32,000 bases of DNA, taken from Microcystis aeruginosa NIES-843 (GTDB lineage Bacteria; Cyanobacteriota; Cyanobacteriia; Cyanobacteriales; Microcystaceae). The notes beneath the pieces were generated by a model, which was not told the origin of the DNA, ran no database searches, and saw nothing but the letters and a program-made list of their open reading frames with translations. The stretch covers positions 960,001 to 992,000 of the forward strand of contig NC_010296.1 in NCBI RefSeq assembly GCF_000010625.1, read 5' to 3'. Shown here piece by piece: positions 1-32,000 of this stretch; within the stretch, counting starts at the first letter, position 1, and the number at the start of each line of letters is the position of its first letter. A program made the translations under genes and the position numbers.

Positions 1-380
1 GTAACATTTCTTCGGTGCAGAGTCTTGCGATCGCTGCCGATGGTCAGATTATTGCCGCCGGTTGTGTGGATGGTACGGTGAAAATCTGGCAATACGATCG
101 AGAGAAAAGCGGTCATTTTGCGCCAATTCGGGTGATCAATGCCCATAATGGTCAGGTGACAAGCTTGGTATTCGGAGGGGAGGGTCAATGGTTATTGACG
201 GGGGGAACCGACGGAGAGGTTAAAATCTGGTTAGCCAATTATCAACAGGCGATCGCAACTCTCAGCGCCACCAATGGGCGATCGTCGCCAATTTCCAGTT
301 TAGTTCTCAGCCCCGATTATTGCCACCTAGCGGCGGCGGCGGCCGACGGCAGCATCACCATCTGGGAAAATATCACTTAA
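1..380 (+). CDS. WD40-repeat protein, C-terminal part (ORF is open to the window edge)
   Basis: Repeated WD-blade endings (GCVDGTVKIWQ, GGTDGEVKIWL, AAADGSITIWE). The frame has no stop back to nt 3. Confidence 0.75.
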   Translation, partial: NISSVQSLAIAADGQIIAAGCVDGTVKIWQYDREKSGHFAPIRVINAHNGQVTSLVFGGEGQWLLTGGTDGEVKIWLANYQQAIATLSATNGRSSPISSLVLSPDYCHLAAAAADGSITIWENIT

Positions 381-402
381 TGGTCGATCGAACTAGAAAA
401 AT

Positions 403-410
403 TGTATAAT
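403..410 (+). promoter_or_regulatory. Candidate extended -10 box (TGTATAAT) upstream of rpoC1
   Basis: Perfect TGnTATAAT-type element in the 146-nt gap between the WD40 gene stop and the rpoC1 ATG. No good -35 box. Confidence 0.3.
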
Positions 411-526
411 GTAATGTCCCGGACTCGGTCGGGCCAGTTTGACCCGAAGAAAAAGTGACTGAGTTAACTGTCGTTTCTGCCCAATAGTTGTCAACCCAGA
501 TCATTACCCATAGTAAAAAATTCAGA

Positions 527-2407
527 ATGAAGACTCCAACAGATCAAAGATTTGATTACGTCAAAATCGGTTTAGCGTCCCCCGAGAGAATTCGGCAATG
601 GGGAGAAAGAACCCTACCTAACGGTCAAGTCGTCGGAGAAGTAACCAAACCAGAAACGATCAACTATCGGACTCTTAAACCGGAAATGGATGGGTTATTC
701 TGCGAGAAAATTTTTGGCCCCTCCAAAGACTGGGAATGTTGGTGCGGTAAATACAAGCGCGTCCGTCACCGGGGAATTGTCTGTGAACGTTGCGGGGTGG
801 AAGTCACCGAGTCGCGGGTACGTCGTCATCGCATGGGTTTTATCAAATTAGCCGCCCCCGTCACCCACGTTTGGTATCTTAAAGGTATTCCCAGTTATCT
901 CAGTATCCTGCTCGATATGCCCCTGCGGGACGTGGAGCAGATCGTCTATTTTAATGCCTATGTGGTTCTCGATCCGGGTAATGCCGGCAATCTTAGTTAT
1001 AAACAACTCCTCAGCGAAGATCAATGGTTAGAGATCGAAGAAGAAATCTACGCGGAGGATTCGGAATTAGTCGGTATTGAAGTGGGTATCGGGGCCGAGG
1101 CTATCCAAAGACTCTTACAGGAAATTAACCTGGAAGAAGAAGCGGAAAGACTGCGGACGGAAATTGTCGAAAGTAAAGGGCAAAAACGGGCAAAATTAAT
1201 TAAACGTCTCCGGGTAATCGATAACTTTATCGCCACGGGTTCTCAGGCAGAATGGATGGTTTTAAGCGTAATTCCCGTGATTCCACCCGATTTACGCCCC
1301 ATGGTGCAGTTGGACGGCGGCCGTTTTGCCACCTCTGACCTGAACGATCTCTACCGTCGGGTGATTAACCGCAATAACCGTTTATCCCGTCTGCAAGAAA
1401 TTCTCGCCCCGGAAATTATCGTCCGCAACGAAAAACGGATGTTACAGGAGGCCGTCGATGCTTTAATTGATAACGGTCGTCGCGGTCGCACGGTGGTGGG
1501 GGCCAATAATCGCGCCCTGAAGTCTTTATCGGATATTATCGAGGGTAAACAGGGGCGTTTCCGTCAAAATCTCCTCGGTAAACGGGTTGACTATTCGGGA
1601 CGTTCGGTTATCGTTGTCGGTCCGAAATTGAAGATCTATCAATGCGGTTTACCCAGGGAAATGGCGATCGAATTGTTCCAACCCTTCGTTATCCATCGTT
1701 TAATTAAATTAGGCATCGTCAATAATATCAAGGCAGCCAAGAAAATGATCCAACGGGGGGATGCCAATGTTTGGCACGTCTTGGATGAAGTGATCACGGG
1801 ACACCCGGTGATGTTAAACCGCGCCCCTACCCTGCACCGTTTGGGCATTCAAGCGTTTGAACCGATCTTAGTGGAGGGCCGGGCGATTCAGTTACATCCC
1901 CTCGTCTGTCCCGCTTTTAATGCTGACTTTGACGGGGACCAAATGGCCGTACATATTCCCCTCTCCCTGGAGGCACAATCGGAAGCGCGCTTATTGATGT
2001 TGGCCTGTCATAATATTCTCTCACCGGCGACCGGTCGCCCGATTGTTGCCCCTTCTCAGGATATGGTTTTGGGTTGTTATTATCTCACGGCCGAAAATCC
2101 CAAGGCCCAAAAGGGTGGGGGCCGTTATTTCGCCAGCATGGATGACGCTATTCGCGCTTTTGATCAGGGATTGGTGGATCTGCACGCTTCTGTGTGGTTG
2201 CGTTTACCGGTCGGAGAAAAGGTGAAAACCAATAAACCCGATGAGGAAGTCCTGGAAACGGAAACTCTCCCCGATGGCAGCATCTGGAAATATTATCGGG
2301 AGCGCAAAACCCGCGAGAAAGATGGTGAGATAATTTCTCAGTATGTGCGTACTACTGTAGGGCGAATTATCTACAATAAGACGATTCTAGAAGCTTTAGT
2401 AGTCTAG
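527..2407 (+). CDS. rpoC1: DNA-directed RNA polymerase gamma subunit (N-terminal half of beta-prime)
   Basis: Zn-binding CWCGKY...CERCGV, catalytic [12 protein letters not shown] motif, and length 626 aa from ATG 527. The ORF track's TTG at 488 is probably an over-extension. Confidence 0.95.
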
Positions 2408-2423
2408 AGAAAGATTAGGTTAG

Positions 2424-2449
2424 GGTGGGCATTGCCCACCTTAATTTTT
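2424..2449 (+). terminator. Rho-independent terminator after rpoC1 (possibly shared with convergent ridA)
   Basis: GGTGGGC-att-GCCCACC stem-loop followed by TTAATTTTT, 17 nt after the rpoC1 stop. Confidence 0.55.
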
Positions 2450-2837
2450 AGGCTAAAGCGGCAATACATTCTATTTCCACTAGCACATCTTTGGGAAGAC
2501 GGGCCACCTCCACACAGGCCCGGGCCGGGGCAGTTTCCGGGGGGAAATAACGGGCATAAACTTGATTCATCGCCCCGAAATTGGCTAAATCCGAGAGAAA
2601 GACGGTGGTTTTCACCACATTTGACCAATTAGCCCCAGCAGCGGTTAAAATGCCCTCTAGATTGGCCATAACTTGTTCGGTTTGGGTGCTAATTTCCCTG
2701 GAGACGATTTCACCCGTGACGGGATCTAGGGGAATTTGTCCCGCAACAAAGAGAAAAGGACCAGGAGCGGCGATCGCTTGATTATAGGGACCCACAGGGG
2801 CTGGAGCTTTATCAGTACGGATGACCTGATTATTCAT
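2448..2837 (-). CDS. ridA: RidA/YjgF/L-PSP family reactive-intermediate deaminase module (possible independent start at ATG 2837)
   Basis: [22 protein letters not shown]...VFLSDLANF...[20 protein letters not shown] is a full-length RidA. Host-like GC composition starts exactly at this ATG. Confidence 0.8.
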
Positions 2838-3332
2838 ATGACGTTGCAATTCTGCATCTAACTCTTTTAACAAACCATATATTTTATCAAAATCACGTTT
2901 AGTTTTAGAAGGAGCGTCATAAGTTCTCAAAGTACCTTTAGTATGAGTATGAGCCGCTCGATTGCGACTATCTTTTAGATTACCAAGATAACCTTTTAAA
3001 GCACTAATTTTACCAGTTTTTTCTAACTTTTTTTCGATTTTTTCTAATGTTGCTAAACCAATAACCATCATCAACATTTTTCTAAAAGGTTCATATTCAA
3101 AACTATGAGTACCACTAATAGTCTTATCGATGAATTTTTTGTTAGCTTCGGACTTTAAGCATCGTTTAGCACATCTTAAAACTATATCATCCATAGTTTC
3201 CTCGATCCAGCCACATAATTCTATAAGAGCTAGTTTGGAATAAGAAGAAGTTTTTTGATTATCAGCTGTAGGGTCATCATGGAGTTGATCAAGCCAGTTT
3301 AACGTCTTGAGTAAATAATCTTTAGTAATCAT
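2448..3332 (-). CDS. HEPN (RiboL-PSP-HEPN-like, Rx4H) - RidA/YjgF fusion ORF, 294 aa
   Basis: The N-terminal 165 aa are AT-rich and carry [12 protein letters not shown] (R-x4-H, Abi2/AbiD-like HEPN signature). The C-terminal 129 aa are RidA. There is no stop codon between the two parts. Confidence 0.7.
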
Positions 3333-4431
3333 TACCAGTAGATGAAAAAATTTTGATAGATGTATTAATTCTCTCTAAAGCCTTATCTTTTCGATACATA
3401 CCACTAGATAAATTTTCAGTTAAAAATGGTTCAGATTTTATTAATCTAGAATACTTGTCTTGTAATTCACCATTGGAGAGATTGACTAAAGTATCTAAAT
3501 TCTTGGCAACTCCTAAAAGAATTCCCTCAGCAATAACTTTACTGGTTTTGAGAGGTTCCTCTTTGAAGATTTTATCATAAATCAAGTCAACGGTTTGCTT
3601 AAATAATTCATCTTTATCTTGAATAAAATCTGCGTGAGCAAATCTATGTTTATACATATAATCATTTAAAAATCTGGTCAATTTCCCCTTGTAGTTCTGG
3701 TATTCATCATAAAAAGCAAAGAAACGAAGCACTAATTCTTCATCTCCAAATCGAGATGCTTTTTGCTGCTCTCGATCCATCAGCAAAAGCCAGTTTTCAT
3801 ATTGAGCGCATTCTTTTAAAAAACTATTAAACTTGCCATTATAGATACAATTTCTGATCTCCTGATTGTTAAGTTTTACTCCACCAGTATTTAAGCGATG
3901 GAAAATGGTAAAAATATAATTATTATGAGCTTTTTTGCTGGAGTCATAGCGAATCATGGTGATGGGAATAGTCATATTTTCTACGCGTTCATATAATTCT
4001 TCATGCTGAGTTTTTATTTCCTCAACTGTTCTTCCAGAAATAGACGAATCTACATCGGGTAATTTTGATAGCCTCCAATCTTCAGTAGTTAAAAATTTGA
4101 CGATGGTACTAATTCGTTGTAATCCATCGATGATATAGCGTTTATCTGTCTTATAGTCAAGACTAATACACATACTAGGAATCGGTAACTGTTTCATTAA
4201 ACTATCAATAAAACGAGTTTGTTGTGCCTCACTCCACACCACATCTCTTTGAAAATCTGGATCGATAACCAATTGTTTTTTTTTATACATTCTAACTAGA
4301 TCAGAGCAGGATCGCTGCTCATTGTAAGCAATAATATCCGCAGGAGGAAAATCCACATCATCTTCTTCCTCTAGATACTTTTCTTCTTCGGCTGCTAGTA
4401 ATTTCTCTTCTTGACTGAGATAATTAACCAT
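3322..4431 (-). CDS. DUF262 (ParB-like NTPase/nuclease superfamily, GmrSD N-terminal type) protein, 369 aa, with no recognisable DUF1524/HNH part
   Basis: Motifs [23 protein letters not shown] (DGQQR motif) and [18 protein letters not shown]. Strong SD (AGGAGGG) lies 8 nt upstream of ATG 4431. The 3' end overlaps the HEPN ORF start by 11 nt. Confidence 0.85.
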
Positions 4432-4706
4432 AATTTTTATCCCTCCTAATATTGCCAATTCAAAAATGAAACGCACGACTCCTTAAGAGTTGACAGACAA
4501 AGGATCATCAGGTACTGTCTGATCAATACAACAACAAATCAGACCCAAAAACGAAGCCACCAACATCTTAACATAGAACAAAGAAACTTGCTCTATCAAC
4601 TTGGTCAAGAGGGAAATTTATCTCAATGGCAAATGGCAGCTGGGATGTCATCAAAGCACGACCAAAGCGAGAATTAAGAAGGAATCAAGGTTCCCTCGGA
4701 TGCTAT

Positions 4707-5918
4707 CTACTGAAAATTGGTATCTTCATCGATTAAGTTAGCAATGCGAGCATAATAATCCAGTAATCCAGTGACAGGATAGCGGTCTGCTAGAGCGATC
4801 GAGGGAATATAAGGTATGATTAGATAGTCTTCTGAATCTATATCTAAATCATGATCGGTAGTTTCATCTATATCTATATTTTTGTCAATATCCTTTTGTA
4901 AAATTTGCCAAGCATGAGTAACTTTAGTTATTCCTGTATCACTTAAATCGGGAACAGGTGAAAAAACAAAATTAAGCGAAAGTCGGCCGAAAGAAGTCAA
5001 AGATTGCAAAAGAAGCTCGATTCCTTTTTGATTTTGTTCGTTAGGAAATAAAAAAATAATTGCTTCGTTGGCTGCCTGTAGTAAAGATAAAGCTCCCCAT
5101 TCATTGATTCCAGTACACGAATCTACTAAGATAAGATCAGGTTTTAACTGATTTTGAATCTCTCGACTAAAAGTTGACCAGAGTGTTTCCCCATTATCGA
5201 GAATTGTTGTTGCTCGCAGATCATCAACTTTAGCAATGTAATCAAGACTCAAATAACCCGCAGGAACAATAAATAGTCTTCCCGTTGCATCGGGAATATT
5301 AACTTCTCCAAATATTTTAGTGATATTAATCTTTGCTTCTACACCTTCTGGTAAATAGGATTTTTCATAAAAATAGTCCACAATTCCGTATTCCGGTAAG
5401 GGATTTAAGGGAAAAGCTGTGCTTAACCCCGGTGCTTCTAAATCCAAGTCAACAGCTACTACTTTACGACCTCGCATCGCTAAAATCCAAGCAACATGAA
5501 TTAAAGCAGTTGTCCTACCTACTCCCCCTTTAAAAGAATAAAAAGTTACGGTTCTAGGAAGACAAAGTTCGGGAGAAGACGGTGATTGATTTTGTGGATT
5601 AGCTGACCACAAGGCTAAATCTTGCCAAGTGTGAATTGATTTTGCGTCCAGAAGTTGTGGAGCTTTTAGATCGAGAGAGGCTGCCTCCTGAATAGTATAT
5701 AAAGATATAAAACCTAAAAATTTATGCTGTTGTTCTATGTCATTTGTAACTGCTTCTCTTCGCTGAGTTGTTGATAAATTTTCAAACTTATCACTGACGA
5801 TAGTTATATTCAAAAGTCCAGCAGTAGATACATTGAGATCAACCCATTCTTGTGCTTCTTTTTGAACATATATATCTGTTAATTTTTGTTTCAGTGATCT
5901 TAACCAAGTTTCTGACAT
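4707..5918 (-). CDS. KGGVGR-variant ParA/MinD (SIMIBI) P-loop ATPase with a BolA-like N-terminal domain, 403 aa
   Basis: Deviant Walker A FYSFKGGVGRTTAL, then VVAVDLDLEAPG and a Walker B-like LILVDSCTG. The N-terminal ~110 aa carry ITIVSDKFx7RR...LYTIQE, which resembles the BolA signature. Confidence 0.8.
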   Translation of the reverse strand: MSETWLRSLKQKLTDIYVQKEAQEWVDLNVSTAGLLNITIVSDKFENLSTTQRREAVTNDIEQQHKFLGFISLYTIQEAASLDLKAPQLLDAKSIHTWQDLALWSANPQNQSPSSPELCLPRTVTFYSFKGGVGRTTALIHVAWILAMRGRKVVAVDLDLEAPGLSTAFPLNPLPEYGIVDYFYEKSYLPEGVEAKINITKIFGEVNIPDATGRLFIVPAGYLSLDYIAKVDDLRATTILDNGETLWSTFSREIQNQLKPDLILVDSCTGINEWGALSLLQAANEAIIFLFPNEQNQKGIELLLQSLTSFGRLSLNFVFSPVPDLSDTGITKVTHAWQILQKDIDKNIDIDETTDHDLDIDSEDYLIIPYIPSIALADRYPVTGLLDYYARIANLIDEDTNFQ

Positions 5919-5928
5919 AAGTATCTCC

Positions 5929-6363
5929 TTAAAGTTGAGTAGCTTGTTTCTGAAGCCATTGTTTCAGACCTGTATAAGCTGATAACCACTCTTTGTATTT
6001 ATCGTCATTCGGTTCACTGCTGGAATAACGCATATCTATAAAATTTTGACTAGGATTTTCTACCGGTTTTTCTACTATATTAATCCATTTTATCACGTCT
6101 GGATAATTTTGAACTCTCGAATAGAGACGATTATTACTTTTTAGAGCAGCTGTCAAACTGTGACCCGGATTAGTTATGGTATGTCCGGGGTTATTGGACT
6201 TAGTTTTCCATTCTTGACTGGATACCGAAGCTAAGATCATAGATTTCAGCAAACATTCGATCGTAATACCTCCAAAGTGCATAGCAGCTATTTTCCTATT
6301 AGATTTACAAAGTATTTCTGTATCTTGATGACGTTGTAAAAAAGCTGATTGGTAATCTTCCAT
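5929..6363 (-). CDS. Small helical protein, tentatively HEPN-domain (KNTase/sacsin-type), 144 aa
   Basis: Helix pattern AAMHFGGITIECLLKSMIL ... GHSLTAALK ... DMRYSS resembles classic HEPN (xxAxExxLKAxL ... HDLxxL ... RY). It also has NRKIAAMH (R-x5-H). It lies 10 nt upstream of the ATPase gene. The function call is weak. Confidence 0.45.
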   Translation of the reverse strand: MEDYQSAFLQRHQDTEILCKSNRKIAAMHFGGITIECLLKSMILASVSSQEWKTKSNNPGHTITNPGHSLTAALKSNNRLYSRVQNYPDVIKWINIVEKPVENPSQNFIDMRYSSSEPNDDKYKEWLSAYTGLKQWLQKQATQL

Positions 6364-6424
6364 CCCTAATTATCTATTCGCTAGAGTCAATACCTGTGAA
6401 TAAGTTTTTAGCTGAGGATTAAAC

Positions 6425-6456
6425 AAGGGTACTTTATTAGACAATAAAGCACCCTT
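6425..6456 (-). terminator. Hairpin immediately after the ileS stop (possible terminator or island boundary)
   Basis: 14-bp stem with one mismatch (AAGGGTACTTTATT / AATAAAGCACCCTT) and a 4-nt loop, 10 nt downstream of the ileS stop. The U-tract on the minus strand is weak. Confidence 0.4.
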
Positions 6457-6466
6457 TTAATTTAGC

Positions 6467-9325
6467 TTAGAACTCTCCTTTTAAAGCGGCATTACAGCGC
6501 TCGCAAATAGTGGGATCATCGGCAAATTTTCCCACTTGAGTGGAATAATTCCAACAGCGATCGCATTTTTCGCCCTCTGCTTTGACAATTCCCACCGAAA
6601 CAAAGTCCGATTCTCCTTTATATTCTGCGGTTTGAATCGCGCTAATATCACTAACTAATTCCACTTGGGAAGAGAGAAATAGATAACGCAATTCATCAAC
6701 TTTATTCCCCGTTAAACTATCACAATTGTTGAATAATTCTAACTCCTGTTGTAAGCTTTCATCGGGAACATAAAGTAAAACTTTTGCCTCTAAAGAAGCA
6801 CCGATCGCTTTATCATTTCTGGCAGTTTCCATCACCTTATTAACTTCGGTGCGTAGCTGCCGGAATTTCGCCCATTTATCGGCCAATTCGCGATTATTCC
6901 AAGCAGGATCGATGTTTAGCCATCCTGACTCAAATACTGATAAATAAGGAGTTTTGTAGGGGAGAAATTGCCAGATATCTTCCGCTAGATGAGACAGGAC
7001 AGGAGCGATCGCTTTAGCGAGATTTTCTAAGGCAATAGCATAGACTGTTTGACAACTGCGACGACGGAAAGAATTAGGATCAGAAATATATAAACGATCC
7101 TTAGCGATGTCGATATAAAAGTTAGATAAATCGACAACACAAAAATTCTGTACCGTCTGGAAAAAGCGGAAAAATTGGAAACTTTCAAAAGCTGCCGTTA
7201 CTTCCGTAAACACCTCCGAGATACGATGTAACATATAGCGATCGATCTCCGGTAGATCTTCATAAGCTACCGCATCTTTAACGGGATCAAAATCATTTAA
7301 ACTCCCCAGTAAAAACCTGGCAGTATTACGGATTTTATTACGGATATCTACCAACTGTTTGAGAATATTTTGACCAATATTCACATCATTGGTATAGTCC
7401 ACCGAGGACACCCATAACCGAATCACATCTACCCCATAAGCGGGTTCTTTTTTCTGGTCTTTACCACCATTAATGATCACATTGGGATCGATGACATTCC
7501 CCAGAGATTTACTCATTTTTCGTCCCTGTTCATCCAAAACAAAACCGTGAGTTAACACCGTTTTATAGGGAGCAATACCATTAGCAGCGACACTGGTTAA
7601 TAAACTCGATTGAAACCATCCCCGATGCTGATCCGATCCTTCTAGATACATATCCGCAGGATAACTTAATTCTGGTCGAGCATTAGCCACCGCATTCCAA
7701 CTAGAACCAGAATCAAACCACACATCCATAGTATCCATTCCCTTGCGATAACTGCGACCATTATTGCGATAACTGGGAGGTAACAATTCCTCTACGGATA
7801 ACTCCCACCAAGCATTAGAACCCTTGACCCCAAAGATAGCTTGAACGTGATTAATCGTCTCCTCCGTTAACAGAGGTTCATTCGTTTCTTCGTCATAAAA
7901 AACAGGAATAGGAACCCCCCAACTGCGCTGACGAGAGATACACCAATCGCTTCTTTCACTAACCATAGAAGTGATACGATTCTTACCCGTTGCAGGAATC
8001 CAACGCACCGAATCAATTGCTTCTAAAGCTAATTCCCGGAATCCTTCCACGGAAGCAAACCATTGTTCCGTTGCGCGGAAAATTGTCGGTTTTTTGGTTC
8101 TCCAATCGTAGGGATATTTATGCTGATATGCTTCTTCTTTAAGTAACGCACCCTTTTCTGTCAGTGCTAAAATGATTGCTTCATTAGCATCTTTCAAGAC
8201 ATTTAAACCCGCAAATTGTCCCGCTTCTGCGGTGAAATTTCCCTTATCATCCACGGGAGAAAGTATCGGTAAACCGTAACGTTGACCGACGATATAATCC
8301 TCCTGACCATGGCCAGGGGCCGTATGAACTAATCCGGTACCAGAATCAGTGGTGACATAATCCCCACCGATGAGAATAGCACTTTCTCTGTCAAACAAAG
8401 GATGACGATATTTAGTATGTTCTAATTCCAGACCTTTAACCGTTGCTTTAATCGTCAAAGTCCTGTTAAAAGTGTCGGCCAATTTTTCGACTAAATCCGT
8501 CGCTACAATTAGATAATTAGACTCGCTAGTTTCCACCACTGAATAGTTTAATTCTGGGTTCAATGCGACGGCCAAATTCCCGGGTAAAGTCCAGGGAGTA
8601 GTCGTCCAGATAGCGACGGATAAATTAGGCAAAAATGGCCTTAAAACCGGGGTTGAAACTGACGTAATCGGAAAAGCAACATAGACACTGCGGGAAGTGT
8701 GACCTTCGGGATATTCTAATTCTGCCTCAGCTAAAGCGGTTTGAGAACTAGGACTCCAGTGAACCGGTTTTAGTCCCCGATAAATATAACCTTTCAGGGC
8801 CATTTTTCCGAATACGGCAATTTGAGCGGCCTCGTATTCCGGTTGTAGGGTTAAATAGGGATTTTCCCAGTCTCCCCAGACTCCATACCTTTTGAAACCT
8901 TCACACTGTTCTTTTTGCGTTTGAAGGGCAAAATCGTGGGCTTTCTGACGTAATTTCACAGGGGTTAGACCCTCTTTTTCCGAGCTTTTGAGACTTTGTA
9001 AAACCTTCAGTTCGATCGGCAACCCGTGACAATCCCAACCTGGCACATAGCGCACTTTGTAGCCTTGCAGCAGTTTATATTTATTGATAATGTCTTTGAG
9101 AATTTTATTTAAAGCATGACCGATATGCAGAGACCCGTTAGCGTAGGGTGGTCCATCGTGGAGAATAAATAATTCTTTGGGGTTATTTTGCGCTAATTTC
9201 TCATATATTTGCTCATCTTGCCAGAATTTCTGGATTTCTGGCTCACGTTTACTGGCATTTGCTCGCATATCAAAGTCAGTTTGGGGCAAATTAACGGTAT
9301 CTTTGTAACTTTTAGCGTTGGACAT
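6467..9325 (-). CDS. ileS: Isoleucine--tRNA ligase
   Basis: Class I signatures HIGHALN and KMSKS, a CP1 editing region, and a C-terminal Zn-finger (CDRCWNY...CERC). Length 952 aa. Confidence 0.97.
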   Translation of the reverse strand: MSNAKSYKDTVNLPQTDFDMRANASKREPEIQKFWQDEQIYEKLAQNNPKELFILHDGPPYANGSLHIGHALNKILKDIINKYKLLQGYKVRYVPGWDCHGLPIELKVLQSLKSSEKEGLTPVKLRQKAHDFALQTQKEQCEGFKRYGVWGDWENPYLTLQPEYEAAQIAVFGKMALKGYIYRGLKPVHWSPSSQTALAEAELEYPEGHTSRSVYVAFPITSVSTPVLRPFLPNLSVAIWTTTPWTLPGNLAVALNPELNYSVVETSESNYLIVATDLVEKLADTFNRTLTIKATVKGLELEHTKYRHPLFDRESAILIGGDYVTTDSGTGLVHTAPGHGQEDYIVGQRYGLPILSPVDDKGNFTAEAGQFAGLNVLKDANEAIILALTEKGALLKEEAYQHKYPYDWRTKKPTIFRATEQWFASVEGFRELALEAIDSVRWIPATGKNRITSMVSERSDWCISRQRSWGVPIPVFYDEETNEPLLTEETINHVQAIFGVKGSNAWWELSVEELLPPSYRNNGRSYRKGMDTMDVWFDSGSSWNAVANARPELSYPADMYLEGSDQHRGWFQSSLLTSVAANGIAPYKTVLTHGFVLDEQGRKMSKSLGNVIDPNVIINGGKDQKKEPAYGVDVIRLWVSSVDYTNDVNIGQNILKQLVDIRNKIRNTARFLLGSLNDFDPVKDAVAYEDLPEIDRYMLHRISEVFTEVTAAFESFQFFRFFQTVQNFCVVDLSNFYIDIAKDRLYISDPNSFRRRSCQTVYAIALENLAKAIAPVLSHLAEDIWQFLPYKTPYLSVFESGWLNIDPAWNNRELADKWAKFRQLRTEVNKVMETARNDKAIGASLEAKVLLYVPDESLQQELELFNNCDSLTGNKVDELRYLFLSSQVELVSDISAIQTAEYKGESDFVSVGIVKAEGEKCDRCWNYSTQVGKFADDPTICERCNAALKGEF

Positions 9326-9525
9326 TCTGGCAAACCTATGGATATCAATCGTTTTCGGGATTCATTCCTAAATAACGTCCCTTTGAGAGTCGTTATCTCT
9401 ATTCTGTCACATAATTGTAGTATAAGTATTACAAGTGACAATCATTGATCTATCAGTCTAGCGAGATTGAGTCCAAGAGCAATGATTCCGAAAGGCTATA
9501 ATTCAGTTATTCGAGAATAGGGAGC

Positions 9526-10107
9526 ATGAGGACCATGGTGACGAATCCTAATTTTTTTTATGTCTCTCCAGAAGTGTATCTAGAAGGGGAAAGAGTCAGT
9601 CCGATCAAGCACGAGTACCGAAAAGGACAGATTTATGCGATGGTAGGGGCAAAAAAGCCGCATATCGTTTTATCGGCCAATTTAGCCAAGGTTTTAGGCA
9701 ATCATCTCGATGATAGTCCCTGTCTTGTTCTCACTTCCGATATCAAAGTCCGGTTAGAGGAGGCAAATTGTTATTATTATCCCGATATTGCGGTGGTTTG
9801 TGACGAGAGAGAGATTAACAATACCGATGATTTTATTCTCTATCCCGTTCTGATTATTGAAGTATTATCGAAATCTACGGAATCCTTTGATAGGGGTGAT
9901 AAATTTAGCGATTATCAAACCTGTCCCACCTTAAAAGAATACATTCTTATCCATCAAAACCAGATGAAAATTGAATGTCACCGTCGCGAGGATTCGGGAA
10001 TCTGGAAAGAACAGATCTATGAAGCCGGGGATGCGGTAGAATTCACCACTGTAGGATTCCGGGGATCGATCGCTTCTATCTATCGCAAAGTCCCCGGTTT
10101 GGTATGA
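9526..10107 (+). CDS. Uma2 (DUF820) family PD-(D/E)XK-fold putative endonuclease, divergent paralog
   Basis: YPDIAVVC...LIIEVLSKST...D motif layout typical of the cyanobacterial Uma2 family. Confidence 0.85.
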   Translation: MRTMVTNPNFFYVSPEVYLEGERVSPIKHEYRKGQIYAMVGAKKPHIVLSANLAKVLGNHLDDSPCLVLTSDIKVRLEEANCYYYPDIAVVCDEREINNTDDFILYPVLIIEVLSKSTESFDRGDKFSDYQTCPTLKEYILIHQNQMKIECHRREDSGIWKEQIYEAGDAVEFTTVGFRGSIASIYRKVPGLV

Positions 10108-10266
10108 TTGCCATTCTTTCTTGACATCGCACTTTTATGTCTCTAGGGATAAGGGTAGATCTGTCTCCCTTTGCCTAAAAACCGAGATTATCAAGCATTT
10201 AATTCTATTTGTCAAACCTGTAGGAAGTTTTCCTTTTGGGTAGCTGTCCGTCAATACCAAATTAGG

Positions 10267-10484
10267 TTAGGGTCTGCTGAAAAAGTTTTTCCTAGGGGCA
10301 GGGTGTAGGGTGTGGGGTGTGGGGTGTGGGGTTTTACCGATTTTGAGGGGGTCAATTACCTAATTTTCAGGGAAAAAGTCCCTGAATTTACCCCTGATCA
10401 CTCCCATATCTGGTACTTTTTGAGGGGAAAAAAGTCCAAAAGTCTTATCCAACAAGGTTTTTAGATTTATTCAGCAACCCCTAA
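10267..10484. repeat. ~218-bp MITE-like repeat, copy 1 (second copy at 19950-20168)
   Basis: Near-colinear match to 19950-20168. Imperfect terminal inverted repeats (TTAGGGTCTGCTGAA... / ...TTCAGCAACCCCTAA). An internal GGGGTGT/AGGGTGT heptamer run is present. Confidence 0.65.
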
Positions 10485-10503
10485 TTACTGTCATAATATT
10501 TCT

Positions 10504-10547
10504 CAAAAAAAGAGGAGAAAAAAGCAAGTTCTGCCCTTCTCTCCTCC
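10504..10547 (-). terminator. Rho-independent terminator of the sugar-transferase gene
   Basis: On the minus strand, a GAGGAGAGAA...TTTTCTCCTC stem followed by a T8 run, about 55 nt after the stop at 10608. Confidence 0.6.
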
Positions 10548-10607
10548 AGTCTAGCGATTAATTACATTGAAACAGCAGTGAGTAATTTTTAATTACTATT
10601 CACCGCT

Positions 10608-11339
10608 TTAGTAAGCACCGTTATTTTTGGGAAAAACCACAACACCGATAGTTCTGAAGATTACCCAGATATCGGTTAACCAGTTACGCGAATTAACGTA
10701 ATACACATCCATCTGCACCCGCAGGGGATAGGGTATGTCATTACGTCCCGAAACTTGCCATAAACCAGTCAAACCGGGGCGAATAGTTAAAACTTTGTCG
10801 ATGCGATTGCCATATTTCTGCAATTCTTCGGGAACTAAAGGCCGCGGACCGACGACGCTCATATCTCCTCGCAGGACGTTCCAGAATTGGGGAAACTCGT
10901 CTAAACTGGTTAAGCGGAGAAACTTGCCAATCCAAGTTATACGGGGATCGTCCTTAAGCTTGAAATTATCCTCGAATTCCGCCCGCAGTTGGGGAGAGTC
11001 TTCCATCAGTCTCTCTAATACCTTATCCGCATCCATTACCATAGTACGGAATTTAATACAGTTGAAATGCTGGAAGTTTTGACCGACGCGCTTCTGCACA
11101 TAGAAGACCGGACCGGGGGAACTAATCGCGATCAATAAGGCTAAGATTAAATAAAGCGGCGAAAAGAAAATTAGAACCGATAGGGAGAAAACGATATCGA
11201 ATAATCGTTTTGAGGTATCGCCGTCTAAAGCTATTAACCAAGATTTTTGATGCCGTCTACCAGAGACCGAAGGTTTGAACCCTCGCTTCATCAAAGCTTG
11301 TAGAGCCTTGACGGAGATAAGTTGGCTATTAGCAGTCAT
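10608..11339 (-). CDS. Polyprenyl-phosphate glycosyl-1-phosphate transferase (bacterial sugar transferase family, WbaP/EpsL-like)
   Basis: [10 protein letters not shown]...[10 protein letters not shown]...FRTM...[21 protein letters not shown]...[13 protein letters not shown] is the canonical family core. Confidence 0.9.
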   Translation of the reverse strand: [243 protein letters not shown]

Positions 11340-11457
11340 CTTACTCCTTCACATCACACACACCACACAGTACCCATGATAAAGCCACAAGACCGAAAAA
11401 ACAAGTCTTCAGTCCAATGGCCATTTTAGAGCCTTTGTACTGAACAATCTCTAATTA

Positions 11458-11640
11458 GGGTTTGCGGCAAAAAGTTTGTTGGTGGGGTTAGGAGTCAGCA
11501 GTCAGCATTCAGGAGTCAGTAGTCAGAATTCAGGAGATTATTTTTATTTATTCTCCCCGCTCCCATCTCCCCCGCTCCCCGCTCCCCGCTCCCTTCTCCC
11601 CTGCTCTCCTATACCTTTTAAACAGGATTTAGTATTAAGC
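11458..11640. repeat. Composite heptamer-array repeat with a conserved 23-nt core (inverted copy at 31866-31888)
   Basis: Starts with the same TTAGGGTTTGCGGCAAAAAGTTT end as the 19950 MITE. It then has GTCAG-type heptamers, the core AGGAGATTATTTTTATTTATTCT (11532-11554), and CCCGCTC-type heptamers. Confidence 0.55.
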
Positions 11641-11708
11641 TAAGACGTATTTAAACCGCTTATTCTTAGATTAGCCGAATCTCCCCCCCTTGCCCTACCC
11701 CGACGTGG

Positions 11709-13127
11709 TAGGGTTGATTCATTTAAATTAAGTACAGCGGATTTTGAGTCAATAAATTTGAATGAAAATTCTCAAGTTTATCTTTTTCTAATCAAAAGAG
11801 TTAGTGACAATAACTAATCTTTAATCCTCTGCCAATATTGATTATGAATAAATTGATAAAGCTTGTTCCCAAGCCACTAAAAGCCTATCTCTCTTCAAAT
11901 TGTCTGAGAGTACATCCTGTTAATTTAGCTAATTTTTCTGCTTCTTACGTCGATAAAACTATCAGTTTTTCCCAACGTTCAGCTAACCACCTCTGTCCCT
12001 CTGTTATTGAGAGAAAACCCAAACCTCTGAAAAGATTCAATCCTATAGTTGTGAGAATTGACCAATTGCTGGCCGCTTGAAAATCACTTATCTCGCTTTT
12101 ATCTTCCTCAAAAATTACATCTTTTACCCAATGTAACTGATTTTCTATTTTCCAATGTCCTCGAATAATTTTAGCAAATACTTGGGCGGATTCGGTTAGG
12201 CTACTGATATAGTAAGCTGTTTCTTCATAAGTTTTATCCCCGCGACTACCCCTTCTTTCTACTTTAATAATTCGGCGCAGATTTTCAAACCCTTGTCTTT
12301 CATTTTTCCTCACTTTAAAAACTTCTATTTTTCTGGATATTTTTCGTCCATGACTATTGTCTTGTTCAAGAAAACAACTTTCTGGCTTTGAGGAATTACT
12401 CAGGTCTTGTATTCGCTTATAAAGATTTTTCTGATTTCCTTTAACGGTGATAACATAGTCATTTTTACTCTTGGCTATTAAGCTGATTGTTTTTTTCTGA
12501 CAGTGTAAAGCATCCCCAGTAAAAACTTTATTTTGAAGAGTGCAATCCTCAATTATAGCTTGACCTTCGTCGATTTCAGACCCTTTTTTGTTTTCAATTC
12601 TTTTTAAGTGTAATACCAAGCCACTTTCTTGACTAAACAATGAGACAAACATAATAAAATTTTCTTGTTCATTGTTAGGATTCTTTAGAGTGTTTTTGAG
12701 ACTTTTTCCATCTATGTCTAGCCAATTTATATCACTTCTTTGTCCATATTCTTGTAATGCCCATTCCTTAAACATTTTTAACAAAATCTGCCATTCAACT
12801 CCCATCATTACCCTTCTAATTGTTGAATAGGATGGGACTCTTTCTGGAATTATGTTAAATTCTTGACTGAGCCTGTGCCGATTATTTTTAGCAAACTCTC
12901 CTAGCTCTCTATAACCTGAGTATCCTAGCATTGTTCCCCGTATTATTACTACTAATACTATCCATAAAGGGTGTCTTTTTCCTTTATCTTTCCGAAAGTC
13001 CTTGACTTGTTTCAGTTTTTCTATTAAGCTCAACATATATTTGAAAAGTTGCCGGTCACTCCTCATTTTACAAAGACAGTGATCGCTTTTACTTTTGATA
13101 TTCTGATGGGAGAATGAAACAGCCCTA
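11709..13127 (-). mobile_element. ISAs1-family insertion sequence, 1419 bp, apparently intact
   Basis: 15-bp terminal inverted repeats TAGGGTTGATTCATT (11709-11723) and the reverse complement of 13113-13127, TAGGGCTGTTTCATT (13/15 match). A perfect 10-bp direct repeat CCCGACGTGG flanks it at 11699-11708 and 13128-13137. Confidence 0.8.
11945..13036 (-). CDS. ISAs1-family DDE transposase
   Basis: N-terminal KDFRKDKGKRHPLW and C-terminal RGHWKIENQLHWVKDVIFEEDKS are characteristic of ISAs1/H-repeat transposases. The start is placed at ATG 13036. The track's ORF extends to 13189, beyond the IS end, so that extension is spurious. Confidence 0.85.
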   Translation of the reverse strand: MLSLIEKLKQVKDFRKDKGKRHPLWIVLVVIIRGTMLGYSGYRELGEFAKNNRHRLSQEFNIIPERVPSYSTIRRVMMGVEWQILLKMFKEWALQEYGQRSDINWLDIDGKSLKNTLKNPNNEQENFIMFVSLFSQESGLVLHLKRIENKKGSEIDEGQAIIEDCTLQNKVFTGDALHCQKKTISLIAKSKNDYVITVKGNQKNLYKRIQDLSNSSKPESCFLEQDNSHGRKISRKIEVFKVRKNERQGFENLRRIIKVERRGSRGDKTYEETAYYISSLTESAQVFAKIIRGHWKIENQLHWVKDVIFEEDKSEISDFQAASNWSILTTIGLNLFRGLGFLSITEGQRWLAERWEKLIVLST

Positions 13128-13267
13128 CCCGACGTGGGGGTTGGGGGGTGTTGCCCTTTGCAAGAGTGCCTCTTGCCTCGTCTCAACAAGCAATTTAAAT
13201 TACGAACAGCTTATAGGACGTTTTTGAACCACCAAAAATTAATTATGCAAGAGGTTTAATAAATAAA

Positions 13268-13290
13268 AGGGCATCAGCAAATGATGCCCT
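13268..13290 (-). terminator. Rho-independent terminator downstream of the 13429-14220 gene
   Basis: 9-bp stem AGGGCATCA/TGATGCCCT with a 5-nt loop, followed on the minus strand by TTTTATTTATT. Confidence 0.5.
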
Positions 13291-13428
13291 GTGGCTGAAT
13301 ATTTAAGTAGTTACAGATTTAATCCTAAGGATGAAGTATGCTCTTGTGTGCGCTCGTCTCCTGACTCGGAGAATTCTGACTCCCGAAAACGAAAACTTTA
13401 TACTTCATCATTAAGATAAATCCCCTGC

Positions 13429-14220
13429 TTAGGCAGTGCGTTTTTTCATACTACCTAGTTCTCGAATGCCTAACCAACCGATCAAACTATAGCAAATCGA
13501 TAGCAACATACTTTGAATACCAATTCTTAACCACTGTTTCAAAGCCTCTAAGTTAGCTTGGCTTTCTGCCTGTTTTCGTCGATCTTGCAGCTGAGTTTGT
13601 AGCTGATTTTTGATCTCATCTAATCGCTGTTTAAACTCCTTCGGTTTTTTGGATAAATCCCGTAAATTAGTTAATTGTTCTCTTTGTTGGCGGAGGGTCT
13701 GTAACTGTTCCGTGTTGATCGGTTGTCCTTGGAAACGACCAGTTTCAATCACTTGAGTTCTCTGAGATATCTGCTGTTCTAATAGTTGGGGATTTTGCGA
13801 TAGAGTATTTAACTGGGCTAAGAAAGCCTGAATTTGTCCCTCTCCTTGGTCAACACCCTGTTCAATTTGAGTCAAAGCGTTGTTTTTAATCTGGTTGATA
13901 TTATTGATATGAACAGGAATCATCAACAGAAAAACTAAGCCTAACAGTGTGGAAAGAATAAAAATCGGCCAACGCAATTCAAAGCGGGATTTTCTAGGAA
14001 TGACATCTCTATTGTTAGCGTCAATCCAGTAAGCGATTAAAACGAGAACGATACCCAGGAGAGGAACAATTCCTCGATCGACAAAGGTGGTGACGAACCC
14101 TACCTGCCATTGGGATTGACTGAATCGATAGGGCAGCGGCAGGATAAACCCATCCAAAAGGAAGGAAATAATGAAAACCAATCCCGTTAATTTCAGGGAC
14201 AAAGAAGTAAAGCTGTTCAT
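13429..14220 (-). CDS. Membrane protein with Q-rich coiled-coil loop (possibly HpsJ-like; unsure)
   Basis: Three to four hydrophobic helices at the N-terminus and one at the C-terminus. A long Q/L-rich coiled coil lies between them. Confidence 0.65.
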   Translation of the reverse strand: MNSFTSLSLKLTGLVFIISFLLDGFILPLPYRFSQSQWQVGFVTTFVDRGIVPLLGIVLVLIAYWIDANNRDVIPRKSRFELRWPIFILSTLLGLVFLLMIPVHINNINQIKNNALTQIEQGVDQGEGQIQAFLAQLNTLSQNPQLLEQQISQRTQVIETGRFQGQPINTEQLQTLRQQREQLTNLRDLSKKPKEFKQRLDEIKNQLQTQLQDRRKQAESQANLEALKQWLRIGIQSMLLSICYSLIGWLGIRELGSMKKRTA

Positions 14221-14234
14221 CGAAAAAATGGGTC

Positions 14235-14272
14235 TGAAACCCCGCCCTTTAGCGATAGCGGAGGGCGGCTTT
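14235..14272 (+). repeat. Hairpin repeat of the TGAAACCCCGYCCT family at the IsrB 3' flank
   Basis: TGAAACCCCGCCCT-loop-AGGGCGGCTTT. Related copies are at 15557-15588 (opposite strand), 23062-23092, 25129-25146 (truncated) and 28250-28280. Confidence 0.6.
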
Positions 14273-14279
14273 ATATAAG

Positions 14280-15377
14280 TTAGTGAGAAACAATTAAACC
14301 GTTAGAACGACGGATTAACTGAATCTTGCTAACAGCTATCTGTCCCAATCGTTGACCATTGGTATCGCTTACAGATAGCTGTTTTTCGGTATCTCCACTG
14401 ACATAACCAATTCCTTTGGGAGAAGAAACTAAATCTCCTTTACGGAACCCATGTCCTGTGGTAGAGCCACCATATTTACGTCGTTTACCACCTTTAGAAA
14501 AAACCATCAGGTGAAGTTGACGACGACTAATAGGAGGACGTTTGATGACAGCAAAGGGAGCGTTTGTTACTTTAACAGAACCCTTCCAATCATATCCATG
14601 TCCATTATAATTGTGGAATGGCCAATAATCTAAAAATTGAAAACAGGCAAGAGCAATGCCATCGTTAGCATGGCTTTCTGGTGATTGTTCTGCTTTATTT
14701 TTGGACTTTTCTAGTCCCAAATATTTTCTGAGATTAGAGGTTTGCCAACCAAAGCGAGTATGGACTGTTGCCAATTGAGACAGTTGCTCAATTGCCCATT
14801 TCTGTCCGACCATAACCGACGAGAAACCTTTTCCAGACTTAGCTCCTTTTCTACCGGAAGTTAAATCAACATCGGCTTTGACATACTCAAAGTAAATGTC
14901 AGTAATTGGATAGATTTTGGTTAGTTCGGAAACGACGCGAAGTTCAAGTTGACGATTAGCTCTGATTGAGGGAGCTAATTTTCCTTGTTTTCTATTTGAG
15001 AATCGTTTTTGTCGATGCGCTCTTAGATTAAAAGAAAGTTGGCGGTTAATCCGTCTTTTTCTACGTCCTCTTCGCATTAACCGTCTATTGTCCAGGCGCT
15101 CTTTTACTCGTTTAAAAGGAAGTTCTAAGTGAGCCTTCCAAAGAGTAAAAAGAGAGGATTGAACGCCAATTCCAGAGAATAATTTACCCGGGTCAATACC
15201 AATAGCAATCGGTTGGGTTTTACTATCGGAAGGTTCATCGATTAGCTGGACATAGAAAATACCTAAGTCGTTGAATTTACCGATAGCTTTTCCTTCTTTA
15301 ATCCACCGTCTGGCCCGACTGGGTTTAGTGGGCATCAACGACTTTCCGTCTTTTGAGATAACAGGAACTCTTGCCAT
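14280..15377 (-). CDS. isrB: IsrB-like OMEGA RNA-guided nuclease (IscB relative lacking the HNH insert), 365 aa
   Basis: PLMP-type N-terminus (KSLMPTKPSRARRW), RuvC-I IGIDPGKLFSGIGV, Arg-rich bridge helix RRLMRRGRRKRRINRQ, RuvC-II IYFEYVKADV, RuvC-III ESHANDGIALA, and a C-terminal GFRKGDLV...GYVSG domain. There is no CxxC/HNH segment. An SD (AAGGA) precedes ATG 15377. Confidence 0.8.
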   Translation of the reverse strand: MARVPVISKDGKSLMPTKPSRARRWIKEGKAIGKFNDLGIFYVQLIDEPSDSKTQPIAIGIDPGKLFSGIGVQSSLFTLWKAHLELPFKRVKERLDNRRLMRRGRRKRRINRQLSFNLRAHRQKRFSNRKQGKLAPSIRANRQLELRVVSELTKIYPITDIYFEYVKADVDLTSGRKGAKSGKGFSSVMVGQKWAIEQLSQLATVHTRFGWQTSNLRKYLGLEKSKNKAEQSPESHANDGIALACFQFLDYWPFHNYNGHGYDWKGSVKVTNAPFAVIKRPPISRRQLHLMVFSKGGKRRKYGGSTTGHGFRKGDLVSSPKGIGYVSGDTEKQLSVSDTNGQRLGQIAVSKIQLIRRSNGLIVSH

Positions 15378-15690
15378 GGAGATAATCCTTAAGAGTAAAG
15401 TTAAAGTCCCTTTCCGCAACACAATCAAGATGTCTTGTCTAACAACGCTTTACCAATAAAGCTGAGAGGGAATCCGAACTAGGGAAGCATTCGGAAGTCT
15501 GTGCCAGATTGTGTCTCGATGCGGTAGTCTCTACTTGCGTCGCCTAAATTGGTCTAGGCAAGCTCCGTCCCTTTTAGGGCGGGGTTAGTGACTAGTCTGT
15601 TTAAAAGTTCTCGCTGGGGATTCCCAGAAGGATTTTGCCGAGAGGCACTCTGACAAACTGCAATTTCTAATTAACTCTCGCTCAACCCCC
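15378..15690 (-). ncRNA. Putative omega RNA of the IsrB locus (5' boundary uncertain)
   Basis: About 300 nt of ORF-free sequence directly upstream of isrB carries several hairpins (CTGGGAATCCCCAG; CCCCGCCCTAAAAGGGACGG; TCCGAA...TTCGGA). The position matches the known IscB/IsrB locus layout. Confidence 0.45.
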
Positions 15691-15986
15691 CGCTAAACCC
15701 TATGTCAAATCGTTCTGCTTGTCAACCCCTTTCGAGAATCGACTCTAGAAATATTACCTCAATATGGCATCGGTAAACTTATCCCTGTTAAAGAATAGAT
15801 CTCCTGCAAAAATCAAAAATCTGCCGTTAGGCGAGGAGACGGTCGATAGGAGACGGTCGTCAGGAGGAGAAAAAAGACAATAGACAACTATAATATCGAT
15901 AAAACCTAATATTATGTCAAATTTATCCATTTTTTTAGATATTTTAACCCGATAGTGCCTCGATAACTTACTTTTGCAGCAGGTCT

Positions 15987-16087
15987 AATAAAATTTTCCC
16001 AAGCTCTCAGACGAGGTTTTCCCCCCGTATCTCTTACCTAAGACAGAGGCTGTCAAAGAATAAAATTTTCCCAAGCTCTCAGATGAG
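15987..16087 (+). repeat. Two 29-nt direct repeats (1 mismatch), period 72 nt, upstream of pgl
   Basis: AATAAAATTTTCCCAAGCTCTCAGA(C/T)GAG at 15987-16015 and 16059-16087. Confidence 0.7.
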
Positions 16088-16141
16088 TCCTGAATGGTTA
16101 GCCTATAGTAAAGACAGCCCCCTGAGTTGATAACAAAACCC

Positions 16142-16864
16142 ATGCAGAAATTGGTGGAAGTTTTAGCTGATAAACAAGCTCTGATCGCAAAATCTCTGGC
16201 GCTGGTTCTGGAAAAAATCACAACCAGCCTCGACCAACAGGACTATTTTACCATCGCTCTGTCCGGCGGTAGTACCCCGAAACCTCTCTACGAAGCTTTA
16301 TCCTCTCAACCCCTCGACTGGTCAAAAATTCACGTTTTCTGGGGAGATGAGCGCTACGTTAGTCCCGATCATCCTGACAGTAATCAACGCATGGCCCGGT
16401 TAGCATGGCTCGATCGCATACCGATCCCAGCCGCTAATATTCATCCTGTGCCCACGGATGACCCCGATCCCCAGCTGGCCGCCCAAAAATACGATGATCA
16501 TCTCCGCCAATGGTTTGGGGTCAATTCTCCCGATTTTCCCGTTTTTGACCTGATTTTATTGGGAATGGGCGATGATGGTCACACCGCCTCTCTCTTTCCC
16601 CACACGGCAGCTTTAACGGTGAGCGATCGCTGTATCACCGTCGGCGAGAAAGACGGCAATCCCCGCTTAACTTTTACCGTTCCCCTGATCAATCAGGCCC
16701 GTTGTGTGATCTTTATCGCTGCCGGCGAAAGTAAACGCCCCGCTCTACATGAGATTTTCTCTGCCTATGGTGACTCTTTCTCCTATCCTTCCCGTCTCAT
16801 CCACCCCTCGGCCGGGGAATTATATTGGTTGCTCGATGCGGCCGCTGGTTCCTCTTTTGTCTAG
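16142..16864 (+). CDS. pgl: 6-phosphogluconolactonase
   Basis: LSGGSTPKPLYEAL, WGDERYV and GMGDDGHTASLFP motifs. ATG 16142 is preferred over the track's TTG at 16127. Confidence 0.9.
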   Translation: MQKLVEVLADKQALIAKSLALVLEKITTSLDQQDYFTIALSGGSTPKPLYEALSSQPLDWSKIHVFWGDERYVSPDHPDSNQRMARLAWLDRIPIPAANIHPVPTDDPDPQLAAQKYDDHLRQWFGVNSPDFPVFDLILLGMGDDGHTASLFPHTAALTVSDRCITVGEKDGNPRLTFTVPLINQARCVIFIAAGESKRPALHEIFSAYGDSFSYPSRLIHPSAGELYWLLDAAAGSSFV

Positions 16865-17100
16865 AGAATAGGGGAACAGGGGAATAGGGAAATGGGGGAA
16901 TTCAACTAAAACCCCAACACCCCAACACCCTAAAACCCCAACACCCCAAAACCCCAAAACCCTAACACCCCAACACCCCAAAACCCCAAAACCCTAACAC
17001 CCCGACACCCCGAAAACCCTAACACCCCAACACCCCAAAACCCCAAAACCCTAACACCCCAACCCCTAATCTGCTTTTTTACTTTTTACTTTTTACTTTT
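16865..17100. repeat. Heptamer (STRR-like) array, left arm of an inverted pair flanking the FHA gene
   Basis: GGGGAAT/GGGAAAT units, the core GGGGAATAGGGAAATGGGGGAATTCAACTAAAACC (16879-16913), then CCCCAAC/CCCCAAA/CCCTAAC heptamers and 3x TACTTTT. Confidence 0.8.
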
Positions 17101-17109
17101 TCCTTAAAA

Positions 17110-17736
17110 ATGATCGTTTGTCCTAATTGCGAACATACTAACCCCGATGAGGCCAGTCAATGCGAGGCCTGTTACACTCCCTTGCCGCGGATGTCTTCCT
17201 GTCCTAGTTGTGGGGCAACCATCCAAACTGATGCCACCTTTTGCGGTCAGTGTGGCTACAATTTACAGCCTAATTCCGTTCCCATGGTGGCAGCCCAACC
17301 CGAATCGGAACCTGAACCCGTCCCACCAGTCCCTACACCCACCGTCGCCTCGATCGCACCTCCTCCTGTTGCCCCTCCACCGGTTCGGGCTGCCACCCGC
17401 TTACAGACGGAAATAGCTAGTTTGCAGCACCTGCAAACCGATAGCAAAATTGAATTACCCCTACATCTATCGGTAATTCATATCGGCAAACCTAACGATC
17501 GCATTCCCCCCGATATCGATGTTTCCGGTTTTCCCGATTCTGATATCGTCTCCCGGGTTCATGGCGATATCCGCGTCGAAGCGGGCCTCTATTACCTCGA
17601 AGACAGCGGCAGCGCTAACGGAACCTACGTTAATCACACTCCCCTACCCCCCGGCAATCGTCATCGTCTCCGGGCTGGCGATCGCATTTCCCTCGGTAAA
17701 GGCGACAAAATGACTTTTATTTTCCAAATGTCCTAA
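17110..17736 (+). CDS. FHA-domain protein with N-terminal double zinc-ribbon and Pro-rich linker
   Basis: CPNCEH..CEAC and CPSCGA..CGQCG ribbons, a PEPVPPVPTP linker, and a C-terminal FHA core (IGK...VSRVHGDI...YYLEDSGSANGTYVN...L..GDRISLG). Confidence 0.85.
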   Translation: MIVCPNCEHTNPDEASQCEACYTPLPRMSSCPSCGATIQTDATFCGQCGYNLQPNSVPMVAAQPESEPEPVPPVPTPTVASIAPPPVAPPPVRAATRLQTEIASLQHLQTDSKIELPLHLSVIHIGKPNDRIPPDIDVSGFPDSDIVSRVHGDIRVEAGLYYLEDSGSANGTYVNHTPLPPGNRHRLRAGDRISLGKGDKMTFIFQMS

Positions 17737-17737
17737 A

Positions 17738-17985
17738 AGGGGACAGGTGTTAGGGGTTAGGGGTTAGGGTTTTCGGGTTTTCGGGTTTTCGGGTGTTGGG
17801 GTTTTCGGGTTTTCGGGTTTTCGGGTTTTAGCTGAATTCCCCCATTTCCCTATTCCCCCATTCCCCTATTCCCCCATTTCCCCATTTCCCACTTCCCCAC
17901 TTCCCCACTTCCCCACTTCCCCACTTCCCCACTTCCCCACTTCCCCACTTCCCCATTCCCCCACTTCCCCACTTCCCCCACTGAA
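17738..17985. repeat. Heptamer array, right arm (inverted relative to 16865-17100)
   Basis: GGTTTTAGCTGAATTCCCCCATTTCCCTATTCCCC (17824-17858) is the reverse complement of the left-arm core with one mismatch. It is flanked by GGGTTTTC heptamers and about 10x CACTTCC. Confidence 0.8.
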
Positions 17986-17989
17986 AATT

Positions 17990-19237
17990 ATGCCTACAAA
18001 TTGGCGAATCGGCTCTTTATTGGGCATTCCTCTCTATATTGATTCCTCGTGGTTTTTGATTCTGGCTTTTGTCACCTTGATCAATGCCACTGATGCAGAA
18101 ATTCAGTCTCTGGCCGCCCAGAGTTCTGTTTTAGCGTGGTTACTTGGTTTTATCATGGCTTTATTGCTGTTTATCTCGGTTTTACTCCACGAATTAGGTC
18201 ATAGTTTAATGGCTCGTTGCCAAGGCATCGAGGTCAATTCCATTACCCTGTTTCTCTTTGGGGGTATGGCTTCGATCGATCGAGAATCGCGGACTCCTCC
18301 AGAGGCCCTGCAAGTAGCGATCGCTGGACCCGCCGTTAGTTTTCTCCTGTTTTGTCTCTTATCCCTAGCCAGTCACTTACCCTATTTAAACGCCAATTTA
18401 ACTTATATATGCGGACATTTAGCGATAATTAACCTGTTTTTGGCTCTATTTAATCTTATCCCCGGTTTACCCCTCGATGGGGGTCAAATTTTAAAAGCAA
18501 TGGTCTGGCAAGCGACTGGCGATCGCTGGAAGGGTTTACATTGGGCTGCGATCAGTGGTCAATTCATCGGTTGGTTGGGGATTATTTTAGGGATTTTCTT
18601 GGTTCTCTTGACGGCAGATGTGGGGGGTGCCTGGTTAGGATTAATGGGCTGGTTTATCCTCAGAAATGCCAGCGCCTACGATAATTTGACTAATTTACAG
18701 GAAAGTCTCCTCAATTTTACAGCGGGAGAGGTGATGAGCAGAGATTTGCGGGTTTTAAACGCCCATCAAACCCTACAGGAATTCGCCCAAGAATACGTTT
18801 TAGACCGAGCGGCTGCCAATACTGCTTATTTTGCCGCTTCCGAGGGACGTTATCGGGGATTAATTCGGGTGGAAGATTTACAGGCGATCGAGCGGAGTTT
18901 ATGGTCAGAAAAACAACTGCTTGATATTGCCCATCCCCTCACGGAAATTCCCAGTGTTGAGGAAAAAACCCCCTTAGTGACAGTGGTGCAGAAATTGGAA
19001 ACCATCCAGGACCCGATGATCACGGTGTTAACACCAGCCTCCGCCGTAGCGGGAGTGATCGATCGCGGCGATATCCTCAAGGCAATTGCGATTAAATACC
19101 AAATTCCCCTAGAGGAAACGGATATTGAACGCGCTCGCGAGGGAGTTTACCCCAGTTATTTGCCCTTAAATGTTATTGCTGCCGCTCTCGACAAGAGTGA
19201 ACCGCCAAAAATCGGCGAACCGTCCTTAATGTCCTGA
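17990..19237 (+). CDS. Site-2 protease family (M50) zinc metalloprotease with tandem CBS domains
   Basis: HELGHS zinc motif in a polytopic membrane N-terminal half, NLIPGLPLDGG motif, and a C-terminal CBS pair. Confidence 0.85.
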   Translation: MPTNWRIGSLLGIPLYIDSSWFLILAFVTLINATDAEIQSLAAQSSVLAWLLGFIMALLLFISVLLHELGHSLMARCQGIEVNSITLFLFGGMASIDRESRTPPEALQVAIAGPAVSFLLFCLLSLASHLPYLNANLTYICGHLAIINLFLALFNLIPGLPLDGGQILKAMVWQATGDRWKGLHWAAISGQFIGWLGIILGIFLVLLTADVGGAWLGLMGWFILRNASAYDNLTNLQESLLNFTAGEVMSRDLRVLNAHQTLQEFAQEYVLDRAAANTAYFAASEGRYRGLIRVEDLQAIERSLWSEKQLLDIAHPLTEIPSVEEKTPLVTVVQKLETIQDPMITVLTPASAVAGVIDRGDILKAIAIKYQIPLEETDIERAREGVYPSYLPLNVIAAALDKSEPPKIGEPSLMS

Positions 19238-19920
19238 CGTAGAGAGGATGGAAGATAATAATCTTGAATATGGCTAATCCGAAAATTTCCTCGCTGGTTA
19301 ACCTGCCACAATTTCCCCGTTTCCACATCTAAACAACTTAACCAGCCTTGGCCGTAGGCCCAAGTATCAATACAAATGGCATGGCCGAGATTAATCGGTT
19401 TCCCGCTTTTTTGGCTGGTATGGCCGCAAATCATGGTTTTTCCCGAACTATGGGCGGCGGGATATTGAAATTTCTCCCAAAAGAGTTTGTATTCTGGTTG
19501 TCTGGCTAGGGGTAGATGGGGATCGAGACTAGCGTGAACAAATAAATGATTTGCAGTTTCGTAGCTATTTATACAGACTTTTCCTAAAAAATCCCAGTGA
19601 GATTCGGGAATTTTAATCAGGTGGCCTTCGCTATAGGATTTGAGGGTGGCTTTACCGCCTTTTTCTAACCAGAGACGCTGTTTGAGGGGGTTATTACGGG
19701 CTTGCAGCATGATAATCTCGTGATTACCCTTGAGGGGAATCAAATTTCCCTGTTTATGTAGGGAAATCAGGCGATCGATCACCCCTTTCGAGTCTCTGCC
19801 CTTATTAACGTAATCACCGAGGGTGATTAAAGTATCTTGCGGTTTGGGGTTGACGATCTCTAGTAAGTGATCTAGAGCTTTCGAGCAACCATGAATATCG
19901 CCGATCGCTAAGGTTCGCAT
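19156..19920 (-). CDS. Metallophosphoesterase (PPP-family Ser/Thr phosphatase / ApaH-like)
   Basis: GDIHGC, GDYVNKG, GNHE and GHT motifs. The 3' end overlaps the convergent M50 gene by 82 nt. Confidence 0.85.
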   Translation of the reverse strand: MRTLAIGDIHGCSKALDHLLEIVNPKPQDTLITLGDYVNKGRDSKGVIDRLISLHKQGNLIPLKGNHEIIMLQARNNPLKQRLWLEKGGKATLKSYSEGHLIKIPESHWDFLGKVCINSYETANHLFVHASLDPHLPLARQPEYKLFWEKFQYPAAHSSGKTMICGHTSQKSGKPINLGHAICIDTWAYGQGWLSCLDVETGKLWQVNQRGNFRISHIQDYYLPSSLRQDIKDGSPIFGGSLLSRAAAITFKGK

Positions 19921-19949
19921 GAGGATTTGGTAGGGGATTAGGGCATAGG

Positions 19950-20168
19950 TAGGGTTTGCGGCAAAAAGTTTTTCGTAGGGGTAGGGTGTGGGGTGTGGGG
20001 TGTAGGGTGTAGGGTTTTACCGATTTTGAGGTAGTCAGTTACCTAATTTTCAGGGAAAAAGTCCAGGGATTTTACCCCCGATCACTCCAATGGTAGGCAC
20101 TTTTTGAGGGGAAAAAAGTCTAAAAACCTTATCCAACAAAGTTTTTAGATTTATTTAGCAAGCCCTAG
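19950..20168. repeat. ~219-bp MITE-like repeat, copy 2 (same orientation as 10267-10484)
   Basis: Colinear with copy 1, including TTTTACCGATTTTGAGG, CCTAATTTTCAGGGAAAAAGTCC and TTTTTGAGGGGAAAAAAGTC blocks. Confidence 0.65.
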
Positions 20169-20297
20169 GTACAGGTAAAAGTATTAAAGAAATCTGTTCA
20201 CGACAAACAGCGATTATCGGTGATCTTGCTTAGGGTAACAAAAAGGCTTACAGTAAAATGTACCATAAATTATCAAATCTACTAAATTAATTAAGCT

Positions 20298-21023
20298 GTG
20301 CCGAAAGTTGTTATTGCAGGTAACTGGAAAATGCACAAAACCCAGAGAGAAGCTTTGGAGTTTTTGCAAGATTTTAAATCCCATCTAGAGGAAACCCCCG
20401 ACGACCGAGAAGTAGTTCTTTGCGCGCCTTTCACAGCTTTAGCTGTCCTCTCTAAAACCCTCCACGGTGGTCGTATTCGCTTGGGGGCGCAAAATGTCCA
20501 CTGGGAAAAATCGGGGGCTTATACGGGGGAAATTTCGGCGGATATGTTAACCGAAATCGGGGTTCACTATGTGGTTATCGGTCACAGTGAACGCCGTCAA
20601 TATTTCGGCGAAACCGATGAAACCGTCAATTTAAGGGTCATATCTGCCCAAAAACAAGGTTTAATCCCGATTATCTGCGTGGGAGAAAGTAAAGCCCAAA
20701 GAGATGCCGGAGAAACGGAAAAGGTAATTATCAAGCAAATTCAAGCAGGTTTAGTCAATGTTGACCAAAAAAACCTCGTTATCGCCTACGAACCCATTTG
20801 GGCGATTGGCACGGGGGAAACCTGCGAAAGCGAGGAAGCTAATCGAGTTATCGGTTTGATTCGGCAACAATTAGACAATCCCGAAGTAACCATTCAGTAC
20901 GGTGGTTCGGTAAAACCCGATAATATCGATGAAATTATGGCCCAATCGCAGATAAACGGGGCTTTAGTCGGTGGGGCGAGTCTAGACCCCGCCGTATTCG
21001 CCAGAATTGTTAATTATCGTTAA
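20298..21023 (+). CDS. tpiA: Triose-phosphate isomerase
   Basis: [25 protein letters not shown] and GGASL motifs. GTG start. Confidence 0.95.
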
Positions 21024-21802
21024 TCGATTTCTGCTGCCATGACGCTATTTTCTAAAACCCCGATGCCTTCTATTTCCACCCGAACCTTATCCCCCACCTG
21101 CAGCGGTCCGATTCCTTCGGGAGTTCCCGTTAAAATCACATCCCCCGGCAGCAGGGTCATCACTTGAGAGATATAAGCCACCAAGACATCGGGGGGAAAG
21201 ACCATATCACTCAGATAACTGCTTTGTTTCGGTTCGCTGCCATCATTGAGAAAAGTGGTTAATTGCGCCCCGATACTCAATTCCCGGACAATCCAGGGGC
21301 CGAGGGGACAAAAACTGTCAAATCCTTTCGCCCGCGTCCATTGGCTATCTTTTTTCTGTAAATCCCTAGCGGTGACATCGTTAGCAATGGTATAACCCCA
21401 GATTTTGCTTCTGGCTTGGGCTGTGGTGCAGTTTTTGGCGGTTTCTCCGATAATTAATGCTAATTCTCCCTCATAATCCACTCTTTCCGATTGGGGCGGA
21501 TAAAAAATCGTTTCACCGTCGGCGATAATTGTCGTCGGTGGCTTGAGAAATAAAAGCGGTTCTTCTGGTACAGGTGTTCCCATCTCGGCGGCGTGGGCGC
21601 GGTAATTTTTGCCCACGGCAATAATTTTCGACGGGAAACAGGGGGCTAATAGTTGGTAGCTATCAGGTTCTAATTCTAGCTTGGTTAGTTGCCCTCCTTG
21701 CCAGGGAGGGGCATCAAAGACGGCAACGCTACGGTTTAGCTGTAACAGTCCGTAGAAGATTTGTCCTTGACGATGTTTCACTCGTACATAGCGTTGCGCC
21801 AT
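21020..21802 (-). CDS. Fumarylacetoacetate hydrolase (FAH) family protein
   Basis: [23 protein letters not shown] and DVTARDLQ motifs. ATG 21802 (MAQRYVRV...) is preferred because the track's longer ORF runs into rpsF. Confidence 0.85.
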
Positions 21803-21947
21803 ATTTTTCTGGGAATGACTAGCGATCGACTCTCGGATAGTAGTATGATCATATATCCTTGCTTCTTTATTAAAAGCTAGAGAGTTATGAAAATCAATTA
21901 ACCTCCGGTCTTGACAAAGAAGCCTTCTAGTCCATAAGGATTCTAAG

Positions 21948-22337
21948 ATGAGCAATAACTACGAAACTCTTTACATTCTCCGTCCCGATTTAGGGGAAGA
22001 AGTCGTTCAGCAACAAGTGGAACGTTATCGGACTCTGATTACCGAACACAGCGCCACAGACATTCAAGTGAAGGTGTGGGGTAAAAAACGTCTGGCCTAT
22101 CCCATCAAAAAACTCAATGATGGTGTCTATGTGCAGATGAATTATCAGGCCAGCGGCAAACAAGTCGCCCCCATGGAACGGGCCATGCGTTTAAGTGATG
22201 AGGTTATTCGTTATTTAACCCTAAAACTCGATCGCGTGGTAGCCCCCCCTGCCGATTTATCTCCCTTAACGGAAATTCCCCCCTCTCCTATCACCGAAGC
22301 GGTGGTGGAAGATGACGGTATCTCCGCTGAAGATTAA
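21948..22337 (+). CDS. rpsF: 30S ribosomal protein S6 (with acidic/Pro-rich C-terminal tail)
   Basis: [11 protein letters not shown]...[12 protein letters not shown]...GVYV is the canonical S6 sequence. Confidence 0.95.
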
Positions 22338-22343
22338 TTATAG

Positions 22344-23000
22344 TCACAACTGTGTCGGGTCAATGCCCAATTCCCGTAATCGGGCAAAAGCGCGGTCGCG
22401 CTCTTGTTGTGCTTGGTTGCGTTCCTCAAAGAGGGTTTCAGGGTCTTTAAATCGTTCCCCATTGGGATAAAAGACCTCTAAACCCTCTTCAAACATCTCA
22501 AACCGAATCCCTAGGATTGGGGAAGTCCAAGGAAAATTCAAGGCCGTTACTGGGAAAAAATCCTCTTGCTGATTGGCCCGCACCAATCCCCAGAAATCAT
22601 GGGAGTCTGGGTCATAGAAAAACATTTCTAATACCCCATGCTCCCGATAGAAAGACTGCTTTTTGAGCATTTCCCTGGCACTATTGCTCGGAGAGAGGAT
22701 TTCAAACACTACCTGGGGGGCAATATTGTCTTCTTCCCATTGTTTATAGCTGCCGCGCTCACCCGGTGGACGGCCGAAAACTACCATGGCATCGGGAGCT
22801 TGACGGGGAGCGGGGGGGACAGTTACCTGCTGGGGATACCAGAGCAAATCTCCGGCAACAAAGACGGTTTGCCCTTTAAATAAATACCTGAGATTGGCAA
22901 CCAAGCGAACAATCCAGCGATATTGAACTGTGTTGTCGGCCATGGGTTTACCGTCGGAGTCAGGATAGAAAAGTTGGGGTTCGATGGGTGCTTGAACCAT
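22344..23000 (-). CDS. Uma2 (DUF820) family putative endonuclease, copy 1 (one NQAQQER unit)
   Basis: PDAMVVFG...VVFEILSPSN PD-(D/E)XK-like core. Convergent with rpsF, with only 6 nt between the stops. Confidence 0.85.
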   Translation of the reverse strand: MVQAPIEPQLFYPDSDGKPMADNTVQYRWIVRLVANLRYLFKGQTVFVAGDLLWYPQQVTVPPAPRQAPDAMVVFGRPPGERGSYKQWEEDNIAPQVVFEILSPSNSAREMLKKQSFYREHGVLEMFFYDPDSHDFWGLVRANQQEDFFPVTALNFPWTSPILGIRFEMFEEGLEVFYPNGERFKDPETLFEERNQAQQERDRAFARLRELGIDPTQL

Positions 23001-23061
23001 GCTTTATCTCTTGCGATCGCATTTTGTCCTAGCTTTATTGTATCATCGCAAATCCTTGGAT

Positions 23062-23092
23062 TGAAACCCCGTCCTTTTAGGACGGCTTTGCC
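23062..23092 (+). repeat. Hairpin repeat TGAAACCCCGTCCT-ttt-AGGACGGCTTTGCC upstream of Uma2 copy 1
   Basis: 7-bp stem and 3-nt loop, with the same flanks as the copies at 28250-28280 and 14235-14272. Confidence 0.6.
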
Positions 23093-23164
23093 TTAGACCT
23101 CCTGCCAAAGTTGTCTAAGTAACTTAGAGTATTGTTAAGATTTGATAAATTTAACGGCAAGAGC

Positions 23165-23193
23165 TTGACATCTACAGACAAAAATGCTACTCT
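23165..23193 (+). promoter_or_regulatory. Candidate sigma70-type promoter of PEP-CTERM gene 1
   Basis: TTGACA, 17-nt spacer, TACTCT. About 38 nt upstream of an AGGAGG SD and ATG 23231. Duplicated at 26111-26139 (TTGACA-17-TAATCT). Confidence 0.45.
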
Positions 23194-23230
23194 AGCGACC
23201 GCAACGCCATTTTTTAGGAGGCATTTAGTT

Positions 23231-23923
23231 ATGGTATTAGCAAAACTGATTGATTGTCGGGGGGGGGGTAAGAATAGCTTATCAAAAATAGCTATCGCTT
23301 CCTCTGCCATTGCTTTTAGCACTCTAGCAATATCACCAGTTCAAGCTGCTCAGCTAATTATTCCCAACACAACTGTTTTAGGGACTAATGTTTTTTCCGG
23401 GCCAACTTTCACGGTTTCTCAAAACTTTCTCCCGTCAGACACCTTAAGTGTTAATGTGTCTGGAACAGTAGATCTCTTTTTTGGACAATTTACTACTAAT
23501 GCCGCAGGTGTTATTGTCTCACCCTCAGTAACACATACGGGAAATAATCCGGGACAAGTTCTCGCCGGTCCCGGAGGTCGACCATTTGGTTCTCTGCTCA
23601 TTGGTAATAGCACACTGGGATTTTTTCCTCTATTCTCAGCTAATGCAGCCAATGGTTTAGGCAATGCCAATCCACCAACAAATTTATCATTGTCTGGTGT
23701 GCCTTTATCCAGTATCTTTACAAATGTAGGCTTTACGGGTATTGCTAATGGCACTGTTCTTGAGTTTCGTGTCAATGATCAGGATGTCAATGGTAATAGC
23801 GGTCAATTTGTCATTACCTCAACCCCTGAACCTAGCACAATTTTAGGCTTAGGTGTATTGGGATTTGGCGCTTTCTGCCAGCGCAAACTATCTCAAGGGA
23901 AGAAGTCAAAACAGGACAATTGA
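23231..23923 (+). CDS. PEP-CTERM sorting-domain secreted protein, paralog 1
   Basis: AGGAGG SD, signal peptide MVLAKLIDCRGGGKNSLSKIAIASSAIAFSTLAISPVQA, and C-terminal PEPSTILGLGVLGFGAFCQRKL (PEP motif + TM + basic tail). Confidence 0.85.
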   Translation: MVLAKLIDCRGGGKNSLSKIAIASSAIAFSTLAISPVQAAQLIIPNTTVLGTNVFSGPTFTVSQNFLPSDTLSVNVSGTVDLFFGQFTTNAAGVIVSPSVTHTGNNPGQVLAGPGGRPFGSLLIGNSTLGFFPLFSANAANGLGNANPPTNLSLSGVPLSSIFTNVGFTGIANGTVLEFRVNDQDVNGNSGQFVITSTPEPSTILGLGVLGFGAFCQRKLSQGKKSKQDN

Positions 23924-24150
23924 GTTGAGAACTTTGGGATTTATCCCCCCTTAATCTTCCCTGAATAAGGGGGATATCTGACAGTTTTTAACACCTACCT
24001 ACCTATAGAAAAATAGGGGTTGGGTTGAGCAATAGCAAGGCCCAACCTGCTATTTTATAATTGTCAAAGGTAGGTCTTTTTCTTTTCTAACTTCTCAACA
24101 TAAGTCAATGGCCTCTTTGATATTTTGTAGAGCTTCTTCTTGAGTCTCAC

Positions 24151-24341
24151 GAAGTCGTTCAGCAACAAGTCGCCCCATGGAACGGGCCATGGGTTTAAGT
24201 TATGAGGTGATTCTTTATTTAACCCTAAAACTCGATCGCGTGGTGGCTCCCCCGGCCAATTTATCTCCCTTAACGGAAATTCCGCCCTCTCCTATCACCG
24301 AAGCGGTGGTGGAAGATGACGGTATCTCCGCTGAAAATTAA
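24151..24341 (+). pseudogene. rpsF fragment (internally deleted copy), next to Uma2 copy 2
   Basis: Matches rpsF 21999-22018 joined directly to 22166-22337 (147-bp deletion at the 7-nt microhomology AACAAGT). One C is also lost from the C-run. Confidence 0.85.
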
Positions 24342-24347
24342 TTATAG

Positions 24348-25067
24348 TCACAACTGTGTCGGATCAATGCCCAATTCGCGTAATCGGGCAAAAGCGCGAT
24401 CGCGTTCTTGTTGTGCTTGGTTGCGTTCCTGTTGTGCTTGGTTGCGTTCCTGTTGTGCTTGGTTGCGTTCTTGTTGTGCTTGGTTGCGCTCCTCAAAGAG
24501 GGTTTCAGGGTCTTTAAATCGTTCCCCATTGGGATAAAAGACCTCTAAACCCTCTTCAAACATCTCAAACCGAATCCCTAGGATTGGGGAAGTCCAAGGA
24601 AAATTCAAGGCCGTTACTGGGAAAAAATCCTCTTGCTGATTGGCCCGCACCAATCCCCAGAAATCATGGGAGTCTGGGTCATAGAAAAACATTTCTAATA
24701 CCCCATACTCCCGATAGAAAGACTGCTTTTTGAGCATTTCCCTGGCACTATTGCTCGGAGAGAGGATTTCAAACACTACCTGGGGGGCAATATTGTCTTC
24801 TTCCCATTGTTTATAGCTGCCGCGCTCACCCGGTGGACGGCCGAAAACTACCATGGCATCGGGAGCTTGACGGGGAGCGGGGGGTACAGTTACCTGCTGG
24901 GGATACCAGAGCAAATCCCCAGCGACAAAGACGGTTTGCTCCTTAAATAAATACCTGAGATTGGCAACCAAGCGAACAATCCAGCGATATTGAACTGTGT
25001 TGTCGGCCATGGGTTTACCGTCGGAATCAGGATAGAAAAGTTGGGGTTCGATGGGTGCTTGAACCAT
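24348..25067 (-). CDS. Uma2 family putative endonuclease, copy 2 (four NQAQQER units)
   Basis: About 99 percent identical to copy 1 apart from the 21-bp repeat expansion and a few substitutions. Confidence 0.85.
   Translation of the reverse strand: MVQAPIEPQLFYPDSDGKPMADNTVQYRWIVRLVANLRYLFKEQTVFVAGDLLWYPQQVTVPPAPRQAPDAMVVFGRPPGERGSYKQWEEDNIAPQVVFEILSPSNSAREMLKKQSFYREYGVLEMFFYDPDSHDFWGLVRANQQEDFFPVTALNFPWTSPILGIRFEMFEEGLEVFYPNGERFKDPETLFEERNQAQQERNQAQQERNQAQQERNQAQQERDRAFARLRELGIDPTQL
24402..24485. repeat. 4 x 21-bp in-frame tandem repeat inside Uma2 copy 2
   Basis: GCGTTC(T/C)TGTTGTGCTTGGTT x4. Copy 1 has one unit and copy 3 has two. Confidence 0.9.
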
Positions 25068-25311
25068 GCTTTATCTCTTGCGATCGCATTTTTGCCTAGC
25101 TTTATTGTATCATCGCAAATCCTTGGTTTGAAACCCTGTCCTTTTATACTAAATCCGTTGAGTAACGCACAGAAAACGGGTTTCTCCGAGAAACCCGTTT
25201 TCTGCTCAGGCAAAAGGCTTCAACGGTGAGACTTCGGACGTTCGGCAAACGGCAAAAGGGGGAATAAATAATCAGTTTTTAATAACAGGATTTAGGATTA
25301 CATCTAAATTT

Positions 25312-25920
25312 TTAATAAAGTCGAGGTTGAAAATTATCGGGAATATCCAATTCAAATACTTGGTCATGAATCCGAGCCACATAAAACCCTTCTTGCAGAA
25401 TTTTTTCCCGTAATTCCGGGGATACATGAACCGCCGCTAATATGCCATAGAGTTTTTTATCTTTGTGTTCAGGGAAAAAGTTGCGAAACCGTTGCAAAAT
25501 ACTTTTTAATTGTGAAATAGACTCCTCTCTGGCATGACTTTTAACTTCGACGATATAAGCAGTATTTAGCTGACCATTGGTATAGGCAAGAACATCAATT
25601 TCTAGGTGTTTTCCATCTTTACTGACTCGGACACTGGGACTGATAACTTCCATACCAAAGCGTTGTCTGAGAATCTTTTCCATTGAAGGGAGGGCAAGTC
25701 CTTCGGTAAAGCTGCCGAATTTTGCACCGAGTCCCCCAATTTGCTGACCTAATTCTTTGAGTTGTTTGTCAGTTTTCTTCTGTTGTTGGGCGTTTTCCTG
25801 CTGTTGCTGACTAACTTCCTTCAATAGTAGGTCAGTCTCCTTCAGTTGTTTGTCAGTTTCTTTTTGAGCAGTCGCTAATTCGGCTAAGAGTCGCCATACG
25901 TCTTCGGATGTAGTTGCCAT
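25312..25920 (-). CDS. Coiled-coil + PD-(D/E)XK-like fold protein (DUF3782-like; tentative), paralog 1
   Basis: N-terminal K/Q/E-rich coiled coil with repeated TDKQLKE. The C-terminal part has HLEIDVLAY...AYIVEVKS (D...E-x-K arrangement). Confidence 0.7.
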   Translation of the reverse strand: MATTSEDVWRLLAELATAQKETDKQLKETDLLLKEVSQQQQENAQQQKKTDKQLKELGQQIGGLGAKFGSFTEGLALPSMEKILRQRFGMEVISPSVRVSKDGKHLEIDVLAYTNGQLNTAYIVEVKSHAREESISQLKSILQRFRNFFPEHKDKKLYGILAAVHVSPELREKILQEGFYVARIHDQVFELDIPDNFQPRLY

Positions 25921-26110
25921 AGCTAATTTTTTCTCTCTGATTTGGTCTATTGCTATTTTACTGAATTTTGCCGATTCATGAAGAAGATAGTGCTTTTGCC
26001 TTTGAGTAAGAGAGCGATAAGTAGGGCGTGTTACACTGTCGCTAACATACCTTTATTTTTATAAGTAACTTAGAGTATTTTTAAGATTTGATAAATTTAA
26101 CGGCAAGAGC

Positions 26111-26139
26111 TTGACATCTACAGACAAAAATGCTAATCT
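26111..26139 (+). promoter_or_regulatory. Candidate promoter of PEP-CTERM gene 2
   Basis: TTGACA, 17-nt spacer, TAATCT. Duplicate of 23165-23193. Confidence 0.45.
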
Positions 26140-26195
26140 CGCGACTGCAACGCCATTTTTTAGGAGGCATTTAGTTATGGTATTAGCAAAACTGA

Positions 26196-26891
26196 TTGAT
26201 TGTCGGGGGGGGGGGTAAGAATAGCTTATCAAAAATAGCTATCGCTTCCTCTGCCATTGCTTTTAGCACTCTAGCAATATCACCAGTTCAAGCTGCTCAG
26301 CTAATTATTCCCAACACAACTGTTTTAGGGACTAATGTTTTTTCCGGGCCAACTTTCACGGTTTCTCAAAACTTTCTTCCGTCAGACACCTTAAGTGTTA
26401 ATGTGTCTGGAACAGTAGATATCTGGGCTGGAACATTGGCTATGAATGCTGCGGGTATTATTACCCAAACAACACAGCCAGGATTCAGTGTGGGACAAAC
26501 TACCCCGGTGGGTTCCGGGGCAACACGTCCGGGTCAACCCAGTGGTTCTCTACTTATTGGTAATAGCACACTGGGATTTTTTCCTCTATTCTCAGCTAAT
26601 GCAGCCAATGGTTTAGGCAGTGCCAATCCACCAACAAATTTATCATTATCTGGTGTGCCTTTATCCAGCATATTTACAAATGTAGGCTTTACGGGTATTG
26701 CTAATGGCACTGTTCTTCAGTTTCGTATCAACGATATTAATTCTTTTGATAATAGCGGTCAATTTGTCATTACCTCAACCCCTGCCTCGACCCCTGAACC
26801 TAGCACAATTTTAGGCTTAGGTTTATTGGGATTTGGTGCTTTCTGCCAGCGCAAACTATCTCAAGGGAAGAAGTCAAAACAGGACAATTGA
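26196..26891 (+). CDS. PEP-CTERM protein, paralog 2; out of frame with its SD-linked ATG (26177) because of a G11 tract
   Basis: Same SD/ATG as paralog 1, but G11 (26205-26215) versus G10 makes the ATG frame stop at TAA right after the tract. The long ORF is reachable only from a TTG at 26196 with no SD. It is either a phase-OFF allele or a pseudogene. Confidence 0.6.
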   Translation: MIVGGGGKNSLSKIAIASSAIAFSTLAISPVQAAQLIIPNTTVLGTNVFSGPTFTVSQNFLPSDTLSVNVSGTVDIWAGTLAMNAAGIITQTTQPGFSVGQTTPVGSGATRPGQPSGSLLIGNSTLGFFPLFSANAANGLGSANPPTNLSLSGVPLSSIFTNVGFTGIANGTVLQFRINDINSFDNSGQFVITSTPASTPEPSTILGLGLLGFGAFCQRKLSQGKKSKQDN

Positions 26892-27051
26892 GTTGAGAAC
26901 TTTGGGATTTATCCCCCCTTAATCTTCCCTGAATAAGGGGGATATCTGACAGTTTTTAACACCTACCTACTTATAGAAAAATAGGGGTTGGGTTGAGCAA
27001 TAGCAAGGCCTAACCTGCTATTTTATAATTGTCAAAGGTAGGTCTTTTTCT

Positions 27052-27238
27052 GGCTCTTCGGTTTGTGTTATGCAATGGACGGGGGTTATAAGGGATGTAA
27101 CCCTTATATAGAAAGGCATTTAGCGATTTTTGACAATTGTTTTTGATCTAGAGCGAACTAATCCATTAAGTCTCTTACCAGATAAGGATTTAGTCGATTT
27201 ATGCCCCCCTATCGAACCATACCAAGTAACGAAGAACC
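27052..27238. mobile_element. ~187-bp MITE insertion present only in duplication unit 2
   Basis: Absent from the otherwise identical sequence at 24074-24081. Flanked by a direct repeat CTTTTTC(T) (27044-27051 and 27239-27246). Imperfect terminal inverted repeats GGCTCTTCGGT / GGTTCTTCGTT (reverse complement). Confidence 0.7.
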
Positions 27239-27313
27239 CTTTTTCTTTTCTAACTTCTCAACATAAGTCAATGGCCTCTTTGATATTTTGTAGAGCTTCT
27301 TTTTGAGTCTCAC

Positions 27314-27504
27314 GAAGTCGTTCAGCAACAAGTCGCCCCATGGAACGGGCCATGGGTTTAAGTGATGAGGTTATTCGTTATTTAACCCTAAAACTCGATC
27401 GCGTGGTGGCCCCCCCTGCCGATTTATCTCCCTTAACGGAAATTCCGCCCTCTCCTATCACCGAAGCGGTGGTGGAAGATGACGGTATCTCCGCGGAAGA
27501 TTAA
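27314..27504 (+). pseudogene. rpsF fragment (same internal deletion), next to Uma2 copy 3
   Basis: Same junction as 24151-24341. It retains an in-frame ATG (27340) that would encode the last 54 aa of S6. Confidence 0.85.
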
Positions 27505-27510
27505 TTATAG

Positions 27511-28188
27511 TCACAACTGTGTCGGGTCAATGCCCAATTCGCGTAATCGGGCAAAAGCGCGGTCGCGTTCCTGTTGTGCTTGGTTGCGTTCTTGTTGTGC
27601 TTGGTTGCGTTCCTCAAAGAGGGTTTCAGGGTCTTTAAATCGTTCCCCATCGGGATAAAAGACCTCTAAACCCTCTTCAAACATCTCAAACCGAATCCCT
27701 AGGATTGGGGAAGTCCAAGGAAAATTCAAGGCCGTTACTGGGAAAAAATCCTCTTGCTGATTGGCCCGCACCAATCCCCAGAAATCATGGGAGTCTGGGT
27801 CATAGAAAAACATTTCTAATACCCCATGCTCCCGATAGAAAGACTGCTTTTTGAGCATTTCCCTGGCACTATTGCTCGGAGAGAGGATTTCAAACACTAC
27901 CTGGGGGGCAATATTGTCTTCTTCCCATTGTTTATAGCTGCCGCGCTCACCCGGTGGACGGCCGAAAACTACCATGGCATCGGGAGCTTGACGGGGAGCG
28001 GGGGGTACAGTTACCTGCTGGGGATACCAGAGCAAATCTCCAGCGACAAAGACGGTTTGCCCTTTAAATAAATACTTGAGATTGGCAACCAAGCGAACAA
28101 TCCAGCGATATTGAACTGTGTTGTCGGCCATAGGTTTACCGTCGGAGTCAGGATAGAAAAGTTGGGGTTCGATGGGTGCTTGAACCAT
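27511..28188 (-). CDS. Uma2 family putative endonuclease, copy 3 (two NQAQQER units)
   Basis: Near-identical to copies 1 and 2. Confidence 0.85.
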   Translation of the reverse strand: MVQAPIEPQLFYPDSDGKPMADNTVQYRWIVRLVANLKYLFKGQTVFVAGDLLWYPQQVTVPPAPRQAPDAMVVFGRPPGERGSYKQWEEDNIAPQVVFEILSPSNSAREMLKKQSFYREHGVLEMFFYDPDSHDFWGLVRANQQEDFFPVTALNFPWTSPILGIRFEMFEEGLEVFYPDGERFKDPETLFEERNQAQQERNQAQQERDRAFARLRELGIDPTQL

Positions 28189-28249
28189 GCTTTATCTCTT
28201 GCGATCGCATTTTGGCCTAACTTTATTGTATCACCGCAAATCCTCGGTT

Positions 28250-28280
28250 TGAAACCCTGTCCTTTTAGGACGACTTTGCC
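28250..28280 (+). repeat. Hairpin repeat TGAAACCCTGTCCT-ttt-AGGACGACTTTGCC upstream of Uma2 copy 3
   Basis: Same family as 23062-23092. Confidence 0.55.
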
Positions 28281-28400
28281 TTGTACTAAATCCGTTGAGT
28301 ATGGGCTACATATCAGGAGAGGCACTCATGCAAAAGGCAAAAGTCAAAGGGGAGAATAAATAATCATTTAATAACAGGATTTAGGATTACATCTAAATTT

Positions 28401-29009
28401 TTAATAAAGTCGAGGTTGAAAATTATCGGGAATATCCAATTCAAATACTTGGTCATGAATCCGAGCCACATAAAACCCTTCTTGCAGAATTTTTTCCCGT
28501 AATTCTGATGATAAATGAACCGCCGCTAATATGCCATAGAGTTTTTTATCTTTGTGTTCAGGGAAAAAGCGGCGAAACCGTTGCAAAATACTTTTTAATT
28601 GTGAAATAGACTCCTCTCTAGCATGACTTTTAACCTCGACGATATAAGCAGTATTTAGCTCACCATTAGTATAGGCAAGGACATCAATTTCTAGGTGTTG
28701 TCCTTCTTTACTGACTCGCACACTGGGACTGATAACTTCCATACCAAAGCGTTGTCTGAGAATCGTTTCCATTGAAGGGAGGGCAAGTCCTTCGGTAAAG
28801 CTGCCGAATTTGGCACCGAGTCCCCCAATTTGCTGACCTAATTCTTTGAGTTGTTTGTCAGTTTTCTTCTGTTGTTGCGCGTTTTCCTTCTGTTGCTGAC
28901 TAACTTCCTTCAATAGTAGGTCAGTCTCCTTCAGTTGTTTGTCGGTTTCTTTTTGAGCAGTCGCTAATTCGGCTAAGAGTCGCCATACGTCTTCGGATGT
29001 AGTTGCCAT
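28401..29009 (-). CDS. Coiled-coil + PD-(D/E)XK-like fold protein, paralog 2
   Basis: 202 aa with about 10 substitutions relative to 25312-25920. Confidence 0.7.
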   Translation of the reverse strand: MATTSEDVWRLLAELATAQKETDKQLKETDLLLKEVSQQQKENAQQQKKTDKQLKELGQQIGGLGAKFGSFTEGLALPSMETILRQRFGMEVISPSVRVSKEGQHLEIDVLAYTNGELNTAYIVEVKSHAREESISQLKSILQRFRRFFPEHKDKKLYGILAAVHLSSELREKILQEGFYVARIHDQVFELDIPDNFQPRLY

Positions 29010-29101
29010 AGCTAATTTTTTCTCTTTGATTTGGTCTATTGCTATTTTACTGAATTTTGCCGATTCATGAAGAAGATGGTGCTTCTGCCTTTGAGTAAGA
29101 G

Positions 29102-29890
29102 CTATCCATTAGTCACATCTTTCTTAACATAAAATTTGACAAAAAGAGAAAAGTGTGCCAGATGGCTCAAGGGGGTTCTATGGGGGAACTAATTTGATCA
29201 GATAGTTTCCAAGTCCGGCTGATATCATGTAACTTTCGCAGTCCCAACCAAATAGTTTTAATACTAAATCCGTTGAGCATAGGCTACGGATTTAGTATGA
29301 CTTTCTTTTTCTTGGGTTTCTCTTTTTTTTCGTTGCTTGGCATCCCTAAATTCTTTTCTTCTCTTGCCCAGACCTATTGATTAATCAGTCCCAAAGGTAT
29401 TCCTTGCGCTGAGACTCCTAATGTGGTATTAACTTTGAGACCAAAGGATTTTTTATAATCTAGATAACCCATTCCTTTTTTGGCTTTTTGGGTCGTAAAG
29501 TCTAAACTTGTTGTGTCTTGAACTGCCAAAACTATTGGATGTTCTTTGATTCTTTCTACTGTACTTTTAGCTTGGGCGGCAATTATATCTGAGGGGTGAA
29601 AATAGGGTGAATTCCAAAAGTCGTAGGTGGCACTGGCGGCGGCTAGATTTCCCGAAGCTTGTGGCACACTTGTACTAAATTGACTGGCCAAATTTTCCAC
29701 GATACTGATTAATCTTTTCTTTCTTCTCCTGTCCCCTAGGTCTGCATACTGTAATTCTTGGGCTGCCCATTTCTCCATTTTTTTGCTCACCTCAGCCTTG
29801 ATTCCTTCTTTCAAAACTATACCTATCAATCGTTTACCCTTTTTTTAAGTTTCTTCTCTTTTTGTTAAGAAAGATCCGACTAATGGATAG
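29102..29890 (-). mobile_element. Internally deleted IS4/Tn5-like insertion sequence (~789 bp)
   Basis: 28-nt terminal inverted repeats CTATCCATTAGTCACATCTTTCTTAACA (29102-29129) and the reverse complement of 29863-29890 (26/28 match). It encodes only the N-terminal 151 aa of a transposase. Confidence 0.7.
29374..29829 (-). pseudogene. Truncated IS4/Tn5-like transposase (N-terminal DNA-binding part through the first catalytic D)
   Basis: LGDRRRKKRLISIVENLA and VLAVQDTTSLDF resemble the Tn5-type transposase N-terminus. The ORF ends long before the second D and the E of a DDE triad. Confidence 0.65.
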
Positions 29891-30528
29891 GGTATAAACG
29901 GGGGCTGTTCCAGTATTAGCAGGATATCAGGTAAGTCGGGATTAGCAATTCTCGCCCCACCAGCGATCGCTGTTGCCAAAGAATAGGGCGTAATTGCCCG
30001 AATTTTTAGCCCACAGAGACGAGGTATTTTTTAAGCATTCATGGCGAGATTTGTCAAATTATTTAAGAAATGTGAAGGAGCGCAAAGGAAAATTAAAAGA
30101 AGGGAAGATATAGATGTTGGGGAGAATACTAAGTGCTAATCTAAGGTTATCCCATCTATTCCGAGGTTAACCGTCGAGCAGGAGAAACAATCACCGGATT
30201 CCCTTGCTGGCGGCAAAAATCAGTTTCTTTAAATGAAAGTTAACAGAACTTCGCATTTCTGTTAAGAGAAGGTTTAAAGAAACTTGTTAGAATAGAGGTA
30301 GATAAATCCAGTTGCAAATAGGCGCTCGACCCGATGAATTTTCCGCGCGATCCGACAAAAAAAAGAGAACGAGAACACCGACAATATCTAGACTGTGACC
30401 TCTAATTGACTTTCAATCAACAGCGCGATCGAGCAGTTTTTTTGAGGATTAAATTCCTGGCATCAACATCCCTTAAAAATAGTTGATGTGGGCAGTCCAT
30501 AGCAAAATTTTTAGATGGAGTAGTGAGT

Positions 30529-31128
30529 ATGAAGCTATTGATTCAGGGCAATAATATCGCTGTCACCGAACCTATTCATGATTATGTGGAACAAAAGCTG
30601 GAGAAAGCGGTGAAACATTTTAACGGCATAACCACAAAGGTTGATGTTCACCTCTCCGTGGAAAAGAATGCACGCATTCCCGATCGCCACAGAGCGGAGG
30701 TAACGGTTTATGCTAATGGGACAGTGATTCGCGCTCAAGAAGGAAGCGAAAATTTGTACGCGAGTATTGATTTAGTTTCTGATAAAATCGCTCGTCAACT
30801 CCGCAAGTATAAAGAAAGATTGGTGGATCATCGCACCAACGCCCCCGTTAAAACTAGCGAGGTGGTGCAAGAGAAACCCTTAGATGGTAGCCTAATTGGC
30901 GATCGCACTCCCGAATTACCTGCGGAAGTAGTGCGGATGAAATACTTTGCCATGCCACCGATGACTATTGAGGAAGCACTAACACAATTGCAATTAGTCG
31001 ATCACGATTTCTATATGTTCTGCAACAAAGACACTAACGAAATCAACGTTATCTATCAACGCAATCACGGCGGTTTTGGTGTTATTCAGCCCCGTCCCGT
31101 CAACCTCAATGGCAAAGAATCCAATTAA
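30529..31128 (+). CDS. hpf: Ribosome hibernation promoting factor, long form (LrtA-like)
   Basis: [27 protein letters not shown]...VTVYANG is the S30AE/HPF N-domain. The C-terminal dimerisation domain ([28 protein letters not shown]) is also present. Confidence 0.9.
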
Positions 31129-31154
31129 CAGTTAGCGACCACAAATAAAACTAA

Positions 31155-31181
31155 AGACTGGAGAAATTCTCCAGTCTTTTT
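31155..31181. terminator. Bidirectional rho-independent terminator between hpf and hsp20
   Basis: 10-bp stem AGACTGGAGA/TCTCCAGTCT with a 3-nt loop and T-runs on both strands. Confidence 0.75.
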
Positions 31182-31186
31182 CTCAT

Positions 31187-31597
31187 CTAACCAAGATTAA
31201 CTTTCACCACTTTATTTTTTTCTGCCGCCGCTTTCGGGAGGGTGAGATAAAGAATACCGTCTTGATAGTTAGCGGTAACTTGGCTATTTTGCACCTCTAC
31301 TGGCAGGGTAATCAAGCGACTAAATTTACCATAATAAAATTCGCTGTTTTTTACCTCGGCAGCGCATTCACGTTGCCCATTAATAGCCACCATTTGCTTG
31401 CTAACCTCCACATCGATATCTTTAATATCCACACCAGGTAATTCGATTTTTAATTCCACGGAATCCTCGTTAACGGAGATTTCCACCGGGGGACGAGATA
31501 CCAATGAAGTTGTCGGTAATACTTCTTGAAAAAGTTGATCGATTTGACGTTGAACAGAATTAATTTCTAGGAAGGGGGAATAAAGAGTGAAAGCCAT
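31187..31597 (-). CDS. Hsp20/alpha-crystallin family small heat-shock protein
   Basis: Alpha-crystallin domain layout (ELPGVDIKDIDVEV...F.R.I.LP..V......A.Y.DGIL.L.LPK). Confidence 0.85.
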   Translation of the reverse strand: MAFTLYSPFLEINSVQRQIDQLFQEVLPTTSLVSRPPVEISVNEDSVELKIELPGVDIKDIDVEVSKQMVAINGQRECAAEVKNSEFYYGKFSRLITLPVEVQNSQVTANYQDGILYLTLPKAAAEKNKVVKVNLG

Positions 31598-31710
31598 AGT
31601 AATAATTTCCTCGAGAGGTTTTCTCTGACTGCGATTATCTCCATCTTAAGCAACTAACTTGACTTCCACAAGGCGGTTTTCAGGAAATAAAAAGTCGCAA
31701 TAACCGATAC

Positions 31711-31990
31711 AGTTATCAGTTATCAGTTATCAGTGGCAAGTGGGAAGTTGTGGGGTGTGGGGTGTGGGAAGTGGGGGTGTGGGGTGTGGGGTGTGGGAAG
31801 TGGGGGTGTGGGGTGTGGGAAGTGGGGGTGTGGGGTGTGGGGAAGTGGGGAAGTGGGGTGTGGGAAGAATAAATAAAAATAATCTCCTATCTCCTATCTC
31901 CTATCTCCTATCTCCTATCTCCTATCTCCTGTCTCCTATCTCCTATCTCCTGTCTCCCATCTCCTGAATACTGACTCCCGACTGCTGCCC
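31711..31990. repeat. Composite heptamer array (AGTTATC, GGGGTGT/GGGAAGT, CTCCTAT units) around the 23-nt core
   Basis: 31866-31888 is the exact reverse complement of 11532-11554. Different heptamer families flank the core. Confidence 0.8.
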
Positions 31991-32000
31991 CCTGCCTTCG

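Follow-up and report, generated by a model that had tools for sequence, protein, structure and literature searches.

The RiboL-PSP-HEPN family was named by Anantharaman et al. (2013) after a fusion of HEPN and L-PSP domains that they described from Microcystis. Table 1 of that study has a Ribo L-PSP-HEPN entry, an "operon with ParB" is noted, and the two examples are gi:166363853 and gi:389884779, of which the second is attributed to Microcystis aeruginosa. The combination of HEPN and L-PSP was read by these authors as a "two-headed RNase" acting on mRNA. The first gi number probably designates the fused protein of M. aeruginosa NIES-843. The HEPN-RidA fusion is already known from the literature, and the preliminary description of this locus was right in pointing to a 2013 family of the Aravind group named for an L-PSP fusion and linked to ParB/DUF262 neighbours.

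Two further kinds of described systems are relevant to this locus. PD-T4-2, found in E. coli ECOR65, protects E. coli against T4 and contains PF18735 and DUF262 domains (Vassallo et al. 2022). In GmrSD, BrxU and SspE, the DUF262 domain senses modified DNA and activates the attached nuclease.

A PD-T4-2-type gene pair with a HEPN-RidA fusion

The ORF list of the window (i.e., the whole stretch of 32,000 nucleotides analysed) includes a PD-T4-2B-type ORF of 294 codons beginning with ATG (2448..3332, - strand); the preliminary description gave no strand for it. An exact-sequence look-up identified its product as BAG00934.1/B0JSP0_MICAN/WP_012264585.1 of M. aeruginosa NIES-843. This ORF consists of two parts, codons 1-165 coding for a HEPN domain (2838..3332, - strand) and codons 166-294 for a complete RidA. 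The HEPN part ends with ...ELDAELQRH and is directly followed by RidA; as initially reported, no stop codon separates the halves. Composition changes between the two, the GC content being 0.319 in the HEPN part (2838-3332) vs 0.508 in the ridA part (2448-2837) and GC3 being 0.21 vs 0.46, and the step falls exactly at the internal ridA ATG (2837..2835, - strand), where the preliminary description had placed it. Annotation of the gene differs by pipeline, GenBank and older RefSeq versions giving 294 aa and current RefSeq 129 aa. The HEPN-RidA junction is linker-less.

Profile searches agree with the HEPN identity previously proposed for residues 1-165, which we assign to the RiboL-PSP-HEPN family and to the B component of PD-T4-2. 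Pfam HEPN_RiboL-PSP (PF18735) matches at aa 13-159 with 29.0 bits, a marginal score relative to the cut-off of 28.4 that is nevertheless backed by 246 homologues retrieved at E<=1e-3, many of them with PF18735. Among PADLOC profiles, PDLC04028 (168 positions) scored 214 bits over residues 1-165 and PD-T4-2_B PDLC04030 (294 positions) 688.8 bits over residues 1-294, while a further PD-T4-2_B match reached 106 bits. The catalytic motif R123-N-R-A-A-H128 (Rx4H; 2949..2966, - strand), read directly from the sequence, is intact; alignments of 33-34 family members show no variation at R123, A127 or H128 and a conservation of at least 90% at N124. The AlphaFold2 model of the HEPN part is all-alpha with seven helices (pLDDT 86.8). 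A Foldseek search of the PDB with this HEPN-only model gave no match with E<0.5, the weak matches highest in probability being HEPN toxins (7bxo_F, probability 0.60; 8xeh_D; 1jog_A), and a PDB sequence search with the HEPN half gave no match. When the whole fusion was modelled, the HEPN half was again modelled well and the RidA half remained below a pLDDT of 50 because the alignment lacked depth there. Stand-alone relatives of the HEPN half are 165-170 aa long. Other C-terminal variants of HEPN exist, e.g., P0004, which ends with ...QRHRKFGSETPSFYDGFTVKY.

Adjacent to the fused gene and on the same strand is a PD-T4-2A-type DUF262/GmrSD_N (ParB-like) gene (3322..4431, - strand; PF03235, 90.8 bits; PADLOC PD-T4-2_A, 528 bits), so that components A and B of PD-T4-2 are both present. 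The likely start of the DUF262 gene is the ATG at 4431, located after a GGAGG (alignment A3), the mechanical ORF reaching a GTG at 4476, and the gene overlaps the HEPN start by 11 nt. Every fused or stand-alone locus has an intact DUF262 gene with this 11-nt overlap, and a DUF262 gene lies directly upstream of HEPN in 78 of 80 species-representative genomes. The upstream region of the pair (4477..4706, - strand) is conserved among Microcystis loci (alignment A3). Next to it lies a second defence-candidate pair (4707..6363, - strand) coding for an AAA ATPase with a KGGVGR motif (4707-5918) and a 144-aa protein (5929-6363), with matches to NF047398 (167.6 bits) and to PADLOC PDC-M28B (137 bits) and PDC-M28A (32 bits). 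This second pair is variable cargo of the interval between ileS and ridA and stands outside the fusion; it is missing from fused loci L017, L018 and L024, and an R-M system occupies its place in L021-23. On the other side, a GC-rich, terminator-like hairpin (2423..2437) between the convergent ridA and rpoC1 genes likely serves both as a shared terminator; the same element occurs in L007.

The fused partner is the core ridA gene

The ridA part (2448..2837, - strand) comprises 129 codons plus stop and is identical to the separately annotated WP_041804545.1. That a RidA begins at ATG 2837, as first suggested, is confirmed by NCBIfam TIGR00004 (Rid family; 160.7 bits vs a cut-off of 106.25, aa 169-292) and by Pfam Ribonuc_L-PSP (PF01042; 147.8 bits, aa 174-292). 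In the PDB, phmmer matched RidA proteins as well as enamine/imine deaminases (down to 1e-41), PAR...VEIE being part of the alignment, and the region around the active-site Arg aligns position by position to ...KPARVAVEVSRLPKDVLIEIE... of PDB 2dyy. The role of this active-site arginine (Arg105 in enterobacterial numbering) is established in the RidA literature, and RidA proteins are homotrimers. Work of the Downs laboratory is said to have identified RidA-family proteins as enamine/imine deaminases, and the NCBIfam name and PDB molecule names give the same assignment. On sequence grounds, the ridA part is predicted to encode the housekeeping 2-iminobutanoate/2-iminopropanoate deaminase, and the RidA moiety would be a deaminase of reactive enamines and imines, not an RNase partner. 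The fused RidA is ~99% identical to the stand-alone ridA product of other Microcystis strains, and ridA adjoins rpoC1 in every Microcystis locus, whether defence genes are present or absent. No second RidA was found in the 32-kb window.

A 161-nt deletion joins HEPN to ridA

The order in syntenic stand-alone loci (L001-L010, L012 and L016) is ileS, cassettes, DUF262, HEPN (167/168 aa), a 152-nt spacer, ridA and rpoC1. A separate HEPN gene whose product ends with ...QRH(N/K)C* was found in 28 loci, which come from bloom metagenomes and other strains of Microcystis, and these relatives accordingly have a stand-alone ridA at the same locus. The fused allele equals the stand-alone arrangement minus one contiguous 161-nt block (alignment A1), its HEPN part being without the final two codons and the stop that the stand-alone gene has. 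Relative to 17 stand-alone loci, drawn from proteins and species representatives, and to 11 metagenome loci, the gap measures exactly 161 nt. It is located at the fusion junction ...CGT CAT|ATG AAT... (2837..2838, - strand), and the breakpoint shows a 1-nt microhomology (A). Since the 152-nt spacer is also found upstream of ridA in loci devoid of HEPN (L011, L014, L015 and six metagenome contigs), it belongs to the ridA flank. We propose that in a Microcystis sublineage a single 161-nt deletion took the last two HEPN codons, the stop and the whole spacer, bringing HEPN codon 165 in frame with the ridA ATG.

The junction CAACGTCAT|ATGAATAAT is identical in 10 independent assemblies, namely NIES-843, NIES-4285, a FACHB isolate, M. 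ichthyoblabe FBCC-A1114 and metagenome contigs from JGI, ENA and Logan. As these cover isolates and metagenomes as well as different technologies, and as fused and unfused states differ by a block of 161 nt rather than by a point change, the chance that a sequencing or assembly error hides a stop or frameshift in NIES-843, a caveat of the preliminary description, is practically nil. The ten fused loci also have one C-terminal-helix haplotype in common, which together with the identical junction argues for a single origin of the fusion; they occur in three different upstream contexts. A compensatory role for the three C-terminal-helix differences of the fused alleles was considered and is not obvious, K...K being also present in stand-alone P0054 and P0055.

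The ileS-ridA interval is a hotspot for defence cassettes, which differ by strain and have a recognisable right-edge motif. Depending on the strain, this motif, TGTTGACTTATTTCTC..ATCGCTT, comes after the HEPN gene, after a methylase gene or, in a degenerate version, after an ATPase gene, and the HEPN 3' end coincides with a cassette boundary. A relic of the ridA 5' region is found upstream of DUF262 in L021-23. Insertion of the cassette into the ridA leader, considered on account of this relic, was rejected, as alignment A3 indicates that the relic arrived with the R-M cassette replacing PDC-M28. The earlier suggestion that an island insertion captured the translation start of ridA is likewise contradicted by most strains, which carry the same pair in this position, complete with a HEPN stop codon and the 152-nt spacer; the fused allele is a secondary and precise 161-nt deletion, and the insertion itself did not make the fusion.

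Distribution and selection

Among 80 species-representative genomes with the RiboL-PSP-HEPN family, a single one, a Microcystis genome, has the fusion, and ridA lies within 3 kb of HEPN only in seven loci, all from Microcystis. In the 73 HEPN ORFs from outside Microcystis, the stop comes 0-11 aa past the domain, and no ridA occurs within 3 kb. None of 17 unbiased metagenome ridA starts is fused, and no HEPN-RidA from outside Microcystis was found among the best 120 and 150 matches listed in two protein searches. PD-T4-2 is often absent from unfused loci (three targeted loci and 6 of the 17 metagenome contigs). With one fused locus in 80, RidA fusion is not characteristic of the RiboL-PSP-HEPN family. 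The genuine HEPN-RidA fusion envisaged in the preliminary description thus holds as a real ORF recovered in ten assemblies but not as a family-level architecture.

The dN/dS ratio of ridA is 0.15 in fused and 0.11 in unfused loci, and that of DUF262 is 0.2-0.55 and 0.3-0.65, respectively. By these ratios, the RidA half and the DUF262 partner remain under purifying selection in the fused lineage. For HEPN, dN/dS is ~1 or higher in the fused lineage (Nd 3-14, Sd 0-3) vs 0.71 in stand-alone alleles, both values being high; the HEPN half could be decaying in the fused lineage, the counts being too small to tell.

Expression of the fused ridA

The 25 nt that precede the internal ATG contain no SD-like element, as stated in the initial reading of the sequence, but the native unfused ridA start likewise lacks one, so that this detail discriminates nothing and internal initiation is plausible. 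According to local RNA folding, the mean unpaired probability around the internal AUG is 0.46 in the fused vs 0.71 in the native context, a difference that is suggestive of, though not decisive for, poorer internal initiation in the fused context. Scans for sigma-70-type promoters and terminators across 2380-4800 and in the unfused L007 spacer yielded no more matches than shuffled sequence did. The sigma-70-type scan located a promoter neither in the L007 spacer nor ahead of the operon, and the promoter-like match at 4599..4570 (- strand) is of a kind no commoner than in shuffled sequence. Judging from position, the ridA promoter would have been lost with the spacer, and region 4477..4706 (- strand) may be the sole remaining candidate operon promoter region for ridA in NIES-843. 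Deprived of its own 5' region, ridA would owe its transcription to the defence operon, or to read-through from ileS in L017-like strains, and RidA would be made either as the C-terminal domain of a 294-aa product or by initiation at the internal AUG, which is still in place. Literature searches using the accessions, or RidA together with Microcystis, returned no relevant expression or proteomic evidence for the fused protein.

Origin and significance of the fusion

The fusion is best read as an accident of gene adjacency that has been tolerated rather than as a designed two-headed RNase. We consider it very probable that HEPN-RidA is a 161-nt deletion allele of the PD-T4-2/ridA locus, carried by a minority of Microcystis as such a tolerated accident. 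The published interpretation would instead make the protein a selected bifunctional effector, HEPN and L-PSP acting jointly on mRNA in an adaptive family architecture; the catalytic motifs are indeed kept in both halves and the fused allele persists across at least three upstream cassette configurations. We nevertheless regard this interpretation as highly improbable, given that the fusion is confined to a minority of strains of one genus (one of 80 representatives, none of 17 metagenome contigs), that the fused RidA is encoded by the core ridA in its syntenic place beside rpoC1, also found in defence-free strains and unchanged in sequence and selection, that the RidA family is now assigned to the enamine/imine deaminases, and that signs of co-adaptation are absent. 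A one-step origin, by which the PD-T4-2 cassette would have recombined straight in at the ridA ATG with no stand-alone precursor, could account for the HEPN 3' end lying at the cassette boundary, for the right-edge motif shared with the methylase and ATPase genes, for other C-terminal variants such as P0004 and for the ridA relic upstream of DUF262. Such an origin is very unlikely, however, as the stand-alone state is the majority at the same locus and differs by a single contiguous block, and as an R-M cassette imported from an L014-like donor accounts for the relic in L021-23, where 14 nt from the end of the ATPase gene and the complete region upstream of DUF262 are still present.

Promoter capture offers another explanation, that of an anchoring or "addiction" in which ridA depends on the defence operon, making loss of the PD-T4-2 cassette costly and thereby stabilising it in a hotspot with cassette turnover. 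Removal of the whole ridA 5' flank by the deletion is consistent with this, as are the purifying selection on the fused ridA and the retention of DUF262 in 10 of 10 fused loci while cargo farther upstream varies and unfused loci often lack PD-T4-2. Yet the retention comparison is circular, since the fused allele has HEPN by definition and stand-alone HEPN also always keeps DUF262; moreover, the fused allele is rare and not sweeping, and ridA may escape the cassette via an internal promoter or ileS read-through. We therefore hold anchoring by promoter capture to be unlikely. It is also quite unlikely that ridA serves as a hostage through which the fusion itself anchors PD-T4-2 at a locus of otherwise free cassette exchange, an arrangement distinct from classical toxin-antitoxin addiction, with RidA trimerisation possibly altering HEPN oligomerisation or activity.

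These findings serve mainly as a correction: if HEPN-RidA is a tolerated deletion allele, the family name HEPN_RiboL-PSP used in Pfam and InterPro and the "two-headed RNase" inference rest on a strain-level allele of one genus, in which HEPN was joined to an ordinary gene for a metabolic deaminase that chanced to lie downstream. In Microcystis populations, fused, unfused and cassette-free alleles of one locus form a natural series, which could be used for testing the effect of a C-terminal appendage on the PD-T4-2 HEPN and the stabilisation of a cassette by capture of a core gene.

Relation to known systems

Like PD-T4-2, the NIES-843 pair is a two-gene operon in which a DUF262/GmrSD_N gene precedes a PF18735 HEPN gene, with strong PADLOC matches to both components. 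Unlike the E. coli system, its B gene is C-terminally fused to RidA, its host is a cyanobacterium and its anti-phage role is putative. The A protein has a DUF262 NTPase-type N-terminal domain as do GmrSD, BrxU and SspE, whereas the pair lacks their DUF1524 nuclease domain and its effector is a separate HEPN RNase-type protein; by analogy, the DUF262 NTPase would probably sense an infection cue and license the HEPN RNase. Residues 166-294 resemble RidA/YjgF/UK114 proteins (TIGR00004) in being full-length and in keeping the catalytic PAR and VEIE, but the gene differs from an ordinary ridA in having neither its own 5' region nor a stop-delimited start, as it forms the C-terminal part of a defence gene. 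Finally, the HEPN of the window is a member of RiboL-PSP-HEPN (PF18735) and the Microcystis fusion is the namesake of this family; the name implies a fused architecture, whereas the other members examined are stand-alone proteins of ~165 aa.

Structure of the fused gene

The mechanical ORF list places a 294-aa HEPN-RidA ORF with an ATG start on the minus strand (2448..3332), and an exact-sequence look-up identified its product as BAG00934.1 / B0JSP0 / WP_012264585.1 of Microcystis aeruginosa NIES-843. Read directly, the junction region (...ELDAELQRH|) passes into RidA without a stop. The composition shifts precisely at the internal ATG (2837), from GC 0.319 and GC3 0.21 over codons 1-165 to GC 0.508 and GC3 0.46 over codons 166-294. 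Pfam HEPN_RiboL-PSP matches aa 13-159 with 29.0 bits (cut-off 28.4), Pfam Ribonuc_L-PSP matches aa 174-292 with 147.8 bits, and NCBIfam TIGR00004 (Rid-family hydrolase) covers the C-terminal half with 160.7 bits. The preliminary description of this ORF, with two domain halves, no intervening stop and a boundary at the ridA ATG, is thus borne out, including the match of residues 1-165 to a HEPN profile; the minus strand is added here. Product annotations conflict: the length is 294 aa in GenBank and in older RefSeq (BAG00934.1, WP_012264585.1), and current RefSeq also has a 129-aa RidA inside the NIES-843 fused ORF (WP_041804545.1; 2448-2837). Likewise, M. ichthyoblabe FBCC-A1114 has a separate protein (P0030) identical to the RidA part of locus L025.

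Origin by a 161-nt deletion

At 90% identity, the fused protein clusters with members of both 294 aa and 168 aa, and Microcystis RidA also exists on its own as a protein of 129 aa (138 aa when an upstream ATG is called). Contigs from other Microcystis strains do carry a stand-alone ridA at this locus, in the order ileS, cassettes, DUF262, HEPN (167/168 aa, ending ...ELDAELQRH(N/K)C*), spacer, ridA and rpoC1. Aligned with this arrangement (alignment A1), the NIES-843 junction lacks one contiguous block of 161 nt, made up of 9 nt (AA(A/C) TGT TGA) and the 152-nt spacer, with a single nucleotide of microhomology at the breakpoints. The exact block was found in 11 stand-alone loci sampled through proteins, in 5/6 stand-alone Microcystis species-representative genomes and in 11 metagenome contigs. 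In M. novacekii (L029:3498-3799) HEPN codon 165 lies 301 nt from ridA, versus 161 nt elsewhere, implying an insertion in the spacer. In Microcystis sp. LSC13-02 (L031:3001-3485) the tblastn HEPN match starts 139 nt past the end of DUF262, so the HEPN gene there may be disrupted.

The preliminary description proposed either a genuine fusion or an island insertion capturing the ridA start. The spacer also precedes ridA in loci devoid of any HEPN gene (L011, L014, L015 and six metagenome contigs); it is therefore ridA's own flank, and the change is a deletion from the stand-alone arrangement rather than an insertion. The fusion itself is real, since a missed stop or frameshift caused by sequencing error is ruled out by the identical junction in ten fused loci (isolates; JGI, ENA and Logan assemblies).

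Single origin and rarity

Four distinct fused HEPN alleles have in common a C-terminal-helix haplotype absent from the sampled stand-alone Microcystis alleles, and the 5' parts of fused alleles are mosaic with stand-alone ones. These sequence patterns indicate that a single deletion event, followed by recombination, gave rise to the fused alleles. When one genome per species was scanned with a profile, 80 loci with the RiboL-PSP-HEPN family were detected. DUF262 lies directly upstream of HEPN in 78/80, ridA lies <3 kb from HEPN in only the 7 Microcystis loci, and the sole fusion is that of M. ichthyoblabe FBCC-A1114; all non-Microcystis HEPN ORFs (73/73) end 0-11 aa past the domain. No HEPN-RidA protein from outside Microcystis appeared among the matches listed (120 and 150) in two large protein searches, and none of 17 ridA starts in unbiased metagenome contigs was fused. 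The long matches in these searches (among them P0170, P0176 and P0151-P0158) are pentapeptide-repeat::RidA fusions (302 and 247 aa) or proteins with 2-3 tandem RidA domains (265-459 aa).

A defence-cassette hotspot between ileS and ridA

Every gene from ileS (9325..6467) through the fused ORF lies on the minus strand. Downstream of ileS, 6363..4707 encodes a KGGVGR-motif AAA/ParA-like ATPase (NF047398) and a 144-aa protein, matching PADLOC PDC-M28B and, weakly, PDC-M28A. After a 230-nt gap comes the DUF262/GmrSD_N gene (4431..3322), with GGAGG 8 nt before its ATG (the mechanical ORF reaches a GTG at 4476), which overlaps the fused ORF by 11 nt. A hairpin (2423-2437) separates the fused ORF from convergent rpoC1. 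In the 144-aa protein, the residues SNRKIAAMH contain an R23-x5-H29 motif. The PDC-M28 pair (4707-6363), a second defence candidate directly upstream of PD-T4-2, may be an instance of the 'MAE_18760-family HEPN + ParA/Soj ATPase' dyad that the 2013 HEPN paper put forward as a toxin-antitoxin system.

The ileS-ridA interval (2838-6466; compared loci L001-L024) is a defence-cassette hotspot in Microcystis, carrying, depending on the strain, PDC-M28 and PD-T4-2, PD-T4-2 alone, a BanI-like R-M system and PD-T4-2, R-M alone, or an 888-aa ATPase alone. Three arrangements are seen upstream of the fused allele: PDC-M28 and DUF262 in NIES-843, DUF262 straight after ileS in L017, L018 and L024, and the BanI-like R-M system and DUF262 in L021-23. 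Cassettes have in common a right-edge motif, TGTTGACTTATTTCTC..ATCGCTT, just before the ridA flank. The TGT TGA codons closing the stand-alone HEPN belong to this shared flank motif, which also follows the methylase gene (L001:8499-8520; L007:7867-7890; L014:745-775), so the cassette boundary lies inside the last HEPN codons. A C-terminal HEPN variant, P0004, ends ...QRHRKFGSETPSFYDGFTVKY, a sequence that suggests further rearrangements at this edge.

A ridA 5' relic (about -108 to -27) lies between the R-M methylase and DUF262 at L021:4380-4640 (also L022 and L023), followed by ~150 nt with a 63-aa minus-strand ORF. It was considered as a sign of insertion into the ridA leader and rejected: L021-23 retain the final 14 nt of the ATPase gene together with the whole region upstream of DUF262 (alignment A3), so the fragment came with the R-M cassette from an L014-like donor. 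The methylase abutting ridA in L014 is the same as in L021-23. At L017:4817-4902 (also L018 and L024), 85 nt with a hairpin (AAAGGGTGCTTTATTGTCGAATAAAGTACCCTTTT) and an SD separate ileS from DUF262, and the 260-nt upstream region of NIES-843 is absent; the PD-T4-2 operon, hence ridA, may therefore depend on ileS read-through in these strains.

State of the two halves

The fused protein retains the HEPN Rx4H dyad (R123...H128), which does not vary within the family, and its HEPN domain is predicted as a seven-helix bundle (pLDDT 86.8). No significant PDB match to this model was obtained; the weak matches of highest probability are HEPN toxins. Solved RidA/enamine-imine deaminase structures align with the whole of the RidA half, and the PAR...VEIE context of the active site is conserved. 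Nei-Gojobori dN/dS estimates for the fused and stand-alone lineages are 0.15 and 0.11 for ridA, and 0.2-0.55 and 0.3-0.65 for the DUF262 partner, so both genes are being maintained. Evolution of the HEPN half is fast whether it is fused (about 1.5; 3-14 nonsynonymous and 0-3 synonymous differences) or unfused (0.71), with counts too small to separate the two states, and its rate is compatible either with relaxed constraint or with the diversifying selection often seen in defence genes.

Significance of the fusion

Enamine/imine deaminase activity is now the accepted function of the RidA family, and the RidA-family matches obtained here bear that name in NCBIfam and PDB entries. Together with the deletion origin and its scope, this weakens the 2013 reading of the protein as a two-headed RNase. 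The HEPN-RidA fusion, although real, is already known: the family table of Anantharaman et al. 2013 includes it, from Microcystis, under 'Ribo L-PSP-HEPN', and also notes an operon with ParB. Pfam took its family name from this published fusion, for which PADLOC has a separate model. The present analysis adds its origin and scope, namely a 161-nt deletion allele, in a minority of Microcystis strains, through which a defence gene became joined to ridA, a core gene in conserved synteny. Most likely, the fusion arose by accident between neighbouring genes in a defence-cassette hotspot and has been tolerated. The suggestion that coupling ridA to a toxin-like RNase resembles addiction is at most a low-probability possibility; that fused loci seem to keep PD-T4-2 is a circular argument for it, since a fused allele has the HEPN gene by definition. 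These results correct the family name and annotation and provide a natural allelic series for experiments.

Expression and the PD-T4-2 pair

The deletion removed all sequence between HEPN codon 165 and the ridA ATG, including any ridA promoter or leader in the spacer. The fused ridA would then rely on transcription from the defence operon, or on read-through from ileS in loci where DUF262 comes straight after it, and RidA would be made as the C-terminal domain of the 294-aa protein, by initiation at the internal AUG still present, or in both ways. As previously noted for the internal ATG, no SD-like element precedes it; the native ridA start lacks one too. Somewhat more RNA structure is predicted around the fused start (mean unpaired probability 0.46 vs 0.71 for the native one).

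In PADLOC, the DUF262 protein matches PD-T4-2_A with 528 bits, and the fused protein is classed as PD-T4-2_B, the 294-position B model matching end to end (688.8 bits) and B models of 168 and 174 positions covering residues 1-165 only. PD-T4-2 was isolated from E. coli ECOR65 and protects native and heterologous hosts against T4. In a working model drawn purely by analogy with GmrSD, BrxU and SspE, the DUF262 NTPase would sense an infection-associated DNA cue and license the HEPN RNase.

Follow-up and report, generated by a model that had tools for sequence, protein, structure and literature searches.

The ileS–ridA island of Microcystis aeruginosa NIES-843 very probably combines a PD-T4-2 system with a remnant of the candidate PDC-M28 cassette

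In Microcystis aeruginosa NIES-843, the DNA from ileS to ridA carries four minus-strand coding units that very probably represent two unrelated, catalogued modules, a complete PD-T4-2 system and the remnant of a PDC-M28 cassette, and not a new four-gene system. The interval studied spans positions 2838–6466 of a 32,000-nucleotide window (the whole stretch of DNA analysed, from whose first letter all positions are counted). The original prediction had read it as two NTPase and HEPN pairs, mirrored in order and forming a single, unnamed defence system. The domains were assigned correctly and the locus does have a defence character, but a single mirrored system is not supported: one half matches PD-T4-2 in PADLOC, the other matches PDC-M28, which is itself catalogued as a candidate, and the four genes do not occur together elsewhere. 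In our interpretation, the first module would consist of 3322–4431 and 2838–3332, and the second, 4707–6363, would be what is left of a two-gene PDC-M28 cassette found throughout the cyanobacteria, which originally encoded a 144-aa HEPN-like protein and a KGGVGR ParA-like/Sll1717-type P-loop ATPase of ~890 aa. One microhomology-mediated recombination, at ATACCAAT, would have linked the B|C boundary of the ATPase gene to the PD-T4-2 upstream region, with loss of the C half. The mirrored four-gene appearance would thus be due to one recombination junction, a historical by-product and not a functional design.

The ORFs of 144 aa (5929–6363), 403 aa (4707–5918) and 369 aa (3322–4431), the 10-nt gap, the 11-nt overlap and the ORF-poor spacer (~275 nt) agree with the original description. 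We are highly confident that the ileS terminator and ridA delimit a recombination hotspot, of which the interval between them is the variable cargo. The conserved 3' flank of ileS (6425–6466, minus strand) contains a terminator-like hairpin (AAAGGGTGCTTTATT...AATAAAGTACCCTT), and the left edge of the variable hotspot lies at 6424/6425; all Microcystis haplotypes, including two that lack the 144-aa protein and the ATPase (L001 and L004), are homologous only up to 6425. The island is AT-rich, as had been noted by eye, with a GC content of 0.346 vs 0.441 in the remaining window, the minimum among 3.6-kb stretches of the 32 kb, and its GC3 is 0.21–0.27 vs 0.37–0.52 in the flanking genes. HIP1 sites are indeed absent from the island, none being found within 2777–6557. 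Their absence is nevertheless not statistically informative, because only ~1.9 sites are expected (Poisson P(0) = 0.15) and a larger HIP1-free gap, of 9.6 kb, lies elsewhere in the same window (7005–16623).

Recent horizontal acquisition of the island, for which its composition, the lack of HIP1 sites and the varying presence or absence of the cargo among strains might be taken to speak, is in our view unlikely. The HIP1 argument falls with its probability, and PD-T4-2 occupies the same ileS-adjacent position in L087 and L085, whose IleS proteins are 95% and 81% identical. The synonymous divergence of PD-T4-2 apparently tracks that of ileS: pS for ileS is 0.27, and the two PD-T4-2 genes have 0.34 and 0.40; in the other comparison the values are 0.71 vs 0.67 and 0.62. 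The position beside ileS at 81% IleS identity, together with this similar divergence, makes a recent gain of PD-T4-2 doubtful. Moreover, the L085 cassette is offset from its host composition to the same extent as that of NIES-843 (0.25–0.27 vs 0.40), and no close relatives were found in viral contigs. The cassette seems to have been resident for a long time and not to have been imported recently.

The larger gene of the first module (3322–4431, minus strand; BAG00935) encodes a DUF262/ParB-like NTPase of 369 aa that is matched by the PADLOC model PD-T4-2_A (PDLC04027) at 2.9e-159, residues 24–378 covering model positions 7–362/363. Pfam GmrSD_N, matched at 1.7e-25 with a DGLQR motif, bears out the DUF262 call; it is the only Pfam match, and the DUF1524/HNH domain is missing from this protein in Pfam, as had been predicted. 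The protein also matches NsnA of the Menshen system at 8.1e-61, with the C-terminal region aligning. The ribosome binding site, AGGAGGG, and the ATG at 4431 are conserved in L001 and L087. A GTG at 4476 was rejected as an alternative start, since homology with L001 and L087 begins only at 4452. Next downstream, on that strand and with an 11-nt overlap, comes the PD-T4-2_B component (2838–3332), a RiboL-PSP-HEPN RNase domain. Its score of 29.0 bits for PF18735 (1.2e-6) exceeds the cutoff of 28.4, and the PADLOC PD-T4-2_B models are matched at 1.5e-208, 3e-64 and 4e-31. The original call of this domain holds, and the Rx4H motif on which it drew, SRNRAAH (S-R123-N-R-A-A-H128), is intact; H128 is invariant in all nine aligned sequences and R123 is kept except in L011, where it is replaced by serine.

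We conclude that the two components make up what is, on sequence grounds, a complete PD-T4-2 system. PD-T4-2 has the domain content DUF262 plus PF18735 (PMC10952713) and was validated in E. coli (ECOR65, K12) as a phage defence that is sufficient alone (Vassallo et al. 2022, PMC9519451). Like the ECOR65 system, the present one is a two-gene operon in which a DUF262/ParB-like protein devoid of DUF1524 is followed by a PF18735 protein with its Rx4H motif, and the PADLOC models for both genes are matched end to end. It differs in its cyanobacterial host and in the in-frame fusion of its HEPN gene to ridA through a 160-bp deletion; phage resistance has been demonstrated for the E. coli system only.

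A mechanism for PD-T4-2 may be drawn by analogy from GmrSD, BrxU, SspE and Menshen. GmrSD, BrxU and SspE share the N-terminal DUF262 NTPase domain with its DGQQR-type motif, but here the DUF1524/HNH domain is absent and a separate HEPN RNase takes the nuclease role, so the target is likely to be RNA and not modified DNA. The resemblance to Menshen (NsnABC) extends throughout NsnA, which combines ParB-DUF262 with a ParBDB DNA-binding region, and both systems have a sensor-plus-RNase-effector logic; here, however, there is neither an NsnB ABC ATPase nor an inPIN/BECR NsnC effector, and a small HEPN protein would serve as the effector. The DUF262 gene and the HEPN RNase would be translationally coupled through their overlap. 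The DUF262 protein, with its DNA-binding C-terminal region, might use an NTP-dependent switch to detect phage DNA or a nucleotide cue and, once triggered, license a HEPN dimer to cleave RNA and so stop phage replication.

The HEPN domain had been described as a separate protein of 165 aa. It proves to be residues 1–165 of a 294-aa ORF (2448–3332) whose frame runs uninterrupted into RidA, there being no stop codon at 2838, and the GenBank entry BAG00934 is likewise a single protein spanning both domains. The RidA domain (residues 166–294; 2448–2837, minus strand) is matched by TIGR00004 at 160.7 bits (cutoff 106.25), over residues 169–292, and by Pfam Ribonuc_L-PSP at 1.9e-43. At the junction, 2837/2838, the GC content within the ORF jumps from 0.319 in the HEPN domain (GC3 0.206) to 0.508. 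The RidA half is an ordinary housekeeping gene in its usual place and is 96–99% identical to the unfused RidA of other Microcystis. Alignment with five unfused alleles and two loci free of PD-T4-2 reveals an exact deletion of 160 bp, and HEPN is fused to RidA because this deletion removed the stop codon of the HEPN gene along with the native 160-bp region upstream of ridA. The event would have occurred in the strain lineage, producing the chimera at the expense of the ridA promoter region; ridA must then be transcribed from further upstream, the simplest candidate being the defence operon, and free RidA may still arise from the retained ATG.

The fusion is present in 2 of the 18 loci with a visible junction. 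It is found in NIES-843, FBCC-A1114 and NIES-4285 and in a UniRef entry spanning 15 Microcystis taxa, and the two domains occur together only in proteins at least 95% identical to one another. Among the best 150 of 568 family representatives there is no protein of fusion length, and none longer than 227 aa. The family name Ribo L-PSP-HEPN is said to go back to such a fusion in Microcystis aeruginosa, which Anantharaman et al. in 2013 reportedly interpreted as a pair of RNase-type domains that act jointly on mRNA. An adaptive, bifunctional HEPN::RidA protein, perhaps one in which RidA trimerisation regulates the HEPN RNase, would be consistent with the intact fused ORF in several strains and assemblies and with the retained Rx4H motif. 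We consider it quite unlikely, however, given that the identity among the fused copies points to one recent event, that most visible junctions are unfused and the 150 best family representatives include no protein of fusion length, and that the RidA half has host GC, its ordinary place and close unfused orthologues. Furthermore, RidA is now seen as an imine deaminase and not as an RNase, as the NCBIfam name of TIGR00004 indicates.

The second module begins with the 144-aa protein (5929–6363, minus strand; BAG00937), the conserved partner of the KGGVGR ATPase; the gap of 10–12 nt between the two genes is kept in Planktothrix, PCC 7502 and Nostoc. Its match to the PADLOC model PDC-M28A (PDLC04558) at 2.6e-8 is partial, residues 2–71 alone being aligned, and the model is matched at 4.7e-9 by the Planktothrix orthologue, over nearly its full length, and at 1.5e-6 by that from Nostoc. 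Searches of Pfam, including its HEPN families, NCBIfam and PDB sequences gave no match. The best PDB matches of an AF2 model (pLDDT 75.9) in Foldseek are HEPN proteins, namely 4nqf, 1ufb, sacsin, AF_0298 and Csm6, with probabilities up to 0.99 and TM scores of 0.57–0.65 at weak E values (0.15–0.24 for 4nqf and 1ufb; at least 0.15 overall). The invariant residues of the family are R23, H29, E36, H61, H68 and R112-Y113. The canonical Rx4-6H motif is absent from the start of the last core helix, where no histidine follows R112-Y113; an invariant R23-x5-H29 lies near the N-terminus, in the second helix. The HEPN-like designation is a tentative one, suggested by the predicted fold and not by the motif. 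The protein would share the small all-helical fold of the HEPN-MNT proteins (HepT/MntA; 4nqf, 1ufb) but differs in the missing C-terminal motif and in having no MNT partner.

The 403-aa ATPase (4707–5918, minus strand; BAG00936) is matched by NCBIfam AAA_KGGVGR (NF047398) at 167.6 bits (cutoff 90; 3.9e-49), and by PADLOC PDC-M28B (PDLC04559; 438 positions) at 2.3e-40, so that the pair corresponds to components A and B of PDC-M28. Its top fold matches in Foldseek are Soj, ParA and MinD (E ~1e-4), in keeping with the ParA/MinD-type assignment made originally. It shares with these deviant Walker-A ATPases the fold and the KGG signature and differs from them in an arginine in place of the P-loop lysine (KGGVGRT), in an extra N-terminal α/β domain of ~118 aa and, in the full-length form, in an attached second P-loop ATPase. 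The ORF was correctly drawn, but the protein is not complete; it is a truncated form of one of ~885–890 aa. The allelic protein of L006 has 885 aa, B and C being joined, and its C half matches PDC-M28C (PDLC04561) at 9.9e-31 and the Sll1717 family (NF047389) at 1e-43. The best 120 homologues are 860–904 aa long. The C half, a Sll1717-family P-loop ATPase, is nowhere in the window (tblastn, nothing below E = 2.6). PDC-M28 is said to be a PADLOC phage defence candidate derived by guilt-by-embedding in a 2024 preprint of Payne et al.; unlike in that catalogued candidate, B and C form a single polypeptide of ~890 aa in the allelic Microcystis loci and in other cyanobacteria. The proteins are 61–71% identical across cyanobacterial orders and lie among housekeeping neighbours, and defence systems are not typically so strongly conserved.

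The breakpoint in the ATPase gene, 4716/4715, was resolved against both parental sequences. It falls after ...IDEDTN, at the B|C domain boundary, so that a full PDC-M28B-like module remains, and the ORF stops two codons beyond; ...IDEDTNFQ* is the common end in all six genome copies, in each of which the ORF is intact. In L101, the ATPase gene has an internal deletion. For the truncated gene, pN/pS is 0.20–0.45 and significantly below 1 in several within-group pairs (e.g. L002–L008, p = 5.5e-7). The gene is thus not decaying and may retain function, a point that an accidental origin does not explain.

These observations, and the fact that the haplotype is the commonest sampled, might suggest that the truncated ATPase and its 144-aa partner still work, either as a minimal two-gene module or through a ParA-ParB-like pairing with the DUF262 protein, ParB proteins being known to regulate ParA or SMC ATPases (PMC12065111). 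Were this so, the four-gene haplotype would be a composite working differently from either parent. We regard it as decidedly improbable: recombination with full-length alleles could bring in selection-filtered variation, strains of the L001 type with the fused HEPN::RidA allele of the window carry no such pair, the L101 copy has its deletion, the signature P-loop lysine is replaced, and there is no ParA-like gene beside PD-T4-2 in L085, L087 or the plasmid DUF262-HEPN pairs.

The spacer (4432–4715, minus strand) is, in terms of a remnant joined to PD-T4-2, the native upstream region of the latter cassette. Most of it is also found 5' of the DUF262 gene in L094 and L098, which lack a 68-nt internal stretch of it and have no KGGVGR gene. 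It was apparently carried in by the same recombination that truncated the ATPase gene. The spacer has no Rfam match, unusual folding (z -0.61) or credible ORF; consensus scans give a weak terminator-like hairpin (4697–4678) and promoter-like hexamers (4599–4570 and 4458–4430).

The modules assort independently of each other. In a set of 26 Microcystis-type ileS loci, the four-gene haplotype accounts for 13; PD-T4-2 lies immediately 3' of ileS in six, restriction-modification genes accompany it in two (L094 and L098) or occur alone in two, and three (L006, L007 and L009) have the full PDC-M28 only. PD-T4-2 adjoins ileS in L001, L087, L085 and four metagenome loci. That all four genes form one integrated conflict system, with mirrored NTPase-switch and HEPN-RNase pairs cooperating, is very improbable and largely refuted, for its supports (the proximity of the genes on one strand, their arrangement in half of these loci, and the HEPN-like small and predicted NTPase large proteins) are outweighed by the occurrence of each pair by itself, at this locus as well as in other genera, the replacement of the ATPase pair by restriction-modification genes beside PD-T4-2, the terminator-like and promoter-like sites between the halves, and the ability of PD-T4-2 alone to defend E. 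coli (PMC9519451). Outside Microcystis, PDC-M28 is unaccompanied by PD-T4-2 in Planktothrix, Synechococcus PCC 7502 and Nostoc, and PD-T4-2 stands alone beside ileS in L085. The four families co-occur in this order in one lineage, Microcystis, at the ileS–ridA locus only, and always with the one common junction that cuts the ATPase gene.

Analysis of the island at 2838–6466 (minus strand), between ileS and ridA, identified it as a small defence island whose components are already known. The original prediction, a single new four-gene system, is not borne out; the genes belong to one named system, PD-T4-2, and one truncated catalogued candidate, PDC-M28. The predicted domains were confirmed by profile searches, which also supply the names of both modules; for the 144-residue protein the HEPN-like character is suggested by its predicted fold. 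Three points of interest remain: how the RiboL-PSP name arose, how a defence hotspot is organised, and a PDC-M28 remnant that appears constrained.

The minus-strand open reading frames were found where they had been placed: a gene for a 144-residue protein (5929–6363), a 403-residue ATPase gene 10 nt downstream (4707–5918) and, beyond an ORF-poor spacer of about 275 nt, a 369-residue DUF262 gene (3322–4431), the products being exactly BAG00937, BAG00936 and BAG00935, respectively. The proposed separate 165-residue HEPN gene does not exist as such. No stop codon closes the frame at 2838; the HEPN sequence forms the N-terminal part of a 294-residue ORF (2448–3332, minus strand; product exactly BAG00934) that includes RidA in the same frame and overlaps the DUF262 gene by the expected 11 nt. 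The GC content inside this ORF rises from 0.319 to 0.508 at the HEPN/RidA junction. The AT-richness of the island was likewise upheld, its GC content of 0.346 against 0.441 for the remaining window making it the lowest-GC 3.6-kb stretch within the 32 kb. The absence of HIP1 sites, which had been read as a sign of foreign origin, was dropped from the argument as not significant, since about 1.9 sites are expected (P(0)=0.15). A HIP1-free stretch of 9.6 kb elsewhere in the window (7005–16623) is longer than the one across the island, and HIP1 sites in the window are spaced too irregularly to flag foreign DNA. An Rfam scan of the whole window gave no match, the folding z-score of the spacer is −0.61, and the small ORFs in the spacer are not credible.

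A second AT-rich patch (GC 0.32–0.36) holds a 414-residue IS-type DDE transposase gene (11945–13189, minus strand; DDE_Tnp_1 and DDE_Tnp_1_assoc). Further along, at 14280–15428 on the minus strand, a 382-residue protein carries an RRXRR domain (PF14239, 4.5e-52), and the adjoining 263-residue ORF (13429–14220) has no Pfam match. Beside ileS and divergent from it is a Uma2-family gene (9526–10107, plus strand) with a putative restriction endonuclease fold, which is present in 10 of 11 Microcystis genome loci, being split in L005 and not detected in L008 despite enough upstream sequence.

The 369-residue protein is PD-T4-2_A (PADLOC, 2.9e-159; Pfam GmrSD_N, 1.7e-25), in which a profile search found no DUF1524, and PD-T4-2_B is represented by the HEPN part of the fused protein (PADLOC 168-position model, 3e-64; Pfam PF18735). 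A second PADLOC PD-T4-2_B model, of 294 positions, matches the entire HEPN::RidA chimera (1.5e-208), which leads us to infer that PADLOC already includes the fused Microcystis protein. The two genes are coupled through their overlap, and the DGLQR and Rx4H motifs are intact. PD-T4-2 was isolated from Escherichia coli ECOR65 and blocks T4 in its native strain as well as in K12 (PMC9519451); reviews give its content as DUF262 plus PF18735 (PMC10952713; PMC12065111). By analogy with GmrSD, BrxU, SspE and Menshen, the ParB-like NTPase, which has a DNA-binding region, would act as the sensor of phage DNA and would gate the HEPN RNase. Within Microcystis, pN/pS for the HEPN gene is 1.0–2.45, never significantly above 1 (Fisher p ≥ 0.14), and we make no claim of positive or diversifying selection; over longer distances the ratio is 0.25–0.43.

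Viral contigs scanned with the DUF262 and KGGVGR proteins yielded no relatives, and plasmids searched by tblastn with the DUF262 protein gave only relatives below 31% identity. At the two plasmid loci inspected, from an E. coli IncF plasmid and from Hymenobacter, a DUF262 gene is followed by a gene for a small protein, which in the IncF plasmid has an Rx4H-like SRHAFAH motif. These pairs were rejected as PD-T4-2, because NsnA is the better match for their A proteins, and their B proteins gave no match to PD-T4-2_B. The DUF262 plus small-protein architecture is thus general, yet the plasmid loci represent a different family.

Comparison of alleles reveals how the HEPN::RidA chimera is built. 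In unfused alleles the HEPN protein ends in ...QRHKC*, and between this end and the ridA ATG lie some 155 nt of the native region upstream of ridA, which these alleles share with loci without PD-T4-2. The window and locus L001 lack this interval, exactly 160 nt. Only 2 of the 18 loci with a visible junction are fused; HEPN and RidA are carried together only by proteins at least 95% identical, and the best 150 of 568 PF18735-family representatives are 80–227 residues long, mostly 160–175. These data point to a chance local event by which ridA came to be transcribed from upstream, the simplest source being the defence operon. The family name "Ribo L-PSP-HEPN" goes back to Anantharaman et al. (2013), who took it from a fused protein, gi 166363853, cited a second fusion from Microcystis aeruginosa, gi 389884779, and inferred cooperative mRNA cleavage (PMC3710099). 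We equate neither entry with the window protein, which is a fusion of the same kind only. The family name (PF18735) and the 2013 idea of cooperation with an L-PSP "endoribonuclease" rest on a M. aeruginosa fusion like that of the window, where this fusion type is a lineage-restricted 160-bp deletion linking a defence gene to the neighbouring housekeeping ridA. Annotation pipelines label the chimera "Rid family detoxifying hydrolase", and its RNase half is overlooked. RidA is also fused to pentapeptide-repeat domains in many filamentous cyanobacteria (Nostoc, Microcoleus, Calothrix, Okeania), so that it evidently tolerates fusions in Cyanobacteriota.

The other pair is a shortened form of PDC-M28, one of 145 PDC candidates, all untested, proposed by "guilt-by-embedding" (bioRxiv 10.1101/2024.01.29.577857); no paper on KGGVGR, PDC-M28 or sll1717 turned up in the literature library searched. 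NCBIfam classes the 403-residue protein as a KGGVGR ATPase (167.6 bits, cutoff 90), a ParA/MinD variant whose best fold matches are Soj/ParA/MinD; it also matches PDC-M28B (PADLOC, 2.3e-40). The 144-residue protein matches PDC-M28A (PADLOC, 2.6e-8) and has a predicted HEPN-like fold, from which the canonical C-terminal Rx4-6H motif is absent. The allelic ATPase gene in three other Microcystis loci (L006, L007 and L009) encodes 885 residues; the C-terminal half that it has in addition corresponds to PDC-M28C (9.9e-31), a Sll1717-family P-loop ATPase (1e-43). PDB sequence searches with the 144-residue family profile and with this C-terminal half gave nothing significant. The best 120 cyanobacterial homologues of the ATPase are all 860–904 residues long, with 61–71% identity outside the Microcystis cluster, and in Planktothrix, Synechococcus PCC 7502 and Nostoc, in unrelated neighbourhoods, a gene for a 143–146-residue partner lies 10–12 nt upstream of the long gene. 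The native unit is thus the 144-residue gene plus a gene for about 890 residues. ATPase residues 1–118, modelled as an alpha-beta-beta-alpha-beta-alpha unit, give a sub-threshold BolA match (E=0.099), and some homologues carry the JGI label "stress-induced morphogen".

The C-terminal half of the ATPase is gone from the gene, with no copy elsewhere in the window. In all six four-gene genome loci the protein ends identically (...IDEDTNFQ*), indicating one truncation event. To the left of the junction the sequence follows the full-length ATPase gene and to the right the native PD-T4-2 upstream region of the metagenome loci L094 and L098, both parents sharing the 8-nt microhomology ATACCAAT. The shortened module still looks constrained: pN/pS for the ATPase is 0.20–0.45, significant in several pairs, which leaves room for a residual or new role. 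We think it improbable that selection keeps the remnant because it now cooperates with the DUF262 and HEPN proteins in a ParA-ParB-type manner, or because A and B are a self-sufficient minimal module; were either so, recombination would by chance have produced a functioning composite defence system in the haplotype found most often in Microcystis. Outside Microcystis, the 144-residue and KGGVGR-Sll1717 pair (L081:5556-8688, L082:5559-8664, L083:5548-8667) is 61–71% identical across cyanobacterial orders and has housekeeping neighbours (groEL, urease, aldo-keto reductase) in place of defence islands. Such conservation is unusual for a defence candidate, and the pair may therefore have a cellular role.

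In L087 and L085, whose IleS proteins are 95% and 81% identical, respectively, ileS is immediately followed by PD-T4-2, and the ileS-to-RBS junction is common to L001 and L087. Synonymous divergence of its genes tracks ileS, with pS values of 0.34 and 0.40 against 0.27 for ileS in the first comparison and 0.67 and 0.62 against 0.71 in the second. In L085, too, the cassette has a much higher AT content than ileS. The shared position, divergence and composition favour a long residence with repeated loss over recent import; site-specific re-insertion is a conceivable alternative. Cassettes of this kind can stay low in GC for a long time, so that low GC alone does not argue for a recent transfer.

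On the ileS side the homologous flank extends to 6425, just past the terminator hairpin of ileS; on the other side homology begins again at the ATG of ridA or about 160 nt before it. We classified 26 Microcystis-type ileS-ridA loci from genomes and metagenomes: 13 have the four-gene form, six PD-T4-2 directly after ileS, three full PDC-M28 only, two a BanI-like R-M system with PD-T4-2, and two R-M only. It follows that the two pairs assort independently of each other and that PD-T4-2 can have another left-hand partner as well. This documents a compact defence hotspot in bloom-forming Microcystis, with at least five cargo states shuffled by recombination, which could be of use to strain-level studies of phage resistance. 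Decaying copies occur: the HEPN catalytic Arg is replaced in L011 (10001–10504; SSNRAAH), the HEPN gene is frameshifted in L010 (6948–7432), L096 and L102, the DUF262 gene is broken into three pieces in L106, and L101 has lost an internal part of the KGGVGR gene. In the metagenome Microcystis loci L094 (2620–6000) and L098 (2721–6000), the BanI-like type II system between ileS and PD-T4-2 consists of a 343/366-residue REase and a 588-residue N6/N4 MTase. Past the MTase gene, the 3′-terminal part of HEPN_B persists as a remnant (GAATTGCAACGTCATAAATGTTGA), and the segment upstream of ridA is present a second time; this duplication could mediate loss of PD-T4-2 to give the R-M-only haplotype of L004 and L005.

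Follow-up and report, generated by a model that had tools for sequence, protein, structure and literature searches.

A C-less copy of the phage-defence candidate PDC-M28 in Microcystis, pairing a HEPN-like protein with a BolA-like/KGGVGR NTPase

The phage-defence candidates collected by Payne et al. (bioRxiv 10.1101/2024.01.29.577857) comprise 145 PDC systems, and in the supplement of that work PDC-M28 is listed as cassette CAS_00115, made of three families in the order A, B and C. A domain description of PDC-M28 was not found in the text of that preprint that was searched, and no relevant paper was found in the literature on KGGVGR, PDC-M28 or Sll1717. For the ATPase parts, two NCBIfam models are available, namely NF047398 ("KGGVGR-motif variant AAA ATPase"), which covers the NTPase core only, and NF047389 ("P-loop ATPase, Sll1717 family"), to which the C module corresponds, this module having weak AAA_16/ORC-CDC6-like/nSTAND3 similarity. 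As a precedent, Kaur et al. 2020 (PMC7159879) describe MinD/ParA-like domains, predicted to be inactive, from NTP-dependent conflict systems that multicellular prokaryotes carry. The likeness lies in a MinD/ParA domain with a compromised P-loop, coupled to a STAND/AAA-type ATPase, and in an occurrence in filamentous or colonial bacteria; however, BolA is mentioned 0 times in that paper, and its MinD/ParA-like domains may or may not be of the KGGVGR family.

The window analyzed here is the whole stretch of 32,000 nucleotides from Microcystis aeruginosa NIES-843 (NC_010296.1, positions 960,001 to 992,000), and the coordinates below refer to it. The locus is made up as follows.

5929..6363, minus strand: gene A, a 144-aa predicted HEPN-fold protein, PADLOC PDC-M28A (ORF list, PADLOC, AF2, Foldseek)
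5925..5928, minus strand: GGAG ribosome-binding site of gene B, within the A-B spacer (read from the sequence)
4707..5918, minus strand: gene B, the 403-aa short form without the C module, a BolA-like domain and a KGGVGR MinD/ParA-type NTPase, PDC-M28B
4477..4716, no strand: breakpoint and unrelated spacer (DNA homology to the long B-C fusions stops at 4716)
3322-4476, minus strand: GmrSD_N/DUF262 gene, PD-T4-2 context (Pfam)
2448-3332, minus strand: HEPN_RiboL-PSP-RidA fusion, PD-T4-2 context (Pfam)

Genes A and B share one orientation on the minus strand and are separated by a spacer of 10 nt (5919-5928), in which the GGAG stands 6 nt ahead of the ATG of gene B. The open reading frames and the 10-nt gap given in a first-pass annotation, made from the letters alone, were borne out, and all the strings quoted there were found (FKGGVGRTT at B 129-137; ITIVSDKF at B 38-45, followed after 7 residues by RR at B 53-54; LYTIQE at B 73-78; NRKIAAMH at A 22-29). 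The GC content is 0.31-0.38 over 3000-7000, versus 0.47-0.49 over 1-3000 and 0.42-0.44 over 7000-9000. Next to the pair, PADLOC identifies the PD-T4-2 system (2448..4476, minus strand; PD-T4-2_A, E=2.9e-159; PD-T4-2_B, E=1.5e-208), and A and B lie together with it in a small low-GC defence islet between ileS and rpoC1 on the Microcystis chromosome. At least 5 Microcystis assemblies carry this islet, with the C-less pair beside PD-T4-2 at the same ileS/rpoC1 site.

Gene A is matched by the PADLOC model PDC-M28A (PDLC04558; E=2.6e-8, 32.4 bits, residues 2-71) and gene B by PDC-M28B (PDLC04559; E=2.3e-40, residues 119-364), and the order A then B on one strand as well as the defence neighborhood also agree with PDC-M28, whereas the candidate has three families and the window lacks C. 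The combination of the two genes was known before, as PADLOC has them as the A and B parts of PDC-M28. The first-pass annotation knew of no description of a BolA-like domain on a ParA-type ATPase; the gene pair was in fact already catalogued, but none of the papers searched gave the BolA-like and HEPN-like reading of its domains, and a search for the BolA/ParA/HEPN combination gave no genuine match.

The linkage of the two genes extends well beyond Microcystis. The BolA-like head is carried by 56 of the 81 KGGVGR loci sampled, and thus marks a subfamily only; gene A lies directly upstream of the ATPase gene in 52 of these 56 loci, versus 0/24 of the KGGVGR loci without the head. The gaps between A and B are mostly from -3 to ~60 nt, with two near 200 nt, and the linked loci span Cyanobacteria, Bacillota, Chloroflexota and Proteobacteria. 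In 45 of the 56 relatives' loci, B continues as a fusion with PDC-M28C, a third P-loop ATPase of the Sll1717 family, these long relatives matching PDC-M28B and PDC-M28C (PDLC04561) and also NF047389, and one protein, P0289, is a natural A-B-C fusion. The two-gene sensor/effector module proposed at first holds in that the homologs are neighbors elsewhere, but it is not self-contained, A and B being two parts of the three-part PDC-M28.

Within gene B, the following parts can be distinguished.

4707..5558, minus strand: MinD/ParA-like NTPase domain (residues 121-403 and the stop codon; NF047398, PADLOC, MinD alignment)
5508..5534, minus strand: deviant Walker A FKGGVGRTT (residues 129-137; motif and MinD alignment)
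5559..5672, minus strand: linker (residues 83-120; helix 98-106 conserved, W98 invariant)
5673..5918, minus strand: BolA-like domain (residues 1-82; family profile, AF2 model, Foldseek)

The assignment of the FKGGVGRTT protein as an ATPase with a MinD/ParA core is upheld by NF047398, which matches residues 121-307 far above chance and above its cut-off of 90 (E=3.9e-49, 167.6 bits); compared with the span of this model, B has the additional head, and compared with the long relatives it lacks the Sll1717 module. In the alignment with MinD (4v03), K130, D157/D159 and D266 are all kept, and the MinD/ParA (SIMIBI) signature Lys, the switch I Asp and the Walker B Asp are thereby all present. The canonical P-loop Lys (GK[ST]) is missing, with R135 in its place and Cys in some relatives; because of this replacement, B probably binds nucleotide and would act as a slow or non-hydrolysing switch. 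The MinD/ParA fold with its signature Lys could also be taken for a DNA partition system, in which a small adaptor would work with a ParA-type ATPase whose BolA-like head would bind DNA. We hold this to be the least probable of the alternatives considered, in view of the altered P-loop residue, the chromosomal position between ileS and rpoC1, the HEPN fold of the small upstream gene in place of RHH/HTH, the fusion of most relatives to a second ATPase and the lack of plasmid copies in our searches.

BolA proteins, whose known roles are in Fe-S trafficking and stress morphology, otherwise stand alone or are joined to SufE. Based on the family profile, the AlphaFold model and Foldseek, the first ~82 residues of B are a divergent BolA-like domain, here fused to an NTPase. 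The predicted topology, a1(2-17) b1(25-30) b2(36-41) a2(50-64) b3(68-74) a3(76-81), is that of the BolA family (Pfam PF01722; for example Arabidopsis BolA2, 2mm9/4puh; human BOLA1/3; E. coli BolA, 2dhm). A single sequence shows the resemblance weakly, the family as a whole clearly: B alone reaches E=0.017-0.099 against Pfam BolA (13.4-15.8 bits, under the gathering cut-off of 25.7), whereas 39 of 61 members of the N-domain family match it and at most 2 match any other family. With a profile of the 61 N-domains, all of the top 15 matches in the PDB are BolA chains (best E=1.7e-4, over nearly the whole domain), and the top 11 Foldseek matches of the head model are all BolA proteins (probability 0.97-1.00, TMt 0.54-0.62). 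The core signature is also kept, as VS-x2-F-x7-R (F45, R53) and T-x2-E past b3, with F45, R53, T75 and E78 conserved in the family and R53 invariant. These lines of evidence agree with the BolA-like N-terminal domain suggested by the first-pass annotation from motif spacing.

The head differs from BolA in that RHR is reduced to one Arg and the Fe-S ligands are lost: when the family profile is aligned to AtBolA2, non-ligand residues stand opposite both the Cys of GGCGS in the b1-b2 loop (Thr/Ser) and the His of EIHAL before b3 (Gly/Ser). This bears on a housekeeping role in Fe-S trafficking, in which B would be a BolA domain fused to a carrier ATPase of the MinD type, like Mrp/NBP35/ApbC. BolA proteins and Mrp/NBP35 ATPases both work in Fe-S delivery, and Pfam PF10609 ("NUBPL iron-transfer P-loop NTPase") matches B below threshold (5e-5, 23.3 versus 27.1 bits). 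However, besides the lost ligands, B lacks a CxxC past Walker B, the single C268 of the window's copy is Arg in other alleles, and with the MrpORP and ApbC models B stays far under the cut-offs. Moreover, the patchy distribution, the low-GC islet, the PADLOC matches and the HEPN-fold partner make such a role very improbable. Both the Fe-S carrier and the partition readings were rejected on motif grounds.

The residues of gene A that enter the discussion below are encoded at the following positions.

6244..6258, minus strand: E36-C37-L-L-K40, the E-x3-K motif in helix 2 (conservation in 73 members)
6160..6162, minus strand: H68, in the helix-2/3 insert (invariant in 73 members)
6025..6030, minus strand: R112-Y113 (IDMRY), in the loop ahead of the last helix (conservation, AF2 model)
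6277..6297, minus strand: R23-x5-H29 (RKIAAMH), the R-x5-H of the first-pass annotation (alignment of 73 members, AF2 model)

The A family counts 105 representatives at 50% identity, and the AF2 model of A consists of helices throughout (pLDDT 95.2). The HEPN-like character noted at first found support in Foldseek, as all PDB matches above TM 0.45 are HEPN domains, the best being 1wol, 2hsb and 1o3u (TM 0.58-0.67; probability 0.97 for 1wol), with weak E-values of 0.4-4 and none at or below 1e-3. Sequence profiles of the whole family and of two subgroups gave no HEPN or other meaningful match among PDB sequences, a Pfam scan of 73 members found HEPN (PF05168) in just 2, at E=0.024, and a Foldseek search of A against viral structures returned nothing useful. 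Also, the comparison by hhalign of the A profile with the window's own HEPN_RiboL-PSP domain was uninformative (probability 0.3%). A is thus predicted, with weak fold scores, to be a HEPN-type helical bundle.

The second HEPN signature is an Ex3[KR] motif in helix 2 (PMC3710099), and in the model of A, helix 2 (residues 24-45) contains E36-x3-K40. Conservation across the 73 diverse members reaches 90% or more at E36, C37, K40 and R112, and Y113 never varies. R112, ahead of the last helix (120-143), is a candidate equivalent of the Arg in Rx4-6H with no His after it, the canonical His being absent at 5-7 residues past R112 in every subgroup. The R-x5-H that the first-pass annotation had pointed out is a different element, since R23 and H29 lie at the junction of helices 1 and 2, not of helices 3 and 4, where the Rx4-6H of HEPN domains has its place, and R23 is replaced by F, S or N in distant members, H29 being nearly invariant. 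By position, H68 corresponds to the alternative His in HEPN domains of the AF0298/AbiV type, an equivalence in 3-D that we infer. Taken together, E36-x3-K40, H68 and R112-Y113 fit the AF0298/AbiV-type HEPN variant (2hsb; PMC3710099), with which A would share the four-helix bundle, the long helix-2/3 insert, the Ex3K, the retained basic residue of the motif with loss of its His, and a separate conserved His in the insert. It differs in having no significant profile link, in the extra conserved R11, H29, C37, W52 and Y113, and in its partner, an NTPase and not a nucleotidyltransferase.

That HEPN toxins can have protein partners is well established, as for instance with HepT/MntA (PMC3710099), and the small HEPN-fold gene is here closely linked with a larger partner gene (gap of 10 nt, shared RBS region). 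In combination with the persistence of the C-less form in Microcystis, this could indicate an addiction pair of the toxin-antitoxin type, in which toxin A would be neutralized constitutively by B and the pair would stabilize the islet, with no phage sensing. We regard this as decidedly unlikely, given that the partner is an NTPase of ~400-900 aa and not a nucleotidyltransferase antitoxin, that tblastn found no homologs of A on plasmids or phages, and that the ancestral form combines two NTPase modules, as sensor switches typically do.

The C module is missing from the window. In a blastn comparison with a long-form locus, L003, the DNA homology stops at 4716, 9 nt ahead of the stop codon, and the end of B reads IDEDTN followed by FQ and the stop, versus IDEETN followed by QIRSQ and further residues in L003. 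Neither the module nor a remnant of it was found in the window by tblastn or by an HMM search of its six frames (best E=0.49). The pair is thus a C-less copy of PDC-M28 in which the loss of C is seen, and since 45 of 56 relatives have the module, the local copy may be disabled. One might then consider the Microcystis pair a decaying remnant, left after deletion or replacement of the C ATPase and with no current function. The breakpoint itself is in line with this, as are the relatives that end at various points (403, 406, 425, 438 and 514 aa), the pN/pS of B, which is near 1 in some pairs (0.4-1.65 within Microcystis, without clear enrichment of amino acid variation in the BolA-like head), and the degraded A alleles P0165 (E36K, W52G, R112G), P0156 and P0188. 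Against it, 5 Microcystis assemblies carry intact copies of both ORFs with the same ends, B retains all NTPase motifs, and other C-less A+B loci occur in unrelated cyanobacteria (L001, L015, L084/85).

The variation in A also speaks against decay. In 34 Microcystis-type alleles, 52 of 144 positions are variable, versus 0 of the 14 family-conserved ones (P=0.0013). Three Microcystis alleles differ in A by ~23.5 non-synonymous versus 1.5 synonymous changes, an excess that is marginal against neutrality (P=0.03-0.10); together with the very low pS, this is not the neutral pattern with frameshifts that a remnant would show. By comparison, pN/pS is 0.06-0.07 for ileS; the rpoC1 control against L002 was left out because of a frame artefact. 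Versus distant relatives, dN/dS is 0.12-0.14. A functionless remnant is, in our view, rather unlikely.

We lean, with no great margin of confidence, towards the locus being a C-less form of the phage-defence candidate PDC-M28 and most likely an NTPase-controlled HEPN RNase module for defence. The product of A, a HEPN variant like AF0298/AbiV, would be the likely RNase effector, its helix 2 bearing the E-x3-K, the helix-2/3 insert an invariant His and the segment ahead of the last helix an Arg. B would join a BolA-derived domain, serving as a nucleic-acid-binding or docking module and not as an Fe-S partner, to a dimerising NTPase of the MinD/ParA type, which in most relatives runs into the third, STAND/AAA-like P-loop ATPase. 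The NTPase protein may hold or control A until infection leads to its release or activation, after which A would cleave RNA and bring about abortive infection; the RNase activity, the control by B and the defence role are what we infer from these features. In favor of this reading are the PADLOC matches, the A-B linkage, the domain assignments, the neighboring PD-T4-2 with the dip in GC, and the signs of selection, among them the low dN/dS; against it stand the weak Foldseek E-values of A and its missing profile link to solved HEPN structures, the absent canonical His, the lack of C, the pN/pS of B, the degraded A alleles, the marginal excess of non-synonymous change in A, and the absence of A homologs from plasmids and phages in the tblastn searches. 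Only tentatively do we go further and suggest that PDC-M28 is a real immune system with a BolA-derived sensing or docking head on a KGGVGR switch NTPase and a non-canonical HEPN RNase taking its catalytic His from the helix-2/3 insert, and that the C-less Microcystis form is active, its effector being under diversifying selection against cyanophages.

The anatomy of PDC-M28 has become concrete, with a HEPN-fold effector whose candidate catalytic residues are E36, K40, H68 and R112, plus H29, a BolA-fold head minus the Fe-S ligands, a MinD-type switch with an Arg in the P-loop and, in most species, a STAND/AAA-like third ATPase. If true, an immune NTPase that contains a BolA-fold domain would put this fold to a new use. 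Microcystis provides a natural C-deleted version, beside PD-T4-2 and with a fast-evolving effector, which helps to assign roles to the modules and is also of interest for the phage resistance of a cyanobacterium that forms blooms.

The gene pair formed by A (a 144-aa HEPN-fold protein) and B (a 403-aa protein joining a BolA-like head to a KGGVGR MinD/ParA-type NTPase) is a truncated member of an already catalogued phage defence candidate, PDC-M28, and lies beside the PD-T4-2 system. The PADLOC models PDC-M28A and PDC-M28B match A and B, respectively. The observation of the first-pass annotation is confirmed, and the sequence strings it quoted were all found in place. The spacer between the two ORFs is 10 nt, with a GGAG 6 nt ahead of the ATG of B. 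The locus contains:

488-2407, convergent: rpoC1, beyond the HEPN_RiboL-PSP-RidA fusion
2448-3332, minus: HEPN_RiboL-PSP-RidA fusion, 294 aa, downstream of B (PADLOC PD-T4-2_B, 1.5e-208)
3322-4476, minus: GmrSD_N/DUF262 gene, 384 aa, downstream of B (PADLOC PD-T4-2_A, 2.9e-159)
4707-5918, minus: B
5929-6363, minus: A
6467-9325: ileS, transcriptionally upstream of A-B

PD-T4-2 is complete at 2448-4476 (minus strand) and adjoins A-B; its two genes overlap by 11 nt, and the fusion carries HEPN_RiboL-PSP at residues 1-165 and RidA at 169-292. GC content is 0.31-0.38 over 3000-7000, against 0.47-0.49 at 1-3000 and 0.42-0.44 at 7000-9000. Positions 1-10269 are syntenic with Microcystis sp. LSC13-02 at 95-96% identity, and the order ileS-A-B-DUF262-HEPN/RidA-rpoC1 is common to further Microcystis assemblies. 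Exactly at the HEPN/RidA junction of the 294-aa ORF (~2837), LSC13-02 holds ~160 nt extra (7433-7594 of its contig), while other Microcystis contigs retain the fusion; around this junction, GC is 0.47 on the RidA side and 0.31 on the HEPN/DUF262 side. Elsewhere in the window are:

9526-10107, plus: Uma2/DUF820 putative endonuclease
11945-13189, minus: IS4-type DDE transposase (DDE_Tnp_1 and DDE_Tnp_1_assoc; region GC 0.34)
14280-15428, minus: RRXRR-family protein, 382 aa (Pfam PF14239, E=4.5e-52)
22344-23000, minus: Uma2/DUF820 putative endonuclease
24348-25067, minus: Uma2/DUF820 putative endonuclease
27511-28188, minus: Uma2/DUF820 putative endonuclease

The four Uma2/DUF820 genes are paralogues, and the last two have a ~202-aa ORF upstream on the same strand (25312-25920, matching DUF3782, and 28401-29009), in what looks like a repeated two-gene cassette.

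The PDC systems are 145 untested candidates that a 'guilt by embedding' approach drew from BREX, DISARM and type I RM loci; PDC-M28 is listed in the supplement as the cassette FAM_01482>>FAM_02546>>FAM_01036 with 121 occurrences (bioRxiv 10.1101/2024.01.29.577857). We sampled 81 KGGVGR-ATPase loci, 80 from GTDB species-representative genomes and one from a metagenome contig (L001). The BolA-like head was present in 56, across four phyla an A gene lay directly upstream in 52 of these 56, and no A gene was found at 24 KGGVGR loci lacking the head. The homologs are therefore neighbours elsewhere, but the framing as a two-gene module in the first-pass annotation needs correction, since A and B belong to a three-part candidate. 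In 45 of the 56 headed loci, B extends ~470 residues further into a third module, C, which matches NF047389 ('P-loop ATPase, Sll1717 family') and PDC-M28C and is weakly similar to AAA_16/ORC-CDC6-like/nSTAND3. One partial protein from the representatives library (P0289, 842 aa) combines the A domain and BolA-like head with the KGGVGR NTPase and the first part of the Sll1717 module, either as a natural fusion or by read-through of the A stop codon.

No C module was found in the 32-kb window by tblastn or all-frame HMM search. DNA homology to a long-form relative (L003, 73% protein identity) ends at 4716, 9 nt short of the stop of B, where IDEDTN is followed by FQ and the stop, versus IDEETN followed by QIRSQ... 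in L003. Other relatives are truncated at varied points (403-514 aa), and A+B without C was seen repeatedly (L001, L015, L084/L085). On the metagenome contigs L084 and L085, another defence-rich neighbourhood, a TIR-pentapeptide protein is encoded upstream of A and the short B (P0038), and genes for a caspase-like Peptidase_C14 and an HD-domain protein follow. At a further locus (L082/L083, P0047), a short B with KGGVGC, without C or a called A gene (upstream gap 356 nt), is probably a decayed copy.

The main rival reading is that the C-less pair is a non-functional relic, as the pN/pS of B (0.4-1.65) and the existence of some degraded A alleles would suggest. Against this, both ORFs are intact with identical ends in five Microcystis assemblies, dN/dS versus distant relatives is 0.12-0.14, and the 52 variable positions in a set of 34 Microcystis-type A alleles include none of the 14 conserved ones (P=0.0013). 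Over three alleles, A accumulated ~23.5 non-synonymous and 1.5 synonymous changes, with pS at 0.006-0.012 versus 0.055-0.089 in the adjacent ileS and pN tenfold higher; the excess is only marginal over neutrality (P=0.03-0.10). Between Microcystis strains (the window versus L002 and L086-L088), pN/pS is 3-7 for A (6025-6363) and 0.06-0.07 for ileS. This pattern may reflect diversifying selection, although the counts are small. The A allele of the window has a 4-aa insertion, VEKP, ahead of VENP (residues 99-102, ~6058-6069), seemingly a short tandem duplication; 140 aa is the length of most Microcystis A alleles.

A belongs to a small family, with 105 representatives (50% identity) in a set of 1.84 billion proteins. 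Sequence profiles of the family gave no match in the PDB, and a Pfam HEPN scan touched only two of 73 diverse members. The model of A (pLDDT 95.2) is all-helical (4-20, 24-45, 88-98, 120-143), with a long insert between the second and third helices, and all its Foldseek PDB matches with TM>0.45 are HEPN domains (1wol, prob 0.97, TM 0.58/0.67; 2hsb; 1o3u; 2q00; sacsin; Csm6'), at weak E-values (0.4-4), which upholds the earlier HEPN-like call. In HEPN domains, Ex3[KR] lies within helix 2 and Rx4-6H at the helix-3/helix-4 junction; the AF0298/AbiV type has lost the motif His and relies instead on a conserved His that the helix-2/3 insert supplies (Anantharaman et al. 2013, PMC3710099). The earlier HEPN motif assignment needs correction: R23-x5-H29 sits where helices 1 and 2 meet, and distant members do not conserve R23. 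Conservation across the 73 members is complete at H68 and Y113 and reaches at least 90% at R11, H29, G31, G32, E36, C37, K40, W52, P104, I109, R112 and W126. A fits the AF0298/AbiV type, with helix 2 carrying E36-x3-K40, the insert carrying H68, and R112 ahead of the last helix with no His afterwards; E36/K40, H68 and R112 would lie close together in three dimensions.

For the head of B, the BolA-like assignment stands. Pfam BolA scores the single N-domain sequence at 13-16 bits (threshold 25.7) and matches 39 of 61 non-redundant members, any other family matching two at most. All of the top 15 PDB matches to the profile of these 61 are BolA structures, with AtBolA2 the best (E=1.7e-4; profile positions 6-79, chain positions 4-78). 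The AlphaFold model (pLDDT 84.8) has the BolA order a1-b1-b2-a2-b3-a3 plus an additional helix (98-106), and BolA proteins fill the first 11 places of its Foldseek PDB ranking (prob 0.97-1.00, TMt 0.54-0.62, E 5e-3 to 3e-2). R53 and W98 are invariant in the family, and conservation is at least 90% at F45, L73, T75 and E78. In the profile alignment, the Fe-S ligand Cys and His of BolA pair with residues that are not ligands, and a single Arg is left of RHR; the head is therefore a BolA-fold derivative rather than a bona fide BolA, and a glutaredoxin/Fe-S cluster role is unlikely. A JGI record (P0073) carries the automatic name 'stress-induced morphogen', so pipelines occasionally pick up the BolA signal.

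The remainder of B matches NF047398 ('KGGVGR-motif variant AAA ATPase') at residues 121-307 with 167.6 bits (cut-off 90), and all ParA/MinD/Mrp equivalog models fall far under their cut-offs. In an alignment with MinD (4v03), the signature Lys of B (K130), its switch I D157 and D159, and its Walker B D266 are retained, and R135 takes the P-loop Lys position, where some relatives have Cys. B is predicted to bind nucleotide and dimerise as a switch that hydrolyses weakly or not at all; predicted-inactive MinD/ParA-like domains are known from conflict systems of multicellular prokaryotes (Kaur et al. 2020, PMC7159879). We found no description of the BolA-like or HEPN-like domains of PDC-M28 in the literature searched. 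With moderate confidence, the function we consider most likely for A and B is that of a predicted defence module in which the NTPase would control a HEPN RNase.
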